In this document: positions 1 to 64,000 of the stretch, piece by piece
Position numbering within the stretch: the stretch's first letter is position 1
Layout of the letters: every line of letters begins with the position of its first letter
Source of the DNA: an uncultured Bacteroidales bacterium
Lineage (GTDB): Bacteria; Bacteroidota; Bacteroidia; Bacteroidales; UBA3824
DNA: 64,000 nucleotides
Assembly (NCBI GenBank): GCA_946624925.1
Contig: CAMOSO010000021.1
Location: 30 to 64,029, forward strand
Direction: 5' to 3'
Translations under genes and position numbers: made by a program
Notes under the pieces: generated by a model
Seen by the model: only the letters and a program-made list of their open reading frames with translations
Told to the model about the DNA's origin: nothing
Databases searched by the model: none

Positions 1-14
1 TCTCGTCCAGACCG
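1..14 (+). tRNA. 3' end of a tRNA truncated by the window edge; identical to the 3' end of the tRNA-Asp at 45-118
   Basis: tctcgtccagaccg matches T-arm/acceptor 3' half of the downstream tRNA (105-118); implies a tandem tRNA-Asp copy. Confidence 0.6.
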
Positions 15-44
15 CAAACAAAGGTTGGCAAACGAAAATTAAAT

Positions 45-118
45 GGTTTGGTAGTTCAGTTGGTTAGAATACATGCCTGTCACGCATGGGGTCGCGAGTT
101 CGAGTCTCGTCCAGACCG
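45..118 (+). tRNA. tRNA-Asp (anticodon GTC)
   Basis: Cloverleaf folded by hand: acceptor GGTTTGG/CCAGACC, D-stem GTTC/GAAT, anticodon stem CATGC/GCATG with loop CTGTCAC (GTC at 79-81), T-loop TTCGAGT, discriminator G; CCA not encoded. Confidence 0.93.
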
Positions 119-133
119 CTAAATAATTAGCGA

Positions 134-175
134 AAATCCTTCAATCTGTAAATACGGGTTGAAGGATTTTTTTTA
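134..175 (+). terminator. Rho-independent terminator after the tRNA
   Basis: Stem aaatccttcaa / ttgaaggattt followed by a run of 8 T. Confidence 0.6.
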
Positions 176-184
176 TCATAACGT

Positions 185-215
185 TTTGGATTTCTAAAAA
201 ATGTTTTTACATTTG
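185..215 (+). promoter_or_regulatory. Bacteroidetes-type promoter (-33 TTTG, -7 TAnnTTTG) for the TIR gene pair
   Basis: TTTG at 185-188, 19-nt spacer, TACATTTG at 208-215, about 30 nt before the ATG at 247. Confidence 0.4.
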
Positions 216-246
216 CAACATCATCAGATAAACACGCTGCAACCAA

Positions 247-1422
247 ATGGAAGAAAACAAAACAACAGACACAATCCTCACCCCGCCGCCATATCACCCA
301 CAGGCATCGGCACAGCCCGCAGAGCCGCCCAAATGCGTCAACAAGGGCAAGCCCGTGTGGTTTTCATACGCGCCCAATAGCGACGAAAATCCCGAATGGA
401 GCCATATAGCCGACTGCGTGGAACAGCTGACGGACATTTTCAAGGCTCAAAACATCGAATACTGCATCAACGAAACCTGGGGCAGCAACGCAAGCATCTC
501 CGAATATGAAAAAAATATAGGTTGGAAGAGCGACGTCATCGTACTCGTATTTTCCGACAGATACTTCCGCTCCCTGCACTGCATGTACGAATTTGTGCAG
601 ATAAAAAAAGCCATCAAACAATACCCTCAAAAACGTCTTTACTGCATCAAGAGCGGCGACTTCAATCTGTCCGACATCAATTACATCCTCGACCTCGAAC
701 ACTTCTGGGGCGACCAAAAGCAGGAATACGACGAAGTGAGCTACCACAAGACAAGGCCTATCACCAACGCGGAGGAGGAAGCTCACAACAACGGTTTTTA
801 TATGGACGACATAAGAAGCCTATACTCCTTCTTCAGCACGCTCAACTACGCAAACGCCAACTCCCAAGATTGGAACGAGTTTGCCAAGGATATCGCCGAG
901 AGCTACACCAGCGCATCCAAGTTTTCTCAATTGGAACAAGAAAAAGCCAAGCAAAAGAAAACCAAACTGAAATTTATGGGCTTAGGCTGCCTCGCGTGGC
1001 TATTGGTGCCGATTATAGCATTGGCGGCCCTTATGGTATATTTGCTATTGGGATTTGAGCACATCAACAATCCCGTATATCCACAAAAAATTGACCACAT
1101 CGAAATATACAGTATTACCCAGACCACGCAAGGGATTTCTCTGAAAATAAGGCTCACCAATCCATACGATAAGGATACCATCATATATGCATCACGCGGC
1201 TGGTACATTGAAGCCAATGGCAAGCAAAACCATCTCAGATTGACCCAAGACATCCCAATGTATCCAGAATACAAAGTGCTTGCCGCGCATCAGAGCACAG
1301 AATACATTTTGACATTTGACAAAATACCCGTGCCTCCTGGCTCTATGACGCTGGTAATGAGCCACGGAATCAGTATTAACGGAATAAAATTCATAGAACG
1401 ATACATACCAACCACCCAATGA
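247..1422 (+). CDS. Membrane-anchored TIR-domain protein: N-terminal TIR, one TM helix, one C-terminal extracytoplasmic beta-rich module
   Basis: 391-aa ORF. TIR-like motifs KPVWFSYAPNSD (betaA) and VLVFSDRYFRSLHCMYEFVQI (S-x-WC-x-x-EL-like, Glu115). Basic stretch KAKQKKTKLK then hydrophobic helix GLGCLAWLLVPIIALAALMVYLLLGF. Paralogue of the next ORF. Confidence 0.7.
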   Translation: MEENKTTDTILTPPPYHPQASAQPAEPPKCVNKGKPVWFSYAPNSDENPEWSHIADCVEQLTDIFKAQNIEYCINETWGSNASISEYEKNIGWKSDVIVLVFSDRYFRSLHCMYEFVQIKKAIKQYPQKRLYCIKSGDFNLSDINYILDLEHFWGDQKQEYDEVSYHKTRPITNAEEEAHNNGFYMDDIRSLYSFFSTLNYANANSQDWNEFAKDIAESYTSASKFSQLEQEKAKQKKTKLKFMGLGCLAWLLVPIIALAALMVYLLLGFEHINNPVYPQKIDHIEIYSITQTTQGISLKIRLTNPYDKDTIIYASRGWYIEANGKQNHLRLTQDIPMYPEYKVLAAHQSTEYILTFDKIPVPPGSMTLVMSHGISINGIKFIERYIPTTQ

Positions 1423-3404
1423 ACCCAACAGTACAACATAAAACCGTCAACAAAGGCAGACCAGTATATTTTTCGTATGCGCGTAATAGCAGCCGCAAGC
1501 CGGAATGGATTCACATTTCCGACTGCGTGGAGAAGATATTGGACCAATTCAAACAAGAAAACATCGAATACCGCTTAGATGTCAGGGACATAGGCGCAGG
1601 CGACAAGATTTCCGATTTTGAAAGGGAAATCGGATGGAACAGCGAAGTGGTGGTGCTTGTATTTTCCGACAAGTATTTCCGCTCGCTACACTGTATGTAC
1701 GAATTTGTGCAGATAAAAAACGCACTAAAAAAACATCCCGAAAAACGCCTTATCTGCATCAAGAGTGGCGATGTGGACATCACAGACGACAAATATATAA
1801 TGGAGGTGGAGCATTATTGGGGCGACATCAAGCAGGAATACGAAACCATCGAATTTCACAAACTCCGCAACCACTCCGGCACAGAGGACGCGGCATACGC
1901 CAATGGTTTTTACTTAGAGGATATTAGGACACTCAATTCATTTTTGGGCAACAAGCATTGGTACGACGCCAATACCAACGACTGGAGCGAAATGCTGAAA
2001 GAAATCATCGACTACTACTCCAAGACATCAAAATCTTTCCTGCAAATCTTTCAGGAAAGAAAAGCAAAACTCACCAAATTGAAATGGTTTGGATTAGGTT
2101 TTGCCTTATTGATTGTCGTTGCAATATTAATAACCATAATAGACCTTCTTGATAGTTTCCAAAGGAGCACCGTATATTACCCAGCATACTCAGAGAATTG
2201 CTACATCCAAGACGATAAAACATTCACAACCATCACACAATGCGCATCAGACCAAGAATATACCACAATCCATTTCCGCACCGTAAACCTCACAGACGAT
2301 ACGCTGCGCAGCGTCGAGTATGACACGACGGATGCACGCATCAGAATATATGGATTTCCTGACTACGATATTTATCCACTTATTGAAGTAAGCGGACCCA
2401 ACAAAACCAAACTCCCAAAATATTATCCTGGCGGCAAAGGATCTTTCGTCGATTATGTCATGAAGTTCCAAACAATCGCTGATGATTCATTAGATTTTAT
2501 ATCCACAGGGAATCACTGCATTTTTAGCATACATTGGAAATCAAACCACATAAGCCCAACCTATCTCGACAAAATTATAGAATATTTCAGAGATGAAAAT
2601 AGTGAACGTTATCCAACTATTGAGCATCCCGAATATTTCAAAGGCGTCAAAAATACGTATGTAACACGCATTGAGATTGACGACGAAACCACGTCGCTTC
2701 ATTTCCATATTGTGAATCCAACAGACCACGACACCACACTGTTTGATCCCAAAGATTGCCGCATTGTGGCAAATGGCGACACGCTGTCAATGTTGTACGT
2801 CAACGGCATCAAGACTTTCCCGTACAAGCACACATTGTACAAGAAAACGGCAATAGATTTTGCCATTCATTATCCAACAATTAACTACGACAGCACGGAG
2901 AGCATAGATGTCGTAATCAACGACAGCACAAAAATAAGCCACATAAATCTCCACTACAAACACATTGCGACAGCCGAGCCGCCCACAATAACAGGACACA
3001 GCCTTGGCAGCGCATACTTAACCAAGGTGGACATCAATCAGGACGAGACAATACTGCATTTCAAACAGACAAACAGATTCAAGCAAAATCCGATTTACGC
3101 CAGCGCACATAGAAAGGCATACTTGATGGCAGATGGCGTAAAATACCGCCTTACAAAAGTGTCGGGCATCGATTTTTCTCCAAAGTTGACAATGATACCC
3201 GCTGGCACCACATACGAATACGCACTGATATTTGCGCCACTGCCTCCCGACACAGAAATTTTTGATTTCGTCAACATCGAATTAGAAAGGAAAAAACTTG
3301 GCGAACAGAGATTCAGGGCATTCCAATACATCCTCGGCAGCGAGTGTGTAAACGAGAAGGAGGATATGATAGCCACGGGAATTTTTGGCATCAAAATGAA
3401 ATAA
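1419..3404 (+). CDS. Membrane-anchored TIR-domain protein, larger paralogue: TIR, TM helix, three extracytoplasmic repeat modules
   Basis: 661-aa ORF whose ATG overlaps the upstream stop (ATGA at 1419-1422). RPVYFSYARNSS and VLVFSDKYFRSLHCMYEFVQI (Glu95). TM helix FGLGFALLIVVAILITIIDLL. Three modules with a T-x-[IL]-HF-x-x-x-N signature. Confidence 0.7.
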   Translation: MNPTVQHKTVNKGRPVYFSYARNSSRKPEWIHISDCVEKILDQFKQENIEYRLDVRDIGAGDKISDFEREIGWNSEVVVLVFSDKYFRSLHCMYEFVQIKNALKKHPEKRLICIKSGDVDITDDKYIMEVEHYWGDIKQEYETIEFHKLRNHSGTEDAAYANGFYLEDIRTLNSFLGNKHWYDANTNDWSEMLKEIIDYYSKTSKSFLQIFQERKAKLTKLKWFGLGFALLIVVAILITIIDLLDSFQRSTVYYPAYSENCYIQDDKTFTTITQCASDQEYTTIHFRTVNLTDDTLRSVEYDTTDARIRIYGFPDYDIYPLIEVSGPNKTKLPKYYPGGKGSFVDYVMKFQTIADDSLDFISTGNHCIFSIHWKSNHISPTYLDKIIEYFRDENSERYPTIEHPEYFKGVKNTYVTRIEIDDETTSLHFHIVNPTDHDTTLFDPKDCRIVANGDTLSMLYVNGIKTFPYKHTLYKKTAIDFAIHYPTINYDSTESIDVVINDSTKISHINLHYKHIATAEPPTITGHSLGSAYLTKVDINQDETILHFKQTNRFKQNPIYASAHRKAYLMADGVKYRLTKVSGIDFSPKLTMIPAGTTYEYALIFAPLPPDTEIFDFVNIELERKKLGEQRFRAFQYILGSECVNEKEDMIATGIFGIKMK

Positions 3405-3504
3405 CGGCACATAGAAAAAAAATTTTTGCACATAAAACAAAAAATTTCTATCTTAGCCGCTTGAAACAGAAACTAAATAAAACAACATAAATTACTGAAA
3501 TCCA

Positions 3505-4506
3505 ATGACGTTACTTGAACAGATAAGAGAAAACGCCAAGAAAGCGGGCAAGCGCATCGTCCTGCCCGAAGGTGAAGAAGAGCGCCCTCTCAAAGCCGCC
3601 GACGTAATCCTCGGCGAAGGAATCGCACAACTCGTGCTCATCGGCAACCCCGACACAATAGCCAAAGAAGCCGAAAAATTCGGACTCAAAAACATCTCCA
3701 AGGCTACTATCGTAGATACCAAGACCTGCGAAAAGCGACAGGCTTACGCCGAACTCATGGCGCAAATCCGCGCCGCCAAGGGCATGACAGTAGAGAAGGC
3801 TCTCAAACAACTCGACAGCCCCTACTACCTTGGTACACTGATGATTAAGGCAGGCGACGCCGACGGTATGGTGGCTGGTGCAATATGCTCCACCGCCGAT
3901 ACCATCCGCCCCGCCCTCCAATACATCAAGACCGCTCCCGGTGTAAGCACAGTATCGGGCGCATTCGTGGTTGTAGTTCCCAAAAAAGAGTACGGTCAGG
4001 ACGGCGTGTTCCTCTTTGCCGACTGCGCTGTAACCATCGCGCCCACCGCTCAGCAACTCGCTGACATCGCGGTAATTAGCGCAAAGACAGCCAAGGCTCT
4101 CGCCGGCATCGACCCGAAAGTGGCAATGCTCAGTTTCTCCACAAAGGGTTCCGCACAGAGCGACGAAGTTGACAAGGTAATCGAGGCTACAAAACTCGCT
4201 CAGGCAGCCGCTCCCGAACTCGACATCGACGGCGAAATGCAAGCCGACGCCGCTATGGTTCAGAAAGTTGCAGACTTGAAAGCACCCGGCAGCCACGTCG
4301 CTGGCAAGGCCAATGTGTTGGTATTCCCGTCGTTGGAAGCCGGCAACATCGGTTACAAACTCGTACAGCGTCTCGCAGGTGCCGACGCGGTAGGCCCCAT
4401 CCTCCAAGGCATGGCAGCCCCCGTCAACGACCTCTCCCGTGGATGCTACGTTGAGGACATCATCAACATGGTGGCAATCACCGCGCTCCAAGCCGCTGCA
4501 AAGTAA
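3505..4506 (+). CDS. pta: Phosphate acetyltransferase
   Basis: 333 aa; N-terminus MTLLEQIRENAKKAGKRIVLPEGEEERPLKAA and C-terminal SRGCYVEDIINMVAITALQA are typical of Pta; followed by ackA. Confidence 0.95.
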   Translation: MTLLEQIRENAKKAGKRIVLPEGEEERPLKAADVILGEGIAQLVLIGNPDTIAKEAEKFGLKNISKATIVDTKTCEKRQAYAELMAQIRAAKGMTVEKALKQLDSPYYLGTLMIKAGDADGMVAGAICSTADTIRPALQYIKTAPGVSTVSGAFVVVVPKKEYGQDGVFLFADCAVTIAPTAQQLADIAVISAKTAKALAGIDPKVAMLSFSTKGSAQSDEVDKVIEATKLAQAAAPELDIDGEMQADAAMVQKVADLKAPGSHVAGKANVLVFPSLEAGNIGYKLVQRLAGADAVGPILQGMAAPVNDLSRGCYVEDIINMVAITALQAAAK

Positions 4507-4544
4507 ACATCAATTGAACCGCCGCCTACGGCGACGGGATTTTT

Positions 4545-4755
4545 ATAAACGAAAATTTAAGCGAATAAAAAAAAATTAAAACGAATTTAAAAGGAATGTC
4601 CTGACGGACAGAAATTACACAAATCAATACAAATCTTTCAAATAAATATTTGTTTGATTTGTAATGATTTGTTAGATTTCTCGCGAAGCGACCTACCATA
4701 ATATCGCGAAGCGATATAAAAAAATTCGTTATAATTCGCTTAAATTTTCGTTCAA
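4545..4755. repeat. Nested palindromic intergenic element between pta and ackA, a member of the dispersed repeat families
   Basis: Outer perfect inverted repeat aacgaaaatttaagcgaat / attcgcttaaattttcgtt. The inner part is an inverted copy of modules seen at 24710-25290 (ggaatgtcctgacggacagaaat; agatttctcgcgaagcgacc; atatcgcgaagcgata). Confidence 0.7.
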
Positions 4756-4806
4756 AAAACAACGCCGTAAGGCGTTGACAAACAGATAATTATTGTAAAC
4801 AAAGAA

Positions 4807-6009
4807 ATGAAGATATTAGTAATCAATTGTGGTAGTTCGTCGTTGAAGTACCAACTCATAGATATGCCGTCGGGCGACTTGCTCGCGAAGGGCGGCGTGG
4901 AGAAAATCGGTCTTCCCGATTCGTTCCTCAAATGCGCAAAGGGCGACGGTCCCAAGACAAAGATTGAAAAGCCGATGAACGACCATCAGGACGCCATCGA
5001 ACTCGTACTCAACACTTTGACAGACAAGGAACTCGGCGTAATCTCCTCGCTCAACGAGATTGAGGCTGCCGGACACCGCGTGCTCCACGGCGGCGAATTT
5101 TTCAAGGAGAGCGTCATCATCAACGACGAGGTAATCGCCAAGATTGAAGAAATCGCGCCCCTCGGTCCCCTCCATCAGATGGCAAACCTCAAAGGCATCC
5201 GCGCTATGCAGAAGGCAATGCCCTCGCTCCCGCAGGTTGCAGTGTTTGACACGGCATTCCATCAGACCATTCCCGACTACGCTTACATGTACGCAATTCC
5301 TTACGAATTGTACGAAAAACTCCACATCCGCCGTTACGGTTTCCACGGCACAAGCCACAGGTACGTATCCAAACGCGCCTGCGAAATCCTCGGCCTCGAT
5401 TACAACAATTCCAAACTCATCACCTGCCACATCGGCAACGGCGCATCGCTCGCGGCTATCGTCAACGGCAAGGTAGTTGATACGTCGATGGGCTTGACCC
5501 CGTGCGAAGGCGTTGTGATGGGCACACGTTGTGGCATCATCGACCCCGCCGTGTTCCCCTACTTATTTGAAAACGGCGCGTTGAAGCCCGAAGATATGAA
5601 CAACTTCATCAACAAGCAATCCGGCGTTTTGGGCGTTTCGGGCGTTTCGTCCGATATGCGCGACGTGGAGGAGGCTGCATTTGTCCGCAAGGAATACCGC
5701 GCCGCCCTCGCTTGCAAGATGCAGGATTACAGCATCAAGAAGTACATCGGCGCATACATGGCAGCAATGAACGGTTGCGACGCCATCGTATTCTGCGGCG
5801 GCATCGGCGAGAAGGGCGACACCACACGTCGCGGCGTTGCGATGAACTTGGAATGGCTCGGCGTAGAGTTTGACGACTCAATCAACACAGGCCTCCGCGA
5901 CAAGGAAATGATCATCAGCAAGCCGACTTCAAAGGTGAAAGTGCTCGTAGTTCCCACAAACGAGGAACTCGTCATCGCACAAGACACCCTCGACTTGGTG
6001 AAACGCTAA
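4807..6009 (+). CDS. ackA: Acetate kinase
   Basis: 400 aa; MKILVINCGSSSLKYQL, HRVLHGG, RRYGFHGTSH and VPTNEELVIA motifs. Confidence 0.95.
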   Translation: MKILVINCGSSSLKYQLIDMPSGDLLAKGGVEKIGLPDSFLKCAKGDGPKTKIEKPMNDHQDAIELVLNTLTDKELGVISSLNEIEAAGHRVLHGGEFFKESVIINDEVIAKIEEIAPLGPLHQMANLKGIRAMQKAMPSLPQVAVFDTAFHQTIPDYAYMYAIPYELYEKLHIRRYGFHGTSHRYVSKRACEILGLDYNNSKLITCHIGNGASLAAIVNGKVVDTSMGLTPCEGVVMGTRCGIIDPAVFPYLFENGALKPEDMNNFINKQSGVLGVSGVSSDMRDVEEAAFVRKEYRAALACKMQDYSIKKYIGAYMAAMNGCDAIVFCGGIGEKGDTTRRGVAMNLEWLGVEFDDSINTGLRDKEMIISKPTSKVKVLVVPTNEELVIAQDTLDLVKR

Positions 6010-6019
6010 TTGTTTTTTC

Positions 6020-6140
6020 AAACGCGAATTAAAGCGAATTATAACGAATTTTGGACGAATTACAAAACTAATTCGCTTTAATTCGTTGTAATTCGTTTTA
6101 ATTTTTGTTTATAAAAACCCGCCGTAGGCGGCGTGTAATT
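6020..6140. repeat. AT-rich 'aattcg' palindrome plus CCGCC-loop-GGCGG hairpin (dispersed repeat family)
   Basis: cgaattaaagcgaatta / taattcgctttaattcg perfect inverted repeat, then aaaaacccgccgtaggcgg. Confidence 0.65.
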
Positions 6141-6152
6141 GACGTTTGTAAT

Positions 6153-7304
6153 ATGCTGATTGTCATTATATTATTGATAATTTCCGTTTCGACTGCGGCG
6201 GCGCAGGGTGAGTTTTCGGTCATCAAGAATCTCGAAAACCAAAACGTCGGTCTTTGCACCTACGACGCGGCGACAAACACCGTGAAATTCGCACCATACG
6301 TGGATAGCGCAAATACCTGCGGCGTGTGGTTCAATTTTGGAGTTACGGGCTACCGACGCGACACAGTGCTTACATTCAAGACATTATTTGCAAAAACAGT
6401 CCATTCACCGTTTTTTCCCACAATCAGCAACGATAATATTGATTTTCAACACGTTAGGCAGAGCGGAATGTCGGGCGGATTTGTATTGAGAATCACGCCA
6501 ACCGCCGACACAACTTATATTTCCACTGGATTTCCATACACTTATTCACGGCTTCAAAATCTATTGTCTGAAATCAAAACCTCCAAAAATCTCCAAATCG
6601 ACACTCTCCTAACCACATCCAACAATCTGAATGTCAACCAATTGACAATTACCAAAAAGCCAAAACGCAAACACAAAAAACTTGTCTGGATTATCTGCCG
6701 ACAACACGCCTTTGAGAGCGTCAGCAATTACGTAATGGAAGGAATGATAAGATACTTGATGTCAGAGAGTTGCAATCAAAAATTGTTGAAAACCCACATC
6801 TTCAAAATTGTCCCGATGGTCGATGTGGAGAGCGTTTATAATGGACAGAGCGGGCGGATGCAATTGCCTGTGGATTTCAACCGAGATTGGGACGGAATCC
6901 CATTTCATCCCGCAATCCGCCGCATCGAACAAGCAATCCGCGAAAGTGCGCAAAATTACTCATACTCAATGTTTTGGGACGTTCACGGAATGTTTCCGGG
7001 CGGTTTTGAGGGCAACAGTTTTTCTTATTATGATTTGTATGGCAACGGCAAGAAACACAGCAACTTAGTGAATTTTTGGCATCGTTTTGCGTGGCAATCG
7101 GGCTTCACGCCAAAATCCATCAAAGACTCATACAACAGTTACGACGGAATGACCGCCGATTGGTGGAACGAAATCAATCACGGCTCCACGCTCCAATTTT
7201 CAACAACAATCGAAGTAGATTGGAACCTCAACTCCCACGGCGTCCCCTACTCCATCGAGGATTATTTGGAGATTGGAAAATGGATTGTTAAATCGTTGGA
7301 ATAA
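6153..7304 (+). CDS. Secreted M14-like zinc carboxypeptidase family protein
   Basis: Signal peptide MLIVIILLIISVSTAAAQG from the ATG at 6153 (the track start at 6105 is TTG). HxxE-type motif WIICRQHAFES and a later His in WDVHGM. Confidence 0.6.
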   Translation: MLIVIILLIISVSTAAAQGEFSVIKNLENQNVGLCTYDAATNTVKFAPYVDSANTCGVWFNFGVTGYRRDTVLTFKTLFAKTVHSPFFPTISNDNIDFQHVRQSGMSGGFVLRITPTADTTYISTGFPYTYSRLQNLLSEIKTSKNLQIDTLLTTSNNLNVNQLTITKKPKRKHKKLVWIICRQHAFESVSNYVMEGMIRYLMSESCNQKLLKTHIFKIVPMVDVESVYNGQSGRMQLPVDFNRDWDGIPFHPAIRRIEQAIRESAQNYSYSMFWDVHGMFPGGFEGNSFSYYDLYGNGKKHSNLVNFWHRFAWQSGFTPKSIKDSYNSYDGMTADWWNEINHGSTLQFSTTIEVDWNLNSHGVPYSIEDYLEIGKWIVKSLE

Positions 7305-7310
7305 AGTAAT

Positions 7311-8012
7311 TTACATCCTTTGTTTCACGCTGCCAGAACCGGTGATGTATTTGCTCATCATCGACGGTTTGCCATTATAGAAAACGCTGCCAGAACCGGC
7401 TACAATGACATTGAGTTTGCCGCTGGTCTTCACGAAAATGCTGCCTGAGCCGCCGACTTTGGCGACAGCCTCCTCTGCGTCAAGCATATCCGCAAACACA
7501 TTGCCCGCGTCGCGAGTAACGCACGAAAACAGTTTTGCATTGCCCGTCAAAGTGATATTGCCGCTACCACGGTTTAGGATTTTGATTGCGGATGTGGCGG
7601 TGATGCCGTTGATGTCAATATTGCCGCTGCCGAAAGTCCTGATTTCGAGATTGTTGACGCGGAAACCTTCTTTGATGTCAATCCCGACTTTGCCCTCTGT
7701 TTCAATAGAATTGATGATAGGCATCGCGATAGAAATAGTGATGTCGCTCTCCTCGGGTTGTCGGCTGCATTTTACATATAGGAAACCACTTTTTACAGTG
7801 GTGTTCACGTGCTTAATGAGATTGTCGTCGGCAGTTACCTTGACCTCGTATTTATCTGAATGAATGATATTTACATTCATTTCGCCATTGATGATGATGC
7901 CGCCAAAATTATCAACCTTGCGCATCTCGGTAAGTAAATTGCCCGAGCCGGTGCGCTGATTGCACGCCGACATCAACATCAATACCATCAAATATGTCAA
8001 TACTTTTTTCAT
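7311..8012 (-). CDS. Lipoprotein with GIN/DUF2807-like (putative adhesin head) domain
   Basis: MKKVLTYLMVLMLMSAC lipobox; repeated GSGN/GSGS beta-helix-like segments (GSGNIDINGI, GSGNITLTG, GSGSIFV, GSGSVFY). Confidence 0.6.
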   Translation of the reverse strand: MKKVLTYLMVLMLMSACNQRTGSGNLLTEMRKVDNFGGIIINGEMNVNIIHSDKYEVKVTADDNLIKHVNTTVKSGFLYVKCSRQPEESDITISIAMPIINSIETEGKVGIDIKEGFRVNNLEIRTFGSGNIDINGITATSAIKILNRGSGNITLTGNAKLFSCVTRDAGNVFADMLDAEEAVAKVGGSGSIFVKTSGKLNVIVAGSGSVFYNGKPSMMSKYITGSGSVKQRM

Positions 8013-8112
8013 AGTGTTCGTTTTATGATTTTGACTATATAACGTCAACAAAGTTAAAAAATTTTGTGGAAAAAAGGATTGTTATCTCAGAAATAATTTG
8101 CAACTTTGGGCT

Positions 8113-9771
8113 ATGAAAAAATTGTTTTGCATAATATTGATTCTGATTTTTGCGGCAACCGTCCACGCACAGGATTACGAAATCACAATACCGACGGCAA
8201 CGGCAGGCGACATTTCGCGGCTGTCTAATGCAGTATCTATCAGCAACATCCGCGACGGCATCATCACAGCATACGCCAACGAAAGCGAATTGATGACGCT
8301 GCGGACGATTTTGCCACAATACGCCTATAACGTGCGGAGTGTCAAGAAGTTATCCAAAAGCGCAAACTACATCGATATGGCGCAAAGCATCGAGGAGATG
8401 AAAGATTGGGCGCATTATCCAACATACGAAACCTACGTAGCGATGATGGAAGATTTTGCGGCTAAGCATCCCGACATTGCGCAACTCATTGATATTGGGG
8501 CAAGTGCGGAGGGGCGGCAACTATTGGCGATTCGCATCACCGCCATTGGCGACACGCTCCCGCGCCCGCGTGTATTCCTGACATCAACGATGCACGGCGA
8601 CGAAACTTGCGGTTATGTATTGATGCTCAGGCTGATAGATTATCTTTTGAATAATTATGGCAACGACGCCACTGCAACCCGCATCATCAACAATATCGTA
8701 TTGTATATCAATCCGTTAGCCAATCCCGACGGCACTTATTATGGCGGCAATGGCACCGTCGCCGAGTCGCGCCGATATAATGGCAACAATGTGGATTTAA
8801 ACCGAAATTTTCCGCAGTTGGGCGCGTTGGCAAAATCCACTCAAAACCTTGAACCTGAGACTATTGCAATGATGCAATTTGCCAAAAGTAGGCATTTTAC
8901 ATTGTCGGCTAATATGCACGGCGGCGACGAGGTTTTGAATTATCCTTGGGACAGTTTTTATGAATCGGAACTGGGACTCGCCGACAAGGATTGGTTCGAG
9001 GATATTTGTCAAAAATACATTGATACTTTACGCACGTTTGCGCCCAACGGTATGAAAACCGTCAACAAACAAGGCTATGTTTTTGGCAGCGAATGGTACA
9101 AAGTGGCTGGTGGTCGTCAGGACTGGATGATGATTTCGGAGCGTTGCCGGGAGATGACAATAGAGCTGTCAACCATAAAACTCCTGCACTGCGACCTTTT
9201 GGAAAATTATTGGCAGCGTCACCGCGATGGACTTTTATTGTATATTTGCAGCGCATTGCAAGGCATTAGAGGTCAAGTAGTTGACTTCAACGGCAACCCG
9301 ATAAAAGCCAAAATTTATTTGGACGGACACGATTATAATTATTCGTCGATAATGTGCGATGCTGAGGGTCAATACGTGCGCCCAACTCTCGCCGCCAAGA
9401 CTTACAACGTATGCGCCGTTGCCGATGGCTATGAGACACAATGTCAGGAAGTTAACACTAAAAAAAATGAACTCGCCGTCGCCGACTTCACAATGTCAGA
9501 AGGCATATCGGAATATGTAGCCATTACTACTGAAAAAACTCCGCCGAAAACACCGCAAATAACAGTGCATCAAGGCGTTATAGAAATTAAATCTGCACAA
9601 ACAATCGACCGCGTGGAGATTATAGACGCACTCGGGCGGAGGATTTGCAATTACAATCCAAAAAGCGACACCTTTCAATGTCAGGCATACAATTTGACGG
9701 GCGGAATTTACGTTATCAGAATACAAACCGGCGGCGTGATTGCGTCGTCAAAAATAACAATTACAAAATGA
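8113..9771 (+). CDS. M14 family zinc carboxypeptidase with T9SS C-terminal sorting domain
   Basis: Signal peptide MKKLFCIILILIFAATVHAQ; zinc motif TSTMHGDETCG; HGG later; C-terminus VEIIDALGRR...GGIYVIRIQTGGVIASSKITITK resembles a Por/T9SS CTD. Confidence 0.85.
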   Translation: MKKLFCIILILIFAATVHAQDYEITIPTATAGDISRLSNAVSISNIRDGIITAYANESELMTLRTILPQYAYNVRSVKKLSKSANYIDMAQSIEEMKDWAHYPTYETYVAMMEDFAAKHPDIAQLIDIGASAEGRQLLAIRITAIGDTLPRPRVFLTSTMHGDETCGYVLMLRLIDYLLNNYGNDATATRIINNIVLYINPLANPDGTYYGGNGTVAESRRYNGNNVDLNRNFPQLGALAKSTQNLEPETIAMMQFAKSRHFTLSANMHGGDEVLNYPWDSFYESELGLADKDWFEDICQKYIDTLRTFAPNGMKTVNKQGYVFGSEWYKVAGGRQDWMMISERCREMTIELSTIKLLHCDLLENYWQRHRDGLLLYICSALQGIRGQVVDFNGNPIKAKIYLDGHDYNYSSIMCDAEGQYVRPTLAAKTYNVCAVADGYETQCQEVNTKKNELAVADFTMSEGISEYVAITTEKTPPKTPQITVHQGVIEIKSAQTIDRVEIIDALGRRICNYNPKSDTFQCQAYNLTGGIYVIRIQTGGVIASSKITITK

Positions 9772-11009
9772 AAAAAATCCTAATCATAACAGCAATATTC
9801 GCGCTCGCAACTACGGCGCAGGCACAGGACAAGAAATTTGACAAGGTAATGCAACTCTATGAGTCTGAGAACTATACGGAGTGTATGGAAGCCGTCAAAA
9901 AATACAACGCCGCCAATCCGTCGAAGCCCGACGGCGTGTTCATATTGGCGTTTACATACCACAAGATTTTCCGTCAAGCACCGCAGAAGGAGTACAACCT
10001 CACTTCCGCCGAGAATACGCTCTACACCGCCTTCAACAAGGACAAGGACAAGTCAGTCCGCCTCAAATACAAGGCTGAGGTTGACGAATTGAAGGCAACA
10101 ATCACCGAATTTCAGGACAAATTTTACGCCGCCAACGACAACAAGAAGGCGGGGCAGCACGCGATGATGTTGGCGAAGATTTTCAACGACACCACCGAGA
10201 CCTACAAGCACATCTTTATGCCCGAACTTTTCGCTGCGCCCGTCACCTACGGCAAGACCCTCGCCGCCTACGAAGGCCCCACCAACCAAACCGACGTAAC
10301 TGGCAAGAAGATAGGCGTTTGGATTGAACTCTACCCCAACGGCAACCGCAAATCTCAAATCAACTACGAGGCAGGCAAACCTCGCGGCGACTTTTACAAA
10401 TTTTACGAGCACGGCGGCGTGAGCGCACACCTTTATATGATAGACGACGACCGCGCCTCCGCCATCCTCTACGACGAAAACGGCGACCGCGTGGCGATGG
10501 GTTATTATTATCAACGTCAAAAAGACAGCCTTTGGCAGTACCTCGAAAGCGATTCTATCCTCGTGGCGGAGGAAAATTACGTCCGTGGCAAGAAAAACGG
10601 CCCCGAAATCACCTACTTCCCCTACGGCCTCCCCGCCGAGGAACTCAATTGGAAAGACGGCGTTAAGAACGGCGCGTGGAAGCGTTACCACGACATCGGC
10701 ACGATTTTGTTTGAGGCGACCTACGTAAACGGCAAACTCGAAGGCCGCTACACCAAATACAACAACAAAGGCGAGATAGAACTCGTCGGCAATTACAAAA
10801 ACGATGTCAAGCACGGCGAATGGAAGGAGCTCGACCCCAAGACCAAGAAATACAAGGTTACGAAATACATCAACGGCGAAGTTGAAAACGCGGCGGAGGA
10901 AGACCTCAAAGAATCCAAACAGCTTGAAAAACAGTCAGAAGAGGGCAAATACCTCCCCGACCCTGTCGATTTCCACAATAATCCCGAAGAATTTTTCCAA
11001 AGGCAGTAA
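9768..11009 (+). CDS. MORN/YwqK-type repeat protein, secreted
   Basis: ATG overlaps the upstream stop (ATGA at 9768-9771). Signal peptide MKKILIITAIFALATTAQA. Repeats GKKIGVWIELYPNG, GKKNGPEITYFPYG, DGVKNGAWKRYH, NGKLEGRYTKYN, DVKHGEWKE. Confidence 0.75.
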   Translation: MKKILIITAIFALATTAQAQDKKFDKVMQLYESENYTECMEAVKKYNAANPSKPDGVFILAFTYHKIFRQAPQKEYNLTSAENTLYTAFNKDKDKSVRLKYKAEVDELKATITEFQDKFYAANDNKKAGQHAMMLAKIFNDTTETYKHIFMPELFAAPVTYGKTLAAYEGPTNQTDVTGKKIGVWIELYPNGNRKSQINYEAGKPRGDFYKFYEHGGVSAHLYMIDDDRASAILYDENGDRVAMGYYYQRQKDSLWQYLESDSILVAEENYVRGKKNGPEITYFPYGLPAEELNWKDGVKNGAWKRYHDIGTILFEATYVNGKLEGRYTKYNNKGEIELVGNYKNDVKHGEWKELDPKTKKYKVTKYINGEVENAAEEDLKESKQLEKQSEEGKYLPDPVDFHNNPEEFFQRQ

Positions 11010-11064
11010 AAAAGTTTTTCATTTCATAAAAAAACATTAAATTTGCGGTATCATAACACACAAA

Positions 11065-12264
11065 ATGACAATGAAAAACTCAATACTACTATTCACGGCT
11101 CTTGCGACGCTCGGCATGGCTTCATGCTCCACGCAGAAAAAATACATCCGCGTGGACAATATCAACAACGTCAACACCGTGAAGGACAATCCGATAATCT
11201 ATTCGCTGCCCAAGACAGCAATCACCGTAAAGGTAACAGCCGTCAACGAAGTGAGCGTCCGTGGACCTTATTATCAATACGCCTCAAAATACATCGGCAC
11301 CGACGACATAATCACCAGCAATTCAAGCGTTTGGAAACTTGGCAACATCGACATATCGTCGTATCCCGTGCAAGATTCGTCGCGCACATACGTCGTGGAG
11401 ACCAACTATCCTTGCGCAATGAATTTTAGCCCTGAAGGTTTTTTGGAGAGCATCAATACAAAACCCGATTTCCAGGAGCGCAACTACCGCGACGACGACA
11501 CTCACAACAACCTCACAAGCGACGACCTATCGAGCCGCCGCAAATTCCAAGACATCAACGTCAACAGATACGAAACCGTTTTTGACACCGTGCTGCACGT
11601 CGTGGACGCCGATTCGATTTTCACAGCCGTGCCGTCAGCCAAGAAAAACCTGATACGCAAGTCGTTGGAAGAACAAGCGCAGGAACTCGCCAACGAAATT
11701 TTTCTCCTCCGTGACGACCGCAACGCACTACTCAAAGGCGAAGGCGACGGCAACAACGCACCTACCGGCGACGCACTCCGTTACATGGTGGAGCAACTCA
11801 ACAAATTGGAAGAATCGTACATGAGCATGTTTGTCGGCAAAAAAATCAAGATAGAAAAGACGTTCATTTTCAATTACATACCCAACCAAAACGCCAAACA
11901 GCAAGCGACACTGTTCAATTTTTCGCCGGAATATGGCGTAGTACCAAACGGCAGCAAGAAAGGCAGTCCCATCACTGTGGAAATCAGCGACCTCGGCGAC
12001 AACATCGTCATCAACAAATACGACAACAATCAGACCACGGCTCGCCAACGTGCAGGCGCATCGCAGGCCGCCAACGGTTTTGCATACCTGACCAACGCAT
12101 ACGGACTGGTACGCATTATGCAAAACAACAATTCATTGTCCGAAAAAACATTGAACATCAATCAGTTAGGCACAGTAAGATACCTGCCAGCGTCATTGAT
12201 GCAGAAAGACGGATTTAAGTTGATACTCTATCCGCAGACCGGCACAATCAAAAGCCTAAACTAA
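11065..12264 (+). CDS. Hypothetical lipoprotein
   Basis: 399-aa ORF with lipobox LATLGMASCS; no family confidently recognised. Confidence 0.5.
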   Translation: MTMKNSILLFTALATLGMASCSTQKKYIRVDNINNVNTVKDNPIIYSLPKTAITVKVTAVNEVSVRGPYYQYASKYIGTDDIITSNSSVWKLGNIDISSYPVQDSSRTYVVETNYPCAMNFSPEGFLESINTKPDFQERNYRDDDTHNNLTSDDLSSRRKFQDINVNRYETVFDTVLHVVDADSIFTAVPSAKKNLIRKSLEEQAQELANEIFLLRDDRNALLKGEGDGNNAPTGDALRYMVEQLNKLEESYMSMFVGKKIKIEKTFIFNYIPNQNAKQQATLFNFSPEYGVVPNGSKKGSPITVEISDLGDNIVINKYDNNQTTARQRAGASQAANGFAYLTNAYGLVRIMQNNNSLSEKTLNINQLGTVRYLPASLMQKDGFKLILYPQTGTIKSLN

Positions 12265-12281
12265 CAAAAATTCTAAAAGCC

Positions 12282-13592
12282 ATGTCAAAAATCGCCATCA
12301 TAGGAGCCGGAATTTCAGGACTTACAGCCGCAAAAAACCTCATGGAAAAACATGAAGTTGCGGTCTATGAAAAGAGCCAAACCGCCGGAGGACTCGCTCA
12401 AAGCATCAAAGCCGACGGATGCACATTCCATATTTGCGGCGCAAACTCCATGAAACAAATTTGCGACACAACACGGAAATTCATCGAAGGCATAATCGAC
12501 TTTGACGAGGAAATTATAGAAGTCAAACGCAACAGCGCGATATTGTTTGAAAACGGCGAGGTCTCAAAACCCGAATTTCATGGAATGTTCAAGAAGAAAA
12601 TGACTGAGATAGAGGGAGTTCCAAGCCCAATTTCGAGCCATATCTACATGTTGCAGCCGGAAATCCAAAAGCGCATTGTCAGTGACATCTTCAAAATCAA
12701 AGCGAAGGAAAAAAGCAGCCGCTCTCCAAAATTCCTCGCCACATACCTCAAGGCAAAATATGGACAGACATTGTATGACATGTTTTTTGGTCCATACTAC
12801 GAAAAAGTATGGCACAGCGACCTCCGCAAAATCCCGCTCAGATGGCTTGAAGGACGTCTCCATGCGCCCACAGCCGACGAAATCATCATGGCGAACTTCA
12901 ATCATGACAAAGCGCAATACCTCGCAGCGCGTACATTCCTCTACGACATAAACGGCGGCGCTCAGAGGCTCGTCAACAAACTCGTCGAAGCAATCGGCGA
13001 CCGTCTGACGCTCAACCACGTTGTAAGGGACATTGAAAAGCGCGGCGAAAAATGGCTCGTTGACGGCATGGAATACGACAAAGTGATATTCTGCGCAAAC
13101 CTCAAGATGCTGCCGAAAATTCTGCATACGCCTGAAATAGAGCCATATAGAGAATATATCGCTTCACTCCAATACCACGGCACAACCTCGGTATTCTGTG
13201 AACTCAGCAAAAACCCCTACACGGAAATCTACCTACCCGGAAAGGAACACCGCGCACATAAAATCATCTGCACTGGAAATTTCAACGCCGCAAACAACAG
13301 CGAGAGCCACAAAATGACTGGAACTGTGGAATTTACGGACTACATTTCCGAGGACGACATAAAGGACGAACTTTCACGCATGCCGCTCAGCCCTGTCTAT
13401 CTCACACACCGATACACTGAATACACACACCCTATTCAGGACATCGAGACACAGGCTACAGTCTCCAAAATCAAGGATTCACTCAAACCAACAGGATTCT
13501 TCATCACCGGACTCTTAGCTGAATGGGAACAATACAACGTCAACCAGGCAATCGCAGCGGCAATAAAAACTGTGGAAGCTGTCAACTGTTAA
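12282..13592 (+). CDS. FAD/NAD(P)-binding oxidoreductase (amine oxidase / protoporphyrinogen oxidase-like)
   Basis: N-terminal dinucleotide-binding motif KIAIIGAGISGLTAAKNL...VAVYEKSQTAGGL. Confidence 0.7.
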   Translation: MSKIAIIGAGISGLTAAKNLMEKHEVAVYEKSQTAGGLAQSIKADGCTFHICGANSMKQICDTTRKFIEGIIDFDEEIIEVKRNSAILFENGEVSKPEFHGMFKKKMTEIEGVPSPISSHIYMLQPEIQKRIVSDIFKIKAKEKSSRSPKFLATYLKAKYGQTLYDMFFGPYYEKVWHSDLRKIPLRWLEGRLHAPTADEIIMANFNHDKAQYLAARTFLYDINGGAQRLVNKLVEAIGDRLTLNHVVRDIEKRGEKWLVDGMEYDKVIFCANLKMLPKILHTPEIEPYREYIASLQYHGTTSVFCELSKNPYTEIYLPGKEHRAHKIICTGNFNAANNSESHKMTGTVEFTDYISEDDIKDELSRMPLSPVYLTHRYTEYTHPIQDIETQATVSKIKDSLKPTGFFITGLLAEWEQYNVNQAIAAAIKTVEAVNC

Positions 13593-13626
13593 CTTTGAAT
13601 TTTTAATTTTTAATTACATATTATAA

Positions 13627-14343
13627 ATGAACCTTCAATCGCTCAAAGAAGAACTCTCCAAGACCACGTACCCCGGACGCGGCATCGTGATTGGCAGGAG
13701 TGCCGACGGCACAAAGGCCGTTACGGCGTATTTCATAATGGGTCGCAGCGAAAACTCGCGCAACCGTGTATTTGTTGAAGACGGCGAGGGCATCAGGACT
13801 GAGGCTTTCGACCCTTCAAAAATGAAAGATCCGTCGCTCATCATCTACGCGCCTGTCCGCGTTCTCGGCAACAATACAATCGTCACAAACGGCGACCAGA
13901 CCGACACCATCTACGATCTGATGAACGCCGAGCAGACTTTTGAAATGTCGCTCCGCACACGTCAGTACGAACCCGACGCGCCAAACTTTACGCCGCGCAT
14001 TTCGGGCATCATGAATGTCAACAATGGCAAATACAGCTTCCAAATGTCGATTTTGAAATCTGACAACGGCCGTCCCGAATCAAACTGCCGCTACACCTTC
14101 AATTACGACAACCCAATCGCAGGCGAAGGCCGTTTCATCCATACTTACATGGGCGACGGCAACCCGCTGCCGAGTTTTGAGGGCGAGCCGACTTTGGTGG
14201 ACATAAAAGGCGACATCGACGAATTTACCAATACGGTTTGGAACAGCCTCAACGCCGACAACAAGGTGTCCCTCTTCACACGCTTTATCGACATAAAGTC
14301 AGGCAGTTACGAAAGCAGAATCATCAACAAAAACACGAAATAA
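13627..14343 (+). CDS. IMP cyclohydrolase (PurO-like)
   Basis: 238 aa; YPGRGIVIGRSADGTKAVTAYFIMGRSENSRNRVF resembles the PurO-type family; directly precedes an AICAR transformylase-only gene. Confidence 0.8.
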   Translation: MNLQSLKEELSKTTYPGRGIVIGRSADGTKAVTAYFIMGRSENSRNRVFVEDGEGIRTEAFDPSKMKDPSLIIYAPVRVLGNNTIVTNGDQTDTIYDLMNAEQTFEMSLRTRQYEPDAPNFTPRISGIMNVNNGKYSFQMSILKSDNGRPESNCRYTFNYDNPIAGEGRFIHTYMGDGNPLPSFEGEPTLVDIKGDIDEFTNTVWNSLNADNKVSLFTRFIDIKSGSYESRIINKNTK

Positions 14344-14344
14344 A

Positions 14345-15523
14345 ATGCAGGAATACCAACTCAAATATGGCTGCAACCCTAACCAAAAGCCCGCAAGGAT
14401 TTTCATGCAGGAGGGCGAACTTCCCGTAGAGGTCTTGAACGGCAGGGGCGGCTACATCAATTTCCTCGACGCCTTCAATGGCTGGCAACTCGTGAGCGAA
14501 CTCAAAAAGGCGACCGGCATACCCGCCGCAACGTCCTTCAAACACGTTTCGCCGGCTGGTGCAGCAATCGGTCTGCCGCTCTCGGACGTTGAGAAAAAAA
14601 TCTACTGGGCGGACGACCTCGACATCGAGTTTACGCCGCTCGCCAACGCTTACATCCGCGCACGTGGTGCAGATAGGATGTCGTCATTTGGCGATTTTAT
14701 TGCGCTTTCCGACGTTTGCGACGAAAGCACCGCATTAGTAATCAAGCGCGAAGTTTCGGACGGCGTTATCGCTCCCGGCTACACGGACGCAGCCCTCAAT
14801 ATCTTGAAAGCCAAGAAGAACGGCAATTATTGCGTCATCAAAATCGACCCGAACTACAAACCCGCGCCCATCGAGCACAAGGAAGTTTTCGGCATCACTT
14901 TTGAGCAAGGCCGCAACGAACTCGTCATCGACAGCAAATTTTTCGACAATATCGTTACCGAAAATAAGAATCTCACCGACCAAGCCAAAACCGACCTCAC
15001 GATTGCGATGATTACATTGAAATACACGCAATCAAATTCGGTTTGCTATGTTAAAAACGGACAGGCAATCGGCATCGGCGCAGGTCAGCAGTCGAGGATT
15101 CACTGCACAAGGCTCGCAGGTCAGAAGGCTGACAACTGGTGGCTTCGTCAGTCACCGCAAGTGCTTGGTTTGCAGTTTGTTGACGGCATTAAACGCCCCG
15201 ACCGCGACAACACAATCGACATCTACATTTCCGACGACTACATGGACGTACTCGCAGAAGGCGAATGGCAAAAATACTTCAAGGTAAAGCCCGAAGTATT
15301 CACCCGCGAGGCAAAACGTGCATGGCTCGACAAAAACAGCGGCGTTTCAGTGGGTTCAGACGCATTCTTCCCATTTGGAGACAACGTAGAACGCGCCCAC
15401 AAGAGTGGTGTAAACTTCATCGCACAACCCGGCGGCTCTGTCCGTGACGACAATGTTATCGACACCTGCAACAAGTACGGCATCGTGATGAGCTTCACCG
15501 GCATAAGGCTGTTCCATCACTAA
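14345..15523 (+). CDS. purH: Phosphoribosylaminoimidazolecarboxamide (AICAR) formyltransferase, transformylase domain only
   Basis: 392 aa; LKYGCNPNQ, FKHVSPAG, GIGAGQQSRIHCTRLA, AQPGGSVRD motifs; lacks the MGS-like cyclohydrolase domain. Confidence 0.85.
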   Translation: MQEYQLKYGCNPNQKPARIFMQEGELPVEVLNGRGGYINFLDAFNGWQLVSELKKATGIPAATSFKHVSPAGAAIGLPLSDVEKKIYWADDLDIEFTPLANAYIRARGADRMSSFGDFIALSDVCDESTALVIKREVSDGVIAPGYTDAALNILKAKKNGNYCVIKIDPNYKPAPIEHKEVFGITFEQGRNELVIDSKFFDNIVTENKNLTDQAKTDLTIAMITLKYTQSNSVCYVKNGQAIGIGAGQQSRIHCTRLAGQKADNWWLRQSPQVLGLQFVDGIKRPDRDNTIDIYISDDYMDVLAEGEWQKYFKVKPEVFTREAKRAWLDKNSGVSVGSDAFFPFGDNVERAHKSGVNFIAQPGGSVRDDNVIDTCNKYGIVMSFTGIRLFHH

Positions 15524-15543
15524 GATTCAATGCATAATTTTTT

Positions 15544-15621
15544 CAATGCATAATTCATAATGCATAATTAGGCGTCCGCCGGATGGCTAATTATGCATTA
15601 TGCATTATGAATTATGCATTG
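15544..15621. terminator. Long palindromic hairpin between convergent genes (bidirectional terminator)
   Basis: caatgcataattcataatgcataattag - gcgtccgccggatgg - ctaattatgcattatgcattatgaattatgcattg; the right arm overlaps the last codons of the minus-strand symporter gene. Confidence 0.65.
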
Positions 15622-16562
15622 TTGTCTTTTCTCCTCAGCCACGCCGCATACACCGCGCCAGAGATGTTGTGCCACGTGCTGAACACCGCGCCGGGGATTG
15701 TTGCTAATGGATATTGCGCAAAATGCGCGGCGGCAAGTCCGGCGGCGAGTCCCGAATTTTGCATACCGACCTCGATGGAGAGTGCGCGGCATTTTTGGTC
15801 TTGGAGTTTTAGGATTTTGCCAACAGCGTATCCGGCGGCATAGCCACAGAGATTGTGGAGTATTACAACTACAATAATCAACGTGCTTGTGTTAAGAGCG
15901 TTGAGAAGTTTTTCGGAGCTTGCGGAAACCACCGCCGCCACTATCACAGCAATGGCAAGCGACGACACGGCAGGCAAGATTTTCACGATTTTTTGAGTGA
16001 AATTGCCAAAAAACTTATTGACCAACAATCCCAAAATAATCGGTATCAAAACTACCTTTACAATCGAAAAAAACATATCCAAGACATTGACATCCACAAT
16101 CTCGCCAATATAAATTTGAGTGAAAAGCGGTGTCAAAAACGGCGCGAAAATTGTGGAAACTATCGTCATACCAACAGACAGAGCCACGTCGCCCTTTGCA
16201 ATATAAGTGATGACGTTGGACGCGGTGCCGCCCGGACAAGTGCCCACAAGCATCACGCCGACAGCAAGTTCGGGACCAAGGGCAAAGATTTTAATCAGCA
16301 AAAAAGCAATCAACGGCATCAACGCAAACTGCGCCAAAAATCCGACAATCACCTCCTTGGGACGGCTGAATACAATCTTGAAATCATCAGCCTTCAATGT
16401 AAGCCCCATCCCAAACATCACCACGCCGAGCAAATAATTGACCGCGCTCGTCTTAATCCAATTGCAGGTCTGCGGCTGCCACAATGCAAGGACAGCCGCA
16501 CCTACAACTATGAACGCCATATATTTTGCAATATAACGGCAGATTTTTTCGATAGTTTCCAT
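15612..16562 (-). CDS. Bile acid:sodium symporter (BASS) family transporter
   Basis: 316 aa polytopic membrane protein; GLTLKADDF, GTCPGGTASNV, EVGMQNSGLAA motifs. Confidence 0.85.
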   Translation of the reverse strand: METIEKICRYIAKYMAFIVVGAAVLALWQPQTCNWIKTSAVNYLLGVVMFGMGLTLKADDFKIVFSRPKEVIVGFLAQFALMPLIAFLLIKIFALGPELAVGVMLVGTCPGGTASNVITYIAKGDVALSVGMTIVSTIFAPFLTPLFTQIYIGEIVDVNVLDMFFSIVKVVLIPIILGLLVNKFFGNFTQKIVKILPAVSSLAIAVIVAAVVSASSEKLLNALNTSTLIIVVVILHNLCGYAAGYAVGKILKLQDQKCRALSIEVGMQNSGLAAGLAAAHFAQYPLATIPGAVFSTWHNISGAVYAAWLRRKDNNA

Positions 16563-16587
16563 TATAATCGTTCCTCTTTCCTCTCTC

Positions 16588-17673
16588 CTACTCGCACGCC
16601 ACGCCCATCAAGAGATTACCGGGCAGGAAACCGAAATAGCGAGAATCGTCCTCAGTAGAGCGGTTGTCGCCGAGTACAAAGTAATAATTGCGACGGAAAC
16701 GATAAGAATTGGTTTCTTCGCCGTTGATGAAGATTTTGTCGCCCTTGACATCCACCTTGTTGCCCTCGTAAGCCTCGATGCAACGACGGTAGAGCGGCAG
16801 GATGTTGGTATTGAGTTTCAAAACCTTGTCCTTCTCCGGCACGGGAAGCGGTCCAAAGTTGGAGGAGTTCCAATGCAACTTTTCGATGTAGGGGAACACC
16901 GTCCTCTCAAAATAATCCTTGGGCAGAGTAACTCGCTGAATCTTGCGGGCTACATTGTTTTTATAAATTGCGTCCGCCTCCATCTCGCTCAGGCTGTACA
17001 GAGCCGCCTGCGAATTTGTGGGTATAGCCTTGTGATAAAAACTGATGATAGTCTCGGCATCCTCGCCGGTGTAAGTGATGTCAGCCTTCTTGATGCCGAG
17101 CGGTTCGAGGTATTCGTTTTTGAGGATGTCGTCGGTAACAGTAAGGAACAAGTGCTTAGTAGTGGCAACGTCCTCGACGGGATTGTTGTTGACAGAAACC
17201 TTGTTGTCTTTGATGGCAACCATATCGCCGGGCAGACCGATGCAGCGCGAGAGCAAAATCGGACGTTTCTTCTTGCCCTGCGACACCACGGGATCCACAT
17301 TCTTATTGCACCACGCCTCGCCGTAGAGACGGCGCATCTTGTAGTAATTTTTGTCGGGCGCATTGAGGTTGACGCTGTCCGCCTCGGGATGACGGAATAC
17401 AAGCACGTCGCCACGCTCAGGAGTCGCAAAACGGTTGAACCACACCGTGCTGCCCTTGGCGTAGGCGGTCTCCATCGAATTGGAAATTACCTTAGCACGT
17501 CCAAACAGAATCACGCCAACAATCACTCCCACAATCAACAGCGCACCTATTATCAACAGTGCCTTAAACAGCGGAGAAAGCCCGCCAAACCAGCCCGAGC
17601 CGCCATTGACCGTGGTGATGGTCTCGGTGGTCGTTGTAGTGGTGGTAACCACCTTTGTTGTTTTACTTGCCAT
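16588..17673 (-). CDS. lepB: Signal peptidase I
   Basis: N-terminal TM anchor; S26 motifs SNSMETA, GDVLVFRHP, GDNRSTEDDSRYFGFLP. Confidence 0.85.
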   Translation of the reverse strand: MASKTTKVVTTTTTTTETITTVNGGSGWFGGLSPLFKALLIIGALLIVGVIVGVILFGRAKVISNSMETAYAKGSTVWFNRFATPERGDVLVFRHPEADSVNLNAPDKNYYKMRRLYGEAWCNKNVDPVVSQGKKKRPILLSRCIGLPGDMVAIKDNKVSVNNNPVEDVATTKHLFLTVTDDILKNEYLEPLGIKKADITYTGEDAETIISFYHKAIPTNSQAALYSLSEMEADAIYKNNVARKIQRVTLPKDYFERTVFPYIEKLHWNSSNFGPLPVPEKDKVLKLNTNILPLYRRCIEAYEGNKVDVKGDKIFINGEETNSYRFRRNYYFVLGDNRSTEDDSRYFGFLPGNLLMGVACE

Positions 17674-17691
17674 AATCAGTACAATTAAAGG

Positions 17692-19878
17692 TTAGAATTG
17701 GAAATATATAAACGGCTGCAAATCAGACGATTTCACCTGATAGAGCATAAACACCGTCAATACGCAAATCAACACTTTCACCCACAGGGCAGAATCGACA
17801 AACCATTTGGTGTACTTTTCCTTGAAGGGGACGGACAGCCAATGAACCACCATTCCCATCAAAATCACAATGAAGACCTTCTTGTAACTCGCCACCATCG
17901 TGGGTATCAGCGAGATGTCGCTCCAACCGTTGAACAGCCGCTCCAACATCATCTCCACCGTGTCGGTATCCTGTGCGCGAAACCATATCCTTGTGAATGT
18001 TATGAAATTGAAAGTCAGGAAGATGCCCCAAATGTACGGGATGAACTTCGCCGGCTCCTTTATCTGTCCTTTTGTAATTGCAAAAATGTACCCCGACAAC
18101 GCCACCACCGACGCCAAAAGCCACACGATGTATAAGCCGCCGGTGTGTCCCAAAAAGCACATCCACAACGCCGCCAAGAAGTTGACCCACAGCAAGATAG
18201 TGGCGGCGCGGCTCTGCACATTGTAGGCTGGGAAGTACATTTTCCAATTGTCAAAGATATAAAAAATTGCACAACTGACCAAAGTTAACAGCATCCACGA
18301 CAAAATTTTTACATCGCTGTTCCACAATCCCGTCAAAACCACCGCACAAAGCGACATAAACGCAATGAAAATCACTCCAAGGGCATATTTTAGCGGTCTA
18401 TGCGGGCGGGTCTCAGCCAATTTGACAACCCAAACGAAGTAGCAATAAAACCACACACAATCGGCGATTATCCACAGGACAACGCCGTTAGGATTGTGCC
18501 AAACATTCTGAGTATAAGTAACATACGCCGCCACATTGCACAATACGAGGATTATCCAACGGAAGACCTGAGTCTCTTTTTTCCACAATTTATAGACCAC
18601 GAGTCCGAAGCCATTGTAGCCGCCCCACGTAACGAACATCCAACTCGAACCATGCCACAAGCCGCCGAGGAGCATTGTGATTTGATTGTTCATCATCGTT
18701 ACCATCGTGTGCTTAAAATTTGGGAAAAATTGGCATATAATCACCAAAATCACCATCGCGCCAAACAATATCGCCGCCAACAGCATACTGCCGCTCAGCA
18801 TCACAAACACCAACAATATCACCACCCAACACGCATAACCGCCAAAAGAGCCGTTACGATTGCCGCCGATTGGGATGTAGAGGTAATCTTTGAGCCACGT
18901 GGAGAGCGATATATGCCAACGATGCCAAAATTCTGCCGTGGATTTGGCTTTGTATGGCGAATTGAAATTGATGCTCAGCCTGAATCCCATCAGCAACGCC
19001 AGGCCAATCGCAATGTCGGTGTAGCCGCTAAAATCGGTATAGACCTGCAATGAATATCCATACAACGACATCAAGGTCTCAAACCCCGAATATTTCATCG
19101 GCGAATCAAAAACCCTGTCCACAAAATTGATTGAGATATAGTCGGAGATGAAAACTTTTTTCACCAAGCCTTTGAGTATCATAAATATAGCCATTCCAAA
19201 ATCCTGTTTGGACAATGAATATGGCTTATAAATCTGCGGCACAAATTCCGACGCCCTCACGATGGGACCCGCCACCAACTGCGGGAAAAACGACACGTAA
19301 AATCCAAAGTCCAACACCGATTTCACCGGCTCTATCTGCCGCCGATATACGTCCACACAGTAACTTATCGCCTGAAATGTAAAGAACGATATACCTACCG
19401 GCAATATGATTTTGTCGGTTACAAAATTTGTCCCAAACAGCGCATTTGTGGCGGTGGAGAAGTAGTTGACAACGTGGAAATCAGTGCCGAAAATCCCATT
19501 GACGGACTCCACGATAAAGGCGGTATATTTGAAATAAAACAATATCATAAGATTGACCACCACGCCAATAGCGAGAATCACCTTCCGCCGTGCCCCGTCG
19601 GGCTGCCGGTGCATCCAATTTGTGATGTAATATATTGATACAATGGTGAATATGAGCAACACTAGAAACACGCCGCTCGTCTTGTAATAGAAAAACAGAC
19701 TGCACAGCAAAAGGTATATGTTTCTCATCGCAATCCGCTTATACACAACGGCATACAGAGCCATCACAATCGCGAAGAATCCCCAAAAATAAAACTGCGT
19801 AAACAGCAACGGCTTCTCCGGACGATATAAAAATACATCGCCAAAATCAATCATCGAAAGTAGGGAGTCCATTAGCAC
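17692..19878 (-). CDS. MBOAT family O-acyltransferase (AlgI/DltB-like) with extended C-terminal membrane region
   Basis: 728 aa polytopic; EFWHRWHISLSTWLKDYLYIPIGGNR MBOAT His motif. Confidence 0.85.
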   Translation of the reverse strand: MLMDSLLSMIDFGDVFLYRPEKPLLFTQFYFWGFFAIVMALYAVVYKRIAMRNIYLLLCSLFFYYKTSGVFLVLLIFTIVSIYYITNWMHRQPDGARRKVILAIGVVVNLMILFYFKYTAFIVESVNGIFGTDFHVVNYFSTATNALFGTNFVTDKIILPVGISFFTFQAISYCVDVYRRQIEPVKSVLDFGFYVSFFPQLVAGPIVRASEFVPQIYKPYSLSKQDFGMAIFMILKGLVKKVFISDYISINFVDRVFDSPMKYSGFETLMSLYGYSLQVYTDFSGYTDIAIGLALLMGFRLSINFNSPYKAKSTAEFWHRWHISLSTWLKDYLYIPIGGNRNGSFGGYACWVVILLVFVMLSGSMLLAAILFGAMVILVIICQFFPNFKHTMVTMMNNQITMLLGGLWHGSSWMFVTWGGYNGFGLVVYKLWKKETQVFRWIILVLCNVAAYVTYTQNVWHNPNGVVLWIIADCVWFYCYFVWVVKLAETRPHRPLKYALGVIFIAFMSLCAVVLTGLWNSDVKILSWMLLTLVSCAIFYIFDNWKMYFPAYNVQSRAATILLWVNFLAALWMCFLGHTGGLYIVWLLASVVALSGYIFAITKGQIKEPAKFIPYIWGIFLTFNFITFTRIWFRAQDTDTVEMMLERLFNGWSDISLIPTMVASYKKVFIVILMGMVVHWLSVPFKEKYTKWFVDSALWVKVLICVLTVFMLYQVKSSDLQPFIYFQF

Positions 19879-19973
19879 TTACGTCGCGTTTGTTAGTTAG
19901 TCAATTAAACCACAAAAGTAAAAACTTTTTTTGGAAAAAGTGCAATGGAAGGGGTGAAAAATTTCGCAATCTT

Positions 19974-21221
19974 TCACTTCTTTTTCTCCCCATCCAAATA
20001 CCAGTCATACGTCCGCAGAAACGCATTGAACAGCATGTTTGCGCACAATTTGTAGCCGGGGACTGACATGTGGACTTTGTCGGCAGCCATAAAACCGCGC
20101 TCCGCCCAAATCTTGGACGAGCCAAAGCCGCCCATGCAGTCATAGACGCTGAACATCGATTCGTGGTACTTTGCAACGAGGCGGAGCACCTGTTTTTCCT
20201 GTTCCTCGGTGGCGGGGTTTGGACGGCGGCGGAAGAGGTAGCAATCGTTGGGAACAACAAAAGTAATCACAATATCAGGGCAATATTGCTTGATGCGCGA
20301 AATCAAATCAACATAACCGCTGTAAAACCTTTCAGGGTTGAAGTTGGTGACATAGCCGTCGTTGGTGCCGAGGAGAATGAGAATCCAATCGGGCTTCAAC
20401 ATCTGCAACTGACGCGCAAAATGTTGACACCTCAACCACGAAATCAAGCTCGCGCCGTTGATGCCGATTGAATGGTAAGTGATGCCGGGATTGTCATTTT
20501 CGAGTGAAAAACCGTAAAGTGTAAACGACTTTTGCTCCTCGGAATTTTTCATCAGGCGAAAACTTGCAACTGTCTGATATTTAGCAAATTTAAAAGAAAT
20601 ATAACCCAAACTGTCAATCTTCGTTACAGTATATGCGCCCATCTCGCCGGCTGGCACAATGTCATACATATTTGCAAAAGGCGCGGTGAACACCTTGACC
20701 TCGTTAAAATCGTATTGGATGGGGTTGTTGGGGTTCATCGTGATGGCGAGAGAGGCGTTTGGGTCGGTTGTCGTGGCAGACGCGCCCGAAATGCCGAGGT
20801 CGCAAGTCTTGCGGTATTCAACATTGCGGCAGGAAGTCCAAGTGCCTGTATATTTGATGAAATAGTTGGTTGGATTGTTGGTTTTAGTCATCTTGTATGG
20901 AAATACAAAGCCCCTCGCACCAACGAGACCGGGGTGCAAAGTTTGGAGACGCTGCCTCATCTGACCCGAAAAAATATCCGCCTGAGTATGCGACGCACCG
21001 AGTTGCACGATGCTGAGGCTCGATTTTCCATACCTAATCATCGAATCCAACTTCACGTGCAATTTCCTGAACGACGACGAATCCTTGTCAAAGACAATCT
21101 TTGCCTTGCTGTAATCCGCAAAGTCATAAAAATCAATGTCATACGGATAGTCCTGCGCCGAAACCGCCGTCGCCGCCAACATCAAAATCGTAATCGTTAA
21201 TAGTAAATATATATATTTCAT
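19974..21221 (-). CDS. SGNH/GDSL-like hydrolase, secreted
   Basis: Signal peptide; QLGASHTQAD (block I-like), ILLGTNDGY (block III-like); adjacent to the MBOAT gene. Confidence 0.7.
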   Translation of the reverse strand: MKYIYLLLTITILMLAATAVSAQDYPYDIDFYDFADYSKAKIVFDKDSSSFRKLHVKLDSMIRYGKSSLSIVQLGASHTQADIFSGQMRQRLQTLHPGLVGARGFVFPYKMTKTNNPTNYFIKYTGTWTSCRNVEYRKTCDLGISGASATTTDPNASLAITMNPNNPIQYDFNEVKVFTAPFANMYDIVPAGEMGAYTVTKIDSLGYISFKFAKYQTVASFRLMKNSEEQKSFTLYGFSLENDNPGITYHSIGINGASLISWLRCQHFARQLQMLKPDWILILLGTNDGYVTNFNPERFYSGYVDLISRIKQYCPDIVITFVVPNDCYLFRRRPNPATEEQEKQVLRLVAKYHESMFSVYDCMGGFGSSKIWAERGFMAADKVHMSVPGYKLCANMLFNAFLRTYDWYLDGEKKK

Positions 21222-21257
21222 TTTTTATGTTAATTATTCTACGTATATTTTTTTTAA

Positions 21258-21318
21258 ACAACGAATTAAACGAATTAAACAAATAATTAAATTCGTTTTA
21301 TTCGTTAAATTCGTTGTT
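21258..21318. repeat. 'aacaacgaattaaac' AT-rich palindrome (dispersed family)
   Basis: aacaacgaattaaacgaattaaac...taaattcgttttattcgttaaattcgttgtt; shares its terminal 15-mer with the element at 60214-60389. Confidence 0.65.
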
Positions 21319-21331
21319 AACAAATAACCAT

Positions 21332-22984
21332 TTATTGCCGCGAAATATATTCGTTATACCTCGTAATCAGCGCGTTATAAAACATTTTGGCGATTGCGTT
21401 TGCGCCGTTGGGATTGAAATGCACAAAATCTTTCTCTGCCAACGGCGGGTCGTGAAACACCCAATCGGGCATTGTGTTGTAACCGCCCATCGCCTCATAC
21501 ATATCCCAATATGCGCAATCGTTTTGGAGCGCGGCTTCCTTCAACAACCTGTCCAGTTCGGGCAAAATTTCGTATGTAACATACTCATCCTGAACCTTTA
21601 CGCTCATATCGGCGGGACCAATCAAAATTATTGAAACTCCGGGGCAAATCCGCTTCAAATATCTGATTTGGGAGGCGAGGTAATTCTTGAAAGCAACAAC
21701 ATTGTTTTCATTGAGCGACGGCACGGCATTGCCGCCAAACTGCAAGATGATGCACTTCACATTCAAATCCCTCAACATTCCGCCGAGGTGTGCGGCGTTC
21801 ATTTTTGTGAAAATCGTTCCCGAACAGCCGCGCAGGGCGATATTATCGACGGCAACACCGCTCAATCCGTCCATTGAAAATCCGTAAAATTCCGGGCTGT
21901 CCGCGCCTGAAAATTCCATCTTGAAAACTTCGGGCGTCTGTGCAAAATTCCACGTCTTTACGGAGTAGAAGTCGTTGGGTTTCAATGAATCAGCATACAA
22001 AATAGTCTCGCCGTCCATCACGCGGACATTGCAAGTGCGGGTGTGGTTGCCATAAAACATCCGCACCTTCTTGATGGTCTTTGCATTGCCGTATCCATAC
22101 TTGAAAGGGCGAAATTCCAACGACGCATTATAAATTTTTTCCGGCTCTCGGGGCTTGTTATCGGGTGTTTTGAAGACGGAATCCAACGCCACAACCACCG
22201 GCAACGAATCTGACGACGACGACGCCGCTGAATCCGGCTGTTGCAATGGCGTAAGGGAAGCGGGAGGCGTGGATTTTGGTTCGCGGTTGATGATTGGCGT
22301 AAACTTGGCAAACGCCGCCAACGCTCCATACTTGGAATGATGGACGGCAGTATCAATGAATGGAAAAATCGTGTAACGTTTCCAATCGCCGGTGCAGACA
22401 ACCTCACAAGGTGCTTTGTAGTCGTAGGCGGTTTTGGCAGGCACGAGACCGGGGCCCGAACCGCCAAATTGCTGTTGCAACTTGTATCGCAAATAACCGC
22501 TTATTCGGTCGGTTTCTATCTGAGAATCACCATAATGCACAATGCGAACAACCTTGGCGAGTTCGTCGGGATTGGTCAACGCATCAAAAAGCGTTTTTAA
22601 GCATCCCAAACCCGACGCAGGCAAATCCAACGGCTGCCGAAGGCTCTCAACACTTATTGGACGCGGTTGGAAGGCATACACCGACGAATCGAATGTAGGC
22701 ACGCCGCTCATATCAGCCACTTCCAACGTATCTTCCGCGTTTTTGGAATCGGCGACTGAATCAGACTGCGCCGCGCCATTTTGGTCTTCCTCCACGAGTT
22801 CGGGAATGAAAGCATTGCCGCCAACTTTGTCTTTGCTGCCGCCCTCCCACCATTCCTTCAACGTCGGAAAATACAGCGTCAAATCAGAGGACACACTGAT
22901 GCCATCTTTTGGAAATATCGTCATCAATATCGCCAAAAGAGCCATTACAGCAATGATAAAGCATAATGTGGCAACGGGTTTCAA
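21332..22984 (-). CDS. SGNH/GDSL-like hydrolase with N-terminal membrane anchor
   Basis: 550 aa; VHYGDSQIETDRISG, LQFGGN, GPADMS motifs. The track start is a TTG inside the 9-bp repeat, so the true start is uncertain. Confidence 0.7.
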   Translation of the reverse strand: MKPVATLCFIIAVMALLAILMTIFPKDGISVSSDLTLYFPTLKEWWEGGSKDKVGGNAFIPELVEEDQNGAAQSDSVADSKNAEDTLEVADMSGVPTFDSSVYAFQPRPISVESLRQPLDLPASGLGCLKTLFDALTNPDELAKVVRIVHYGDSQIETDRISGYLRYKLQQQFGGSGPGLVPAKTAYDYKAPCEVVCTGDWKRYTIFPFIDTAVHHSKYGALAAFAKFTPIINREPKSTPPASLTPLQQPDSAASSSSDSLPVVVALDSVFKTPDNKPREPEKIYNASLEFRPFKYGYGNAKTIKKVRMFYGNHTRTCNVRVMDGETILYADSLKPNDFYSVKTWNFAQTPEVFKMEFSGADSPEFYGFSMDGLSGVAVDNIALRGCSGTIFTKMNAAHLGGMLRDLNVKCIILQFGGNAVPSLNENNVVAFKNYLASQIRYLKRICPGVSIILIGPADMSVKVQDEYVTYEILPELDRLLKEAALQNDCAYWDMYEAMGGYNTMPDWVFHDPPLAEKDFVHFNPNGANAIAKMFYNALITRYNEYISRQ

Positions 22985-23017
22985 TTACTTCAATTACTTC
23001 AATTACTTCAATTACTT
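22982..23017. repeat. Perfect tandem 9-bp repeat x4 (AAGTAATTG on the coding strand) spanning a stop/start junction
   Basis: caattactt x4 on the plus strand. On the minus strand it reads AAG-TAA-TTG four times, in frame with both flanking ORFs. Confidence 0.9.
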
Positions 23018-24673
23018 CTTTCTAATTTTAATGACTTGTCCAATCTGCAATCTGCGGACGTCGGTGGCACTGAACCCATTGATGGTCATAATGTCCTTGT
23101 CCGAAATGCCAGGATAGTGAGCGGCGATTGAACTAAGATTGTCGCCCTTGCGGATTGTGTAATATTCGTATTTCGGATCGAGATTTTTGCCAGCCGCCTT
23201 GCTCGACTGCACAATTTGGTTGCTTTTGAGAGCCTGTTTTTGGTCAAAAGTCATATTGTCGATGTTCTTGTACGAATTGAGCTTTTTGGTGGGGACATAG
23301 ACGGTGATTTTTTGACCGACATTGATGCGGTTGCCCACAACATTGTTCCAACATTTGACCTTGTTGACCGAAACATCGTACCAATTGGCGATAAAACCAA
23401 ATGTATCGCCCTGTTTTACAGTGTAAATCAACTTAGACGTACCGGCGGGGACGCTATTGTCGCAGGGTTCGGGTTCATAATAACGACCGCTGCGAGCCGA
23501 TGACGATGTGCGCGTGGTAGCCTGTTGCAGGTATGCCTGAGCGTGTGTTGGCGCAAAGAAAATCGAATCCTGATAAGCATAAATTTCTTTCTCCTTCTCG
23601 GCAAACCTCTCCGCAAAATCGCCGGGCAGCCTCAATGTAGAATGTTTTACGTCGCCAGGGATGATGTCTTTCTTGTATTGAGGATTGAGGTCGCGGAGTT
23701 CCTCGACCGAAATGCCAAGCACGCCCGACACCTGTCCGAAATGCAACTTGTTGGTAATCATTACAGTATCGGAATAAGTCGGCACATTAACGTCGATGGG
23801 TTTGTAGCCGTGAGCCTCGTAATTGTTCATAAGATAATTGACACTAATGAACGCCGGAACGTAGCCACGGGTCTCCTTGGGCAACCACGGATAAATCTCC
23901 CAAAAATCGGTTTTGCCGCCTGAACGACGGATTGCCTTATTGACATTGCCGGGACCGCAGTTGTAGGCTGCAATCACAAGTGCCCAATCGCCATACATTC
24001 CGTACATATCTTTGAGGAGTTTTGCGGCGGCGATGGTCTCCTTGTCGGGGTCGCGACGCTCATCGACAAGCGTGGTAACTTCGAGGTCGTACATCCTGCC
24101 CGTGCCGTACATAAACTGCCACAATCCAGTTGCGCCCGCACGTGATACGGCGCGAGGATTGAGGGCTGATTCCACGATGGTCAAGTATTTCAATTCCAAT
24201 GGGATGTCGTATTGGTCGAGCACTTCCTCAATCCTTGGAAAATAATATTTGGACAATCCCAAAAGCGTGGGTATCAACAATTTGCCACGGCGGAGGTACA
24301 TCTCAATCCAATCCTTCACCTTCTGATTATAGACGAGGGGGAATGTGGTCGGGATTTTTTTCAATGCAGCCTCATAAATCGAATCGGAGAAAAATACAGG
24401 CGTATTTTCATTGGCGATTGCGTGGTTTGACTCGGCGGTGTTGATGGAATTTTTTACATAGCCGAGAGACATCAGGCTGTCGATGCCGTCTATTACCTGA
24501 CTTTCTTCTGTCGCCAATTCAGATGCCGAATTGGTAACAGCGGGTACTATGAGCGTATCCGACTCTTCATCTTCGTCGTATTCAGGCGCGGGAGCCATCG
24601 GGTCGGGTTCTTGTGCCGACACAATGCCCACGCAACATATCAGCGGCAAAAATGCTAAGAATATCTTTTTCAT
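23012..24673 (-). CDS. Lytic transglycosylase (MltD-like) with LysM repeats
   Basis: Signal peptide; SLT-type segment ESALNPRAVSRAGATGLWQFM; two or three C-terminal LysM-like repeats (YTVKQGDTFGFIANWY, YTIRKGDNLSSIAAHY). Confidence 0.85.
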   Translation of the reverse strand: MKKIFLAFLPLICCVGIVSAQEPDPMAPAPEYDEDEESDTLIVPAVTNSASELATEESQVIDGIDSLMSLGYVKNSINTAESNHAIANENTPVFFSDSIYEAALKKIPTTFPLVYNQKVKDWIEMYLRRGKLLIPTLLGLSKYYFPRIEEVLDQYDIPLELKYLTIVESALNPRAVSRAGATGLWQFMYGTGRMYDLEVTTLVDERRDPDKETIAAAKLLKDMYGMYGDWALVIAAYNCGPGNVNKAIRRSGGKTDFWEIYPWLPKETRGYVPAFISVNYLMNNYEAHGYKPIDVNVPTYSDTVMITNKLHFGQVSGVLGISVEELRDLNPQYKKDIIPGDVKHSTLRLPGDFAERFAEKEKEIYAYQDSIFFAPTHAQAYLQQATTRTSSSARSGRYYEPEPCDNSVPAGTSKLIYTVKQGDTFGFIANWYDVSVNKVKCWNNVVGNRINVGQKITVYVPTKKLNSYKNIDNMTFDQKQALKSNQIVQSSKAAGKNLDPKYEYYTIRKGDNLSSIAAHYPGISDKDIMTINGFSATDVRRLQIGQVIKIRKK

Positions 24674-24709
24674 AATTTATTAAACAATTGTTTTTCAACT
24701 ATTTTTTTT

Positions 24710-25290
24710 ATCGCTCCGCGATATTGTTTGGGGTCGCTGCGCGAGAAATCTTACAAATCTTTTCAAATCATACAAATCTTTAATTCTTTACAAATCCTAA
24801 AAGATTTTGAAAGATTTGTATAGATTTGTTAGATTTCTGTCCGTCAGGACACCCAGTTTTCAAAGAATGTTCGCAAGGACATTCTTTGTGAATCGCTACA
24901 CTATGTTTATCGCTCCGCGATATTTTTGGGGTCGCTGCGCGAGAAATCTTACAAATCTTTTCAAATCATACAAATCTTAAATTCTTTACAAATCCTAAAA
25001 AGATTTGAAAGATTTGTATAGATTTGTAAGATTTCTGTCCGTAAGGACACCCAGTTTACAAAGAATGTTCGCAAGGACATTCTTTGTAAATCGCTACACA
25101 ATGTTTATCGCTCCGCGATATTGTTTGGGTCGCTGCGCGAGAAATCTTACAAATCTTTTCAAATCATACAAATCTTAAATTCTTTACAAATCCTAAAAGA
25201 TTTTGAAAGATTTGTATAGATTTGTAAAATTTCTGTCCGTCAGGACACCCCGTCTTGAAGAATGTCCGAAAGGACATTCTTTTTTTATCT
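24710..25290. repeat. Three tandem ~198-199 bp units of a multi-hairpin repeat
   Basis: Units start at 24710, 24909 and 25107 and are over 90% identical by eye. Each contains atcgctccgcgat, gtcgctgcgcga, a 17-bp inverted repeat AGAAATCTTACAAATCT/AGATTTGTAAGATTTCT, tgtccgtcaggaca, and aagaatgttcgcaaggacattctt. Confidence 0.9.
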
Positions 25291-26001
25291 AAATGTCAAT
25301 ACAATGCGCGCACCAAATACCGGCTTGGTTTCAAAACTGAATTTTGGCTCGGTGGCATATGGCTCTACACGCAGTGCAAGGTCGTCGGTAACGTTGTAAT
25401 CGTACAAATGCGCATCGACCACAGCGTCAAATATGTTCATCATATAGACAAGAAACATACCAAGATAACACAAATCCCTGTAACGGCGATACTTGCGCAT
25501 ATAACGCACAATGTCGTTTTCTGTAGTCAATCCATAAAAACTATGCCCATTGTAGGTAGAATCGCCGGCTTGCATCGCGAGGAGGTAATGCTCGTCGTTT
25601 TTCAATTGTTTGTAACGGACATTATAAAACTGCGACACATATACCAACGTGCCAATGCCGCCATAAATAATCGGCACTTTCCAATATTGACCGTTATAAA
25701 CCTGCCCCGCACCCGGCAAGGCACACGAAAGCCAACCGGCAAGTTTGGGATTTTTGGTGATTTCCTTCACAGAATCTTCCTCGGCGGTGAGGGTGCTGTC
25801 GTTGACCAAATCGTAATTCTCGCCCTCGTCAAAACTGATGCGCGGCGGCATCGTATCGACTCTGCCTTCACGGTATCCTTGCTGCACGGCAGGGTCGTCG
25901 AGGTCGGGCGTCTCCGCGTCGGGCTCCTGCGCCGAGGCTACGTGCGACATTGCCGTCAAGATAAACAAAAAGGCGGTCAGAAATATCTTTTGGGCGGTCA
26001 T
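25285..26001 (-). CDS. DUF5683-like membrane/periplasmic protein, conserved partner of parAB in Bacteroidales
   Basis: Signal peptide then GWLSCALPGAGQVYNGQYWKVPIIYGG motif; position immediately downstream of parB. ATG at 26001 preferred over the TTG at 26010. Confidence 0.65.
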   Translation of the reverse strand: MTAQKIFLTAFLFILTAMSHVASAQEPDAETPDLDDPAVQQGYREGRVDTMPPRISFDEGENYDLVNDSTLTAEEDSVKEITKNPKLAGWLSCALPGAGQVYNGQYWKVPIIYGGIGTLVYVSQFYNVRYKQLKNDEHYLLAMQAGDSTYNGHSFYGLTTENDIVRYMRKYRRYRDLCYLGMFLVYMMNIFDAVVDAHLYDYNVTDDLALRVEPYATEPKFSFETKPVFGARIVLTFR

Positions 26002-26010
26002 ACGGCTCAA

Positions 26011-26976
26011 TTATAATTGAATGTTGTTGAGGATTCCCACAATCTTCTCGTAATCTTCGGGAGATTTGAGGTTGAAAGTGAGTTTGTAAATGCCTTTGCT
26101 GTCGAGTTTTAGATCGACCGGCACATTGAATTTCTTTGTGAAAGACTTTTTGAGTTGCTTCTGTTCGTCGGAGAGTTTTGGGCGGGCTGCCTTCACCATC
26201 AGTTTCTTGTCGTCTTGGTTATCTTCGGCGGCGGGTTCGCCGTTCTCCTCGTCCTGAGCCTTCTGTTCGAGTTCAAAGATGTATCCGTCGGGGTCTTTCA
26301 CCAACATCTCCACCTGACGCGCCGACAGTCCGTAGTTCAAGACCTTTTGGAAGAGGTCGAGCTGGAGGTCGGGGTCGTCAAGGCTGATGAGAGGACGTAT
26401 CTGACCCTCAGTGATTACCTTGTTGCGGAGAGCCGCCTGCATTTGGTCGGGCAGACGGAGAAGGCGGAGTGAATTTGCGATGGTGCTGCGCCCCTTGCCG
26501 AGCCTCGTGCTGAGTTCCTCCTGCGTGAGGTGGCACTCCTCGATAAGGCGGTTGTAGGTGATGGCAACTTCAATAGAATTGAGGTCTTCGCGCTGAATAT
26601 TCTCCACGAGAGCCATCTGCAACGCCACACTGTCGTCAGCCTCGGTGATGTACGCTGGCACTTCCGAAAGCCCCGCAATCTTGGACGCACGGTAACGCCG
26701 CTCGCCCGAAATGATTTCGTACTTGTCGTCCTTCTTTCTCAGAGTGAGCGGCTGAATGATTCCCAACGTCTTGATAGACTCGGCAAGTTCGTTGATGGCG
26801 TTTTCGTCAAAATCCGTGCGGGGCTGCGTCGGATTTGGCACGATGAGGTCGAGGGCAATCAGAGCAATGCTGCCCGTATTGACCACTTCCTCGGGTTGGT
26901 TGTTCTCAAAAGTCTTGTTGTCCTGAATAAGGAAGTCCAAACCCCTGTTGAGACCGCCTATCTTTGCTTTTGCCAT
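26011..26976 (-). CDS. parB: Chromosome partitioning protein ParB
   Basis: GLNRGLDFLI, PNPTQPRTDFDE, GIIQPLTLRK, IISGERRYRASKIAG, HTH segment LTQEELSTRLGKGRSTIANSLRLLRLP. Confidence 0.93.
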   Translation of the reverse strand: MAKAKIGGLNRGLDFLIQDNKTFENNQPEEVVNTGSIALIALDLIVPNPTQPRTDFDENAINELAESIKTLGIIQPLTLRKKDDKYEIISGERRYRASKIAGLSEVPAYITEADDSVALQMALVENIQREDLNSIEVAITYNRLIEECHLTQEELSTRLGKGRSTIANSLRLLRLPDQMQAALRNKVITEGQIRPLISLDDPDLQLDLFQKVLNYGLSARQVEMLVKDPDGYIFELEQKAQDEENGEPAAEDNQDDKKLMVKAARPKLSDEQKQLKKSFTKKFNVPVDLKLDSKGIYKLTFNLKSPEDYEKIVGILNNIQL

Positions 26977-26995
26977 TGGTCTATAAGATTAAAAA

Positions 26996-27098
26996 GTTGA
27001 TAGTTTAATGTTGATAGTTGAAAGTTGAAAGTTGAAAATTGAAAGTTGAAAGATTAAAGATTTCAATTTTCAATTTCTAATTTTCAATTTCTAATTTT
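26996..27098. repeat. AT-rich heptad-repeat palindrome between parA and parB
   Basis: gttgaaa(g/a) tandem heptads on the left arm pair with tttcaattttcaatttc on the right arm (ttgaaaattgaaa / tttcaattttcaa). Confidence 0.7.
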
Positions 27099-27873
27099 TC
27101 TTAGCGAGTGCAGCGTCCTTTTCGAGGATTTCTTTGGCGAGGTTGAGATAATTGACCGCGCCGCTCGATGTGGCGTCGTACTCAATTACAGGCTTGCCGT
27201 AAGACGGAGCCTCTGAGAGACGGATATTCCTCAATATCAATGTCTTGAACACCATATCTTGGAAGTGTTGGCGCACCTGGTCCACCACTTGGTTGGAGAG
27301 GCGGAGGCGGCTGTCGTACATCGTGAGGAGGAATCCTTCGGTTTGGAGGTCGGGATTGAGCCTTGCCTGAATCATCTTGACGGTGTTGAGGAGTTTGCCA
27401 AGACCTTCGAGCGCAAAGTATTCGCACTGCACGGGAATGATGACAGCGTCGGCTGCGGTGAGGGCGTTGACGGTGAGAAGACCCAACGACGGCGAACAGT
27501 CGATGATGATGTAGTCGTACATATCGCGCACCTTGGAGATGAACGATTTGAGCCTGTACTCGCGCGATTCTACGTTAAGGAGTTCAATCTCCGCACCCAC
27601 GAGGTCGATGTGCGATGGAACGATGTCGAGGCCGTCGGTGCCGGTTTTGAGAATGATGTCCTTGGGTTCCACGTCGTCGGTGAGGGCGTCGTAGATGCTC
27701 TTTTCGATGGACTTCAACTCAAATCCAAGGCCGGAAGTACAGTTGGCCTGCGGATCGGCGTCGATGAGCAATATCTTCTTTTCCAATATCGCGAGCGACG
27801 CGCCGAGGTTGATGGATGTTGTAGTCTTGCCAACTCCACCTTTTTGGTTGGCTATTGCAAATACTCTTGACAT
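27091..27873 (-). CDS. parA: Chromosome partitioning ATPase ParA/Soj
   Basis: Deviant Walker A NQKGGVGKTTTSINLG; IIDCSPSLG; 260 aa; upstream of parB. Confidence 0.95.
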   Translation of the reverse strand: MSRVFAIANQKGGVGKTTTSINLGASLAILEKKILLIDADPQANCTSGLGFELKSIEKSIYDALTDDVEPKDIILKTGTDGLDIVPSHIDLVGAEIELLNVESREYRLKSFISKVRDMYDYIIIDCSPSLGLLTVNALTAADAVIIPVQCEYFALEGLGKLLNTVKMIQARLNPDLQTEGFLLTMYDSRLRLSNQVVDQVRQHFQDMVFKTLILRNIRLSEAPSYGKPVIEYDATSSGAVNYLNLAKEILEKDAALAKKN

Positions 27874-28109
27874 ATTATTTAGTATAATGTATTTCTAATC
27901 ATATTGCGCCCGAATCCTACAATGATTCTTTCAGCGTACAAAGGTAATAACATTTTGCGAAAAACTTGCATTGTTTCACGGAAATTTTATGTTGCCTTAA
28001 CGTGAAAAATGTAAGATACAGCGGTTATCAACATAGTAAATGTCTGAATGACAGATTGTTGATGAAAATGCAAAAAAATTTGAGGGGTGTGTTAAAAGGG
28101 ATAGATTAT

Positions 28110-28140
28110 TTTGTTTAATCACTATTTTGATGTATATTTG
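28110..28140 (+). promoter_or_regulatory. Bacteroidetes-type promoter for the MNT/HEPN pair
   Basis: TTTG at 28110-28113, 19-nt spacer, TATATTTG at 28133-28140, 34 nt before the ATG at 28175. Confidence 0.4.
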
Positions 28141-28174
28141 CGGTCGTTATGATAATTATCACAATTACTCAACA

Positions 28175-28498
28175 ATGAAAGACCAACTTACGATAGAAAA
28201 ACTGCGCGAATTTGCAAGCAAGACAATGGAGCCGGGCAGCAAGGTTTGGCTCTACGGCTCACGTGCGCGTGGCGACTACCGCCCAAATTCTGATTGGGAT
28301 CTCCTTGTACTTATCGACAGGGACAAGGTGAGCGACGACGATTTTGACAAATTTGCCTATTCGTTTATTTATTACGGATGGCTAAACGAAGCCGACGTCA
28401 GCCCGCACATCTACACCTTCAAGGATTGGGAAATGCGGAGGATAACTCCATACTATCAAAATGTTCAACAAGATAAAAAGGTAATATATGGGACTTAG
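28175..28498 (+). CDS. Minimal nucleotidyltransferase (MNT) of an MNT/HEPN toxin-antitoxin pair
   Basis: WLYGSRARGDYRPNSDWDLLVL = GS-x(n)-D-x-D Pol-beta nucleotidyltransferase motif; overlaps the HEPN ORF by 11 nt. Confidence 0.8.
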   Translation: MKDQLTIEKLREFASKTMEPGSKVWLYGSRARGDYRPNSDWDLLVLIDRDKVSDDDFDKFAYSFIYYGWLNEADVSPHIYTFKDWEMRRITPYYQNVQQDKKVIYGT

Positions 28499-28886
28499 AG
28501 ATATTGACAGGGAAACGCTCGTAAAGATGTATTGGGAGCGTTGTGAAGAGGCATTTACCGATGCTGATGCAGCAATTGCGTCAGAACGTTGGAACAATGC
28601 TGCAAACAGGATTTATTATGCCGTATTCTACGCTGTTTGCTCATTGTTCGTAAAGGACGGGCATCCCATCAAATCACACCGTGGAGCAAAAAATATCCTT
28701 GGTCTCAATTATGTTGTTACGGGCAAAATTGATCCTGAAACCTCCAAAATATTCTCACAATTGGAGACTTTGCGAGATTTGGCGGATTACGATGTTGCGT
28801 TTTTGGCTACAAAAGAGGAGGTAATGGATTACCGCCCAAAGGCGGATGCTTTCATTGCGGCGGTGAAGGGGTTGATGAAGGAATAA
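28488..28886 (+). CDS. HEPN domain protein, partner of the MNT
   Basis: 132 aa all-helical; NRIYYAVFYAV...SHRG segment resembles the HEPN R-x4-H region; gene order and overlap are typical of type VII TA pairs. Confidence 0.75.
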   Translation: MGLRDIDRETLVKMYWERCEEAFTDADAAIASERWNNAANRIYYAVFYAVCSLFVKDGHPIKSHRGAKNILGLNYVVTGKIDPETSKIFSQLETLRDLADYDVAFLATKEEVMDYRPKADAFIAAVKGLMKE

Positions 28887-28894
28887 TTGTTAAA

Positions 28895-28911
28895 GCGGGC
28901 TGGCAGCCCGC
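28895..28911. terminator. GC hairpin between convergent genes
   Basis: gcgggc-tggca-gcccgc located between the HEPN stop (28886) and the minus-strand stop (28923). Confidence 0.45.
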
Positions 28912-28922
28912 ACTCCAAAATA

Positions 28923-29549
28923 TCAAAACTTGAACCCAACTCCTATCACGGTAAGCGTATTATAATCAAACTTTACATTGTTTTTTTGGCTGACGTTGTA
29001 ATCGAAGCGGCTGACGCCTATTGTGAGCGACAATGAATGTCCGCTGTCCCGCATTTTGTAACTGATGCCAAGGTTGGCACTCTTGAAACTTGTGCCGCGC
29101 TCGTTCAATGCCTTTGCAATCTTAAACTGTAACAATGGCGACAGCTTCTTTTGTGGCAAAACGGTGTAGCGCAAAACCATCCCTATATTGAGATACATCT
29201 TGTCAACGCCGTATTTGTCATAGACTGTAACGGTCATTGTCTTGCCGGTCTCCTTGCCCGTTGGCACTTCCTCGTCGTGGGTCTCCTCCTCACGAAATGC
29301 ATACAACCCATAAAATCCCGCGCCATAATAAAGATGGTCATTGGCAAAATTGACGCCGCCCGCCACGCCAAAATTATACATATTGATGTCGCCGATTGAG
29401 GTCTCCGCATCCATCATCACGCGCCACGAGACCGCCGACGGCTGTATGGTGTCATTGAAGTCGTCGGCGTTATCATCGCCGTCATTGCTCTGCGCAACAG
29501 CGGCGAGAGGAAGGAGAAGGATTGATAATATGTAGAAAAAGTGTCGCAT
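28923..29549 (-). CDS. Small outer-membrane beta-barrel protein
   Basis: Signal peptide MRHFFYILSILLLPLAAVAQ; alternating hydrophobic pattern; C-terminal GVGFKF. Confidence 0.55.
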   Translation of the reverse strand: MRHFFYILSILLLPLAAVAQSNDGDDNADDFNDTIQPSAVSWRVMMDAETSIGDINMYNFGVAGGVNFANDHLYYGAGFYGLYAFREEETHDEEVPTGKETGKTMTVTVYDKYGVDKMYLNIGMVLRYTVLPQKKLSPLLQFKIAKALNERGTSFKSANLGISYKMRDSGHSLSLTIGVSRFDYNVSQKNNVKFDYNTLTVIGVGFKF

Positions 29550-29564
29550 AGTATATGTGCGGGG

Positions 29565-30893
29565 TTACTTCAACAAATATTTCCACGCTGGGACGACGTT
29601 GATTGTCTTGCCGTCAGCGGTGATTGTGCGCTCGTCATCGTCGGTTATGATGAAAAGATTTTCACAACCGGTGGCGACAGCGGCATCTGTCAGGCCGTGT
29701 ACTTCACGCTCAAAAGTCTGCGGGTTGGATATGTACCACGAAACCTGAATCAGGCTGTCAACGCAATCGCCCTTGCGAACAAGAAAATCGCACTCGGTCT
29801 TGTCCTTGTAGTAACAAACCTTGCCGTCAACACCCTTGGTACGGTAAAGGTGGAGGAATACTGTGTTTTCAAGATTTTTGCCGTAGTCGTCGCTCTGTGG
29901 CATCATCACCGCGCCGCGCAGACCATTGTCAATGCAATAGTACTTGAAAAGAGAATTTTCCTCCTTGACCATCGAATATTCAAATTTTGGCACCTTTATA
30001 AACATAAACACCGCACAGACATAGTTTGCCCATAGGTAAAGTTCATCTTTTGAAATCTTAAGCCCCTGCGACTTTATGTCGTTGAAAATAGAATTGATAG
30101 AAGTAGGCTTGGTGATGTTGTTCATTATGCGCTTTACAAAATAACGGGCGACATTGGTGTTTGTGATGCTGTAATGCTCCGCCAAATCTTTGAGCAACAT
30201 CGTATTAAAATAAGCATTAAGGATTTTCAGCCTTTCGCTTTCAGTGGCAGCCAATGCAACTTCCGGGAAACCGCCCTTGGCATTAAAATCCCTGAACGTA
30301 TTGCGCAAAACTGCCTGTTCACTCTCCAAATAGGTGTCGGTTTTGATACCTTTGAAGCGGCAGTATTCGTTGAACGAAAGCGGAAGTGTTTCGTATTCAA
30401 GCGGATAGCCGCGCAAAGCGGTTGTCAACTCGGTGGAAAGCATCGTGGCATTGCTGCCGCATACATAAATATTTTTGCAATAGTTTTTGTAAACGCGCAA
30501 CACAAAATATTCCCAATCCTTCACCAACTGTATCTCGTCGAAAAACATATAAACGTCCTTCAAAGCTATATCTGGAAACATTTCCAAATACGCCTTCAAA
30601 ATCTCGTCGAGGTTTTCGGTGCATACGCTGCGCAACCTTTCGTCGTCAAAGCCCAACCAAAGGATACGTTTTTTGTCAACGCCTTTTTCTATCAGGCGGT
30701 TGACTGTTATTTCCATCATCGACGACTTGCCGCAACGCCTCACTCCTGGAATCGTTATGATTTTCTTCCTGTCCAACGGCAGAAGTTCGTCCCTGCCGAT
30801 TACGTCAAATGGCATTTCAGCCTGTCTGAGGGCAATAATTGTCTTAAAAACTTCCTTCATATTCATAATATTGAAAATTGTTTTGCACCGCAA
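29565..30893 (-). CDS. AAA-type ATPase with DUF4143-like (PD-(D/E)xK-fold) C-terminal domain
   Basis: Walker A GVRRCGKSS, Walker B YMFFDEIQ, C-terminal ECDFLV...IQVSW. The start may be an internal ATG (30866 or 30860). Confidence 0.8.
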   Translation of the reverse strand: MRCKTIFNIMNMKEVFKTIIALRQAEMPFDVIGRDELLPLDRKKIITIPGVRRCGKSSMMEITVNRLIEKGVDKKRILWLGFDDERLRSVCTENLDEILKAYLEMFPDIALKDVYMFFDEIQLVKDWEYFVLRVYKNYCKNIYVCGSNATMLSTELTTALRGYPLEYETLPLSFNEYCRFKGIKTDTYLESEQAVLRNTFRDFNAKGGFPEVALAATESERLKILNAYFNTMLLKDLAEHYSITNTNVARYFVKRIMNNITKPTSINSIFNDIKSQGLKISKDELYLWANYVCAVFMFIKVPKFEYSMVKEENSLFKYYCIDNGLRGAVMMPQSDDYGKNLENTVFLHLYRTKGVDGKVCYYKDKTECDFLVRKGDCVDSLIQVSWYISNPQTFEREVHGLTDAAVATGCENLFIITDDDERTITADGKTINVVPAWKYLLK

Positions 30894-30898
30894 AGATA

Positions 30899-30993
30899 AA
30901 AAGTTTCCTTAAAAAAAGGAAACTTTTTGAAAATCTTTCCTTCAAAAAAGGAAACATTTTCAAAATCTTTCCTTCAAAAAAGGAAACTTTTCC
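30899..30993. terminator. Three tandem 'tttcctt-A6-aaggaaa' hairpins downstream of the 31007-39906 operon
   Basis: aaaagtttccttaaaaaaaggaaactttt, then two copies of aaaatctttccttcaaaaaaggaaac; each is T-rich after the stem on the minus strand. Confidence 0.6.
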
Positions 30994-31006
30994 AAAAAAA
31001 AATTAC

Positions 31007-32479
31007 CTACAACATCTGCACCAACCTTCCCGCACAACCTTCGCCGTAACCGAGCCTTTCCTCGTGTACTTCGCCATAAAAAGTTATAAAAACACCGCGA
31101 TACCAGCCGTCGCTCGGGGCTGAACGTGTCCAATACCAACCGCCCGGGTATGAATTGTCAACGAGTTCGAGGTAGCGGTATGGAGCGTCGGGCAGAAATA
31201 CTGCGCCGGCCTGTTCCATACGAGCCCAGTCGTCAACAGTATAGACGTTCATAATTTCTTTCGGGTCGTCGAAATCGAACATTTCAAAGGGACGAAAATC
31301 CAAACCTTCGGGCAACGTAAACTCGTCGGGCAATATCACAAGCCCCTTACATTCGCCCACAATTTGCGCACTGCCAAATTTCTTGTCGGCATCCTTGCGC
31401 CTCTGCAACAGGTACGTCCATTCAGATTTCAACAGAACCGTCCATTCGGGACCAATGGCACAAGTGCCTGCAAGTTCGGCATCATCTATAAACAACGGTG
31501 GATAATCAAACTCATCTTCGGTAGTCTGATACGGCAATCCACCATCTTCGAACCAAGTGCCCACGCCAAAATTATCAATGCAAGTATTGTACAAACTCCA
31601 CGTCGAAAAATTGACGCCCACATCATCCACATTTACAAAACGTCCGTACTGCGAGGATGCAAAAAACCAATTTCCAAAATCGAGTTCATAACAAAGATTG
31701 CCCTTGCTGAAAAACACTTGTTTGTCCTTACCAACTGAAAAAATGCCCCTGATGCAATTGTCAGGCACACCGAAACCGCTTACCTTATAAAAATATTTGC
31801 CTTCCTGGTCGAAAGTTTCATCAAGTTGCAGATTGTCGCTTACAATCGTAGTGCCGGAGGGAATGGCAATGATAGTGCTGCCGGGCAGGTCATATTTGCA
31901 CTGCAACGCCTTGCGGGAAAGTCCGAGAGTTGCGCCGCCGTATTTGAGGTCAAAATCCACAAACACAGTCTTTTGCACAAGATTCACCGACACTCCGCTA
32001 TTGGCGTATGCAAAATCCTCACACGCCCAATATCCGTACCTCTCCAATCCCTGCGCCAACGACGACACAGCCCTCACGTCCATAAAAGGTTTGCCACCAT
32101 TATAAAGTGTGTCGGTGGAGGCGGTATTTTTCAGTGCGGCTGTCAGGCGAGTGTCGGACGTGAGAGCAACGCCAGCCCTTACCTTCAATTCACCCGAAAA
32201 AATGGCAGAGCCATTGCCCGCGCATCCGTCGCTCAATAGCACAGCGGGTTCTACGAGGATAGAATAATTGGTAACAACCACAGCGTCGCCCTCTGCAAAA
32301 GTCTTTTTCAAATCAACGCCATCCGCCTCATCGTTGCCCGGCACGATAGTCGCAGTCAATGAAAACGGTATAACATAATATTCAGGACAATCCACCGCGT
32401 CGGGGTCGTTGTCGTCGTAGCCGCAGGATGGCGAGAGGAGCGTCAACAACAAAATTAATATGTTGAAATATTTTTTCAT
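31007..32479 (-). CDS. Surface lipoprotein with FISUMP/DUF1566-like (C-type-lectin-fold) C-terminal domain
   Basis: Lipobox LLTLLSPSCG from the ATG at 32479; GIFSVGKDKQVFFSKGNLCY, PEWTVLLKSEWTYLL and AGAVFLPDAPYRY...GGWYWTRS resemble the FSxGNLQY / EW..L / LPAAGYR / YWSS motifs of that family. Confidence 0.55.
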   Translation of the reverse strand: MKKYFNILILLLTLLSPSCGYDDNDPDAVDCPEYYVIPFSLTATIVPGNDEADGVDLKKTFAEGDAVVVTNYSILVEPAVLLSDGCAGNGSAIFSGELKVRAGVALTSDTRLTAALKNTASTDTLYNGGKPFMDVRAVSSLAQGLERYGYWACEDFAYANSGVSVNLVQKTVFVDFDLKYGGATLGLSRKALQCKYDLPGSTIIAIPSGTTIVSDNLQLDETFDQEGKYFYKVSGFGVPDNCIRGIFSVGKDKQVFFSKGNLCYELDFGNWFFASSQYGRFVNVDDVGVNFSTWSLYNTCIDNFGVGTWFEDGGLPYQTTEDEFDYPPLFIDDAELAGTCAIGPEWTVLLKSEWTYLLQRRKDADKKFGSAQIVGECKGLVILPDEFTLPEGLDFRPFEMFDFDDPKEIMNVYTVDDWARMEQAGAVFLPDAPYRYLELVDNSYPGGWYWTRSAPSDGWYRGVFITFYGEVHEERLGYGEGCAGRLVQML

Positions 32480-32492
32480 AATCGGTGCTGTT

Positions 32493-33575
32493 TTAGTTTT
32501 CAATGTTGAGTTTGCTCAGGTCGTCGGTGTGGTAGATTACGAGTTGAGGCTCATCAGATTCATAATTTTCACGACGGGCAGCATATACGTCATATTCGCC
32601 GTTTGGGTCGGGCGACACATAGATTGGTATCAGACTACAACCGTTGTAATTATCGGTGGAGATTTTCGATATTACATTGCCATTGATGTCGTCAACAATA
32701 TAAACCTCACCATAACTGCCATCTTTTGCAATTTCTTGAATGACATCTCCCGTTACAATCAACTTGCCGTCGTGGACAGTGAGATTATAAATTTCGGAAT
32801 TTTCTATCTCGGCGGAGTAGATTATGCGTCCGTCGGTGGACATCTTCAAGACCGACCATTTCTCTATAAAATCAAACTCTGTATCGGGATTCGCAATGCC
32901 GCCCCTAACTATTACATAAAGATAGCCGTCGATATATCGGACAGTGTCAATCATACCTTCCAACTCGCCCTTGCCCAACTCATTGCCGTCGGCGTCATAG
33001 ATGCCAAAAAGGTTGTCGTTGAACGCAAAACATTTGTCATCGAAAGGCTGCACACGCACCCAATCGCTGTTTTTAATGACATACGGGAAATTGCTGCCAA
33101 GAGTGTGCAATACCATTTCGTTGTTCTCATTCCAATTTACATAACCTATATCGCCATTGTCGAGCAATAGAGGCTCATTGACACCGACCTCGTCATCGTC
33201 AACAATCTCACTATTGACTGTTACATTGCCGAGCCTGTCGAACTTGACAACCGTTTCCCGACATTTCGTTTCCCGATATGCCACAAGACATTCGCCCGAC
33301 GTATTGACTTGAAAATAACTGCACTCCATAACGGCTGCCAATTCAGAATACGCCACAATGCCATCGCGCATCACTTTTGCAATCTTGACACCATCGCTTT
33401 CTGATACGGGCAAAACCACAGTACCATCTGACATCGGTTTTACTAACGAAATGCTGCGGATATGCAGACCCGGCACTCTGACGGGCATACGGTGCGGGTC
33501 GGAATACGTGGTATCGTCGCAGCCAATAAGCGACATCACCAAAACAATTGTCAATATATGTATGAATGTTTTCAT
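32493..33575 (-). CDS. Lipoprotein with repeated beta-strand (propeller-like) modules
   Basis: Lipobox LVMSLIGCDD from the ATG at 33575; about 8-10 recurring D/N-G-x-hydrophobic blade-like segments (DGTVVLP, DGIVAYS, NGDIGYVNW, DGNELGKG, DGRIIYSAE, DGKLIVTGD, DGSYGEVYIV). Confidence 0.5.
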   Translation of the reverse strand: MKTFIHILTIVLVMSLIGCDDTTYSDPHRMPVRVPGLHIRSISLVKPMSDGTVVLPVSESDGVKIAKVMRDGIVAYSELAAVMECSYFQVNTSGECLVAYRETKCRETVVKFDRLGNVTVNSEIVDDDEVGVNEPLLLDNGDIGYVNWNENNEMVLHTLGSNFPYVIKNSDWVRVQPFDDKCFAFNDNLFGIYDADGNELGKGELEGMIDTVRYIDGYLYVIVRGGIANPDTEFDFIEKWSVLKMSTDGRIIYSAEIENSEIYNLTVHDGKLIVTGDVIQEIAKDGSYGEVYIVDDINGNVISKISTDNYNGCSLIPIYVSPDPNGEYDVYAARRENYESDEPQLVIYHTDDLSKLNIEN

Positions 33576-33585
33576 CGTATTGTTT

Positions 33586-34632
33586 TTAGTAACCATAATG
33601 GTGTTTAGCGATTGTGGTGTATTGGAGGTTGACCTCTACGCCGATTTTTGCGTTGTACTCCAACATACTGAACACGTCGCGGATGTAAAGATTCTTGTAC
33701 ATAAGCGTCAAGTCGTCAAATTTTTTGTCGGGGTCGTTGTAAGGCTTGATGTCATACGACACTCCAAAATCAACGAAAAAAGTAATCCGACGATGGTTGT
33801 AATTGAGCCTTGCGCCGCCGAGTACGGAATAGTTGGTGCGGTTTTTATAATCGGTGTCGTCCTTCTTGGCGGGGACTTCGGTGTAGGTGCCGATGGCGTC
33901 GGTGTAGGCGTTGGATTTGGTGGCAATTATGTATTTCAATTGTGCGCCGCCGTAGATAGACGGCACAAAATCGTTGCCCCACGGATACATCATCATTTCT
34001 GCAATCACCGGCAATTCAAAGACCTTGCAAGATTCGTTGTAGCGGAAAGTGGCAATTTCGGAACGTATCATTTTGCGCTCAATCTGATATTTGGCAAACG
34101 ACGGCGCAACACTTATCGAGAGCATCCTCTTAGGGCTGTACTCAAAACCAATCTGCGCCGAATAGCCATTGATGTCGTATTCGGGACTGCCAACAGTATC
34201 AACAATCTGGCGCATAGAATGAAGCACCGGGCGCACCATACGCACACCTGCCGCCATCCAAACCGAAAATTTTGGCATTGTATAATAATTGCCCAATGTA
34301 GCCCTGAATGGCTGAGGGTCGTCGGGCTTTATTTCATAAAACGGATATTTCTCAAAAAACAGCCGCGCCGCGCTGTCAGCCTCGCGACGGTAGCCAAAAT
34401 CCTTGTAGGCAGCAACGGTGAATTTGAGCCGATGGAGGTTTTCATCCTTGGTGAGAATGTGGCTGTCGCCGATTTGCTGCGAAAGCTGCAACACCTGGTC
34501 GTACTTGCCGGCGGAATACAAATCTTCAAGCCTTTGCAACTGGCTTAGCGTGTCGCCCTGCGCGTGGGCGGTCTGCACTGCCGAGATTGCAATAGTCATC
34601 ATCAAAAATATGTGTAAAAATCCTTTCATCAT
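33586..34632 (-). CDS. Secreted protein: N-terminal helical (TPR-like) region plus predicted outer-membrane beta-barrel
   Basis: Signal peptide MKGFLHIFLMMTIAISAVQTAHA; helical region LEDLYSAGKYDQVLQLSQQI; then alternating beta pattern ending in an aromatic residue. Confidence 0.45.
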   Translation of the reverse strand: MMKGFLHIFLMMTIAISAVQTAHAQGDTLSQLQRLEDLYSAGKYDQVLQLSQQIGDSHILTKDENLHRLKFTVAAYKDFGYRREADSAARLFFEKYPFYEIKPDDPQPFRATLGNYYTMPKFSVWMAAGVRMVRPVLHSMRQIVDTVGSPEYDINGYSAQIGFEYSPKRMLSISVAPSFAKYQIERKMIRSEIATFRYNESCKVFELPVIAEMMMYPWGNDFVPSIYGGAQLKYIIATKSNAYTDAIGTYTEVPAKKDDTDYKNRTNYSVLGGARLNYNHRRITFFVDFGVSYDIKPYNDPDKKFDDLTLMYKNLYIRDVFSMLEYNAKIGVEVNLQYTTIAKHHYGY

Positions 34633-34643
34633 CAAACAAAAAA

Positions 34644-35834
34644 CTATTTTATACAATATCCGGCAACCAAAACATCATCGAGCTGAGCCTGCGAGCCGCG
34701 CCATTTTTCAAAATGCTCATTGAGGAGCGCGTACTGCTCGGCGGCGGATTTGGTCTTGGTGTTGATATCTACTATTAGCTGGCGGAAACGGAAGTTTGTT
34801 AACTTCTGGTGGTCGTCACTAAACTGATCGGCGTATCCGTCGGAATACATATACACGTAATCGCCGCTCTGAATATCGACATCGCGATCCTCAAACGGCC
34901 TGAGCTTCGGATATATCGCAATAGGATTCTTTACCGGCTTGTATTCTGTGAGCGTAGTGCCGCGCACGTGCAACAATCCATTGTTGGCACCCGAAAACTG
35001 CATTTTGGTATTGGCGAGGTCGAGCACACACAACGCCATATCCATACCGTCGCTCTGCGTATCCACACTGAGGCTCTGTTGGAGAGTGGCGATTACCTTG
35101 CGGCGCATCTCTTCGAGGATTTGCGAGGGGCGAGTGCCGGGCGTAAATTCAACGCAAATTTCGTTGAGGAAAGCAACGCCAAGCATACTCATAAACGCGC
35201 CCGGCACGCCGTGTCCGGTGCAGTCTGCCACCGTGAAAATCACAATGTCGCCAATGCGCTTCATCCAATAAAAATCACCCGAAACTATATTCCTCGGCCT
35301 CCAAAACAGAAACACGTCGGCAAACGACTCTTTGAGGATGTATTCTGCCGGAAGGACGGCGTCCTGGATTAATTTTGCATATTCAATGCTCGATGTCACG
35401 GCGTGGTGCTGCGATTCGATTTCATTTTTGAGGGCTTGGATGTGCTGACGCTCCTTTTCGATGGCTACGCTTATGTCCCACAACACTTGGTTGCGCTCGG
35501 AGAGTTCCTGTTGCTGACCTTCGAGAGATTTCTGTTCGGCGGCGATTTTCTCCAAATCGACGGCTTGTGCTATTGATTCTGATTTTGATGGCGGCTGCGC
35601 GTCCTTGTTTCGGCGGGTCTCGTCGTCGAGGAGAGTGTTGAGTCGGCGGATTTCACTCTCACAATCGCGGATTTTGGAGGTGTATAGACCGTCCATGCGC
35701 CGCGCAGTCTTGGAGACAAACCGCCGCCGTGTCAATATCACGACTATTGCGACCACGATTGCCACCGCCGTCGTTACCATCAATATTATTTCGAGTATCG
35801 TAAAATTCATTATAGTCAGCATTAATAAAAACAT
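34644..35834 (-). CDS. Membrane-anchored PP2C/SpoIIE-family serine/threonine phosphatase with coiled coil
   Basis: N-terminal TM helix ILEIILMVTTAVAIVVAIVVIL followed by RRRF (C-terminus in the cytoplasm); coiled coil; SGDFYW...FTVADCTGHGVPGAFMSMLG, DGMDMALCV and MYSDGYADQF are SpoIIE/PP2C motifs. Confidence 0.8.
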   Translation of the reverse strand: MFLLMLTIMNFTILEIILMVTTAVAIVVAIVVILTRRRFVSKTARRMDGLYTSKIRDCESEIRRLNTLLDDETRRNKDAQPPSKSESIAQAVDLEKIAAEQKSLEGQQQELSERNQVLWDISVAIEKERQHIQALKNEIESQHHAVTSSIEYAKLIQDAVLPAEYILKESFADVFLFWRPRNIVSGDFYWMKRIGDIVIFTVADCTGHGVPGAFMSMLGVAFLNEICVEFTPGTRPSQILEEMRRKVIATLQQSLSVDTQSDGMDMALCVLDLANTKMQFSGANNGLLHVRGTTLTEYKPVKNPIAIYPKLRPFEDRDVDIQSGDYVYMYSDGYADQFSDDHQKLTNFRFRQLIVDINTKTKSAAEQYALLNEHFEKWRGSQAQLDDVLVAGYCIK

Positions 35835-38800
35835 TATTCCTGAGTGAACTCACGCCCCACAATCAAATCCCATTCGGTATCTGTGAGAGGCGGCAGGTTC
35901 ATAGCCGCAAGCGCGGACGCATACTTATTGGGGTCGGTCTCCCAATGCCTCAGACGGTTGTCGTCTGTGATGGCGTACAATGTGCCCTTATTGTCAAAAG
36001 TCATACTCTTGACCTTGCTGTTGCCGAGGCTGTGCTCCTCGATGAAAAGCGGTTTTTCCTGCAAGTCGTTGGTATTCAGGAGCGCGATGCGCTTGTCAGC
36101 CGACGAGAGCGCAAGAATGCCGGTCTCAGGGGAATAGACTGCGTGTTCAAGTTTTGCGTGTCCGCCTGCCACCCATTCGCCCTTGCTGTCGTCATTGAGA
36201 TTAATCATCTGCACACCGCCGTCGCTAAAACATACCGCGAGTTTCCTCTTGTCGGGGATTGACGCCACACAAAAAGCGTGTTGCTTTCCATTAGCGGGCA
36301 GCACGGTGGTCAGGTTGTCAGTTTTTGGATTCCATTTGAAAAGCCTGCCATCATGAGCAAGCACATAAATATTTTCGCCTTCATGACAAACTCCCGTTAC
36401 CATCGTGCCGAAATCCTTCTCGCAGGGCGTTGCAGAGCCGTCCAATGGCATCATGACCACCTTGCCGTAAGTATAAGCCACGGCGCATTGTTTGCGGTCT
36501 GGCGATTGAGAGGCTGCCACTACATAATCATCGTCGCAGGGCAATTGGGTGCGGGTGTTTCGATTGAGGTCGATGAGGAATGACTTTCGGTCTTTGCCAC
36601 AGCTCACTACGAGCGACGGCGCGGCAAAAATGGCGTTTTCCACCGGGACTTTGCTCACAAAATCAGCAATGCGCCCCGTCTGCCTTATCGTGCCATTAGG
36701 CGACACGGCGTATTGGTATGAAGAGCCGTCGTCGCCAAAAGTATTAATCGTGCCATCACTGTCTATGCTCAACGCCTTTTGCTCTCCATCGCCAAATTTC
36801 AATGGACTAATCAACTTGTTTTGTTCCATTGCAAACACCATAGCGTCGTAGAGGTCTGCGTTTTTGGATTCTTCGCCGCCCTTGCGGCTCATTTCGCAAG
36901 CGGTCTTGGCAAGGCGGAGGTTTAGCGACTTGTCCTCGTATTGGTTTTTGGCTTTCATAGCCAAAGTGTTGCAGAGCGCGACATAATAAAGGCGTCGAGC
37001 ATTGGCGTTTGCATCCTCTGTGAGATCCATTTGAGCAATGACCTTCCGACGCTGTTCTTCGGCTTCCCTGCGCCGCTCTTCGGCAATCAGGTAGTTGCGT
37101 TCAGCGCGGCGGTTGCTACTCTCCGCGCTGTCCAATGCATCCTCAGCGTCACGTCGGGCGAGTTCGGATTCCCGTTGTGCGGCAGTGGTCTTATCGAGCA
37201 ATGTTTTCACCGAGTCCAACAAATCTTGAGTCTTGATTTTCTCCTCGTTGACCTGTGTAAGACGCTTGGCTGCGAGATCCCTTTGGTAATTGGCATCCTC
37301 CTCGTTTTCTTTGGCAATCTCGGTCTGTTTCTCGGCTTTTTTCTTTTCTATCATTGCCCAATTGGAAAAAATGAGCAATCCCGCAATGAAAACGAGCAAC
37401 GCGACAATGACAATTACAATCTTCCGACGGTGCGATTTTTCGGCGGCTATGATGGCTTCTCGGCTCTGTTGGAGGTATTCGTCGCAGAGTGCCATACGAT
37501 TGGCGGCGGAGCGTATTTTCTCATTTTCAGGGCGTTGGGTGTCGTCATTTTTCAAAATCCAATACTTGTTTGGGCGGCATTTGTCGTACCACTTGCTGAA
37601 AATGGCGTAGTTGCCGGACGCGAGGAGAAATTCGGGTTTGCGGCCGCTGTCTGCCCAACGTTGCACCTGAGTATTGTAGTCATGATAGACATTGAGATTT
37701 TCATATTCCTCGTGGTTCCATTCCGAAAGCATCTTCCAGTTACGTATCAAAGCCTCGTGCGTGATGTCGAGGCAACTGTCGCCGCCGAGATACTGCGATT
37801 TGAGGTCGCCCTGCACGGCAAACGGTCTGAGGAGCGTGTTTTCCTCGGCGCGGAAGATGTTGAGCACGGCGCACACTGTGGCGGCGGTGATGTTGGGCTT
37901 GTTGATGATGCCCGTAATCTCGCTTATTGTGCTGCGGTTGCGCACTTGGCGGTTGTCGTCGATTTTTGTGAGGCTCGTGAAGGCGGTCTTCACAATCAGT
38001 TTGGATTCCTCGGGCGTGATGGTCTTGTCTGCCCAATCGGCATTTTGCATATAATAATCAAAAGCCGATTCGTATAGCGTGCCGGCGTGGGCGTTGAGGA
38101 CGTTGTTGAGGTCGGGCTTTTCAAAATATTTTTTCTGATAATCAGGCAATTGCAAGTACCAACGATTGAAATCCGCTTGTTCGGCGTCGCTGAGGATGTC
38201 TTTGGGAATGCCGGCGAGTTTTGCCAAATGAATCAGGTCGAGAGTTTCCTTGCCATTGTCGGCGGTCTTCCAAAGGAGATTGAGCGTATGTTGCAACACC
38301 GGCAACTGGTCGAAACCCGAAGTCAGATTGTTGATGAGAACCTCCGAAAGACGCGACGAAACGCTGCCGCCCGCCAGGAGTGCCGGTTGCTCAATTACTT
38401 GGAGGATTTCGGTGCGTTTCAGTTGCGGTACAAAAAATTGACTGTATGCAATAAATTCGGGCAAATCCCTGAATACGGTGCATTGCGAAATATAATCGCT
38501 CCTCATCGTAAATATCACATATACAGGCAATTGCTCCGATATTGAGAGCCTTACGGTCTCCAACAAAATATTGACGGCGGTGTAAGCCTCGTTGCTCGGG
38601 ATGCCATTATGGAAATTTTCGTTCATCGTGAAAACTTCCTCAAACTGGTCGGCGACGATGAGGAGATTTTTGCCACGGTTTTTGTCGCCGTCGGATGCGT
38701 AGAACCCCGATTTTTTGTAGATATTAATCAATCCCGAAAAACCACATTCCAATTCGTCCAAAACTTCGTCAAACGGCACTTTCAACTGTTCTGCAAGGCT

Positions 38801-39079
38801 GTGGGCAAGGCTTTCGAGGGGGTTGCGCTGCGGCTTGAAGTCGCAGAAAACCCAACTATTGTATTCCGCCATAGAAAAACCAGCGCGGATATACGGAATC
38901 ACGCCGGCATACACAATTGATGATTTGCCGTCGCCCGACGCACCCGTAATGAAAGCCATCTTGTTCTGTTCCAACATTTTGACAATCTGCCGGATGTGCA
39001 AATCTCGCCCTTTGAAGAAGATTGACTCTTCCTCGGTGAAGGGCCGAAGCCCGGGATATGGACAGATGCTGGTTTTCAT
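35834..39079 (-). CDS. nSTAND-type P-loop NTPase with internal TM helix, coiled coil and C-terminal WD40-like beta-propeller
   Basis: CPYPGLRPFTEEESIFFKGR, Walker A GASGDGKSS, Walker B LLIVADQFEEVFT, FTMRSDY. TM HRRKIVIVIVALLVFIAGLLIFSNWAMI (nt ~37352-37425). Glu/Arg-rich coiled coil. About 7 blade-like repeats (HDGRLFKWNP, FSDGGVQMINL, SADKRIALLN, DDNRLRHWE). Confidence 0.8.
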   Translation of the reverse strand: MKTSICPYPGLRPFTEEESIFFKGRDLHIRQIVKMLEQNKMAFITGASGDGKSSIVYAGVIPYIRAGFSMAEYNSWVFCDFKPQRNPLESLAHSLAEQLKVPFDEVLDELECGFSGLINIYKKSGFYASDGDKNRGKNLLIVADQFEEVFTMNENFHNGIPSNEAYTAVNILLETVRLSISEQLPVYVIFTMRSDYISQCTVFRDLPEFIAYSQFFVPQLKRTEILQVIEQPALLAGGSVSSRLSEVLINNLTSGFDQLPVLQHTLNLLWKTADNGKETLDLIHLAKLAGIPKDILSDAEQADFNRWYLQLPDYQKKYFEKPDLNNVLNAHAGTLYESAFDYYMQNADWADKTITPEESKLIVKTAFTSLTKIDDNRQVRNRSTISEITGIINKPNITAATVCAVLNIFRAEENTLLRPFAVQGDLKSQYLGGDSCLDITHEALIRNWKMLSEWNHEEYENLNVYHDYNTQVQRWADSGRKPEFLLASGNYAIFSKWYDKCRPNKYWILKNDDTQRPENEKIRSAANRMALCDEYLQQSREAIIAAEKSHRRKIVIVIVALLVFIAGLLIFSNWAMIEKKKAEKQTEIAKENEEDANYQRDLAAKRLTQVNEEKIKTQDLLDSVKTLLDKTTAAQRESELARRDAEDALDSAESSNRRAERNYLIAEERRREAEEQRRKVIAQMDLTEDANANARRLYYVALCNTLAMKAKNQYEDKSLNLRLAKTACEMSRKGGEESKNADLYDAMVFAMEQNKLISPLKFGDGEQKALSIDSDGTINTFGDDGSSYQYAVSPNGTIRQTGRIADFVSKVPVENAIFAAPSLVVSCGKDRKSFLIDLNRNTRTQLPCDDDYVVAASQSPDRKQCAVAYTYGKVVMMPLDGSATPCEKDFGTMVTGVCHEGENIYVLAHDGRLFKWNPKTDNLTTVLPANGKQHAFCVASIPDKRKLAVCFSDGGVQMINLNDDSKGEWVAGGHAKLEHAVYSPETGILALSSADKRIALLNTNDLQEKPLFIEEHSLGNSKVKSMTFDNKGTLYAITDDNRLRHWETDPNKYASALAAMNLPPLTDTEWDLIVGREFTQE

Positions 39080-39906
39080 TTTTTAAGGGTTTTGTCTAAG
39101 AATACTTTGATGTCGAGGGGGATGCGCCGCTTGTCGTTCACAGAACACTCAATGATGTTTCTCAAAACCGAAAGGTCTTCGATTTTGGCGTGGGCATTGT
39201 TGCCGACCACGAGGAGCGGTGTGCGCGAACTACTGCCGCCGCTGTCCTTCCAAATCTGACGCGCAAACGACACAGCCCAATCGCCCGCATAATTGTAATA
39301 CACAACGCCGATTTTGCTTTCGGCGAGTTGCGAAAGTACAAATGAATTGTAGTCGATGCCGCTCGAAAGGCTAACGCCGAGCCGCTGCACGCTCTGAAAA
39401 TCTTTGAGCATATTGCAGATTTCGAGCGCGGTGTCGTTGTCGAGTTCGTTGTAGAGGAAAAAAATGTCGGTAGGTTCGTTTTGGCGGTTTTCCAATTGCT
39501 TGACATTCATAATGTTGCGAATATCCTCAACGAAAACAATCGGCGACTGACGGTCGGAATACACAGTATTTTCCACGATGTCGCGGCGGATGCTGTTGAT
39601 GTATGAATGATTATCACCAATGAAGCCCGAAGGATTCCATACAAACACCTTGAAGTCGCTGCCGCACAATTCTTTAGCCTCGCGAAATTGGACACCGGCG
39701 GGCGAATCGTAACCATCGCCGCCATCGGAATATATATCCTCGCCGCCAAGTATATGTATGCTGCAATCTGCCGCCCGCATCTTGTCCGAGACCTCAATCC
39801 CGGCGTTATGAAGCACACGCGACAACCGCTTCCTCGTTGCCGCCATGTCCGTGGACACGTCAGCGAGGAACACCTTGAACTTCCTATTGTAAAGGTTGAC
39901 AAACAT
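39076..39906 (-). CDS. Cytoplasmic protein with two tandem TIR/DUF4062-like (flavodoxin-fold) modules
   Basis: 276 aa. Module 1: FKVFLADVSTDMAATRKRLSRVLHNAGIEV...ADCSIHILGG (DUF4062-like). Module 2: DIFFLYNELDNDTALEICNMLKD...IGVVYYNYAGDWAVSFARQIW (TIR_2-like but without the catalytic-type Glu). Its stop overlaps the NTPase start (ATGA). Confidence 0.5.
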   Translation of the reverse strand: MFVNLYNRKFKVFLADVSTDMAATRKRLSRVLHNAGIEVSDKMRAADCSIHILGGEDIYSDGGDGYDSPAGVQFREAKELCGSDFKVFVWNPSGFIGDNHSYINSIRRDIVENTVYSDRQSPIVFVEDIRNIMNVKQLENRQNEPTDIFFLYNELDNDTALEICNMLKDFQSVQRLGVSLSSGIDYNSFVLSQLAESKIGVVYYNYAGDWAVSFARQIWKDSGGSSSRTPLLVVGNNAHAKIEDLSVLRNIIECSVNDKRRIPLDIKVFLDKTLKK

Positions 39907-39953
39907 TTTTGCTACCCAAAACGACTTTTCAGATTCGATTTGTTAAAATTGTG

Positions 39954-39985
39954 CAAATATAAACCATATTTGAAAACGGCACAAA
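39954..39985 (-). promoter_or_regulatory. Candidate promoter of the 31007-39906 operon
   Basis: On the minus strand: TTTG (39985-39982), 20-nt spacer, TATATTTG (39961-39954), about 48 nt upstream of the ATG at 39906. Confidence 0.35.
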
Positions 39986-40015
39986 TAATTATTCAATTTT
40001 TTTGGAAAAATATTG

Positions 40016-40098
40016 TAGGGACGCGGCGCGCCACGTCCCTACGTTGGAAATAATTAAACCAATTTACGTCCCTACGTTGGAAATAATTAAACCAATTT
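40016..40098. repeat. GC-cored hairpin plus perfect 33-bp tandem direct repeat x2 in the divergent promoter region
   Basis: gtagggacg-cggcgcgcca-cgtccctac hairpin; acgtccctacgttggaaataattaaaccaattt at 40033-40065 and again at 40066-40098. Confidence 0.85.
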
Positions 40099-40129
40099 TT
40101 GTTTTTATCGTCAAAAAATTGTAATTTTG
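40098..40129 (+). promoter_or_regulatory. Candidate promoter for the DUF3737-like gene
   Basis: TTTG 40098-40101, 20-nt spacer, TAATTTTG 40122-40129, 27 nt before the ATG at 40157. Confidence 0.35.
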
Positions 40130-40156
40130 CACACGATAAAAATCAGACAAAAAAGA

Positions 40157-41005
40157 ATGAGAATAATCGAAAATCAAGAGTTTGAGGGCGAGCGTCCTCT
40201 CTATCACACAGCCGACCTTTTGCTGCGCGATGTAACGATACACGCAGGCGAATCGGCACTTAAAGAAACCCGCAACATCACCGCCGAGCACTGCACATTC
40301 GAAGGCAAATATCCATTCTGGATTACCGACGGCTTCAAAGTCCGCAACTGCAAATTCACCGAAGGCGCGAGGGCTGCGCTTTGGTACTCCAACGATTTGG
40401 AGATGACCGACACCATCATCGAAGCCCCCAAGATGTTCCGCGACAGTAAACGCCTCAACCTCAAAAACGTGAAAATTCCCGAGGCGCAGGAGACATTTTG
40501 GCACTGCGACGACGTAACGCTCGACCACGTGGAAGTCGATAACGCGCCGTACATCTTCATGCACTGCAACAACGTGAAAATCAGCAACTACACCCAAAAC
40601 GGCAATTACTCGTTTCAATATTGCAAAAACATCGAAATCCGCAATTCAAAAATCTATTCCAAGGACGCATTTTGGAACAGTGAAAACGTCACGGTGTATG
40701 ACTCTGAAATCATCGGCGAATATCTCGCTTGGCACAGCAAAAATGTCCGCCTTGTCAATTGCTTGATTGGTGAGACACAGCCACTTTGCTACTGCGAAAA
40801 CCTCATTTTGGAGAATTGCCGACTGCGCGACGATGCAGATTTGGCTTTTGAATATTCGGACGTCAACGCCACAATCAACGGCCACGTCGTCAGCATCAAA
40901 AACCCGCGCTCCGGCAGCATCAAGGTAGATTCCGTCGGCGAAATCATCCTCGACGACAATATCAAACCGCCAGCCGACTGCAAGATAACGACTACAAACG
41001 CCTGA
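40157..41005 (+). CDS. DUF3737-like right-handed beta-helix protein
   Basis: MRIIENQEFEGERPLYHTADLLLRDV; repeating ~22-aa N-x-x-I/V turns (AEHCTF, VRNCKF, LKNVKI, LDHVEV, KISNY, IRNSKI, VYDSEI, LVNCLI, LENCRL). Confidence 0.65.
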   Translation: MRIIENQEFEGERPLYHTADLLLRDVTIHAGESALKETRNITAEHCTFEGKYPFWITDGFKVRNCKFTEGARAALWYSNDLEMTDTIIEAPKMFRDSKRLNLKNVKIPEAQETFWHCDDVTLDHVEVDNAPYIFMHCNNVKISNYTQNGNYSFQYCKNIEIRNSKIYSKDAFWNSENVTVYDSEIIGEYLAWHSKNVRLVNCLIGETQPLCYCENLILENCRLRDDADLAFEYSDVNATINGHVVSIKNPRSGSIKVDSVGEIILDDNIKPPADCKITTTNA

Positions 41006-41029
41006 CGGCGTTTGAGGGTTTTTGAACAA

Positions 41030-41175
41030 AAATTAAAACGAATTTAAATAAATTAATACGAATTTTTTTCTATCCAAATTTGAAAGATTTGGTAGATTTT
41101 TTTAAGGTAATTCGTTTAAATTCGTTATAATTCGCTTAAATTTGCGTTTAAAAAAAACCGCCGCAAGGCGGCATC
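41030..41175. repeat. Composite dispersed repeat ('aattcg' words, 'gaaagatttg' words, CCGCC-GCAA-GGCGG hairpin)
   Basis: aattcgttataattcgcttaaatttgcgtt is near-identical to 4727-4756; aaatttgaaagatttggtagattt resembles the 24.7 kb array; ends with aaaaaaaaccgccgcaaggcgg. Confidence 0.6.
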
Positions 41176-41199
41176 AAAAACAATTAATGTTGAAAGAAA

Positions 41200-42366
41200 A
41201 TGATTTTTGACGAGAAGATAATCAGGAGGGGTTCCAATTGTTACAAATGGGACGTACAGGACAACGACGATGTAATCCCGATGTGGATTGCCGACATGGA
41301 TTTTAAGACCGCGCCGCCGATAATTGAGGCGTTGCAGGAGCGCGTGGCTCACGGCGTGTTTGGCTACGTGAAGCCGCCCAAAGAATATTTTGAGGCAGTG
41401 TGCCAATGGTTTGAGAATCAGCACGGTTGGCACATCGAACCCAAAGAAATCATCTACACAATCGGCGTTGTGCCGGCGATTTCGGCAATCATCAAAGCCG
41501 TTACAATGCCCGGCGAAAAAGTCCTGATGACTACGCCGGTCTATAACTGTTTTTTTTCCTCAATCCGCAACAACGGTTGCCAAGTGGCAGCATCAACACT
41601 CAAAGCCGACCGCAACGGCCGCTATACGATTGATTTTGAGGATTTTGAAGAGCAATGCAAAGACCCGAAAACTCGTGTATTTTTGCTCTGCAACCCTCAC
41701 AACCCTACATCGAGAGTTTGGACACGCGACGAACTCGCACGAATGGCGCAGATTTGCAGGGACAACGACGTTTTCATCATCTCCGACGAAATCCACTGCG
41801 AGATTATGATGCCCGGATTCCAATACATTCCGTTTGGCACGTTAGACGATTCCGTGAAAGGCAATTACGCCGTCTGCACATCGCCGTCAAAGGCGTTCAA
41901 CATCGCTGGACTTCAACTCGCCAACATCATTTGCCCCTGCCCTAAGACCCGCCGCAAGATAGACCGCGCTATCAACATCAACGAAGTCTGCGACGTAAAC
42001 CCATTCGGCATTGTTGCGCTGATGACCGCCTACACCGACCCGCGCTGCAAGGAATGGCTCGACAATCTCAACAATTATATCTACCAAAACTACCTGACAG
42101 CCAAGGACATATTCACCCAAAAACTCCCTTCCGCCACCATCACGCCGCTGGAAGGCACGTACCTGATGTGGGTGAATTTCCACAACCTTATCCAAAACGC
42201 CCACAACGCCGAACACGCCATGATACAAGACGCCAAAGTATGGATTAACGCCGGCACATTATACGGCGACGACGGCGAACACTGTATGAGAATCAATTTG
42301 GCGACGCAGCGTGAGAGAGTCGTTGAAGGCGTGGAGAGAGTGTGCGGATATTTTGGCGGAAAATGA
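41200..42366 (+). CDS. patB: PLP-dependent C-S lyase (MalY/PatB cystathionine beta-lyase family)
   Basis: 388 aa; IIRRGSNCYKWD, PMWIADMDF, LCNPHNPTSRVW, SPSKAFNIAGL (PLP Lys) motifs. Confidence 0.85.
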   Translation: MIFDEKIIRRGSNCYKWDVQDNDDVIPMWIADMDFKTAPPIIEALQERVAHGVFGYVKPPKEYFEAVCQWFENQHGWHIEPKEIIYTIGVVPAISAIIKAVTMPGEKVLMTTPVYNCFFSSIRNNGCQVAASTLKADRNGRYTIDFEDFEEQCKDPKTRVFLLCNPHNPTSRVWTRDELARMAQICRDNDVFIISDEIHCEIMMPGFQYIPFGTLDDSVKGNYAVCTSPSKAFNIAGLQLANIICPCPKTRRKIDRAININEVCDVNPFGIVALMTAYTDPRCKEWLDNLNNYIYQNYLTAKDIFTQKLPSATITPLEGTYLMWVNFHNLIQNAHNAEHAMIQDAKVWINAGTLYGDDGEHCMRINLATQRERVVEGVERVCGYFGGK

Positions 42367-42460
42367 CAATTATTTTGAAAAGAAAGAGCAAAAAATATTT
42401 TGAATTTCAAATATAATCTGTACATTTGCGCATAACAATAACCCAACAAAAAACAAAACA

Positions 42461-42859
42461 ATGGAACAGAAAGATCCGATATTAGAAGCGCGTCGTTACC
42501 TTGACAATGCAAAAGAAATTTTGCGAGACAAGGCTATCAAGGAAGACAACTTCTATCAAGACAGCAAATATGTGAAACTTGCAGGCCATGCCATGTGGAC
42601 AGGCTGCATGATTGCGTTGGACTACGCATTGGGAATCAAGAAACAACGCGGCAAACGCAAGGACATCGACGACTACAAAGAAGCAGCTGCAAAAGTAGAC
42701 AAAAAATTGCTCTCATACGTTGTATCGGGGTACAATACAATGCACCTTTTTATGGGCTACGATGGCGAGAAAAAAGTTGGCATTGCACGTGAAGGCATCG
42801 AAACTATGAACTACATCATAGATTGGTGCGAACACAGGATGCAAGGTGCGGCGGCTTAA
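42461..42859 (+). CDS. Small helical cytoplasmic protein (DUF5618-like), function unknown
   Basis: 132-aa ORF; EARRYLDNAKEILRDKA...KYVKLAGHAMWTGCMIALDYAL resembles a Bacteroidetes DUF family recalled from memory. Confidence 0.4.
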   Translation: MEQKDPILEARRYLDNAKEILRDKAIKEDNFYQDSKYVKLAGHAMWTGCMIALDYALGIKKQRGKRKDIDDYKEAAAKVDKKLLSYVVSGYNTMHLFMGYDGEKKVGIAREGIETMNYIIDWCEHRMQGAAA

Positions 42860-42877
42860 TCTGCCGCACGCATCATT

Positions 42878-44767
42878 TTACCATCCAAACTCTTCCTCCG
42901 CATACTCCACAAACGCCTCCGAAACCCTCTTGACGCCCGCAGGCGTGGGATAATCGCCGCTGAAATACCAATCGCCGGAGTGATTGGGGATTGCGGCGTG
43001 GAGACCATCGAGGGTTTGGAATACAATCTCAATGTCGGTTGTAACGTCTGACGGGCGGAGGAGTTCAACGATTTTGCGGCTGATGTCCTCGTCCGAAAAA
43101 CCTTCGTAAATCTCCTTCACGTAGTTTTTCATCGAGGTTTTGGGCAGATTGCGTTGCGCGATGCACTTGTCGTAAACATCCTTGACTACATGGAGTTCGC
43201 CACGGTCGCGGCGGAGTTCGATGGCGGCGCGGAAGGCAATAAACTCGCTCAGATGGCTCATATCAATGCCATAATAATCAGGATAGCGAATTTGCGGCGC
43301 ACTGCTTACAATTACTATTTTCTTTGGGTGCAGACGGTCGAGGATGCGGATTACGCTCTCTCGCAGCGTGGTGCCGCGCACAATGGAATCGTCGATGACA
43401 ACGAGATTGTCCTCATACGGGCGTAGGCTGCCGTAGGTGATGTCATAGACATGGGCGGCGAGGTCGTTGCGCGAATTGTTTTCGGTGATGAAAGTGCGGA
43501 GCTTGATGTCCTTGATGGCAACTTTTTCGCTGCGGATATAACTATGGCAAATCTCCTCCAACTCCTCACGCGTAGGCTTGCGGTCGAGGGCGAGAATTTG
43601 CTCTATCTTCCTCTCGTGGTGGTACTTATTGAACCCCTCCAACATTCCATAATACGCCACCTCGGCGGTATTGGGAATGAAAGAAAATACAGTATTCTTG
43701 ATGTCGTGGTCGATGGCTTTTAGAATGGGATTCACCAACAATTCGCCCAACGCCTTGCGCTCGCGGTAAATATCCGCATCGGAACCACGGCTAAAATAAA
43801 TCCTCTCAAACGAACACGATTTTCTCTCCATCGGCGGGCGCAGATTGGCGACTGTTACCAGTCCGTCGCGGCTTATTGTAAGCGCGTCGCCGGGCATAAG
43901 CTCTTGGATGTCATCGACTTCGAGATTGAATGTGGTCTGCAATACAGGTCGTTCAGACGCCAATACAACAATCTCATCATCCTTATAATAATACGCCGGA
44001 CGTATGCCCCAAGGGTCGCGCACCGCAAAAGATTCGCCGCTGCCCGTAAATCCGCACATCACATACCCGCCGTCCCAATTTTTGGACGCATCTTTGAGCA
44101 TCTTGCGGATTTGGCGGTGCATATTGTCGTCGATATATTGGGTGGCGTCAACGCCAGAAAGATTGCAGCAACGCGCCTCGTCAAAGAGCCTTTCGCTCTC
44201 ACAATCAAGGCGATGTCCAAGCTGTTCGAGGATGATGTAAGTGTCGGATTTAAACCTCGGATACTGACCCTCGGCTGTTATCTCGTCAAAAATATCCTCA
44301 AAATTTGCCATATTGAAATTGCCACAAATACAGAGGTTTCGCGCCCGCCAATTGTTGCGCCGCGCAAAGGGGTGCACATAGTCGAGCCCGCTCTTGCCCG
44401 TTGTGGAATAGCGAAGATGTCCGAGATAAATCTCGCCGACAAACTTTTTGTTTTTTTGGACGAAATCCACGTCGTGTTCCTGCTCCGGCGTGAGGTCGCG
44501 GAAGTTGGCATTTACGGTTTCAAAAATCTCCGTTATCGCGCCAGAGCCGAGCGCACGCTCCCTAAACATATACTCCTCACCCGGAGCGCAATCGAGTTTT
44601 AGACAGCCCACGCCCGCCGCCTCCTGACCACGGTTGTGCTGTTTCTCCATCATCAGATAGAGTTTGTTGAGGGGATAACGCCAAGTGCCGTACTTCTCCT
44701 GATAATATTTCAACGGTTTGAGCAAGCGAATCATCGCCACGCCACATTCGTGCTTCAAAGGTTCCAT
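42878..44767 (-). CDS. purF: Amidophosphoribosyltransferase (long Bacteroidetes-type PurF)
   Basis: N-terminal HECGVAMI (Ntn Cys), GHLRYSTTG, VVIDDSIVRGTT PRPP-binding motif. Confidence 0.92.
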   Translation of the reverse strand: MEPLKHECGVAMIRLLKPLKYYQEKYGTWRYPLNKLYLMMEKQHNRGQEAAGVGCLKLDCAPGEEYMFRERALGSGAITEIFETVNANFRDLTPEQEHDVDFVQKNKKFVGEIYLGHLRYSTTGKSGLDYVHPFARRNNWRARNLCICGNFNMANFEDIFDEITAEGQYPRFKSDTYIILEQLGHRLDCESERLFDEARCCNLSGVDATQYIDDNMHRQIRKMLKDASKNWDGGYVMCGFTGSGESFAVRDPWGIRPAYYYKDDEIVVLASERPVLQTTFNLEVDDIQELMPGDALTISRDGLVTVANLRPPMERKSCSFERIYFSRGSDADIYRERKALGELLVNPILKAIDHDIKNTVFSFIPNTAEVAYYGMLEGFNKYHHERKIEQILALDRKPTREELEEICHSYIRSEKVAIKDIKLRTFITENNSRNDLAAHVYDITYGSLRPYEDNLVVIDDSIVRGTTLRESVIRILDRLHPKKIVIVSSAPQIRYPDYYGIDMSHLSEFIAFRAAIELRRDRGELHVVKDVYDKCIAQRNLPKTSMKNYVKEIYEGFSDEDISRKIVELLRPSDVTTDIEIVFQTLDGLHAAIPNHSGDWYFSGDYPTPAGVKRVSEAFVEYAEEEFGW

Positions 44768-44908
44768 AATCTGATATTAATTTCGCTGCAAAAATACCAA
44801 AATATTACGGAAGGGCGCGGTACGTGAAATGCGTAAAAAAATTATTATTACGTGTGCGAAAAATTTTTTTATCTTTGCGGTCGAAATACACAAAAAACAA
44901 TATAAAAA

Positions 44909-46186
44909 ATGACCGAATACAAAATCAACACAAAATGCGTTCAGGCGGGCTACACGCCGGGCAACGGCGAACCGCGCCAAATTCCTATCATCCAATCGAC
45001 TACATTCAAATACAACACGTCGGAGGACATGGGAAAACTCTTTGACCTCGAAGCTGCGGGCTACTTCTACACCCGCCTCCAAAACCCCACAAACGACTAC
45101 GTTGCAGCCAAAATCGCTGCCCTCGAAGGCGGCACGGCGGCAATGTTGACATCGTCGGGTCAAGCTGCAAACTTCTTCGCGCTCTTCAACATCTGCGAGT
45201 GCGGCAGCCACATCGTTGCGTCGTCGTCAATATACGGCGGCACATTCAACCTCATTGCAGTTACAATGGCTAAAATGGGCATCAAAACCACATTTGTAAG
45301 CCCCGACTGCACCGAGGAGGAACTCAACGCGGCATTCCAAGACAACACCCGCGCTGTCTTTGGCGAGACCATCGCCAACCCCGCGCTCACCGTCCTCGAC
45401 ATTGAGAAATTTGCAAAGGCGGCGCACAAGCACGGCGTACCGTTGATTGTTGACAACACCTTCCCCACCCCCGTCAACTGCCGCCCGATTGAATGGGGCG
45501 CGGACATCGTTACTCACTCCACAACCAAATATATGGACGGACACGGCGCGGCTGTCGGCGGCTGCATCGTAGATTCGGGCAAGTTTGATTGGATGGCACA
45601 CGCCGACAAGTTTCCCGGACTCTGCACCCCCGACGAATCCTACCACGGCATCACCTACGCCGAGAAGTTTGGAATTGCAGGCGCATTCATCACCAAGGCA
45701 ACCGCACAACTTATGCGCGACTTTGGCAGCATCCAAAGCCCGCAAAACGCCTTCCTCCTCAACCTCGGTCTCGAATCCTTGCACGTGCGTATGCCGCGCC
45801 ACGTTGAAAACGGACAGGCTGTTGCAGAATTTTTGGAGAAGCATCCAAAAGTGGAGAAAGTAAGTTATTCAGGCTTGAAATCCGACAAATACTACGCCCT
45901 CGCGCAGAAATACCTGCCAAACGGCGGTTGCGGCGTGGTTTCATTCGTAATCAAGGGCGGCCGTCCCGCAGCCGAGGCGTTTATGAAAAAACTCCGCCTT
46001 GCAGCCATCGAGACTCACGTAGCCGATGCGCGTACTTGCTGCCTCAATCCCGCAACCTCCACACACCGCCAAATGACTGACGAACAACTCGAAGCCGCCG
46101 GAATCCCCGCCGGTCTCGTCCGTATGTCCTGCGGTTTGGAAGACAAGGAGGATTTGATTGCCGACATCAAGCAAGCCTTGGATTAA
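44909..46186 (+). CDS. metY: O-acetylhomoserine aminocarboxypropyltransferase / cysteine synthase (PLP)
   Basis: 425 aa; YTRLQNPT, DNTFPTP, HSTTKYMDGHG (PLP Lys), RMSCGLED motifs. Confidence 0.9.
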   Translation: MTEYKINTKCVQAGYTPGNGEPRQIPIIQSTTFKYNTSEDMGKLFDLEAAGYFYTRLQNPTNDYVAAKIAALEGGTAAMLTSSGQAANFFALFNICECGSHIVASSSIYGGTFNLIAVTMAKMGIKTTFVSPDCTEEELNAAFQDNTRAVFGETIANPALTVLDIEKFAKAAHKHGVPLIVDNTFPTPVNCRPIEWGADIVTHSTTKYMDGHGAAVGGCIVDSGKFDWMAHADKFPGLCTPDESYHGITYAEKFGIAGAFITKATAQLMRDFGSIQSPQNAFLLNLGLESLHVRMPRHVENGQAVAEFLEKHPKVEKVSYSGLKSDKYYALAQKYLPNGGCGVVSFVIKGGRPAAEAFMKKLRLAAIETHVADARTCCLNPATSTHRQMTDEQLEAAGIPAGLVRMSCGLEDKEDLIADIKQALD

Positions 46187-46210
46187 TCTGATAATCAACA
46201 CAATAGCAAC

Positions 46211-46360
46211 AAAACGGGCGTAATCGACTAAAAAATCGTCGATTCCGCCCGTTTTCTCATCAATCTGGGCGGAATCGATTAAAAAATCGTCGATTTCGCC
46301 CATTTTCTTATCAATCTGGGCGGAATCGATTAAAAAATCATCGATTTCGCCCATTTTCTT
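46211..46360 (+). terminator. Three tandem ~50-55 bp hairpin units (stacked terminator-like structures) after metY
   Basis: aaaacgggcgtaatcgac-taaaaaa-tcgtcgattccgcccgtttt, then two copies of gggcggaatcgat-taaaaaa-tc(g/a)tcgatttcgccc followed by attttct. Confidence 0.75.
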
Positions 46361-46425
46361 TTGGAAGTTTCAATTATAATATGTATCTTTACGCCGTAGA
46401 AAAACAACTTAAACAAAACACGAAA

Positions 46426-47844
46426 ATGATAGGCAGAGAATACGAAACAGGTTTGCTGAAACAATACATAAACTCCTCAAAATCAGAGTTTATTGCGATA
46501 TTCGGACGACGGAGGGTTGGTAAGACATATCTTATCGACCAACTGTTTAGGAAAGATTATGCGTTTTCGTTTACGGGTGTTATCGACGGCAAAAAAGAAG
46601 CACAATTTGACGCACTGAAAGATGCGTTTGACTTTTACAAATGTAAAATCCGAAAAATGCCGCAAACTTGGGCTGAGGCTTTCACGGCAATCAGGAAATT
46701 CTTGCAGCCCAAAATCGACAGCGGCAAAACGTGCATTATGTTTATCGACGAACTTCCCTGCCTCGATTACAAAGGCTCAATGTTGATAGAAACGTTGGGA
46801 AATTTTTGGAACAGTTGGGCTTCCAAATACGACAACTTCAAATTAATAGTCTGTGGTTCAGCAACTTCGTGGATGATTAGAAACATCATTGATTCCAAAG
46901 GCGGACTTCACAACCGAATCACTCACGAAATACATCTGCATCCGTTTAGCCTTGGAGAAACAAAAAAATACCTTATGTCCAATAATGTAATGTGGGACGA
47001 TTTGTCGTACTTGCAGTCATATATGATTTTGGGCGGCATACCGTATTATCTGGGACTTTTGAACGAAAAATACAGCCTTGCGCAAAACATTGATTTACTG
47101 TTTTTTAGGCAGGATGGAGAACTGCGCCGAGAGTTTACAAGATTGTTTAAGACATTGTTTTCGACACCCGAACCATACGTTGAAATCATAAAAATACTTG
47201 CAAAAAGTCCTTCGGGGTTGACACGCGACGAGATTTCCAAAAAACTTGGAAAACGCGACAACGGTCATCTTTCCGAAAAATTAGACGACCTGATTTATTC
47301 GGACTTTCTGAGGTTCAACAACGTAAAAGTCAACAAGATAAGTGCGAAAAACGGCATTTACCAACTGATGGATTTCTACACGGCGTTTTATCTGAAATTT
47401 GCCAACAAAAACACCGTTGACGAACATTATTGGGAAAACCGCCTGATGAGCAACGAACTCAACGCCTGGTTTGGGTTAACATTCGAGAAAGTGGCAATGG
47501 CACATATTCCACAGATTAAGAGGAAGTTGCACATCGACTATATGGGCTGCGAATATTATTCGTGCCGATTGAGCAACGCGCAAATCGACCTCATATTGGA
47601 ACGCCCCGACAACGTTATCAACATTTGCGAAATCAAATATTCCATCGCCAAGTACCTGATTTCCAAGGATGAATACGAGAAAGTGCTTCACCGCGTAGAT
47701 GCCTTCCAAAAGGAAACTAAGTCAGCCAACTTTACAGTGAAGCCAATTTTCATCACTACCAAAGGCCTCGCCGACGGAGTGTACTCAAAATTAATAAGTT
47801 TTGATGTTACTTTGGAGGATTTGTTTGAAATAATCTCTAATTAA
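46426..47844 (+). CDS. ATPase (archaeal-type AAA, DUF234-like) with C-terminal PD-(D/E)xK-like module
   Basis: MIGREYETGLL, Walker A GRRRVGKT, Walker B MFIDELP, C-terminal IDLILERPDNVINICEIKYS (D...E-x-K). ATG at 46426 preferred over the track start. Confidence 0.75.
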   Translation: MIGREYETGLLKQYINSSKSEFIAIFGRRRVGKTYLIDQLFRKDYAFSFTGVIDGKKEAQFDALKDAFDFYKCKIRKMPQTWAEAFTAIRKFLQPKIDSGKTCIMFIDELPCLDYKGSMLIETLGNFWNSWASKYDNFKLIVCGSATSWMIRNIIDSKGGLHNRITHEIHLHPFSLGETKKYLMSNNVMWDDLSYLQSYMILGGIPYYLGLLNEKYSLAQNIDLLFFRQDGELRREFTRLFKTLFSTPEPYVEIIKILAKSPSGLTRDEISKKLGKRDNGHLSEKLDDLIYSDFLRFNNVKVNKISAKNGIYQLMDFYTAFYLKFANKNTVDEHYWENRLMSNELNAWFGLTFEKVAMAHIPQIKRKLHIDYMGCEYYSCRLSNAQIDLILERPDNVINICEIKYSIAKYLISKDEYEKVLHRVDAFQKETKSANFTVKPIFITTKGLADGVYSKLISFDVTLEDLFEIISN

Positions 47845-48476
47845 AAATCCATCCTGAACTTAGCCTTAACCAGATACACAACCCCATTCAGGTCGCCGCT
47901 GCCAGCAATATGGTAGTCGCCGCAATGGAGATTGGTGAACAAAAGATTCCGGTACTCGACACCTGCCGCAAGGGTGAAACTTTCACCGAGTTCAAAGTTG
48001 ATGCCACCAAACGGCTCCAACGACATTATAAAATGTTTGTCCGCCTTTTCGTAAGTAACATCGTATGAGTTAGTGTTGGGATCCCAAATCTCATTTTCGG
48101 GGGTGTTGTTGCTATAATTGACACCACCAAAACCCAACTTTGCGCCGGCGTTCAGGTAGAAAAACGACTTACGCAAAAAAATCTGTTCGGCATACACGCC
48201 GCCATAATAGCCGCGAAAACAAAACTTGCAGTCGTCAAACTCGTCGTCAAAGCGACTGTCCTCCTTGCGCGTGGTCTGAAAACCTGAGAAAAACACCCCA
48301 AGACCCAACCCACTCTCTATCGTCATTCCTCCACTGACACCGAAACTACCAGTCAGCCGCCTATCAACACCGTCGGTGAAACCAAAGCCGGCATTAAAGG
48401 ACAATTCGAGATAACGCTGAGCCATCGCATTGAAACTCAACATTATAAAAGCAAATACAAATATAATTTTCTTCAT
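47841..48476 (-). CDS. Small outer-membrane beta-barrel protein
   Basis: Signal peptide MKKIIFVFAFIMLSFNAMAQ; alternating pattern; C-terminal KFRMDF. Confidence 0.55.
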   Translation of the reverse strand: MKKIIFVFAFIMLSFNAMAQRYLELSFNAGFGFTDGVDRRLTGSFGVSGGMTIESGLGLGVFFSGFQTTRKEDSRFDDEFDDCKFCFRGYYGGVYAEQIFLRKSFFYLNAGAKLGFGGVNYSNNTPENEIWDPNTNSYDVTYEKADKHFIMSLEPFGGINFELGESFTLAAGVEYRNLLFTNLHCGDYHIAGSGDLNGVVYLVKAKFRMDF

Positions 48477-48556
48477 ATCAATTAGTTTTGTAATTAATTA
48501 GGCAACCCAAAGATAAAAACAATTTATGACAAACAAAAATTTTTATTGAAAATTCT

Positions 48557-48587
48557 TTTGCTTTTTGCACGCAATTTGATATTTTTG
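48557..48587 (+). promoter_or_regulatory. Bacteroidetes-type promoter for the MCP gene
   Basis: TTTG 48557-48560, 19-nt spacer, TATTTTTG 48580-48587, 32 nt before the ATG at 48620. Confidence 0.4.
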
Positions 48588-48619
48588 CATTTGAAAGCAA
48601 AACATTTTTTGAAACGACT

Positions 48620-50491
48620 ATGGTAAAAAACAACATAAAAAAATTAGGTCTATTACAGAGGATCAACATCACTCTGATTGCAATTGGGGTGATTGCATTG
48701 CTCGTGATCAATATATTCATAAGCTTCATGCTCAATGAGTTTAAGGGCGAATCCACAGAGCAAAACGTAATCACCGACCTCAAGGCGATAGTGGCTCTCG
48801 TGGACGCCCAATACAAATACAACGGCAAGAGCAACATTCTGTTCATCAACACCATAGACAAGTATCTCGAACTACGCGGCGGCATACGCGAGACAGATTC
48901 TGTATGCGACTTCTACGGACACCGCCTCCGCGCATGGAAACTCGGCGGACACACCATGCAGGGCGACGACAACTTTGCCCCGACACTCGCAAGCGTCAAC
49001 GCCGACAGGCAGTTCACCATCTTCCAAAAAACAACCGAAGGATACATTCGCATCTGCACATCAATCAAAAACGCCGACGGCACATTCGCCATGGGCACTA
49101 TCATCGACAACAACTCGGCTGTGGCAAAGACCATCGACCGGGGCGAAATATTCTACGACAAGACCCAAATACTCGGCAAGCCATACATAGCCACATACAA
49201 GCCGCTGTACATCAACGGCAAAGTGGCGGGCATGCTATTCACTGGCAGCGAAGAAAACAAAGTGCTGATGCAAAACCGCGAATTTGGCGCGGCAAAAATC
49301 CTCAGCAACGGTTTTGCACTGTGGACCAACACCAACAATGAGTGCGTCATGCGACCAAACGACCAATGGAAAAGCCTCCCTTCCGACGTATGGCAGAACA
49401 TCTCCCGCAACCAAAGCGGAGACCCTGCCAAAGCAACCTTCACAAAAAACGGCATCCAATACGAGATGATATACATCTTCGACAACAACCTCCACAACTA
49501 CATATCATTCGTATATCCCGAATCTGACAAACTGCAGGGCATCGGCAGAATACTGTGGCCCATGACTATAGCCGTGAGCATCATCATCTTGGTAATTCTG
49601 TTTGTCATTAACATCATTACCAAGGGCGTCATCCATAAGATTGGCGGCGAGCCGGACAAGGTGCGCGAAATTGTCGGGAACATTGCAAAGGGCGACTTCC
49701 GACAGGAGCAAAACGCACAAAAAGCCACTGGCATCCTCCGCTCATGCACCGACCTTGCGCACGACCTCGGCGACATGCTCAAAAAAATCGTCTCCGGCGC
49801 AGACAACATATCAAACCTCAGCGGCGAAATCACAAACGCCACACAGATGCTCTCGCAGAACGCAAACGAGCAGGCGGCGACGGCTGACCAGATTGTACAG
49901 TCCGTGGCGTACATCCAACAGGAAATTTCAAACAACACCCACAGCACCCGCGAGGCTAAAAACATTGCAAACCACATTTCGGACGACGTGAAGAACATCC
50001 AACAGGCTCAGAACGACAGCCTTGTGTCCGTCCGCGACATTTCTGAAAAGATTCAGATTATCAACGACATAGCCTTCCAGACAAACATCCTTGCATTAAA
50101 CGCCGCAGTAGAGGCAGCACGTGCGGGCGAACATGGAAAGGGCTTTGCAGTGGTCGCCGCAGAAATCAGGAAACTCGCCGAAAAATGCAAAAACTCCGCA
50201 AACGACATCATCGACGGCGCGGCAAATTCCTTAAAAGCCACCGAAACTTCCACTGAAATGCTCAACACGATTGTGCCCTCCATCCAAAAAAGCACCGACC
50301 TCATTTCCGAAATTGAGGAATCCGGCAACAGCCAGATGGACACAATCGGACAGATTGAGGACGTTGTAAGGCAACTCAACTCATCAATCCAGGGCAACGC
50401 CGCCGCGAGCGAAGAACTCGCCGTCAATGCCGAACAACTCAACGGTCAGGCGGATTCGTTCCGTGAATCTACAACAGTATTCAAATTCTAA
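48620..50491 (+). CDS. Methyl-accepting chemotaxis protein (Cache-like periplasmic sensor, HAMP, MCP signalling domain)
   Basis: Two TM helices flank a ~280-aa sensor ([21 protein letters not shown]...[26 protein letters not shown]). Signalling hairpin [42 protein letters not shown]. Confidence 0.88.
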
Positions 50492-50514
50492 AACAAATCT
50501 TTCGTTAAACTCAA

Positions 50515-51858
50515 ATGGCAAAAACACGGGAAATGACCGAAGGGCGGCCATTTCCCTTAATCATAAAATTTGCGCTGCCCCTCATCGCGGGCAACATTTT
50601 GCAACAGACCTACTCGTTGGTTGATGCGGCGATTGTAGGCAAAAACCTTGACATTCAGTCGCTTGCGGCGATTGGAGCATCATCGTCGGTGATGTTTTTC
50701 ATCCTTGGATTCTGCAACGGCTGCGGCGCGGGCTTCGGCATCCCGATTGCTCAAAAATTTGGTGCGCGGGATTATTCGATGATGCGGCGTTATGTAAACA
50801 CAAGCCTGAAAATCGCCGCCGTACTTTCGCTATTGATAACAATCATCACCACAATACTCTGCCGCCGTATCTTGCAGTGGCTCAGCACTCCCGAAGACGT
50901 GATGGAAGGCGCGTACAGTTACCTTTTGATTACATTCATCGGCATCCCGGCAACATTTTTCTACAATCTCCTGTCGTCAATCATCCGCGCACTCGGCGAC
51001 AGCAAGACACCGTTTTATTTCCTGATTTTGTCAACTGTTTTGAATATCGGATTGGATTTTCTGTTGATACTTGGATTTAGATTGGGCGTAGGCGGCGCAT
51101 CAGCGGCTACATTGTTGTCGCAATTATTGTCGGCGGCGGCATGCTGGATTTATATGAGGCGAAGTTTCCCGATATTGAAATCAACGGCAGACGAAACGCG
51201 ATTTCGTTGGGCAGACGCACGGCATTTGCTCGGCGTTGGATTGCCGATGGGATTGCAGTTTTCAATTACGGCAATCGGTTCCATGATGCTCCAAAACGCC
51301 AACAACACCCTCGGCACGAATTGCGCGGCGGCATTCACGACGGCAATGAGAATCAAGATGTTTTTCATGTGTCCGTTTGAGACCCTGGGCATCGCAATGG
51401 CAACATTCTGCGGTCAAAATTACGGCGCAGGCAAGCCAGAGCGCATTCTCCACGGCATCAAGGACACCTTTATAATAATGGTTTCGTATGCGGCGTTGAC
51501 ATTCGCAATCATCTGGCCCGCAGCGCGTTGGATGGGCACGTTTTTTATGGATGTCAACGAAACCGAAGTCTTGGACAACACCGAATTGTTCCTGCATTGC
51601 TCCGTAACATTCTACCTTTTGCTCGGCTCGCTCTGCATCATACGCTATTGCATACAGGGCATCGGCTACACCAAGCTGGCGATGTTTAGCGGCGTGGCGG
51701 AAATGGTGGCGCGTGTCTTAGTGAGCCTATTTGCAGTGCCGACATTTGGGTACATTGCAGTCTGCCTCGGCGACCCGACGGCGTGGTTGGCGGCGGATAT
51801 GTTTCTCGTGCCGGCGTTTGTATGGGTTTGGCGACAGATACGCCCGGAGCAAAAATAA
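50515..51858 (+). CDS. MATE family efflux transporter
   Basis: 447 aa, 12 predicted TM helices; FALPLIAGNILQQTYSLVDAAIVG N-terminal MATE signature. Confidence 0.9.
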   Translation: MAKTREMTEGRPFPLIIKFALPLIAGNILQQTYSLVDAAIVGKNLDIQSLAAIGASSSVMFFILGFCNGCGAGFGIPIAQKFGARDYSMMRRYVNTSLKIAAVLSLLITIITTILCRRILQWLSTPEDVMEGAYSYLLITFIGIPATFFYNLLSSIIRALGDSKTPFYFLILSTVLNIGLDFLLILGFRLGVGGASAATLLSQLLSAAACWIYMRRSFPILKSTADETRFRWADARHLLGVGLPMGLQFSITAIGSMMLQNANNTLGTNCAAAFTTAMRIKMFFMCPFETLGIAMATFCGQNYGAGKPERILHGIKDTFIIMVSYAALTFAIIWPAARWMGTFFMDVNETEVLDNTELFLHCSVTFYLLLGSLCIIRYCIQGIGYTKLAMFSGVAEMVARVLVSLFAVPTFGYIAVCLGDPTAWLAADMFLVPAFVWVWRQIRPEQK

Positions 51859-51953
51859 GTTATGCTTACCATCAAAAAATGCAATCCCCCACTCGATTTC
51901 GTTTTATTAAACTTTTTTCCTATTTTTGTGTCATAATACGAAAACGAATAATC

Positions 51954-53840
51954 ATGATAAAAAAAACTACAATCATTGCGGCGATGTGCGGCATATCGCT
52001 GACAGCCGCCGCACAAAACGACGCTGAAAAAGACTCATTGGCGATGCAGAGGCACGACGTAATTGTCGTAACCGGCACACGTGAGCCCACCCTCCTCCGA
52101 CAACTCCCAAACACGATAACCACCGTAACAAACGAACAACTCGCCGCCACATACCAAACCTCAATCCTTCCGACCGTGATGGATTTGACACCCGGCTTGT
52201 TTACCACGTCGCGCGGCGTGATTGGCTACGGCGTATCTAACAATGCGGCTGGCGGAATACGTGTGCGCGGCGTTGGCAACGGGTCCAATTTGCTGGTAGT
52301 CATCGACGGACAGCCGCAATATGCAGGTTTGATGGGACACCCGATTCCCGACGCTTACATAGGCTCAATGACTGAAAAAGTGGAAATTCTGCGCGGCCCT
52401 TCGTCGGTTTTGTATGGCTCTAACGCGATGGGCGGCGTCATCAACATCGTTACCAAAAAAGCCCTTGAAGACGGCTACAAAGGCTCTGCAACCGTGAGCG
52501 CGGGTTCATACGGAACTGTTCAGGCTGAAAACACCAACCTCATCCGCAGCGGCAAATTTTCGGCAATCGCCAACATAAACTACCAGCGCACCGACGGCCA
52601 CCGCCCTAACTCCGATTTTGAGCAAGTGGCTGGTTTTCTGAAACTTGGATATGATTTCAGCAACAATTGGAAAGCGTCGGCAGACATCGACCTCACGCAT
52701 TTAAATTTTATGAATCCAGGACCCACCTCCGCTCCCCTACTCGACGCCGAAGCCAAAATCACTCGCGGACTTGCAAGTATCTCTGTATCTAATGCTTACG
52801 GCAAAACCAACGGCACAATCCGCGCATTTTACGATTGGGGACATCACAACATCGACGACGGACACACCGCCGACAAGCCCACCCGCGACTATCTCTATAA
52901 GCATGACGACTTCATCGGCGGCGTAACGGCGTTCCAAAACTTTCAGTTTTTTACCGGCAACAACACGACCTTTGGCTTTGATTATCAACATTTTGGCGGC
53001 GAGGCTTGGCAGATGTTGAAATCCAACGGAACACACAAGAGCGATTACAACACCGAAAATCAAGACGACATCGCAGGCTACATCGACATCCGACAAGCCA
53101 TTACAGGCCTCGTAACCCTGGATTTTGGTCTCAGAGTTGACCACCATTCGCAGGTAGGCACAGAGATTGTTCCGCAAGGCGGCGTCGTGTTCCATTTCAC
53201 AAAAACTCAGGATGTCAAGCTGTTGGTTTCCAAAGGATTCGCCAATCCTGTAATCAGGGATATGTATATGTTTCCGCCCCACAACGACAAACTCGAACCA
53301 GAGCGCATGATGAATTACGAACTTGCATATTTCAAACGCGCCACAAACGGCACATTTGGCGCAAATATTTTCATTGTTGACGGCAAAAATATGATTGCCA
53401 CAGCACCAAATCCGAGCGGCGCGGGAATGTTGAACCAAAACGTCGGCGACTTCCATAATTACGGTTTTGAGGTTGAGGGCGACTACACATTTGGCAGATG
53501 GTGGACAATCAACGCCAACTATTCGTATCTCCACATGAAAAAGCCTGTAACCGGCGCACCCGAAGGCAAACTCTACCTCGGCGCGACATACCGCCACGGC
53601 TCTTGGAATGCTAACGTCAACATCGAAAACATCTCCGGCCTCTACATCACCACCGGCGACGACCCCGAAAAGGAAAACTACACGACGCTCAACTGTTCGC
53701 TCGGCTACAATGTAAGCCCAAACGTCCGCCTATTCGTCCGCGCCAACAATATTTTTGCAGAACGTTACGAAACATACGCCGGATTCCCGATGCCAAAAGC
53801 GACATTTATGGGCGGCGTAAAGGTTGATTTTGGAAATTAA
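51954..53840 (+). CDS. TonB-dependent receptor (BtuB/siderophore-type size)
   Basis: Signal peptide MIKKTTIIAAMCGISLTAAAQ from the ATG at 51954; TonB box-like DVIVVTGTRE; plug VEILRGPSSVLYGSNAMGGVINIVT; C-terminal barrel. Confidence 0.88.
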   Translation: MIKKTTIIAAMCGISLTAAAQNDAEKDSLAMQRHDVIVVTGTREPTLLRQLPNTITTVTNEQLAATYQTSILPTVMDLTPGLFTTSRGVIGYGVSNNAAGGIRVRGVGNGSNLLVVIDGQPQYAGLMGHPIPDAYIGSMTEKVEILRGPSSVLYGSNAMGGVINIVTKKALEDGYKGSATVSAGSYGTVQAENTNLIRSGKFSAIANINYQRTDGHRPNSDFEQVAGFLKLGYDFSNNWKASADIDLTHLNFMNPGPTSAPLLDAEAKITRGLASISVSNAYGKTNGTIRAFYDWGHHNIDDGHTADKPTRDYLYKHDDFIGGVTAFQNFQFFTGNNTTFGFDYQHFGGEAWQMLKSNGTHKSDYNTENQDDIAGYIDIRQAITGLVTLDFGLRVDHHSQVGTEIVPQGGVVFHFTKTQDVKLLVSKGFANPVIRDMYMFPPHNDKLEPERMMNYELAYFKRATNGTFGANIFIVDGKNMIATAPNPSGAGMLNQNVGDFHNYGFEVEGDYTFGRWWTINANYSYLHMKKPVTGAPEGKLYLGATYRHGSWNANVNIENISGLYITTGDDPEKENYTTLNCSLGYNVSPNVRLFVRANNIFAERYETYAGFPMPKATFMGGVKVDFGN

Positions 53841-53884
53841 CGGCACTCATATTTGAAAAAAATATGTATATTTGCCGCAAAAAA

Positions 53885-55195
53885 ATGAAAATGAAATTCA
53901 TAACTACAATATTTCTGCACCTTGCAACGGCGGCAATAGTCGCCGCGCAGGGCGTGGATTTTAGCACATTGACGCCTACCAACCACCAAATTGCCTTCCC
54001 CGACGGCACAACGGCGGCGTACAAGGCATACGAGCGCATCCGTTACATCGACAATGCAATTGACACTAACTCTCAGTGTCTCAGCATTTTTGTACCCAAC
54101 GATGCCAAGCCCGACGCGCCAATCATCCTGAAAACATACACCACCGACTTCCGCAGCGCAACGCCACAACGTCCGTCCCCAAAAGACGAAACAGGCATCG
54201 CGCTCCGCAACGGCATCATTGTTTGCATTGCCGGCTGTCGTGGACACAACTCTATGCAAATCAGCACCATAGAAGTACAAACAAAAGGCAAGAAAAAGAA
54301 GAAAAGGAAATCGTCGATGGAGACCGACGTCGCCTATTGCGGCAAACTTCCCGCGCCGCTCATCGACCTCAAAGCCGCCGTGCGCTACCTCCGCGCCAAC
54401 GACAGCAAAATCCCCGGCTCGTCCGAAAAAATAATCGCAACCGGCTGTATGGCGGGCGGCGGGCTTGCGGCACTATTGGGCGCAACAGCCGACAATCCTT
54501 TTTTTGAACCGATGCTCAACGAAATCGGCGCGGCAAAATCCTCCGACAAGGTTTTTGCTGTGGCTTGTTTTGCGCCGCTCACCGACCCAAGCAACGCCTC
54601 AAAATCCGGCGAATTTCTAATGGAAAACCGTGGCGATTATGCGCGGCACATCGATTCGCTCACATTGTTGATGCCCGAATCTGAAACACCGCTGTTGTCA
54701 ACAAATTATCGTAAATATCTGAAAGACATCATGTTTGAATCTGTGCGCGAGGCATTGTCCAATCACATAATCATCGACGAAGATATGGGCCCCGATTATT
54801 ATTCAGACACCCGCGACCCCGACGATTTGTCGGAATACATTGTGAATTTCGACATTGAAAGGTACATCGCCGCACTCCGTCCGCTCGCCCCAAAAAGCGG
54901 CTTCAAACAATATTTCAACACCCTCGCCTCAAAAGCCTACGGCGACCGAACAGACAAAGATTATCCACTGATAATCAGGCAGATGAACATTGCGACACAC
55001 CTCAACTCCCCCACTCCATCAACACCCAAAAAATGGCTCATCCGCCACGACGCATTCGACGCATCAGTGCCAATCACCGAAAGCATCACCCTCTACACAA
55101 TGCTCTCAAACGCAGGCATCAACGTAGATTTTAGAGTGCCGTGGTATGGCAAATATGATTACAAAGAGGTTGTAAAATGGATTTTGGGGTTATAA
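53885..55195 (+). CDS. Secreted alpha/beta-hydrolase-fold protein, possibly catalytically inactive
   Basis: Signal peptide MKMKFITTIFLHLATAAIVAAQG. DLKAAVRYLRANDSKIPGSSEKIIATGCMAGGGLAALLG resembles the G-x-S-A-G-G esterase elbow but has Met at the nucleophile position. Confidence 0.45.
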   Translation: MKMKFITTIFLHLATAAIVAAQGVDFSTLTPTNHQIAFPDGTTAAYKAYERIRYIDNAIDTNSQCLSIFVPNDAKPDAPIILKTYTTDFRSATPQRPSPKDETGIALRNGIIVCIAGCRGHNSMQISTIEVQTKGKKKKKRKSSMETDVAYCGKLPAPLIDLKAAVRYLRANDSKIPGSSEKIIATGCMAGGGLAALLGATADNPFFEPMLNEIGAAKSSDKVFAVACFAPLTDPSNASKSGEFLMENRGDYARHIDSLTLLMPESETPLLSTNYRKYLKDIMFESVREALSNHIIIDEDMGPDYYSDTRDPDDLSEYIVNFDIERYIAALRPLAPKSGFKQYFNTLASKAYGDRTDKDYPLIIRQMNIATHLNSPTPSTPKKWLIRHDAFDASVPITESITLYTMLSNAGINVDFRVPWYGKYDYKEVVKWILGL

Positions 55196-55196
55196 A

Positions 55197-57152
55197 TCAA
55201 CCATTTGCATAACTGTGCATTCCGCCGAGGAAATAATTCACGCCAAAATATGTCATCAAAACAGTCAGGAAAGCAAGCACGAAAAAGAGATGCGTTTTGC
55301 GATCGTTTTGAAGAAATTTCAACGAAACACGGTGAAAACCAACTGCATAAACCATAAATGCAATCAACGCCCAAGTCTCTTTTGGGTCCCAACTCCAATA
55401 TCGTCCCCACGAGATATTTGCCCAAACCGCACCAAAGAAAATTCCTATACCTAACAAAATTTCAGCGGGATAGAGCATTATGCGGCTGAGGATGGTGAGT
55501 TGTGTGAGCTTTTCTTCGTCTTTGATGAAAAAAGAAAAAATTCCATTGAAAAACGTGAACGCCAACAGCGCGTATGCAACCATAATCGTGGAAACGTGCG
55601 CACTCAAAATCGGCGAATTTAATACCGGCATCAGCGGCGTAATTTGCGGATTTCGTTGACCGAGCCACGCCACCAAAAGTGTGAAGCCCGAAATCAAAAA
55701 TCCAAAGGGCGTGAGTATCTTGATTTTGTTGCCGAAAATCAACGCTAATATCATAATTATGAGCGACATAAAGAGCATTGTCTCATAGCCGTTGCCCATC
55801 GGAACACGTCCCGAAACATACCACCGCAAAATGTATCCGCAGAGGTCAAAAATCAATGAAATTACCAACAAAATTCTTAATGATTTGAATACTTTTATTG
55901 GAAATTTTTTGGCAACTATCATTACAAAAAACGCCAAAAATCCTATGGTGAGATTTGCCATAAAAAGGATTTTGGCAAAGTTGATTTTGTTGTAAATTAT
56001 TTCGGCGTTAATCTTTGATTCTGAGATTTTTACGTCAGAATCTTGAAACAGTTTACCGCTCGTTAGCATGAGAATCAAGCCGATTTTTTCGTCTACTTCG
56101 CGGACGGCTTTCGTTACTTCTACAGTGTTGAGGCGGTAATTTTCGTTTTCGTCAAAAAAGTCGGCAAACGAGGCGTATTTTTCAACGCCAAGTTGACGTT
56201 GCAAATCGGCATCTTTTATCAAAATCATCTTTTCGTCTTTCCAAACTTCGGGACGGTAAATCCATCCGCAAACCACTTGTTCGGCAGTGAGATTATAATA
56301 ATTCGGTTTGCCGTAAATCTTTGATACAAAATCTCTTGCCATTGTGTTGAACGGCGCGATACGACCGTTATAAACAATCTGTTTTGTGGAAATTTTGTCA
56401 GATTCTTCAAAAGAAATTGTTGGCACTTGCTTGGTCTGAGAATTTGCCGTCAAAATAAGACAAATAAATAATACAAAAAGTCCACCTTTCTTTAATGACG
56501 GATGCTTAATCAAATTGAGGAAATCGCTCTTTTTTGAAAACAAAATCCACAATCCCGACAATGCAAAAAGCATGTATCCCAAATACGTGAGCGGCGTACC
56601 ATACGGGTCGTAATTGACTGATAGAATGGTGCCTCGGTAATCCTCGTCAAAACTTGTTTGGTAAAATCTGAAACCGTTTTTCTTATAAATATTGTTCATA
56701 GAAATAACGGATTTTTCGCTATTGACGGTGATATAACTCTCAAAATCTTGCGGCATTGTGGTTCCCTGATAATTTTTTATGAGAAAACTATCCAACTTCA
56801 TCTCAAAACCGAGACTTTCTTTCCACATATTTTCTTTGAGCACAAAATAATCCGCACTTTCATTTTCGCGCAGATGCAACACTCCCTCCTTGCTTGTAAT
56901 GTGCGTCATCAATGCGCCCAACAATATGACTACCAACGATATATGAAATAAAAATACCGGCAGTTTCCTATACAATTTTTTGATGAACACCACCAACGCC
57001 CCCGCCGTCAGCACCGCCCACAATCCACAAAACCACGCTGTGGAATAAAAATGTTCGACAGCGTATGCCTGACTAAAAAACGTCGTCACCGCCATTGAAA
57101 TTAGCACGGCGATGAAGGCGGCGAGAATGGTGATTTTTAAGATTTTACGCAT
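55197..57152 (-). CDS. ccsA: System II cytochrome c biogenesis protein, fused ResB/CcsB-CcsA (CcsBA)
   Basis: 651 aa polytopic; WWD motif WANISWGRYWSWDPKETWA; large N-terminal ResB-like periplasmic loop. Confidence 0.85.
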   Translation of the reverse strand: MRKILKITILAAFIAVLISMAVTTFFSQAYAVEHFYSTAWFCGLWAVLTAGALVVFIKKLYRKLPVFLFHISLVVILLGALMTHITSKEGVLHLRENESADYFVLKENMWKESLGFEMKLDSFLIKNYQGTTMPQDFESYITVNSEKSVISMNNIYKKNGFRFYQTSFDEDYRGTILSVNYDPYGTPLTYLGYMLFALSGLWILFSKKSDFLNLIKHPSLKKGGLFVLFICLILTANSQTKQVPTISFEESDKISTKQIVYNGRIAPFNTMARDFVSKIYGKPNYYNLTAEQVVCGWIYRPEVWKDEKMILIKDADLQRQLGVEKYASFADFFDENENYRLNTVEVTKAVREVDEKIGLILMLTSGKLFQDSDVKISESKINAEIIYNKINFAKILFMANLTIGFLAFFVMIVAKKFPIKVFKSLRILLVISLIFDLCGYILRWYVSGRVPMGNGYETMLFMSLIIMILALIFGNKIKILTPFGFLISGFTLLVAWLGQRNPQITPLMPVLNSPILSAHVSTIMVAYALLAFTFFNGIFSFFIKDEEKLTQLTILSRIMLYPAEILLGIGIFFGAVWANISWGRYWSWDPKETWALIAFMVYAVGFHRVSLKFLQNDRKTHLFFVLAFLTVLMTYFGVNYFLGGMHSYANG

Positions 57153-57181
57153 AATTCTTGTATGTTACGAGCGTAAACGAG

Positions 57182-58300
57182 TTACGCCCCTACCACCGCC
57201 ATACACTCCATCTCTATCAGCCAACCTGGACGGCAGACGGGGGCGAGGGTAATTACCATCGGGACATTGACAAAGGTGTCGTGCATAATCTTGGTTACAA
57301 CCTGATAATCAGCCACATCGCGGAGATAACAGATGATATGCGCAAGGTCGCTGAACGATGCGCCGCCTTCGTTGAGAAGTGCGCGGACGTTTTCTATCAT
57401 TCTGAGAGTCTGCGCCTTGATGTCGCCAGGGGCAACTATTGCGCCTTTGTTGTCTATGGATGCCGTGCCGGAGATTATGATGTGGCGGCGGTCATCGTAA
57501 TCAACCGTGGTGCCGCGCTCAAATGTAACGCCATAATCGGACGTGCGGTTGAGATGGTCGGCGGCGTAGAGAAATTTCATTTGACCTGGTTGCAATCCGC
57601 CAACGCAATACGCATCCATTACAGATGTGATTTCTTTTTGGGCGTGGCGACCGCAAATGCCTGTGCTACTGATATAATGGGTGTCAACTGTGAGACCATT
57701 TTCATTGAAATTATCACGGCGAGCCTTTACAACGGCGGCATAATTTACGTCAATGTTTTGAACATAAAACCACGTGCGCACGCAGTTGTCGGCAATGTTG
57801 AGCCCATTGTCTTTAAGCATATTTTCGAGATACCAAAGTTGGTCGGCGGTTTCCAAGTAGGTTTCAACGGTTTTAAACACGCAATTCGCAGTGTAGAAAT
57901 GCGTGTATCCATTCGCCGAAACCTTCACAGTAAATTTGTCAACACGCTCTACCTCAACGTTTTGGCGGAGATAAACCAAAGCGGCAATTTTTGCACCGTG
58001 CAATGGCGGCTGTTCAATGTAAGCAAGGGCAATGTCGCCAACGATGGGACTGATTTTTTCAATCGCAGTCTCAGCCTGATTAGCCGCATCGGAAAGCATA
58101 AGTCGCACAAATACAGGTGTATAGCCGTTGTTTTTGGTAATTACAGAACCAACACCTTCTGCCACAGCGTCCAACTGTTCATAAAACGTGAGCAAAGGGT
58201 TGCAGGTGGTAACGATGGCATGGATTTCGCCGTTGCCGTCGCCTGCAAATGTGGATGTTTTAACTTCAAAATTATCTTTGGTATATGTTGAAAAATTCAT
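57182..58300 (-). CDS. YjgF/Rid-fold protein, chorismatase (FkbO/Hyg5/XanB2)-like
   Basis: 372 aa; HIIISGTASIDNKGAIVAPGDIKAQTLRMIENVRALL and C-terminal CRPGWLIEMECMA resemble Rid/chorismatase family motifs (recalled, not searched). Confidence 0.4.
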   Translation of the reverse strand: MNFSTYTKDNFEVKTSTFAGDGNGEIHAIVTTCNPLLTFYEQLDAVAEGVGSVITKNNGYTPVFVRLMLSDAANQAETAIEKISPIVGDIALAYIEQPPLHGAKIAALVYLRQNVEVERVDKFTVKVSANGYTHFYTANCVFKTVETYLETADQLWYLENMLKDNGLNIADNCVRTWFYVQNIDVNYAAVVKARRDNFNENGLTVDTHYISSTGICGRHAQKEITSVMDAYCVGGLQPGQMKFLYAADHLNRTSDYGVTFERGTTVDYDDRRHIIISGTASIDNKGAIVAPGDIKAQTLRMIENVRALLNEGGASFSDLAHIICYLRDVADYQVVTKIMHDTFVNVPMVITLAPVCRPGWLIEMECMAVVGA

Positions 58301-58365
58301 CTTTTAATCGTTTTTGGTTTGAGAGTGCAAAGATACAAAAATTATTCGTTTTTGCGCTCGTCTGA

Positions 58366-59325
58366 TTACAATTTCACACTCGAAATATCCACTAACCCAT
58401 TGACAATTGCGTAAATAGTCAAGCCGGCGGGGGAGTGGATTTGGAGTTTGCGGGCGATGTTGCGGCGGTGCGTGATTACGGTGTGGACGGAGATATTGAG
58501 ACGGTCGGCAATCTCCTTGTTTTGAAGGCCTTGCACTACGCCAACTATCACATCTTTTTCACGGTCGGAGAGTGCCTCGCCGCTCTCCTGTGCACCGTTG
58601 AACACCATCGACGAGATGTTTTTGGTGACGTCGCTTTGGACGTTGAGACGTTCCAAACGTTTGATGGCGGGGGTGAAAATGTGATCCTCAACATCGGCGT
58701 GATGACGCAGCCATTCCTCGTTGTTGAAAATATCGTAGAGGGTGGCGGTGAGTTGGTTGTTGCGGAGCGAATCTGATGGCAAATATTTGATAATCATCAG
58801 TTTGAGTTCGCGCAACTTGTGGTCGGTCTGTTCGTGGTGTTTAGAAAAAGTCTCAATATTGTAATTTGAAGTCTGATTGCCATCGAGCAACGCCTCCACG
58901 TATGGGAAAAGCGTCTTTTCCTCGTATTTCATGTGACGGCGGATTTCCTGCGAATATTCATCGTAGATTTTCATAATGAGTTTGCCGAGCGGGTCGCTGT
59001 CGTTGATGCTTTCCTTCAATTCGCGCTGAATGAAAGGCAACTGAAAATCAAGGTAATAAGTGTGGCTCGCCTTCAAATAGCGCAGCAACGTAGGCACACT
59101 GATTTGGTCGTCGTCTTCAAATTTTGCGGAATTGTTGATTGTGAAATTCACCACCGCCAAAAACGTATATGTATCCACGCCGTTGAGCCTACAAGTTTCG
59201 CTCACGGTCTTGTCGCCAAATCCGAGGTTGATTCCAAAAGAACCCAACGCCTGCAACACGCTGTAATTGTCCTTGATGAGCGTCACCATCTTGTCGTCGG
59301 GTTCGTATATCTTGATGTTTTTCAT
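58366..59325 (-). CDS. LuxR-family transcriptional regulator with hemerythrin-like (HHE) sensor region
   Basis: C-terminal HTH LSDREKDVIVGVVQGLQNKEIADRLNISVHTVITHRRNIARKL; upstream H/E-rich helices (SHTYYLDFQLPFIQ, HMKYEEKTLFPYVE, HHEQTDHKL, HHADVEDHIFTP). The start codon is uncertain (59325, 59337 or 59364). Confidence 0.7.
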   Translation of the reverse strand: MKNIKIYEPDDKMVTLIKDNYSVLQALGSFGINLGFGDKTVSETCRLNGVDTYTFLAVVNFTINNSAKFEDDDQISVPTLLRYLKASHTYYLDFQLPFIQRELKESINDSDPLGKLIMKIYDEYSQEIRRHMKYEEKTLFPYVEALLDGNQTSNYNIETFSKHHEQTDHKLRELKLMIIKYLPSDSLRNNQLTATLYDIFNNEEWLRHHADVEDHIFTPAIKRLERLNVQSDVTKNISSMVFNGAQESGEALSDREKDVIVGVVQGLQNKEIADRLNISVHTVITHRRNIARKLQIHSPAGLTIYAIVNGLVDISSVKL

Positions 59326-59464
59326 TGGATTACGCATGTTTATATCACGATGCAAAGTTAGCATATTGTAGTGAAACAGGCAAGCGGACAGCGGAAAATA
59401 CCTAAAATTAGGTATGGTCGGTAGGGCGCAATCATCAAAAATGGGGATAAAAAAACCGTTTTGA

Positions 59465-60193
59465 CTATTCCCCTCCCGCGCCGCTCAATATCCAATTGTC
59501 AATCAGAATCCGGTCTTGTTCGAGGTCTAATTTGTCGGTGTGGTTGTGCTTCACTTCGGGGAACTCGCCTTTGAGGATTTTGTGGAGGACGCTGTTGGCG
59601 GTGTCGCCGGGGGCAACGAGGTTGAGGTCGGCGCGTTTGGCTGATTTTGCGTTTACCAATGCGGCGTAACTTTTGCCTTCGGTGAGAAAAAGTCCTGCGG
59701 CAGCGTGTTCGCGCAAACCGTGGCAATCGGCGCATCTTAGAGTGAAATATTCATTTTGAATGTAATTAAACATTCCAGCGTTGATGGTGCCTGCATCAAT
59801 TTTCAAAGTGTCGCGAGAGCTTTTGTCGTCGTTGGTGAGTTCTTTTTGCCAAAGTGTTACCACACGCTGACGGATTCGGTTCAAAACGGTGATTTCCAAA
59901 TAGTTGACACTCTGAGGAATACCGCCAAGAGTGATGTGCGTAGAGCCGTTGCCGTTGTTGATAATCTGTTTTGAAATTTCGGAATATTCTGCGGGGGCGG
60001 TTTTGTCGTTTACAGCCAATGAAAATCCTGAAAGAGTAACGCTGTATCCATCAGGCCAAGAGTCTAAGCCGCTGATAGTTGCATCAACCGAAACCTTGAT
60101 ACCTTCTTGCTGAAAAGTGTATTTTTCAACAATGTCGCCATCGTCGCAGGCGGCTAACAAAAACAATGAAATTATGTATAATATCTTTTTCAT
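59465..60193 (-). CDS. Lipoprotein with C-terminal c-type cytochrome (PSCyt1-like) domain
   Basis: Lipobox LFLLAACDD; single CxxCH (RCADCHG) followed by LVAPGDTANSVLHKIL, resembling planctomycete-type cytochrome c domains. Confidence 0.55.
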   Translation of the reverse strand: MKKILYIISLFLLAACDDGDIVEKYTFQQEGIKVSVDATISGLDSWPDGYSVTLSGFSLAVNDKTAPAEYSEISKQIINNGNGSTHITLGGIPQSVNYLEITVLNRIRQRVVTLWQKELTNDDKSSRDTLKIDAGTINAGMFNYIQNEYFTLRCADCHGLREHAAAGLFLTEGKSYAALVNAKSAKRADLNLVAPGDTANSVLHKILKGEFPEVKHNHTDKLDLEQDRILIDNWILSGAGGE

Positions 60194-60213
60194 AATTATT
60201 ATAATAAAATTTT

Positions 60214-60389
60214 AACAACGAATTAAACTAATGAAACGAATATTTTTACGAATTAAAAAAGAAAACTATTTCATATTTTTCTTTACAAATAAAACGAATA
60301 CAACAAAACTATGTATTTGTTTGATTCGTAATATATAAACTCAGATAATATTTATTATTTTTTTCGTTTTATTCGTTTAATTCGTTGTT
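60214..60389. repeat. ~175-bp AT-rich element bounded by perfect 15-bp terminal inverted repeats (MITE-like)
   Basis: aacaacgaattaaac at 60214-60228 and gtttaattcgttgtt at 60375-60389; the same 15-mer occurs at 21258-21272. Confidence 0.75.
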
Positions 60390-60397
60390 GAAAAAAA

Positions 60398-61612
60398 TTA
60401 AAAAGCATACTGCAACATTACTGTAACAGAGTGGGTTGCGAGACCGAGGTCGTCGTTGTCGCGGTCGAGCTGCGTTTCGTGGCCCGTGCGTCCCATGTAC
60501 TGATACATTGCTTGGAGTTTGAGGTTGGTGTCCTTGATGAAATAATTGAAACCAAATGCGGGCATATTGATAATGCCGTCCTTGTCGGTGGCGTTGCGAT
60601 CCATAAAGTCGTAACGTGCAGCCACTTGCCACTGATTAGCCACAAAATATCCCGCCTGGACGTATCCTCCAAAATAGTTGAAAGTGTCATCGATTTTTTG
60701 GCGGTCGGTGAATCCGATGTGCATCATATATGCCTCAACGGCGATGTAAAGGCGGTTTTTCATGTATGCAAACTCAAATCCAAAACGGCTGTCGTTGGTA
60801 GATTCGCTTTCGCTCTCGATGTTGGTGTTGGCAGAAAGGGCGATGAGCATCTTTTGGTCGCTCAAATTGTTGGGATTTCCCTGAGTAGAAGGCATATAGC
60901 CAAATGGCATTACTGCAATTCTACCTGCGTAGAGCAACGATGGGAGACCCTTGATGTCGTCGCTGAGGGTCTTGGTGGCGGTGTTGACGCCCGCGCCAGT
61001 GCCGTTGAAAATGCCGGCTTCGTAGCTGAATTTGTTGTTGGCAATAAGTCCGTGAGCCATTACGCCGAGGTCGAAACCTGTGCCGATAGTGGGGTTGACG
61101 GCGTTGAGTACGTGAGGCATTATTACGTTGGTAGTCAGCGATGTAGGCACGCAGGGAAGGAGAGTTTCGCCCAAAGTGGTGAGGTAGGCGTGTGTGTAGG
61201 GGGTTTTGAATTTTCCAACGCGGAAACTGAGTGCGTTGTTGGCCTTTACGTCGAACCAAGCCTGTTGCAAAAGTGCTCCGCCCGAGCCGGCAGCGTTGAT
61301 GCTCAGGTTAAACGAAATTCTGTCGTAAACCTTGCCTGTGAAACCAAGGATTGCATACGGAATTGCAAAGCCCGAGTTCATCACATTGTCTTGATTATAA
61401 GCCTTGTCGAGACCCTCGTCGTCGTACCAGTTGTATTTTCCGGCGGTCTGAATCAAGGTGTAAGGCTTGAAAACAAAGTCGCCTTTCTTAGATTTAATTG
61501 AAAAACCTTCACGTCCGGCAAGCGACACAACGCCATTGTCGGTGTCTTCTGTCTGCGCTGAAACTGAAAGCGTTACAGCGGATAGTATTGTTATCAAAAA
61601 TATCTTTTTCAT
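60398..61612 (-). CDS. Outer-membrane porin (phosphate-selective porin O/P-like beta-barrel)
   Basis: Signal peptide MKKIFLITILSAVTLSVSAQ; beta-barrel pattern; C-terminal VTVMLQYAF. Confidence 0.6.
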   Translation of the reverse strand: MKKIFLITILSAVTLSVSAQTEDTDNGVVSLAGREGFSIKSKKGDFVFKPYTLIQTAGKYNWYDDEGLDKAYNQDNVMNSGFAIPYAILGFTGKVYDRISFNLSINAAGSGGALLQQAWFDVKANNALSFRVGKFKTPYTHAYLTTLGETLLPCVPTSLTTNVIMPHVLNAVNPTIGTGFDLGVMAHGLIANNKFSYEAGIFNGTGAGVNTATKTLSDDIKGLPSLLYAGRIAVMPFGYMPSTQGNPNNLSDQKMLIALSANTNIESESESTNDSRFGFEFAYMKNRLYIAVEAYMMHIGFTDRQKIDDTFNYFGGYVQAGYFVANQWQVAARYDFMDRNATDKDGIINMPAFGFNYFIKDTNLKLQAMYQYMGRTGHETQLDRDNDDLGLATHSVTVMLQYAF

Positions 61613-61845
61613 CTATTTAAATTTTTTACTACTTAATTTTTTTAACAACGGAACTCTCTGAAAGCACGGAATCATTTTGCAAAAAAGAAAATTTTAAATA
61701 CTTAAAATTTTTGAGCGGAAAAAACGGAAATAAGTTTCCGCAAAATTGTTTCTGCAATTTTTTTCCCGTGTTTTCCAAAAAATATTTTTTCTAAAAAATA
61801 TTTTATTAATTATTTGATTTTCCGTATTTTCTGTGTTTTCCGTTG

Positions 61846-63285
61846 TTACAAACTCTCTAAAAATGTTACTAATGCCTCCCTGTCCTCTTTTGGCATTTTT
61901 GCAAAGAGGTTTTTGGAGGCTTCGCCTTCGCCGCCGTGCCACATTATGGCTTCGGTGAAATTGCGGGCGCGTCCGTCGTGGAGGAAATAGGTGTGGCCGT
62001 TTACGATTTTTTGCAAGCCGACGCCCCAAAGCGGTGTGGTGCGCCATTCGTTGCCACGGGCTAAGCCGCTGACATAATTATCGTTGAGACCAACGCCCAT
62101 AATCTCGCTGCCCATATCGTGAAGCAAGAAATCAGAATACGGGTGTATCGTCTGACCGCCGAGCCACGGAATCCGCGTACCATTCAGTAGCACAGAGCCT
62201 TGCGGTTGGGTGTGAAGTGTTGTAACGTGGCACAGATGGCATCCTGCGGCGTAAAACATCTGTTCGCCGCGCTTTACCGTCGGGTCGTTTACGTTGCGGC
62301 GGGCTGGCACGCCAAGGCATTGCATATAAAGGTCAACATCCTCCATCTGTTCGGACGTAACGTCCAACTGATGGTAAGTAATGCCCATAGCCGACGTTGC
62401 CTGAGCCATTTGAGCCTGACCTTCGCAAATCTCCTCGGGGAAACGGCTGTTGGTGGCGCCCATATCCGACGAAAAACCGAGTTCCACAGTCAGGTCGGCG
62501 TGCTGAGCCTTGTTGCCGGAGAGACCGAGTTGGAGTTTGCCGCGTTCCTTGATGTAGTTTGCCTTGCCCGAAATTCCGTATTCGGGGTAATTGCTGCGGG
62601 CTGCAAGTTGCTCTATTTCGTGGCGGTCGATAGCCATCATCAAGCCCATTCCCACGTGTCGGAGCGGTATGCGGACGGTGCAGAATAGGTCTTCGGGGGC
62701 GATAGTGTCGGCGTACCATTCGGTGATGGTATATTCGGGGCGGGCGAGCTGGTATTTTTCGCCGTCGGGAAATTCAAAATCCTCAAATTTCCATTCCACT
62801 TTGAGCTTGCCTTCGGGCTTCACGCCCATAATCGCATTGTCGTGAACCACACGTCCATAATCTTGGAAAAACGAACCGTTTTTTCGTGTGATGTAAATCA
62901 GCATTGACGAAAAACCGAAGTTTCCGCTGCCGAGATTGCTCCACGTGGTAGGTTCGGTGCGTCCGGCGTTTCGATGGCAACTGCCGCACGAATATCCCCC
63001 ATACACGGGACCCAGTCCGCCCTGGCTTTGCGACGAGCCGAGTGGATTGTCGTAAAGGTTGTCGCCATTGTTGAAACGCGAGGTGTATTTGCCAGAAACC
63101 CACGGCGCATCGGTATCGAAGGCGTAGGAACTTTTGAGGAAGACCGTTGACGAACCCGCCGACATCGCAAATCCGTCGGGGATTTCGATTTCGTCCACCT
63201 CAATGCCCTCGTCGTTATCGCAACTACTTAATGCAAAGGTAGTTGCAATACATCCAAAAGTCAATATTTTAGCAAATGATTTCAT
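61846..63285 (-). CDS. Di-haem cytochrome c peroxidase-like oxidoreductase (DUF1111 family)
   Basis: Lipobox ALSSCDN; two CxxCH motifs (CGSCHRNAG, AGCHLCHV); LWGVGL...FLHDGRARN...AIMWHGGEG is typical of DUF1111. Confidence 0.8.
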   Translation of the reverse strand: MKSFAKILTFGCIATTFALSSCDNDEGIEVDEIEIPDGFAMSAGSSTVFLKSSYAFDTDAPWVSGKYTSRFNNGDNLYDNPLGSSQSQGGLGPVYGGYSCGSCHRNAGRTEPTTWSNLGSGNFGFSSMLIYITRKNGSFFQDYGRVVHDNAIMGVKPEGKLKVEWKFEDFEFPDGEKYQLARPEYTITEWYADTIAPEDLFCTVRIPLRHVGMGLMMAIDRHEIEQLAARSNYPEYGISGKANYIKERGKLQLGLSGNKAQHADLTVELGFSSDMGATNSRFPEEICEGQAQMAQATSAMGITYHQLDVTSEQMEDVDLYMQCLGVPARRNVNDPTVKRGEQMFYAAGCHLCHVTTLHTQPQGSVLLNGTRIPWLGGQTIHPYSDFLLHDMGSEIMGVGLNDNYVSGLARGNEWRTTPLWGVGLQKIVNGHTYFLHDGRARNFTEAIMWHGGEGEASKNLFAKMPKEDREALVTFLESL

Positions 63286-63344
63286 GTTTTGTTATATACA
63301 CATAATTGACAATCGAAGTTTTCGCGCCCCGATTGCCAATTAAT

Positions 63345-63462
63345 ATTTTGTGTTATTTGAATAGATTTGTAAGATTTCTGTCCCAACGGGACACCGAAAC
63401 GGGGAGCCGCCTACGGCGGGAAATCTTACAAATCTTTTCAAATCTTACAAATTTTTCAAATC
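63345..63462. repeat. Dispersed repeat copy (AGATTTGTAAGATTTCT ... GAAATCTTACAAATCT enclosing two GC hairpins)
   Basis: 17-mer at 63363-63379 pairs with 63420-63435; the loop holds gtcccaacgggac and ccgcctacggcgg hairpins. Confidence 0.55.
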
Positions 63463-63464
63463 TA

Positions 63465-64000
63465 TTAGTGAATAGTCCTTGCCTTGCCGTCCTTGAAAAT
63501 CAAGTATTCCAAAGTGTGGAAGCCACGGAGACCCTGAGCGGATGCAATTTCCTGTGCGTGCTGGGAGCCTTCCTCGCCATCGGGAATTTCCTCAAAGTCG
63601 CCCGACCATTCGAGGTCTGCCCATGCGGCGGTGTTGAATACTTTCACGATGCCAGTGAGGTCAAGCGGCCAGGAGTCCATGTTGGGGTCGAGACCCTTGT
63701 CGGCAACGGGACCAAAGAGGAATGCTTCGGAAGATTCCCACGGTTTGCGGGCACTGAGCCAAGCGTCAGCACACTTTTGGAAAGCATCGTTTGAGGGATT
63801 TTTCTCAAATTCTACAACAGCATTGTAGAGAGCGGTGTTGTTCTCCGAAAGTTCCTTGTATGTGGGGAGTACAACGTTGTCAACATACTGATCGAGAACG
63901 GGTTGCCAATCAGCTTCGGCAAGGTCGCCGTTGATGATGCCCTTCACCTTGTTGGTGAGGATGTCGCGGAGTTCCACACACTTTTCGATTGCGGTCTGCG
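63465..64000 (-). CDS. Imelysin (peptidase M75 / IrpA-like) family protein, C-terminal part; N-terminus lies beyond the window
   Basis: The frame stays open to position 64000; AWLSARKPWESSEAFLFGPV and LDPNMDSWPLD are imelysin motifs; adjacent to a DUF1111 gene as in known imelysin loci. Confidence 0.75.
   Translation of the reverse strand, partial: QTAIEKCVELRDILTNKVKGIINGDLAEADWQPVLDQYVDNVVLPTYKELSENNTALYNAVVEFEKNPSNDAFQKCADAWLSARKPWESSEAFLFGPVADKGLDPNMDSWPLDLTGIVKVFNTAAWADLEWSGDFEEIPDGEEGSQHAQEIASAQGLRGFHTLEYLIFKDGKARTIH

Follow-up and report, generated by a model that had tools for sequence, protein, structure and literature searches.

A tandem hairpin array in a Bacteroidales parAB-DUF5683 locus belongs to a dispersed repeat family that shares its ends with GxxExxY nuclease-fold gene cassettes

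Introduction

Among described repeat systems, the closest to the array reported here are the REP, BIME and REPIN sequences of Enterobacteria and Pseudomonas together with their RAYT genes. As in those systems, the elements we describe are short intergenic palindromes with covarying stems, in which two inverted modules make a longer hairpin, mosaic and tandem clusters form, and inverted modules in some copies bracket a small gene that encodes a nucleic-acid enzyme, most copies being gene-less. There are also clear differences. The gene here encodes a PD-(D/E)XK protein of the GxxExxY family (PF13366) rather than an HUH/Y1 transposase (PF01797); the hairpins measure 11-16 nt and are followed by AT-rich iterons, unlike the 20-40-nt GC-rich palindrome of a REP; the head is GGAG/NNAG instead of GTAG; and the modules contain iteron runs at a 9-10-bp spacing that REPs do not have. 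The host belongs to Bacteroidota, and a mobilising role of the gene product is presumed.

Several other systems share parts of this plan. MITEs, which are abundant in Bacteroidota genomes (PMC11602168), are likewise small, non-coding, AT-rich, intergenic and multi-copy, with inverted ends, hairpin folds and internal short repeats, and are derived from a longer coding element by internal deletion; for the core described here, however, we found neither a transposase-bearing parent nor a target-site duplication, and the coding parent instead has a gene for a 141-aa protein of nuclease fold, which is not known to act as a transposase. The intervening sequences of 23S rRNA are also long AT-rich hairpins with or without a small ORF in the loop, but their ORF is of a different family (PF05635) and the present elements lie outside rRNA, with no 23S sequence in any of the loci compared. 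Integron cassettes with attC sites resemble the array in being small head-to-tail units split by imperfect palindromes (as seen here and in related contigs L220 and L190), whereas our elements show no integrase, attI or R/L-box organisation, their palindromes are the paired ends of a single unit, and their copies are dispersed over the chromosome. BrickBuilt of Porphyromonas gingivalis, a MITE from within the Bacteroidales, contains a 23-nt minisatellite and is unrelated in sequence (PMC4596501).

Here we analyze an array in the genome of an uncultured Bacteroidales bacterium, within a 64-kb stretch of DNA that we call the window. We propose, with a probability of roughly 0.68, that the array is a non-autonomous, REPIN/MITE-like derivative of a GxxExxY gene cassette that was amplified in tandem, the mobilisation being presumably the work of the nuclease.

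Results

A sequence-only reading of the window had described three tandem units of about 198 bp, which was borne out by TRF (positions 24707-25282, period 198, 2.9 copies, 94% matches, score 1022). Unit 1 (24707-24905, 199 bp) is 97.0% identical to unit 2 (24906-25103, 198 bp) and 93.6% identical to unit 3 (25104-25290), which shares 92.5% with unit 2 and ends early, after its last hairpin and without the linker; all coordinates of the units and their hairpins refer to the plus strand. The array fills the whole gap of 611 bp, close to the 610 bp first estimated, between two genes that are indeed co-oriented, both lying on the minus strand. Downstream is a lytic transglycosylase gene with SLT and LysM domains (23012-24673; Pfam PF01464, 4e-28, and PF01476, 2.9e-24), here called SLT, and upstream is a DUF5683 gene (25285-26010; PF18935, 8.5e-43), with ParB and ParA genes further upstream. 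For a 37-nt probe taken from the unit, 0.00 chance occurrences are expected. Because a second public assembly contains all three units with zero differences within the array, and has 43 differences from the window in 21662 positions outside it (99.8% identical overall), the array is not an artefact of a single assembly.

Each unit contains the five palindromes noticed at the outset, and all of them are real. The first, hpA (TATCGC-TCC-GCGATA), lies at 24709-24723 and again at 24908-24922 and 25106-25120. It is followed by hp1 (TCGC-TGC-GCGA) at 24734-24744, 24932-24942 and 25130-25140, and by a long imperfect hairpin at 24744-24838, 24942-25036 and 25140-25234, in which four CAAATC iterons face two to three GATTTG iterons in inverted orientation, all at a spacing of 9-10 bp. 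Next comes hp2 (TGTCC-GTCA-GGACA; consensus over the units TGTCC-GTMA-GGACA) at 24838-24851, 25036-25049 and 25234-25247. The last, hpD, reads AAAGAATGTTC-GCAA-GGACATTCTTT at 24862-24887 and recurs at 25061-25084 and 25257-25282, with the consensus AAGAATGTYC-GMAA-GGACATTCTT; in the unit 3 copy (25257-25282) a T.G pair has become C-G and the loop is GAAA.

The inverted repeat of 17 bp that had been called perfect is so in unit 2 and has one mismatch in each of units 1 and 3; it encloses 61 nt and not about 95 nt, the latter being its total span. Its arms extend to 33-37 nt at 85-89% complementarity and are composed of CAAATC/GATTTG sub-repeats at a spacing of 9-10 bp. Unit 2 folds at -76.2 kcal/mol on the plus strand (z -10.9) and at -71.2 kcal/mol on the minus strand (z -9.5). 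We agree that this is not a CRISPR array, as the repeat covers the full 198-bp unit and the sequence between palindromes recurs with it.

Within each unit is a core of 112-134 nt, which opens with GGAG/GGGG and a GC hairpin, continues through CAAATC iterons and then GATTTG iterons in inverted orientation, and closes with another GC hairpin and CTCC/CCCC. This core is a pair of inverted modules, each consisting of GGAG, a GC-rich hairpin bounded by T and A, and several GAAATCTTA/CAAATC iterons in a row at intervals of about one helical turn. In the window units a TCGC-type hairpin stands at one end and a TGYCC-type hairpin at the other, both abutting GAAATC/GATTTC. A covariance model of the family, R1, matches all three units over its full length on the plus strand: unit 1 at 24725-24858 (111.8 bits, E 5.5e-23), unit 2 at 24923-25056 (113.9 bits, E 1.9e-23) and unit 3 at 25121-25254 (106.1 bits, E 1.1e-21). 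The unit 1 core runs from a closing GGGG through hp1, the CAAATC arm, the loop, the GATTTG arm and hp2 to a closing CCC, and scores only 77.6 bits on the opposite strand; each unit has one preferred orientation, the other strand scoring about 30 bits lower.

The sequence-only reading had named uniqueness to this locus as a point that would speak against it. The units are not unique; they belong to a dispersed family, further members of which lie both in the window and in contigs of many other rumen Bacteroidales. A single full core copy lies on the minus strand at 4590-4700 (R1 103.2 bits, E 5e-21), in a nested palindromic intergenic region. At 63360-63470, on the plus strand, is a rearranged copy (R1 about 25 bits) that reads GATTTG arm, hp2, spacer, hp1, CAAATC arm, an arrangement equivalent to the junction between tandem units and also found in L220 and L190. 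A remnant at 41070-41100 (plus strand) retains GATTTG iterons only.

Rumen Bacteroidales contigs totalling about 1.3 Mb, chosen by blastn as true relatives among the matches listed, gave about 80 distinct elements with R1 at E<=1e-6, and these elements typically score on their other strand too. Of 67 non-identical miniatures that we extracted, 58 have a TCGC-type hairpin at one end and a TGYCC-type hairpin at the other. The extra hairpins of the window units also have counterparts: hpA, which resembles hp1, is an accessory hairpin of a sub-family that includes the single-copy relatives L181, L139, L125, L195 and L151, and hpD-like hairpins follow hp2 in L180 and L181. Tandem amplification has recurred within the family, with arrays of 169 bp x 2.6 in L220 and 181 bp x 2.3 in L209. 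The elements occupy every type of intergenic context, and 57 of 58 lie outside long ORFs by cruder ORF calls and 54 of 58 by codon-scored calls. Although 31 viral contigs carry the 17-mer, none matches R1 at E<=1e-8, and we have no evidence for a phage link. Rfam at its gathering threshold returned just the tRNA at 45-118 of the window, and a scan by E-value added only plant miRNA-hairpin matches far below threshold.

The small hairpins are conserved as pairs. In an alignment that was model-based with a hand-specified structure, and so leans toward structure in a way that bears on these pairing controls, hairpins of the hp1 and hp2 type were paired in 94.8% of cells compared to 30-51% when the partners were slid, with double changes at 7 pairs and a covariation score that 0 of 500 shuffles matched. 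The hp1 helix is 100% paired across the family, its stem variants (TCGC, TCGCC, TCGCCC and TCACGC) always retaining pairing, and the hp2 helix is 99.5% paired with three covarying pairs, including UA<->CG exchanges in 13 of 37 sequences. RNAalifold run on a MAFFT alignment, which was out of register, missed hp2. A perfect stem of at least 4 bp abuts GAAATC at 194 of 368 module anchors compared to 101 of 2000 random positions, with 40 distinct stems.

One reading of these structures is that the array has been exapted as a cis-acting RNA in the manner of REP/BIME sequences, with hairpins in the operon mRNA that would be processed (e.g. by RNase III) or would stop 3' exonucleases, which would uncouple the message amounts of parAB-DUF5683 and SLT. 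Consistent with this idea, the small hairpins covary, a unit folds strongly on the gene strand (about -71 kcal/mol, z -9.5), read-through from DUF5683 is likely, as described below, and the pair change in the hpD of unit 3 preserves a GNRA loop on the plus strand. The long arms and the distribution of the family point elsewhere. Mismatches in the arms include G:U and A:C in equal measure (40 and 42), and the other 307 fall in the iteron spacers; because most arm mismatches are spacer transversions, the arms are conserved as iterons and not as base pairs. The orientation of elements relative to co-directional neighbour genes is 14 vs 8 (codon-based gene calls, duplicate loci removed), and we claim no orientation bias. 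A crude ORF count had suggested co-orientation at 19 vs 7, or 22 vs 7 with the three window units included, which the crude caller misassigned, and fell to the present figure on refinement. Elements also lie between convergent and divergent genes, relatives lack the array at this locus, and no Rfam family matches, and we consider an RNA function of this kind unlikely. Because G:U and A:C mismatches are equal and orientation splits 14 vs 8, the family fits a DNA-level element better than a strand-specific RNA.

Bacteroidetes promoters of the sigma-A type have a -33 TTTG located 19-21 nt upstream of the -7 box. The sequence-only reading found in each unit a TAGATTTG that matches the -7 box TAnnTTTG, and suggested that the units could fire antisense transcripts from the plus strand or act as an insulator or a terminator stack. 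The match is present once per unit on the plus strand (24821, 25019 and 25217), but the promoter idea is not supported: TAnnTTTG occurs 83 times in the 64-kb window, and no array box has a TTTG 19-21 nt upstream, the nearest upstream TTTG ending 2 or 11 nt before it. In other family members the box arises incidentally from the GATTTG iteron, only where the spacer happens to be TA, and only some copies have it. Terminator-like sites, defined as a hairpin followed by a T-run, occur in the array on the plus strand only, at hpA in all three units and at the hpD of unit 3, antisense to both genes, and the gene strand of the array has none. There is a precedent for promoters in a Bacteroidales repeat, as BrickBuilt, a different repeat, is reported to have bidirectional promoter elements (PMC4596501). 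We nevertheless regard a promoter or terminator device as very improbable given an element that is found in every intergenic context and whose site is empty in relatives; nothing we tested argues for a dedicated antisense-promoter or insulator function. From a minus strand that has no terminator-like site in the array and no TAnnTTTG in the 611-bp gap, it would follow most simply that SLT is still co-transcribed through the array.

Comparison with relatives agreed with the proposal that the array is inserted into a conserved parA-parB-DUF5683-SLT block. The gap between DUF5683 and SLT is 14 nt in L294 (SLT 82% identical) and 60-62 nt in L295/L296 (SLT 75% identical), and in both cases is empty. 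In the closest relative, L292/L293, a single canonical core, oriented as in the window, accounts for the whole of a 146-nt gap (R1 106.7 bits). Orthologous DUF5683-SLT loci are thus polymorphic for the insertion. The window core has more iterons than the single L292 core as well as extra hairpins, and the two would fit one ancestral insertion as well as two independent ones. The location of a tandem, iteron-rich array directly downstream of parA-parB-DUF5683 could also suggest a partition centromere bound by ParB, like sopC of the F plasmid. We give this almost no credence: the element is found at loci unrelated to parAB, the same operon in relatives has an empty site, the iterons are unlike parS, and the window contains no parS-like site within 3 mismatches.

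The ends of the family core are also the ends of a gene cassette. In other contigs the same two ends, in the same polarity, flank a 141-aa gene of the GxxExxY/PDDEXK_3 nuclease fold, with the TGYCC-type hairpin upstream of the gene and the TCGC-type hairpin downstream. Modules flank this ORF in L122, L132, L169, L220, L190, L237, L123, L055 and L183, and its product matches PF13366 (E 4.5e-33) and TIGR04256 (GxxExxY, E 5e-35) and no other family. Intermediates between the cassette and gene-less forms exist as well, with a truncated ORF in L148 and the first ORF codons kept in the miniature loops of L220 and L127. The truncated intermediates and the cores that retain the first codons show that gene-less forms arise when the cassette undergoes internal deletion; for some copies, the nuclease gene may instead have inserted into pre-existing hairpins. 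The loops of the window units (about 21-29 nt) have no ORF codons or recognisable ORF remnant, and there is no GxxExxY gene within the 64-kb window.

Searches that started from the protein reached four loci of the close subfamily. P0009 (L272) and P0029 (L282) have inverted hairpin and iteron flanks, those of P0029 with diverged iterons that match on both sides. At the other two, P0076 and P0111 (in a VapE...Fic context), a module or miniature lies on the upstream side of the gene only, which weighs against the cassette reading. A second GxxExxY subfamily, about 30% identical to the first, has GACAAC upstream and GTTGTC downstream at three unrelated loci, near which are gene-less palindromes of GACAAC/GTTGTC iterons.

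These flanks bear on whether a DDE transposase instead moves the family as a common MITE unconnected to GxxExxY, the nuclease gene having been carried along or having entered the hairpin loop later. One sub-family does sit in a larger element of 158 bp that is bounded by separate terminal inverted repeats (TCAATGTGGTGATAA) and is flanked, at >8 different sites, by clean target duplications of 9-10 bp, and Bacteroidota are rich in MITEs. However, these outer repeats stand apart from the core, which the element carries as cargo, and are absent from the window copies; at the boundaries of the core itself no target-site duplication or defined insertion site is recognisable. The two GxxExxY subfamilies each have their own matching iterons on both sides, which disfavours this explanation, as a gene that was just carried along would not be expected to change in step with the sequences around it. 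With deletion intermediates also linking cassette to miniature, we find a transposase-driven MITE very unlikely as the source of the array.

The GxxExxY protein itself has been little described. Literature searches on GxxExxY and PDDEXK_3 gave passing mentions only, with the function listed as unknown, the PDB has no sequence relative, and neither PADLOC nor PHROGs has a family for it. Its best structural matches are Cas4 and lambda exonuclease, at fold level only (TM 0.47). The idea of a Holliday-junction resolvase, raised by a four-helix junction, found no support, as Hjc ranks 23rd among the fold matches. One search returned >3100 close homologues, and among the 120 closest listed most are on contigs of 0.6-3 kb.

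Discussion

Together our results suggest a history in which a cassette with a GxxExxY gene lost the gene by internal deletion to give a miniature, and one such miniature would have inserted, in this organism's lineage, after the stop codon of DUF5683 and before the start codon of SLT. A longer version, with hpA and hpD as extra end hairpins, would then have been amplified to three head-to-tail copies, probably by unequal recombination or slippage between the repeated modules. We infer that the GxxExxY nuclease recognises the iterons and hairpins and spreads or maintains gene-less copies in trans. The array would have no dedicated host function and would simply be transcribed through as part of the parAB-DUF5683-SLT operon, and its units resemble a selfish insertion more than a device that starts or stops transcription. 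Some of the spread of the family may owe nothing to GxxExxY, because clean target duplications belong only to the 158-bp MITE that carries the core.

A broader possibility, which we hold tentatively and think somewhat less probable than its opposite, is that GxxExxY proteins are the enzymes of an undescribed class of selfish cassettes that recognise their own iteron ends, with gene-less miniatures such as the three units here as non-autonomous derivatives, making them a PD-(D/E)XK counterpart of REPIN-RAYT systems. In such cassettes the gene of each subfamily would lie between inverted arrays of its own iterons at intervals of about one helical turn, with a GC hairpin added at either end in the close subfamily. 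This class may extend to genes of the '23S rRNA IVS protein' family (PF05635): in L272, such a gene has the same flank plan, with iterons interleaved with GC hairpins on one side and inverted on the other.

As a repeat insertion inside an operon, the array probably matters little to the cell. For annotators it serves as a warning that structured intergenic arrays need not be regulatory RNAs. Its wider value is as a handle that ties the large, uncharacterised GxxExxY/PDDEXK_3 family to a specific candidate DNA partner: ends made of iterons and hairpins, which change together with the protein subfamily and of which gene-less copies are spread through the intergenic DNA of rumen Bacteroidales. 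This association with repeats also suggests why GxxExxY genes often fall on very short metagenome contigs.

Results

The array represents a palindromic, dispersed element that inserted specifically in this lineage. Tandem Repeats Finder gives it as one array at 24707-25282 (period 198, 2.9 copies, 94% matches), and its three units are pairwise 97.0, 93.6 and 92.5% identical. It wholly occupies the 611-bp gap between minus-strand genes for an SLT and LysM transglycosylase (23012-24673) and for DUF5683 (25285-26010), with ParB and ParA upstream. This agrees with the sequence-only reading, which had placed tandem units more than 90% identical inside a parAB-DUF5683-transglycosylase block, filling about 610 bp between co-oriented genes. 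Read on the plus strand, each unit holds five palindromes: hpA first (TATCGC-TCC-GCGATA), then hp1 (TCGC-TGC-GCGA), a long imperfect hairpin with arms of 33-37 nt that are 85-89% complementary, hp2 (TGTCC-GTMA-GGACA) and hpD (AAGAATGTYC-GMAA-GGACATTCTT). The 17-bp inverted repeat described in that reading is present, but it is perfect only in unit 2 and encloses 61 nt, not 95. One unit folds about equally well on its two strands (-76 vs -71 kcal/mol). An identical three-unit array occurs in a second public assembly that differs from the window at 43/21662 positions, and the array is therefore not an assembly accident.

We used SLT homologues to reach orthologous parA-parB-DUF5683-SLT loci. There, DUF5683 and SLT are separated by 14 nt (TAAAATTACATGTT) in a relative at 82% protein identity and by 60-62 nt, without the element, at 75%. 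At 93% identity the separation is 146 nt and consists of precisely one canonical core, GGAG-TGTCC-TTAC-GGACA-GAAATC...GAATTTC-TCGC-GTA-GCGA-CTCC, oriented as in the window and scoring 106.7 bits with R1, a covariance model of the family core built from 29 members. Since some relatives have empty gaps and one at 93% identity has a single core, the site was filled within this lineage; in the window's organism it has expanded to three units. Each unit comprises a short linker and an extended element that carries one further hairpin on either side (hpA resembling hp1, hpD resembling hp2), and this extended form occurs as a single copy on contigs L181 and L236. The family habitually amplifies in tandem, with further arrays on L220 (169 bp x 2.6) and L209 (181 bp x 2.3). 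A second lineage-specific repeat insertion in the operon lies between parB and parA at 26993-27098, where (AAAGTTG) x 8.6 and 14-bp repeats occupy a 114-nt gap that measures 27 nt in the closest relative, L292.

The sequence-only reading had raised the question whether the units are unique to this locus; they are not, and copies lie elsewhere in the window and in many rumen Bacteroidales. A 37-nt unit probe gave a fourth match in the window at 63419, and shorter probes gave fragments at 4665-4718 and 41076-41099. By sequence reading, the window holds a complete single element at ~4590-4700 on the strand opposite to the array's, a rearranged copy at 63360-63470 (order arm-hp2-spacer-hp1-arm) and a remnant at ~41.08 kb. 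A pattern scan of genome contigs was noisy, and true relatives were picked from its fetched loci by blastn; relatives of unit positions ~34-145 were found in many rumen Prevotellaceae and Bacteroidales MAGs. Among the matches listed in an 18-mer metagenome scan, most came from element-carrying contigs. With R1 the units reach 106-114 bits and the copy at 4.6 kb reaches 103, against ~30 bits less on the opposite strand. At E<=1e-6 the model recovers ~80 distinct elements from the Bacteroidales contigs that were fetched; none of the 31 viral contigs carrying the 17-mer has an R1 match at E<=1e-8. Family members are intergenic in 57/58 cases by crude ORF calls and in 54/58 by codon-scored calls.

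Members share a core of GGAG, T-(GC stem-loop)-A, GAAATCTTACAAATC..., a loop, ...GATTTGTAAGATTTC, T-(GC stem-loop)-A and CTCC, which is to say two inverted modules of hairpin and iterons. The CAAATC/GATTTG iterons of the arms are spaced at 9 bp (n=166), 10 bp (n=113) or 11 bp (n=30). A TCGC-type hairpin stands at one end and a TGYCC-type at the other in 58/67 non-identical gene-less elements, so element polarity is fixed. In a best-strand alignment of 43 R1 matches, 94.8% of cells are paired, compared with 30-51% when partners are slid, although the alignment was fitted to the model and its pairing and covariation counts lean towards structure. Double changes occur at seven pairs of this alignment, and the covariation score was reached by 0/500 shuffles. 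Hp2 is 99.5% paired, with UA<->CG exchange in 13/37 distinct rows, and the closing stem keeps its two inner pairs, one of them AU 28, GC 4 and GU 4 times, including the window's GGGG/CCC version. Independently of the model-fitted alignment, a perfect stem of 4 bp or more directly abuts GAAATC at 194/368 module anchors, drawn from 40 different stems, compared with 5% of random positions. Mismatches between arms are mostly spacer transversions (307), with G:U-type (40) and A:C-type (42) changes about as frequent as each other, and the iteron cores are invariant; the arms are therefore conserved as two-strand iterons, not as a one-strand RNA helix. A conserved insert of ~21 nt, GGCTACGCCGAGCTAAAGGTT, which may be another small nested module, sits between the last GATTT iteron and hp2 in L129, L162, L189 and L019 (~1880-1920).

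The element's ends are those of GxxExxY cassettes. On several contigs both modules lie ~450 nt apart and enclose an ORF, reading in gene orientation GGAG-TGTCC-TTCG-GGACA-GAAATCTTACAAATC..., 10-20 nt, ATG ... TAA, ...GATTTGTAAGATTTC-TCGC-GAA-GCGA-CTCC. The 141-aa product matches PF13366 PDDEXK_3 (E 4.5e-33) and TIGR04256 GxxExxY (E 5e-35), and 25 homologues all keep its D...ELK motif and the glutamate of GxxExxY. Its AlphaFold model (pLDDT 87) most resembles Cas4 SSO0001 and lambda exonuclease, a similarity of fold only (TM ~0.47); we found no PDB sequence relative, PADLOC family or PHROGs family for it. The ORF is internally truncated on L148, and its first codons (MDLIAEH..., MNLITEY...) are retained in the loops of gene-less miniatures on L220 and L127, which shows that gene-less forms derive by internal deletion. 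On L220 (3100-4200) and L190 (3300-4500) an intact cassette is mixed head-to-tail with gene-less units that keep its first codons. No GxxExxY gene was found within the 64-kb window.

Because the ORF-bearing loci had been fetched by repeat pattern, we added a second survey that started from the protein; over 3100 homologues match it at E<=1e-10, many of the closest on very short contigs. In the close subfamily, homologues P0009 and P0029 have inverted hairpin and iteron flanks; the iterons of P0029 are diverged (AAATTTCACAAATT / GAATTTGTAAAATTT), yet matched on both sides. P0076 and P0111 lie in a VapE...Fic context and have a module or miniature upstream only. On L297-L304, close homologues are bracketed by genes for a VapE-like primase and a Fic protein, in what looks like an integrative mobile element; a module or miniature lies upstream of them, with no inverted partner downstream. 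The distant subfamily (~30% identical), sampled at L272 (1941-2366), L305, L313 and L318 (gene ~601-1032), has (A/G)ACAAC iterons before its genes and GTTGT(C/T) iterons after them; adjoining the genes are palindromes of GACAAC/GTTGTC iterons that lack a gene, some in tandem (L313). At L272 3700-4400, a gene for PF05635 ('23S rRNA IVS protein') follows a like plan: it is flanked by CTACGATACG iterons that alternate with small GC hairpins and are inverted beyond the gene. On the same contig, at 1660-1760, CTACGATACG iterons also form an element without a gene.

The sequence-only reading had proposed that the array could act as an insulator or terminator stack or fire antisense transcripts. Its terminator-like sites are all on the plus strand, antisense to the flanking genes, and do not support the terminator stack. 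The TAGATTTG boxes are real on the plus strand, but the window has 83 occurrences of TAnnTTTG and none of the boxes has a TTTG 19-21 nt upstream, the usual distance. In the gap, the minus strand has no TAnnTTTG, and the simplest reading is that transcription of SLT still starts further upstream and runs through the array. The array would be passively co-transcribed and would have no dedicated function. The plus strand of the window's core is the reverse of gene orientation, and the missing gene would therefore have been co-directional with the flanking operon. Family members occur in all gene contexts: by codon-based calls with duplicates removed, the direction of the missing gene agrees with co-directional neighbours in 14 cases and disagrees in 8, and 16 more members lie between convergent or divergent genes. 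An orientation bias in a cruder count, 19 vs 7 (22 vs 7 with three misassigned window units), did not survive codon-based calling. No parS-like site was found in the window.

Repeats are unusually abundant between the genes of this genome. The entire region at 4507-4806 is a nested palindrome with a GC hairpin at each edge, layered as outer inverted repeats (aaacgaaaatttaagcgaat / attcgcttaaattttcgtt), inner CGAATT-iteron repeats and one central CAAATC-family element. A second iteron palindrome family, (A/G)CGAATT x4-5 then inverted AATTCG x3-4, lies at 6018-6126 (R1 29.9 bits), and CGAATT-type iterons also form outer layers at 4540-4760 and 41020-41140. Further short tandem arrays lie at 46216-46360 (51 bp x 2.8, with a GGGCGGAATCGA...TCGATTTCGCCC hairpin), 30904-30997 (32 bp x 2.9), 40033-40098 (33 bp x 2) and 22980-23018 (9 bp x 4.3).

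Discussion

The closest known system in logic is REP/REPIN with RAYT, but membership fails on the enzyme (PF13366 here, PF01797 there) and on repeat anatomy. The element resembles a MITE in size, location and derivation, without a transposase parent or demonstrated target duplication, and we found no insertion-site signature at the core. In one sub-family the CAAATC core is carried inside an ordinary 158-bp MITE that has terminal repeats TCAATGTGGTGATAA / TTATCACCACATTGA and clean target-site duplications of 9-10 bp; more than eight near-identical copies of this MITE occupy different sites (L134, L140, L157, L166, L171, L172, L184, L186 and L196), and L198 looks like a recombinant or chimera of two. 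The 23S rRNA intervening sequences are likewise hairpins with or without a small ORF, whereas the element here lies outside rRNA. We file it as a nuclease-associated palindromic repeat. The searchable literature yielded passing mentions of GxxExxY, listed as function unknown, and no description of its association with repeats.

The nuclease-fold protein may recognise the abutting hairpins, the iterons (whose sequence co-varies with protein subfamily) or both, and could account in trans for the spread or upkeep of gene-less copies. On one strand the commonest hairpin has the sequence CGCGAAGCG, which we take to be the unusually stable d(GCGAAGC) DNA mini-hairpin; such stability hints at a single-stranded DNA stage and offers a lead. 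For the cell the array probably matters little; its interest lies in the association with GxxExxY.

Follow-up and report, generated by a model that had tools for sequence, protein, structure and literature searches.

A predicted transmembrane nSTAND1 NTPase with a WD40 propeller, encoded beside a PP2C phosphatase in a rumen Bacteroidales

The STAND operon and its products

The window, a stretch of 64,000 nucleotides from a rumen Bacteroidales, carries on its reverse strand an operon that encodes a STAND NTPase of 1081 aa (35834..39079), a cytoplasmic partner protein, a PP2C phosphatase and several envelope proteins (Table 1). The NTPase is a clear nSTAND1 (PF20703) protein, matched by Pfam at aa 7-302 with an E-value of 1.5e-67 and 229 bits for a cut-off of 27.1. 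Its Walker A motif is GASGDGKSS (aa 46-54, nt 38918-38944) and its Walker B motif is LLIVADQFEE, around D144-E148. In the C-terminal half, Pfam beta-propeller families match aa ~820-1057, and the AlphaFold (AF2) model contains a propeller at aa 767-1047, made of 27 strands with a pLDDT of about 90, which resembles RACK1-type WD40 structures in Foldseek (target-normalised TM-score of about 0.8). The linker before it forms helices 718-733 and 741-753.

Table 1. Features of the STAND operon, in the order of transcription (positions in the window)
Feature	Positions	Strand	Basis
276-aa protein, predicted cytoplasmic; two alpha/beta domains, the first DUF4062/TIR-like	39076..39906	-	AF2, fold matches, fusions
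STAND aa 1-517, nSTAND1 NTPase with helical and winged-helix module, predicted cytoplasmic	37529..39079	-	PF20703
STAND aa 518-553, predicted cytoplasmic helix ending in the R/K cluster HRRK	37421..37528	-	AF2 helix, fixed length, basic cluster
STAND aa 554-576, single predicted transmembrane helix IVIVIVALLVFIAGLLIFSNWAM	37352..37420	-	hydrophobicity, conservation, charge bias
STAND aa 577-710, Glu/Arg-rich heptad-repeat stalk, predicted periplasmic	36950..37351	-	AF2, heptad pattern
STAND aa 711-760, small conserved helical linker joining stalk to propeller	36800..36949	-	AF2, conservation
STAND aa 761-1050, 7-bladed WD40 beta-propeller	35930..36799	-	Pfam, AF2, Foldseek
STAND aa 1051-1081, helical tail and stop codon	35834..35929	-	AF2, sequence
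N-terminal TM anchor, cytoplasmic coiled coil and PP2C (SpoIIE-type) phosphatase	34644..35834	-	Pfam SpoIIE
Secreted protein, helical N-terminal domain and outer-membrane beta-barrel	33586..34656	-	Pfam OMP_b-brl_2, N-terminus
367-aa lipoprotein, lipobox LIGC	32493..33596	-	N-terminal sequence
498-aa lipoprotein	31007..32503	-	N-terminal sequence ending SPSC

The gene of the 276-aa protein is found upstream of 49 of the 66 STAND copies, and in the window its stop codon and the start of the STAND gene share an ATGA. The protein has no hydrophobic segment and was modelled as two alpha/beta domains (pLDDT 82.8), which in their fold weakly resemble TIR domains and tandem receiver domains. DUF4062 is matched below threshold in 16 of 48 homologues, and the window's own protein also lies below the Pfam threshold; fused N-terminally to related STANDs, the same module exceeds it. 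Across the family, the catalytic E-Y position of the DUF4062-like domain reads Q-[YF], as assigned by motif alignment and profile end coordinates, and this partner is probably non-catalytic.

At its other end, the STAND gene has a stop which overlaps the first ATG of the PP2C ORF (TAATG), and the 276-aa, STAND and PP2C genes are predicted to be translationally coupled through these ATGA and TAATG overlaps. The gene caller of the source contig places the PP2C start 8 codons later. A PP2C gene lies downstream on the same strand, within 4.5 kb, for 49 of 55 STAND copies. The window's phosphatase scores 67.2 bits against the Pfam SpoIIE cut-off of 25, and its translation contains the metal-binding motifs DCTGHG, SDGY and LDDV. 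Its membrane segment at aa ~16-34 (Kyte-Doolittle (KD) mean of 3.22) is followed by RRRFVSKTARR, which places the C-terminus inside.

The barrel protein has a signal-peptide-like N-terminus ending in AHAQ and reaches 27.6 bits for a Pfam OMP_b-brl_2 cut-off of 27. Homologues accompany 37 of 55 STAND copies, hence the barrel cannot be obligatory; in 25 they are encoded between the STAND and PP2C genes. Neither lipoprotein has a Pfam match. Homologues of the 367-aa lipoprotein, at about 27-48% identity, occupy the matching position in related loci, while those of the 498-aa lipoprotein lie downstream in the closest loci and are duplicated in some related ones. The flanking genes are housekeeping, for example of aminotransferase and amidotransferase type, and a HEPN/nucleotidyltransferase pair is located about 7 kb away from the operon.

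The membrane segment and its predicted topology

The hydrophobic string IVIVIVALLVFIAGLLIFSNWAM separates the NTPase module from the stalk and the propeller. Its best 19-residue KD mean is 3.29, against 1.29 for the runner-up elsewhere in the protein, and an estimated Hessa-type insertion-energy sum is -5.3 kcal/mol for the best 19-mer and +7.7 for the next best. A hydrophobicity scan of the whole 1081 aa revealed neither an N-terminal signal peptide nor a second hydrophobic segment. With this single segment, the two halves of the protein must lie on opposite sides of the membrane if it inserts. A preliminary description of the locus had pointed to one strongly hydrophobic 23-residue segment, followed by a Glu/Arg-rich coiled coil and about seven propeller blades. 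All three were recovered, although its position for the segment (aa ~553-575, nt ~37352-37425) was off by one residue and five bases. In the AlphaFold model, which it had suggested together with a survey of homologues, the segment is followed by a helix of 125 residues (586-710) with many Glu and Arg and by a propeller of seven blades; membrane topology is not assignable by AF2.

The survey found exactly one such segment, at the matching position, in 118 of 120 close homologues (41-100% identity), the exceptions being a 770-aa protein that aligns to just 36% of the query and another of 1128 aa. Among 135 distant representatives of the wider clade, 127 likewise keep one segment directly after the NTPase module. 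The uncharged core has a median length of 23 aa (range 20-29 residues) and a KD of up to 3.3; its length and hydrophobicity are conserved although the sequence varies (46% identity). Such a segment characterises the family and is not a chance occurrence.

Basic residues occur on both sides of the segment in the window protein (...EKSHRRK before it and IEKKKAEK... after it), where K+R are equal on the two flanks (5 and 5). Given basic residues on both sides (HRRK / KKKAEK), the preliminary description, which had proposed a periplasmic sensor and a cytoplasmic NTPase, did not consider the topology obvious. The bias becomes clear only across the family: among 113 homologues, the 15-residue N-flank has a mean of 5.5 K+R and a net charge of +3.7, against 3.1 and -0.9 for the C-flank, and the N-in/C-out orientation is favoured in 112. 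Charge bias also favours N-in in 123 of the 127 distant representatives. In addition, in a sister clade with a C-terminal, peptidoglycan-binding LysM domain, the membrane segment is located between nSTAND1 and WD40-LysM in 37 of 37 proteins, and the STAND operon encodes an outer-membrane beta-barrel and lipoproteins. The charge bias, the LysM domains and the envelope partners support the proposed placement, and the ambiguity of the flanks is resolved at the level of the family.

From its sequence and that of its relatives, the protein is most likely a bitopic inner-membrane STAND NTPase, and, as far as topology alone is concerned, it is very likely that residues 1-553 are cytoplasmic, 554-576 cross the inner membrane and 577-1081 are periplasmic. 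It would be very surprising if the segment were instead buried, re-entrant or a peripheral anchor, with both halves in the cytoplasm: all characterised bacterial STANDs with a canonical WD40 propeller are known to have it in the cytoplasm, the window protein has balanced flanks and AF2 does not settle topology, but the long uncharged core with its strongly negative insertion energy, the lack of a second segment for a hairpin, the conservation of hydrophobicity and length over sequence, the charge asymmetry of the homologues and the LysM beyond the segment in the relatives all argue against it. The propeller is presumed to be a periplasmic sensor or docking domain. There is a precedent for periplasmic WD40 domains in Bacteroidota, namely PorE, a type IX secretion system protein (PMC12773672).

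A transmembrane receptor and its alternatives

AF2 predicts an unbroken helix, 518-582, which passes through the membrane segment, and the single stalk helix 586-710, whose low pLDDT (about 45-70) is expected because a coiled coil was modelled as a monomer. Among 63 aligned homologues, the pre-membrane helix is exactly 36 aa long and the membrane segment up to W574 is 21 aa long in all 63. The stalk, from W574 to L706, measures 133 aa in 57, 140 in 5 and 126 in 1, hence its indels are whole heptads only. It has Ala or another small residue at every seventh position and a weak hydrophobic core, with Ala/Thr/Val at one heptad position and mostly polar residues at the other; about 133 aa would span about 20 nm if fully helical. 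The fixed lengths and the heptad-only changes suggest a register-preserving signalling rod.

Conservation is highest in the N-module (71% mean identity), where many residues are invariant, G46-S54, D144, E147, E148 and R193 among them. The linker (59%) exceeds both the stalk and the propeller, the latter being variable (41%). Genomes carry 3-5 or more paralogues, and in tandem paralogues the N-modules are 82% identical and the propellers 33%. Length and architecture are very uniform among family members. The N-module is matched by 3545 50%-identity clusters at E<=1e-30. The family of the window protein is large and uncharacterised, and its partner genes are conserved.

The conserved N-module, the diverging propellers and the number of paralogues follow the logic of a receptor, and we favour a transmembrane STAND receptor, with a probability of roughly 0.55 for the whole model including its partner output. 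The low pLDDT and weak hydrophobic core of the stalk, the balanced flanks of the window protein and the incomplete co-occurrence of the barrel count against it. We infer its ligand, signal direction and output as follows. The variable propeller would bind a periplasmic or envelope-associated cue, possibly close to or at the peptidoglycan or outer membrane, and by way of the barrel protein and lipoproteins encoded alongside. From there a conformational signal would travel along the continuous, register-conserved helix formed by the stalk, the membrane segment and the 36-residue cytoplasmic helix to the NTPase, which may then change its nucleotide state or oligomerise as STANDs do. Output would pass through the probably non-catalytic DUF4062/TIR-like protein, which occupies the “effector/adaptor” position at the N-terminus of a STAND, and through the membrane-anchored cytoplasmic PP2C, which would dephosphorylate a putative target.

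With the same topology, the protein could belong to an anti-invader immune module, in which the propeller detects phage or foreign components crossing the envelope, the STAND oligomerises and the DUF4062/TIR-like protein triggers an abortive or protective response. Several points favour this reading: a layout of STAND, DUF4062 and WD40 like that of conflict systems, the recent demonstration that DUF4062 proteins act as anti-phage NADases (PMC13174449; 10.64898/2026.06.25.731849), the diversification of sensor domains between the several paralogues of a genome, earlier suggestions that transmembrane STANDs read periplasmic signals during defence (10.1101/2022.07.19.500537; PMC10907252) and the nearby HEPN/nucleotidyltransferase pair. 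However, PADLOC gave no meaningful match for any protein of the operon, the predicted catalytic Glu is replaced by Gln throughout the family, the enzyme that most constantly accompanies the STAND is a PP2C phosphatase and not a toxic effector, the flanking genes are housekeeping and the family is very uniform in length and architecture. An immune role is unlikely, and the framing of the protein as an immune sensor is not established: going by the conserved partners, signalling through a PP2C phosphatase is at least as well indicated as defence.

It is more doubtful still that the same topology works inside-out, with cytoplasmic NTP hydrolysis driving a rigid stalk and propeller to work on the outer-membrane barrel, the lipoproteins or the peptidoglycan, as in the mechanotransmission of FtsEX-EnvC or MacB. 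The register-conserved continuous helix from NTPase to periplasmic domain, the co-encoded envelope proteins, the peptidoglycan contact implied by the LysM of the sister proteins and the FtsX-EnvC coiled-coil precedent (PMC7668044) would suit such a machine. On the other hand, STAND NTPases are generally known as slow switches or oligomerisation hubs and not as motors (Leipe et al. 2004, cited in PMC13174449), a strongly diversifying propeller on a conserved cytoplasmic module suits a sensor better than a tool, and the cytoplasmic PP2C and TIR-like partner would be left without a role.

Relation to known systems

The nSTAND1 clade was named by Kaur, Iyer, Burroughs and Aravind (eLife 2021, PMC8195603). 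The window NTPase is a member by its Pfam score, Walker motifs and helical module, and shares the logic of effector/adaptor, NTPase and repeat sensor. In the parts of that paper drawn on here, however, the clade is described in soluble conflict-system proteins, whereas here a membrane helix and a heptad stalk lie between the NTPase and the WD40 domain, the N-terminal effector/adaptor module has a gene of its own, translationally coupled to that of the STAND, and a PP2C phosphatase is a constant partner. STANDs with membrane segments which read intramembrane or periplasmic signals were already proposed, with bacterial NACHT proteins carrying “TM region” C-termini (Kibby et al., 10.1101/2022.07.19.500537) and DGR-diversified targets whose lectin domains are predicted to be periplasmic (Dore et al., PNAS 2024, PMC10907252). 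Unlike the window protein, these belong to the NACHT group and typically have several TM segments, sometimes inside the NTPase, and in one DGR target the whole NACHT and lectin unit is predicted to be periplasmic; their topologies are predicted, and none combines one TM segment, a phased stalk and WD40 (with or without LysM). A literature search found transmembrane STANDs proposed only in general terms and no prior description of a transmembrane nSTAND1-stalk-WD40 family.

The order DUF4062/TIR-like, STAND NTPase and WD40 is that of the DUF4062-NACHT-WD40 proteins human TEP1, NWD1 and NWD2 and of the bacterial defence proteins Swarozyc and Evangelion (PMC13174449; 10.64898/2026.06.25.731849), and relatives of the window gene encode it as a single polypeptide. 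Those proteins are soluble, whereas here the NTPase and WD40 domain are separated by a membrane helix. They also differ in their DUF4062, an NADase whose catalytic Glu lies in an E-Y motif; here the motif reads Q-[YF], and the window's 276-aa protein falls below the Pfam threshold.

PASTA-type kinases such as PknB are paired with a PP2C phosphatase. Like the proposed receptor, these receptor Ser/Thr kinases (PknB, PMC3145798) combine a cytoplasmic signalling domain that uses nucleotides with a single membrane helix and an extracytoplasmic repeat sensor; the latter binds the cell wall, as LysM does in the sister proteins of the window gene. The signalling domains are non-homologous, a Hanks kinase there and a STAND P-loop NTPase here, and the window operon has no kinase gene.

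Finally, the full-length model aligns with Apaf-1 (PDB 3sfz) over both the STAND and WD40 parts, and the sensor-controlled oligomerisation of the NTPase in Apaf-1 is presumed for the window protein. Apaf-1 differs in being soluble, with propellers that fold back on the NTPase. If a membrane lies between NTPase and propeller, such fold-back is impossible, hence autoinhibition and activation would have to pass along the helix.

Domain architecture and membrane topology

The STAND protein is encoded in a single reading frame of 1081 aa, of which aa 7-302 match the Pfam family nSTAND1 (PF20703) with an E-value of 1.5e-67 and 229.4 bits (cut-off 27.1). Its Walker A motif, GASGDGKSS (aa 46-54), and its Walker B motif, LLIVADQFEE, containing D144, E147 and E148, are invariant in 63 homologues. 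By these motifs and this score, the P-loop is intact and the NTPase is a bona fide member of the nSTAND1 clade (PMC8195603). In the Pfam scan only nSTAND1 and a sub-threshold nSTAND3 were listed as NTPase families, the NACHT domain being absent, while no NCBIfam model matched the protein and a PDB sequence search returned weak WD40 matches only. Several beta-propeller families of Pfam match aa ~820-1057. The AlphaFold2 model (63 homologues in the alignment, mean pLDDT 78.8) is that of a monomer and carries no information on membranes; it has a helix (518-582) continuous through the hydrophobic segment, a single helix of 125 residues (586-710) predicted at low confidence, then a pair of short linker helices and, at a pLDDT of about 90, a propeller of seven blades (767-1047). 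Foldseek relates the propeller to RACK1-type WD40 propellers, with a target-normalised TM-score of about 0.8, and aligns the whole chain with Apaf-1. The tripartite STAND layout is complete, with a C-terminal WD40 sensor, the NTPase and an effector or adaptor provided by the overlapping upstream gene and fused in relatives. The protein differs from the standard layout by the membrane helix lying between the NTPase and the sensor.

Pfam, AlphaFold2 and Foldseek thus recover every element named in the preliminary description, namely the nSTAND1/P-loop region, the hydrophobic segment, the helical stalk and the propeller; only the coordinates of the segment had to be shifted, by one residue and five bases, to aa 554-576 for the string IVIVIVALLVFIAGLLIFSNWAM. 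The 19-residue Kyte-Doolittle (KD) mean of this segment is 3.29, against 1.29 for the next most hydrophobic stretch of the protein, and a simple sum over the best 19-mer, using biological-scale values that are reportedly those of the 2005 paper of Hessa, gives -5.3 kcal/mol against +7.7 for the runner-up. A homologue search over 5.8 billion proteins yielded more than 2000 relatives, of which the best 120 (41-100% identity) belong to metagenome-assembled genomes of Bacteroidales and almost all have 1080-1099 aa. Exactly one segment with a KD above 1.8 is found at the same position in 118 of these 120; of the two exceptions, one has 1128 aa and the other, of 770 aa, spans only 36% of the query. 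When the N-terminal 545 residues, i.e., the N-module made of the NTPase and the helical part preceding the membrane segment, were searched against 1.84 billion cluster representatives (50%-identity clusters), 3545 clusters were obtained at E<=1e-30. Nearly all of the best 150 representatives carry the helix and, among the matches listed, one such segment directly follows the N-module in 127 of the 135 representatives of at least 700 aa, including proteins with N-terminal extensions of about 300 residues and proteins of 1320-1600 aa. Hence the survey of nSTAND homologues proposed earlier establishes an internal membrane helix as the rule in this nSTAND1 branch. In a large sister class (representatives P0134, P0153, P0218, P0221 and P0458-P0490), the nSTAND1-TM proteins measure about 1320-1560 aa, and the 750 or so residues or more that follow the helix are devoid of any Pfam match, presumably forming an extracytoplasmic domain.

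With a single hydrophobic segment and no signal sequence at its N-terminus, the STAND protein must have its two halves on opposite sides of the membrane, provided that the segment inserts, and the NTPase depends on cytoplasmic nucleotide. The orientation had been regarded as unclear owing to basic residues on both flanks. This is true of the window protein taken alone (5 K+R on each side), but at the level of the family the charge bias is clear. Across 113 full-length homologues, whose uncharged core has a median length of 23 residues, the N-flank averages 5.5 K+R and a net charge of +3.7, while the C-flank averages 3.1 K+R and a net charge of -0.9; the N-flank is the more positive in 112 of them and in 123 of 127 distant representatives. 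LysM fusions provide a second line of sequence evidence, independent of the charge bias. The relative P0226 consists of an N-terminal extension, nSTAND1, TM, WD40 and LysM (Pfam LysM, E 2e-13), and a search with it retrieved dozens of clusters (90% identity) whose precomputed domains include LysM; several of these clusters are named 'LysM peptidoglycan-binding domain-containing protein' by NCBI. A single hydrophobic segment separates nSTAND1 from WD40-LysM in all 37 LysM-bearing proteins. LysM is an extracytoplasmic cell-wall-binding module, so that the half following the membrane helix should be outside the cytoplasm in these relatives. The secreted envelope proteins encoded in the operon support a periplasmic C-terminal half as a third line. 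Periplasmic WD40 domains also have a precedent in Bacteroidota, namely PorE of the type IX secretion system (PMC12773672).

The charge bias, the position of LysM and the envelope proteins of the operon all agree with the coiled coil and propeller being periplasmic, as had been proposed, and we predict that the STAND protein is bitopic with an N-in/C-out orientation (probability of about 0.85). A hydrophobic segment that does not span the membrane, leaving the propeller in the cytoplasm, is very improbable in view of the single segment, the family-wide charge asymmetry and the LysM fusions.

Stalk length and propeller divergence

The helical parts on either side of the membrane are strikingly constant in length. 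In 63 of 63 homologues, the cytoplasmic helix preceding the membrane segment has 36 residues and the segment itself, up to the near-invariant W574, has 21. The stalk from W574 to L706 measures 133 residues in 57 homologues, 140 in 5 and 126 in 1, and therefore varies by whole heptads only. Within the heptad, one position is nearly always occupied by Ala or a different small residue. By analogy with the signalling helices of transmembrane receptors, a length and register that are kept while the sequence is free would be expected of a phase-keeping helix. If fully helical, 133 residues would extend over about 20 nm, a length comparable to the width of the periplasm. The AlphaFold2 confidence of the stalk is low and its heptad core is weakly hydrophobic. 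An antiparallel hairpin was considered, for which the Ala-rich heptads would speak; against it, AlphaFold2 produces one continuous helix, at the low confidence already noted.

Conservation is very uneven along the protein, with a mean identity to the window protein of 71% in the N-module, 41% in the propeller and merely 34% in the stalk. In one genome per species, 484 encoded relatives were detected, of which the best 80 belong almost entirely to Bacteroidales or to further members of the Bacteroidota, sampled from rumen, gut and sediment; a genome typically has three to five loci, or more. In a goat-gut Bacteroidales genome (locus L002, 1020-14807, the same region as L050), two complete cassettes stand in tandem, each comprising a STAND gene, a barrel protein, a lipoprotein and a PP2C. 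The N-modules of the two STAND copies are 82% identical and their propellers only 33%. At the sequence level, a conserved core with divergent propellers is the pattern of a conserved signalling core equipped with diversified sensors.

Operon and conserved partners

The STAND gene is the second of six genes arranged head to tail on the minus strand.

Positions of the operon genes and of other features in the window
Feature	Position (nt)	Strand	Remarks
Gene 1, 276-aa protein	39076-39906	-	no hydrophobic segment; two alpha/beta domains
Overlap of genes 1 and 2	39076-39079	-	ATGA; 276-aa stop / STAND start
Gene 2, STAND protein	35834..39079	-	nSTAND1, TM, stalk, WD40
Hydrophobic segment of the STAND protein	37352-37420	-	aa 554-576
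Overlap of genes 2 and 3	35832-35836	-	TAATG; STAND stop / first ATG of the PP2C ORF
Gene 3, PP2C		-	TM anchor, coiled coil, PP2C; SpoIIE (PF07228) 67.2 bits, cut-off 25
Gene 4, barrel protein		-	signal peptide, helical N-domain, outer-membrane beta-barrel; OMP_b-brl_2 27.6 bits, cut-off 27
Gene 5, 367-aa lipoprotein	32493-33596	-	no Pfam family
Gene 6, 498-aa lipoprotein	31007-32503	-	no Pfam family
396-aa ORF	33358-34548	+	antisense to barrel-protein and lipoprotein genes
HEPN and nucleotidyltransferase pair; ParA and ParB genes; AAA_14/DUF4143 ATPase	~28130-28886, 27091-27873, 26011-26976, 29565-30893	-	just downstream of the operon
623-aa protein	48620-50491	+	Cache and chemotaxis signalling domains

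The overlapping start and stop codons suggest that the 276-aa, STAND and PP2C genes are translationally coupled. In the source contig, the gene caller places the start of the PP2C gene 8 codons further downstream. The partnership is conserved among the 75 related loci compared. A homologue of the 276-aa protein is encoded directly upstream in 49 of the 66 STAND copies with enough flank. A PP2C homologue lies at most 4.5 kb downstream on the same strand in 49 of 55 copies, either immediately adjacent (24) or with the barrel gene in between (25), and a barrel-protein homologue accompanies 37 of the 55. The antisense ORF listed in the table is uncalled by the gene caller of the source contig and is most likely spurious.

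The 276-aa partner was modelled by AlphaFold2 with a pLDDT of 82.8. Foldseek returned weak and mixed matches to receiver (in tandem), TIR and Ras-like folds (E about 1e-3), which support a flavodoxin/TIR-like fold and no finer assignment. The window protein matches no Pfam family, including DUF4062 (PF13271) at E<=1, and retrieved nothing from PDB sequences, either as a single sequence or as a profile; DUF4062 appears sub-threshold in 16 of its 48 homologues (best E 1.6e-4). With a profile of the family, however, this module is detected as an N-terminal fusion in nSTAND1-TM-WD40(-LysM) relatives (representatives P0196, P0202, P0226 and P0203), at E-values down to 4e-38. The first domain of these fused modules passes the DUF4062 threshold (28.8-34.6 bits, cut-off 24.7), so that the 276-aa protein is to be seen as a divergent relative of DUF4062 and not as a scored member. 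From the fusions it also follows that this partner fills the classical N-terminal effector/adaptor slot of a STAND protein, split off as a separate gene. DUF4062 was recently shown to be a family of TIR-like NADases whose catalytic Glu belongs to an E-Y motif; the family includes the defence proteins Swarozyc and Evangelion as well as human TEP1 and recurs in a DUF4062-NACHT-WD40 architecture (PMC13174449; 10.64898/2026.06.25.731849; 2026 preprints). The E-Y position, as located by the S-x-[AT]-x-x-[EQ]-[YF] context and the end coordinates of the profile and not from a residue-level profile alignment, corresponds to Q72-F73 in the window protein and to Q-[YF] in all 31 aligned relatives, fused and unfused. 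The TIR-like domain is therefore unlikely to be a canonical NADase and is more likely an adaptor or assembly module.

The PP2C scores as a member of PF07228 and retains the metal-binding Asp motifs DCTGHG, SDGY and LDDV. Its membrane anchor is followed by RRRFVSKTARR, and equally basic stretches occur in four homologues, so that its coiled coil and catalytic domain should be cytoplasmic. A pairing of this coiled coil with the periplasmic stalk was rejected for the same reason, the coiled coil following a membrane helix with a strongly basic C-flank. An assignment to the biofilm phosphatase SiaA (equivalog NF038263) was likewise discarded (166.7 bits, cut-off 700), the PP2C half alone being aligned. 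Relaxed Pfam scans of both lipoproteins and their homologues in the related loci L002 and L004 gave no informative match. Asp-rich stretches directly follow the lipobox Cys in both lipoproteins and their homologues (L004, 14799-17814), e.g., CDDTT, CGYDDNDPD and CKKDD. They resemble the surface-export signal of Bacteroidota lipoproteins, and the lipoproteins may thus be surface-exposed.

Putative receptor function and neighbouring genes

A transmembrane STAND receptor is the best-supported reading of a family whose domain order, single conserved membrane helix, charge asymmetry, LysM fusions, register-conserved helix and conserved partners are evident from sequence and comparison; as with the topology, its basis is entirely computational (sequence, comparison and models). 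The propeller would bind an envelope or periplasmic cue, possibly through the barrel protein and the lipoproteins, and the signal would run inward along the helix. The NTPase would then switch or oligomerise, with an output through the TIR-like partner and the PP2C.

The same architecture might instead serve anti-invader defence, with which both the architecture and the diversification of the sensor would fit. This appears unlikely given the Gln at the catalytic position, the phosphatase partner and a PADLOC scan of all six operon proteins that gave no meaningful match (none at E<=0.01 for the STAND and 276-aa proteins, and weak coiled-coil-type matches only, at E>=0.0012, for the PP2C N-terminus). 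A signal of the opposite direction, i.e., inside-out mechanotransmission to the envelope, seems more doubtful still.

The receptor reading can be tentatively extended to a trans-envelope receptor class that has gone unrecognised, which we consider possible, at odds well below even. In it, a STAND NTPase would follow the wiring of an animal Toll-like receptor, with the sensor repeats outside, connected by one membrane helix to a TIR-like adaptor inside, and a heptad-phased stalk of ~20 nm would position the diversifying WD40 propeller level with the peptidoglycan or outer membrane. Cues would be relayed by the dedicated barrel protein and surface lipoproteins, and the output would be a PP2C rather than a kinase, sigma factor or suicide effector. 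Each of the several copies per rumen or gut Bacteroidales genome would presumably be tuned to a different cue.

STAND/NLR-type NTPases of bacteria and eukaryotes are seen as cytosolic sensors, in which the repeat domain is folded back on the NTPase. A membrane between sensor and NTPase across a large conserved clade would imply that STAND switches can also monitor the extracytoplasmic space, and that control of the NTPase by the sensor has to pass through a transmembrane helix and not through direct contact. The family moreover brings together a STAND switch, a PP2C phosphatase and a DUF4062/TIR-like module that is probably non-catalytic, three elements that had not been linked before. In Bacteroidales of the rumen and gut, to whose ecology the sensing of glycans, neighbours or phages at the envelope is central, the family is abundant and present in several copies. 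The nearest functional analogue is found in the PASTA receptor kinases and their PP2C phosphatases, while Toll-like receptors are analogous in layout (sensor outside, TIR inside); in neither case is the signalling domain homologous. Transmembrane regions in some bacterial STANDs, with possible periplasmic sensing, were already mentioned for NACHT proteins (10.1101/2022.07.19.500537), and the same idea was voiced for STAND targets diversified by DGRs (PMC10907252). Our literature search found such general statements on transmembrane STANDs only, and no described nSTAND1-TM-WD40 or STAND-PP2C system in Bacteroidota, nor a description of the heptad-phased stalk or of the link to a PP2C and an outer-membrane barrel for the nSTAND1-TM-stalk-WD40 family.

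Just downstream of the operon, the window encodes a toxin-antitoxin-like pair, ParA and ParB and an AAA_14/DUF4143 ATPase. The window also contains, according to the annotation of the source contig, a protein that combines Cache sensor domains with a methyl-accepting chemotaxis signalling domain, an unexpected gene type in a Bacteroidales genome.

Follow-up and report, generated by a model that had tools for sequence, protein, structure and literature searches.

Which task does a small soluble protein fulfil if its gene leads an operon, overlaps the gene of a STAND NTPase, and encodes TIR-like domains from which the NAD-cleaving glutamate appears to be lost? This question is posed by a locus on 64,000 nucleotides of DNA from an uncultured Bacteroidales bacterium, the whole stretch that was analyzed and that is called the window below. 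The earlier note on this DNA, made from the sequence alone, had read the leading gene of the locus (gene X; Table 1) as two tandem TIR-like modules, the second of them without the catalytic Glu, and had suggested an adaptor or scaffold rather than an NAD-cleaving effector.

Gene X and its family

The open reading frame described in the earlier note exists as such, and all strings quoted from it are part of gene X, namely KFKVFLADVS..RKRLSRVLHNAGIEV..ADCSIHILGG in module 1 and DIFFLYNELDNDTALEI..IGVVYYNYAGDWAVSFARQIW in module 2. Its leading position holds as well, the next gene upstream (40127–41005, encoding a DUF3737 protein) being located on the opposite strand. Gene X is a real gene: at E ≤ 1e-3 it has 141 homologues, which with few exceptions are full length and share identities of 45–98%. 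A second copy of gene X or of the nSTAND1 NTPase gene was looked for in the window and not found, and no transmembrane segment is predicted in the gene X protein. A possible promoter precedes the gene (Table 1) and resembles the Bacteroides promoter consensus TTTG/TAnnTTTG; since the region is AT-rich and a chance match likely enough, it is listed as a lead only.

Zero matches to the gene X protein were obtained with the Pfam models, including DUF4062 and TIR_2 at E ≤ 1, and with NCBIfam. A search of PADLOC-DB v2 for known anti-phage defence systems gave only a chance-level AbiEi match for gene X (E = 0.019) and none for the nSTAND1 NTPase. PDB sequence searches with the profiles of the full-length family (alignment A1) and of module 2 (alignment A3) returned chance matches only (ankyrin, designed proteins). 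Because the sequence itself has no Pfam match, the family assignments given here are drawn from relatives, profiles, and structure. Two unannotated domain families could be defined (approximately 150 clusters at 50% identity), which the present Pfam, NCBIfam, and PADLOC models miss.

Table 1. Positions, counted from the first letter of the window, of gene X, its parts, and the other genes of the operon.
Feature	Positions	Strand	Properties and basis
Possible Bacteroides-type promoter	39954..39985	minus	TTTG (39985-39982), 20 nt, TATATTTG (39961-39954); ~48 nt upstream of gene X ATG
Gene X, first gene of the operon	39076..39906	minus	ORF; 276 aa; soluble; two TIR-superfamily domains
Module 1 (residues 8-140), divergent DUF4062-type TIR-like domain	39487..39885	minus	Relatives vs PF13271; profile match to KpSwz
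Codon of Gln73, DUF4062 catalytic-Glu position (KpSwz E97, E-Y motif; Q-F here)	39688..39690	minus	HMMER alignment
Module 2 (residues 141-276), new sequence family, TIR-like fold	39079..39486	minus	AlphaFold2, Foldseek, hhalign
Codon of Phe214, TIR catalytic-Glu column (W210-x3-F214 vs S-x-W-C-x-x-E)	39265..39267	minus	hhalign register
ATGA stop/start overlap of gene X and nSTAND1 gene	39076..39079	minus	TGA 39078-39076, ATG 39079-39077
nSTAND1 NTPase, 1081 aa	35834..39079	minus	PF20703, 1.5e-67 over residues 7-302; beta-propeller families
Membrane-anchored PP2C/SpoIIE phosphatase, 396 aa	34644..35834	minus	PF07228, 2.3e-18; N-terminal TM
Outer-membrane beta-barrel protein with signal peptide, 356 aa	33586..34656	minus	PF13568; signal-like N-terminus; in many related operons
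Predicted lipoprotein, family not known, 367 aa	32493..33596	minus	..SLIGC lipobox; no Pfam match; weakly conserved in related operons
Predicted lipoprotein, family not known, 498 aa	31007..32503	minus	..SPSCG lipobox; no Pfam match; conserved in closest operons

The two domains and their catalytic positions

According to the AlphaFold2 model of the whole gene X protein (pLDDT 82.8), residues 11–136 and 146–273 form two separate (beta-alpha)5 domains that are joined by a low-confidence linker. Together with the Foldseek results for a model of module 2, this bears out the proposed TIR/flavodoxin-like fold for both halves. The module-2 model was needed because the whole protein, when compared to the PDB by Foldseek, matched a mix of tandem receiver, TIR, Ras, and B12-binding folds (E about 1e-3) that was not domain-resolved. 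A Foldseek comparison to the viral structures of BFVD was uninformative and yielded only generic two-Rossmann-domain proteins with low TM, a phage deoxyribosyltransferase occupying rank 18 (E = 8e-3). The designation "tandem TIR-like" is apt for the fold, but not for the sequences, as hhalign detected no significant similarity between module 1 and module 2 (6 columns with the close-family alignments, a probability of 4% with the wide ones). On this ground a recent internal duplication was rejected; a common origin of the two modules is suggested by the modelled fold only.

Modelled alone, module 2 reaches a pLDDT of 94.6, and ranks 1–7 of its Foldseek matches in the PDB are all TIR domains (PdTIR, RPS4, AbTir, BtpA; E = 1.4e-4 to 4.4e-4, TM 0.59–0.66). 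A receiver domain follows at rank 8 with an E value of 7e-4 versus 1.4e-4 for the best TIR, and with a TM of about 0.65 the modelled fit to TIR domains appears just modestly above that to other flavodoxin-like folds (receiver, flavodoxin, Ras). Pfam TIR models do not match the module 2 sequence of the window; among 26 relatives, one matches TIR_2 (E = 0.075) and one TIR_3 (E = 0.082). An hhalign comparison of module 2 with 12 Glu-bearing TIR_2 domains extends over 124 columns (E = 1.3e-3, probability 18%), and in its register the motif Trp is matched by W210 and the catalytic Glu by Phe214. The alignment to the TIR betaA and S-x-W-C-x-x-E region without the Glu, as claimed before, is thus reproduced at the level of sequence register. 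Phe214 is invariant in 121 close homologues, and F, K, or L are found in remote ones. The signature of the module reads DIFFxYN..D...A / KxGVVYY...DWAxxFxxQxWKxxGGxSSxTP.

Other assignments of module 2 were tried and rejected. Receivers carry two acidic residues behind strand 1 and, where strand 3 ends on its C-terminal side, the Asp that is phosphorylated; in module 2 strand 3 ends with VVYYNY (VVYF in relatives) and has no Asp, and a CheY-like receiver is ranked only eighth by Foldseek. LOG proteins carry the hallmark PGGxGTxxE and nucleoside 2-deoxyribosyltransferases a catalytic Glu, whereas in module 2 the GGxSSxTP loop comes after helix C instead of a strand and contains no Glu. SLOG and nucleoside 2-deoxyribosyltransferase folds, both of which the earlier note had brought into consideration, did not occur among the 50 best PDB matches, either for the whole protein or for module 2.

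For module 1, the earlier note had named DUF4062 (PF13271; synonyms NIR and TeTIR), a family whose NADases in phage defence are reportedly the subject of the NIR preprint of 2026. PF13271 matches neither module 1 alone nor the whole gene X protein even at E ≤ 1; it does match 21 of the 22 relatives aligned to module 1 (best 2.4e-9). Moreover, the profile of this alignment (A2) finds the DUF4062 domain of KpSwz (10wc, 11cq, 11cv) as best PDB sequence, with a marginal E value of 1.1e-3 and in register over profile positions 4–89. The proposed assignment is thereby upheld in the sense that membership of module 1 in the wider DUF4062 lineage is supported transitively, the PDB match being marginal.

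In recent preprints, DUF4062 is described as a TIR-like NADase family with members in phage defence (Swarozyc, Evangelion) and in human TEP1 (10.64898/2026.05.01.722283; 10.64898/2026.06.25.731849; 10.64898/2026.09.21.753143). NADase activity or defence depends on E97 of KpSwz, E1008 of TEP1, and E87 of Eva01 (10.64898/2026.05.01.722283; 10.64898/2026.06.25.731849). The HMMER alignment places residue 84 of the KpSwz chain, which is the Ala of the E97A construct (offset 13), on a Gln that is invariant in A2 and corresponds to Gln73 in the local sequence S68-P-A-G-V-Q73-F74 of gene X. Among the 121 close homologues, this column contains Gln in 108, His in nine, and Glu in three sequences, with one gap, and nine remote matches also possess Glu. 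The picture of one live and one dead module implied by the earlier note does not apply to gene X: module 1 lacks the Glu as well, which strengthens the reading of gene X as a protein that does not cleave NAD. As both domains have lost the NAD-cleaving Glu, with Gln73 and Phe214 in its place, gene X is most likely not an NADase.

The opposite assumption would be that, upon clustering by the NTPase, module 1 (or the Glu73-bearing paralogues) hydrolyses NAD+ or a different N-glycoside, and that the operon provides abortive-infection-type defence by analogy to TIR-NLRs, Swarozyc, and TEP1. This model draws on the finding that DUF4062 domains act as NADases at the effector position of STAND proteins (10.64898/2026.05.01.722283; 10.64898/2026.09.21.753143), on the Glu that persists in the few close and remote sequences listed above, and on the up to six paralogues per genome, a multiplicity common for immune receptors. 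However, Gln occupies the catalytic position in approximately 90% of the close homologues, and, according to the same preprints, Glu-to-Ala variants of KpSwz and TEP1 as well as the Glu-less NPHP3 are inactive. An alternative invariant Glu was sought in helix C by secondary-structure position and found in neither module. PADLOC gave no meaningful match for either protein, the neighbours of the operon are housekeeping genes and do not form a defence island, and the sensor of the NTPase is predicted to be periplasmic, which would be unusual for phage sensing. We therefore consider an active effector improbable, although the few Glu73-bearing paralogues could be active.

What has been retained around the lost Glu permits another reading. 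Module 1 keeps the Phe of strand A (F13, the counterpart of F11 in Eva01), the Arg of helix A (R25, which never varies in A2 and matches the Arg of 'LQEER' in KpSwz), S68 of the 'SYT' region, and an aromatic residue after the catalytic position (F74). R25, S68, and W90-N91-P92 would constitute a conserved pocket rim. The C-terminal ends of the strands are the ligand-binding place in folds of the flavodoxin/TIR type, and the invariant residues of the close family are located there as judged by predicted secondary structure. The strongly conserved Gln73 and the pocket rim could equally mean ligand binding or a different chemistry, not pure scaffolding. In such a nucleotide sensor the DUF4062 domain with Gln73, and perhaps module 2, would bind, and leave uncleaved, NAD+, ADP-ribose, or a signal produced by a TIR, and occupancy would gate the NTPase from the cytoplasmic side. 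The idea overlaps with the adaptor model, the key event being the ligand, as a metabolic or second-messenger checkpoint, and not proximity. The polar, hydrogen-bonding residue that the wider clade retains at the catalytic position (mostly Gln, with some His or Glu), the Gln shared by all 22 sequences of A2 and its prevalence in the close family, the other retained DUF4062 landmarks, and the invariant residues at the strand ends speak in its favour, as do relatives in which the two-module unit is joined to a Glu-bearing TIR, a potential source of the ligand. On the other hand, the ligand is purely putative, the pocket geometry is deduced from sequence and predicted secondary structure, His and Glu are tolerated at position 73, and the operon of the window contains no enzyme to make a TIR-type signal. 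We regard a sensor of this kind as possible, if rather unlikely.

Probable partnership with the nSTAND1 NTPase

The nSTAND1 family was defined by Kaur et al. (2021; PMC8195603) and has variable N-terminal effectors, among them TIR domains. The representative in the window starts at position 1 of the nSTAND1 model, with its P-loop NTPase beginning at residue 7 (Walker A GASGDGKSS), and possesses no N-terminal domain of its own. Gene X is located directly upstream of an nSTAND1 gene in 40 of 52 complete loci, and even remote relatives whose module 1 is only about 35–40% identical (P0123, P0142) are directly followed by nSTAND1. The stop/start overlap pointed out in the earlier note is present as ATGA, and the same 4-nt overlap recurs in 15 of the 40 related loci; in 19 of them the two genes overlap to some extent, in 32 they either overlap or lie no more than 30 nt apart, and in eight the gap exceeds 30 nt. 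Stoichiometric co-production of gene X and the NTPase, for which the overlap had been taken to argue, would be a possibility, the exact ATGA being seen in only those 15 loci. The divergence of the two proteins is correlated (Spearman 0.77, n = 35). As approximately six loci contain gene X with no nSTAND1 gene within 8 kb, gene X can also exist without a partner in cis.

That the two-module unit forms a separate polypeptide here is likewise correct, and in other Bacteroidia module 1 and module 2 are fused directly ahead of nSTAND1-WD40 (P0177, P0183, P0202, P0256). Gene X hence behaves like the N-terminal module of a STAND protein, fused to the same NTPase family elsewhere and adjacent to it when separate. 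A frameshifted pseudogene of a fused protein was rejected, since 40 loci keep the two genes split, with junctions that vary. In certain relatives the two-module unit is preceded by a further TIR that bears the Glu, or by a cyclase and a TIR-like domain; an exchangeable effector ahead of a unit that stays the same is what one would expect if this unit were an adaptor. The fused proteins also bear on the idea that gene X is a negative regulator or decoy, in which the dead TIR-like pair would cap the NTPase (or TIR assemblies) and keep the system off until a signal displaces the pair. Loss of the catalytic residues, the arrangement for tight co-expression, and 'orphan' copies in genomes with complete operons would suit a titratable inhibitor. 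Yet the fusions place the unit at the classical N-terminal effector/adaptor position, which normally serves output, and nothing specifically supports inhibition; we consider this the least probable of the explanations discussed, and very improbable.

The NTPase has one transmembrane helix at approximately residues 549–579 (by hydropathy), followed by a charged coiled coil and, at the C-terminus, by a beta-propeller. In this predicted topology the propeller is probably periplasmic, and a periplasmic C-terminus fits the LysM domain in which fused homologues end. The start of the PP2C phosphatase gene overlaps the nSTAND1 stop by 1 nt, and PP2C is conserved in related operons; operon membership alone connects it to gene X. 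The gene of the 498-aa lipoprotein is the last of this tightly overlapping set.

Considering these data, we assume, with a probability of roughly 0.55, that gene X encodes a separately translated, Glu-less two-domain signalling module, an adaptor or sensor, of the adjacent membrane-anchored nSTAND1 NTPase. A periplasmic cue would be sensed by the beta-propeller, probably with the help of the outer-membrane barrel protein and of both lipoproteins, and the cytoplasmic NTPase would then exchange nucleotide and oligomerize. NTPase-bound gene X proteins would thereby be brought into proximity and might form a TIR-type assembly or a ligand-binding platform that passes the signal on. In the window, the likeliest recipient would be the co-encoded membrane-anchored PP2C phosphatase, and in relatives it might be the Glu-bearing TIR or the cyclase domain fused ahead of the two-module unit. 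The data show the identities of the domains, the missing Glu in either module, fusion and neighbourhood with nSTAND1, and a predicted membrane topology; from these we infer the physical binding of gene X to the NTPase, the absence of enzyme activity, the role of an adaptor or scaffold that the earlier note had suggested, the direction of signalling, and the part played by PP2C.

A more far-reaching and speculative version, which we think has a low chance of holding in all its parts, would combine this adaptor with ligand binding. Gut Bacteroidales might possess an envelope-spanning NLR-like receptor with a periplasmic repeat sensor, a barrel, and lipoproteins, whose detachable pseudo-NADase pair binds, but does not cleave, an NAD-type nucleotide and controls a membrane PP2C. 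If this were true, TIR/DUF4062 domains would have been reused as ligand-gated adaptors in envelope surveillance and not in abortive infection.

Relation to known systems

By its profile, module 1 belongs to the same lineage as the DUF4062 domains of KpSwz/Swarozyc, Eva01, and TEP1, with which it shares the landmarks described above, and as in TEP1, NWD1, and NWD2 it precedes a STAND NTPase that carries a propeller of the WD40 type. Unlike the DUF4062 NADases, gene X possesses Gln73, a sub-threshold Pfam score, and a second, unrelated TIR-like domain, is a separate gene, and resides outside any defence island; its partner is a membrane-spanning nSTAND1 protein, whereas theirs is a NACHT protein. 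The closest precedent for a non-catalytic member is, by its description, human NPHP3, in which a Glu-less DUF4062/TeTIR domain beside a STAND ATPase is inactive in vitro (10.64898/2026.09.21.753143). NPHP3, however, is a eukaryotic, cytosolic NACHT/TPR fusion with a single such domain, whereas gene X contributes two domains from a split gene to a bacterial system that is predicted to span the envelope.

The best structural matches of module 2 are PdTIR, AbTir, and BtpA/TcpB of the TIR_2 family (PF13676), to which DIFFxYN (versus D-x-F-I-S-Y in strand A) and the Trp of helix C align in register. It differs from these domains by the missing Pfam match, by Phe214 in place of Glu, and by the family-specific WKxxGGxSSxTP loop after helix C. 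The TIR domains of MyD88, MAL/TIRAP, and TLRs signal by scaffold assembly and not by NAD+ cleavage. They would offer a functional analogy only: structural matches include the TIRs of MAL and TLRs, but gene X has no detectable sequence relationship to these proteins. In its overall layout, consisting of an N-terminal TIR-type module, a STAND NTPase, and a C-terminal repeat sensor, the system resembles TIR-STAND receptors such as plant TNLs and bacterial NLR-like proteins. In contrast to these receptors, the module is a separate gene, double, and Glu-less in both halves, the NTPase contains an internal transmembrane helix that would place the sensor outside the cytoplasm, and the operon adds a PP2C phosphatase, an outer-membrane barrel, and lipoproteins.

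Gene X thus represents a natural, conserved branch of DUF4062 in which the catalytic Glu has been replaced, mostly by Gln, and which is followed by another TIR-like domain devoid of the Glu, can be encoded apart from its STAND partner, and is joined in relatives to a Glu-bearing TIR or a cyclase. It offers a tractable bacterial model for the role that Glu-less TIR/DUF4062 domains play in STAND proteins, as in human NPHP3, be it scaffold, sensor, or regulator. A further hint from the locus is that some STAND NTPases may cross the inner membrane and carry their sensor in the periplasm, whereas bacterial NLR-like proteins are usually pictured as cytosolic. The source of gene X is rumen Bacteroidales, and several paralogues are found per genome, with a maximum of six.

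Gene X, its family and its upstream region

The ORF of gene X, the unannotated gene immediately 5' of an nSTAND1 NTPase gene, agrees exactly with the coordinates and peptide strings of the earlier note. Its TGA (39078–39076) overlaps the start codon of the following gene (ATG, 39079–39077) in an ATGA, as that note had claimed. X was also correctly taken for the leading gene: its 5' neighbor, a DUF3737 gene (PF12541, 7e-125), lies on the opposite strand, and X therefore heads its transcription unit. A candidate promoter 5' of X would fit the Bacteroides consensus, a chance match being plausible in this AT-rich spacer. The intergenic region further contains a perfect-stem palindrome with a subsequent minus-strand T-run, and an adjoining perfect tandem duplication that starts inside the palindrome's right arm; these could represent a terminator/insulator or a repeat element.

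X is a real gene. A search of 5.8 billion proteins retrieved 141 homologs, nearly all full length (275–300 aa, 45–98% identity) and all from Bacteroidales metagenome-assembled genomes (MAGs), where they are labeled unnamed or "hypothetical." None of the 141 carries a precomputed Pfam domain. Pfam and NCBIfam scans of the X protein gave no match, and a PADLOC scan gave only a chance-level AbiEi match (E = 0.019). Searching 1.84 billion representative proteins with a profile extended the family to 148 relatives at E ≤ 0.001, among which module 1 (residues 8–140) followed by module 2 (residues 141–276), each detected by a separate HMM, forms a conserved unit. Comparison of the two module profiles revealed no significant similarity between them.

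Features of the X locus and of related loci (L-numbers)
Feature	Position	Strand	Remarks
Gene X	39076–39906	minus	ORF of 276 aa
nSTAND1 NTPase	35834–39079	minus	single strong hydrophobic segment at residues ~549–579, H-R-R-K before it
Possible Bacteroides-type promoter	39985–39954	minus	TTTG-N20-TATATTTG, ~48 nt 5' of the X ATG
Palindrome	40015–40042		14-bp stem, GTAGGGACGCGGCG/CGCCACGTCCCTAC
33-nt tandem duplication	40033–40065 and 40066–40098
DUF3737 gene	40127–41005	opposite to X
Last two operon genes	31007–33596	minus	predicted lipoproteins, 367 and 498 aa
ParA (AAA_31/CbiA) and ParB genes	26011–27873	minus	~3 kb past the operon
ATPase gene (AAA_14/DUF4143 or ATPase_2 type)	29565–30893	minus
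ATPase gene, same types	46381–47844	plus
ATPase gene, same types, L001	10896–12335
ATPase genes, same types, L004	8481–9779 and 15525–17015
ATPase gene, same types, L044	6365–7825

Two modules and the catalytic glutamate

The AlphaFold2 model of whole X, built with a 42-sequence alignment (A1), has a mean pLDDT of 82.8 and predicts two (beta-alpha)5 domains (residues 11–136 and 146–273) joined by a low-confidence linker; because the pTM is 0.51, their relative orientation is uncertain. Foldseek comparison of this model to the PDB recovered tandem receiver proteins, TIR domains (PdTIR, AbTir, MAL, RPS4), and small GTPases, throughout at E ~1e-3, which confirms the modeled fold class and does not separate the domains.

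Module 1 was aligned with 21 diverse relatives (A2, 22 sequences). Individually, 21 of the 22 members match Pfam DUF4062 (best 2.4e-9) and nine match TIR_2; the sole member without a DUF4062 match is the window sequence, which is too divergent. Among all PDB sequences, the A2 profile is closest to KpSwz (E = 1.1e-3), followed by bacterial TIR domains with non-significant E-values. KpSwz is the DUF4062 NADase of the Swarozyc defense system, in which E97 is required, as is E1008 of TEP1 (10.64898/2026.05.01.722283); in Evangelion Eva01 the required residue is E87, directly followed by Y88 (10.64898/2026.06.25.731849). The KpSwz segment S-F-T-E-K-A-F-D-Y-A lies opposite S-i-v-e-l-Q-y-e-l-A of the A2 profile. 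As the deposited chain is the E97A mutant and its residue 5 is R18 (an offset of 13), the Ala at chain residue 84 is position 97. This position faces the A2-invariant Gln, Gln73 of X (within S68-P-A-G-V-Q73-F74), which puts Gln73 in the place of the DUF4062 catalytic Glu. Module 1 also retains the DUF4062 landmarks F13 (strand A), R25 (helix A, invariant in A2), Ser68, and Ala77. By these alignments, module 1 is related to DUF4062 and has Gln in the column assigned to the catalytic Glu. The earlier note had recognized the loss of this residue in module 2, a reading that holds, and had missed the loss in module 1.

The 121 close homologs have Q (108), H (9), E (3), or a gap (1) at column 73; in the aligned remote relatives, for which the loop alignment is less certain, the counts are Q 68, E 9, H 9, D 7, and N 5. 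X might be an effector that is still active, a reading to which the few members with Glu at this position and the several paralogs per genome would lend weight. Against it stand the ~90% Gln at column 73 and the published inactivity of DUF4062 domains whose Glu is missing or mutated, such as human NPHP3 (10.64898/2026.09.21.753143). Alternatively, X might be a nucleotide sensor, which the conserved polar residue at column 73 and the conserved pocket rim would favor. Module 1 contains two conserved Glu residues, E127 (invariant) and E112 (nearly so). In the predicted secondary structure, E127 lies in helix E and E112 in the loop before strand E, neither at the start of helix C; judging by this topology, there is no sign of a catalytic Glu supplied from another position, the outcome that would have spoken against the earlier note.

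Module 2 represents a new sequence family whose fold is TIR-like. Its 26-sequence alignment (A3) found no credible match among PDB sequences, and Pfam yielded only stray sub-threshold matches (TIR_2 0.075 and TIR_3 0.082, one A3 member each). Modeled alone with A3, it reaches a pLDDT of 94.6 and a pTM of 0.89, and TIR domains fill the first seven places of its Foldseek ranking against the PDB, among them PdTIR 3h16 (E = 1.4e-4, TM 0.65), RPS4, AbTir 8g83, and BtpA/TcpB. Receiver domain, flavodoxin, and Ras-like GTPases follow from E = 7e-4, so that in the AlphaFold/Foldseek comparison proposed earlier TIR is the best match by a modest margin. As register reference served 12 Glu-bearing N-terminal TIR_2 domains of relatives with the motif S-x-W-C-x-x-E. 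Their hhalign alignment with A3 (124 columns, E = 1.3e-3) pairs DIFFxYN with D-x-F-I-S-Y, W210 with the motif Trp, and Phe214 with the catalytic Glu, a register that bears out the W-A-V-S-F read at this site from sequence. Phe214, W210, Q217, W219, K220, G223, and G224 are invariant in the close family, and module 2 has no invariant Glu in any position. Both modules have thus lost the Glu, and we infer that X is inactive.

Association with the nSTAND1 NTPase

The downstream 1081-aa protein matches nSTAND1 (PF20703, 1.5e-67), a family named by Kaur et al. (2021; PMC8195603), from residue 7 onward and therefore lacks an N-terminal domain of its own. In four remote relatives from other Bacteroidia MAGs (P0177, P0183, P0202, P0256; 1443–1605 aa), module 1 and module 2 precede nSTAND1, which starts at residues 301–335 and is succeeded by WD40 propellers, in keeping with the suggestion that a usually STAND-fused module is encoded separately here. 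In these fusions, module 2 almost abuts a CPY.GL.PF motif that also opens the window NTPase. P0202 has a C-terminal LysM match, and the NCBI annotation of P0268, a close homolog of P0177, gives a LysM domain.

When 185,579 species genomes were scanned, 56 X loci turned up, all in Bacteroidales MAGs (23 genomes) from the guts of sheep, goat, yak, deer, and horse, with up to six copies per genome. X is complete in 52 of these loci. Among them, nSTAND1 lies directly downstream on the same strand in 40 and nearby in divergent orientation in three; one X gene comes straight after another complete operon, flanking sequence is too short to judge in two, and ~6 have no nSTAND1 within 8 kb. The genes overlap at 19 of the 40 same-strand junctions (15 by exactly ATGA), and are separated by 1–30 nt at 13 and by more than 30 nt at eight. 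Translational coupling thus appears to be common and not universal, and sequence cannot give the stoichiometry. Even P0123 (303 aa) and P0142 (with an extra TIR-like domain), only ~35–40% identical in module 1, have nSTAND1 directly downstream, and the identities of X and nSTAND1 to the window copies are correlated (Spearman 0.77, n = 35 loci). Together, fusions, neighborhood, and co-divergence support X as a trans-encoded N-terminal module of the adjacent NTPase, to which it would bind.

The X copies with no nSTAND1 within 8 kb are those of loci L021, L026, L030, L035, L039, and L060 (= L001), and their genomes also carry complete X-nSTAND1-PP2C operons. L026, L033, and L044 share a downstream context of a 296-aa lipoprotein followed by YqeY-like and SpoU-like genes. 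The six X-nSTAND1 copies of the sheep-reticulum MAG RGIG6546 are the most in one genome. X paralogs are 41–71% identical to the window copy and therefore form a long-established, diversified gene family, not the product of recent duplication.

Other relatives attach further domains to the two-module unit. A TIR-like domain with conserved W-x-x-E-F precedes it in P0142, P0148, P0149, P0170, P0175, and P0176, joined by a transmembrane region in P0173 and an adenylate/guanylate cyclase in P0158. Distant relatives of ~450–520 aa contain a Glu-bearing TIR_2, a Gln-type DUF4062, and a divergent third (alpha/beta) domain. Because one polypeptide retains Glu in its canonical TIR and Gln in its DUF4062-type domain, the Gln is a feature of this clade and not an alignment artifact; proteins that pair a live TIR with a dead DUF4062 in this way seem to constitute a separate family. 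They include P0220, P0232, P0241, P0242, P0244, P0250, P0260, P0261, and P0264, from Cyanobacteria and unclassified bacteria, in which the TIR_2 domain is N-terminal and retains the Glu of S-x-W-C-x-x-E. For an adaptor or docking module, one would expect just such a pattern, a constant unit in contact with a STAND NTPase and bearing variable effectors. X might also be a decoy or inhibitor; the best-supported reading is a non-catalytic TIR-superfamily adaptor, possibly a ligand sensor.

A putative envelope-spanning receptor and its operon

Adjacent genes of the six-gene operon (39906 to 31007) overlap by 4, 1, 13, 11, and 11 nt. In the NTPase, the transmembrane segment leads into ~120 residues of charged coiled coil and then a beta-propeller; its C-terminal half, including the sensor repeats, is predicted to be periplasmic, which fits with LysM in the fused homologs. 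Among bacterial NLR-like proteins, such spanning of the membrane is unusual. The operon also encodes a PP2C/SpoIIE phosphatase (PF07228, 2.3e-18) with an N-terminal membrane anchor followed by RRR and, after it, an outer-membrane beta-barrel protein (OMP) that has a signal peptide and two proteins whose N-termini are of the lipoprotein type. The last two gave no Pfam match and are conserved in the closest operons only (27–47% identity). Related loci show the orders X-nSTAND1-PP2C, X-nSTAND1-OMP-(unknown)-PP2C, and the full six-gene order. As an adaptor, X would form the output or regulatory module, on the cytoplasmic side, of a STAND receptor that spans the envelope, with PP2C as the likely downstream enzyme, a direction of signaling that we infer.

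STAND NTPases with WD40 sensors behind TIR/DUF4062 domains are already known (TEP1, NWD1, NWD2), the TIR-STAND layout also occurs in plant TNLs and bacterial systems (Kaur et al., 2021; PMC8195603), and NPHP3, with an inactive, Glu-less DUF4062 adjoining a STAND ATPase, is a precedent for module 1. New are a conserved DUF4062 clade of Gln type, obligatorily paired with another TIR-like domain that has no annotation; the two-module unit as a separate, often translationally coupled gene; and an nSTAND1 partner that spans the membrane and shares its operon with PP2C and envelope proteins. A literature search found no paper on this arrangement, and PADLOC gave no meaningful match for X or the NTPase.

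The operon is flanked by housekeeping genes (an aminotransferase, ParA/ParB, and others), and the proximity of the partition locus suggests that the window is chromosomal. AAA_14/DUF4143 or ATPase_2 (PF01637)-type ATPase genes recur near X or X-nSTAND1 operons in several genomes, in L044 between X and a divergent nSTAND1-PP2C pair; this may be coincidence, as such genes are abundant in Bacteroidales, or local rearrangement.
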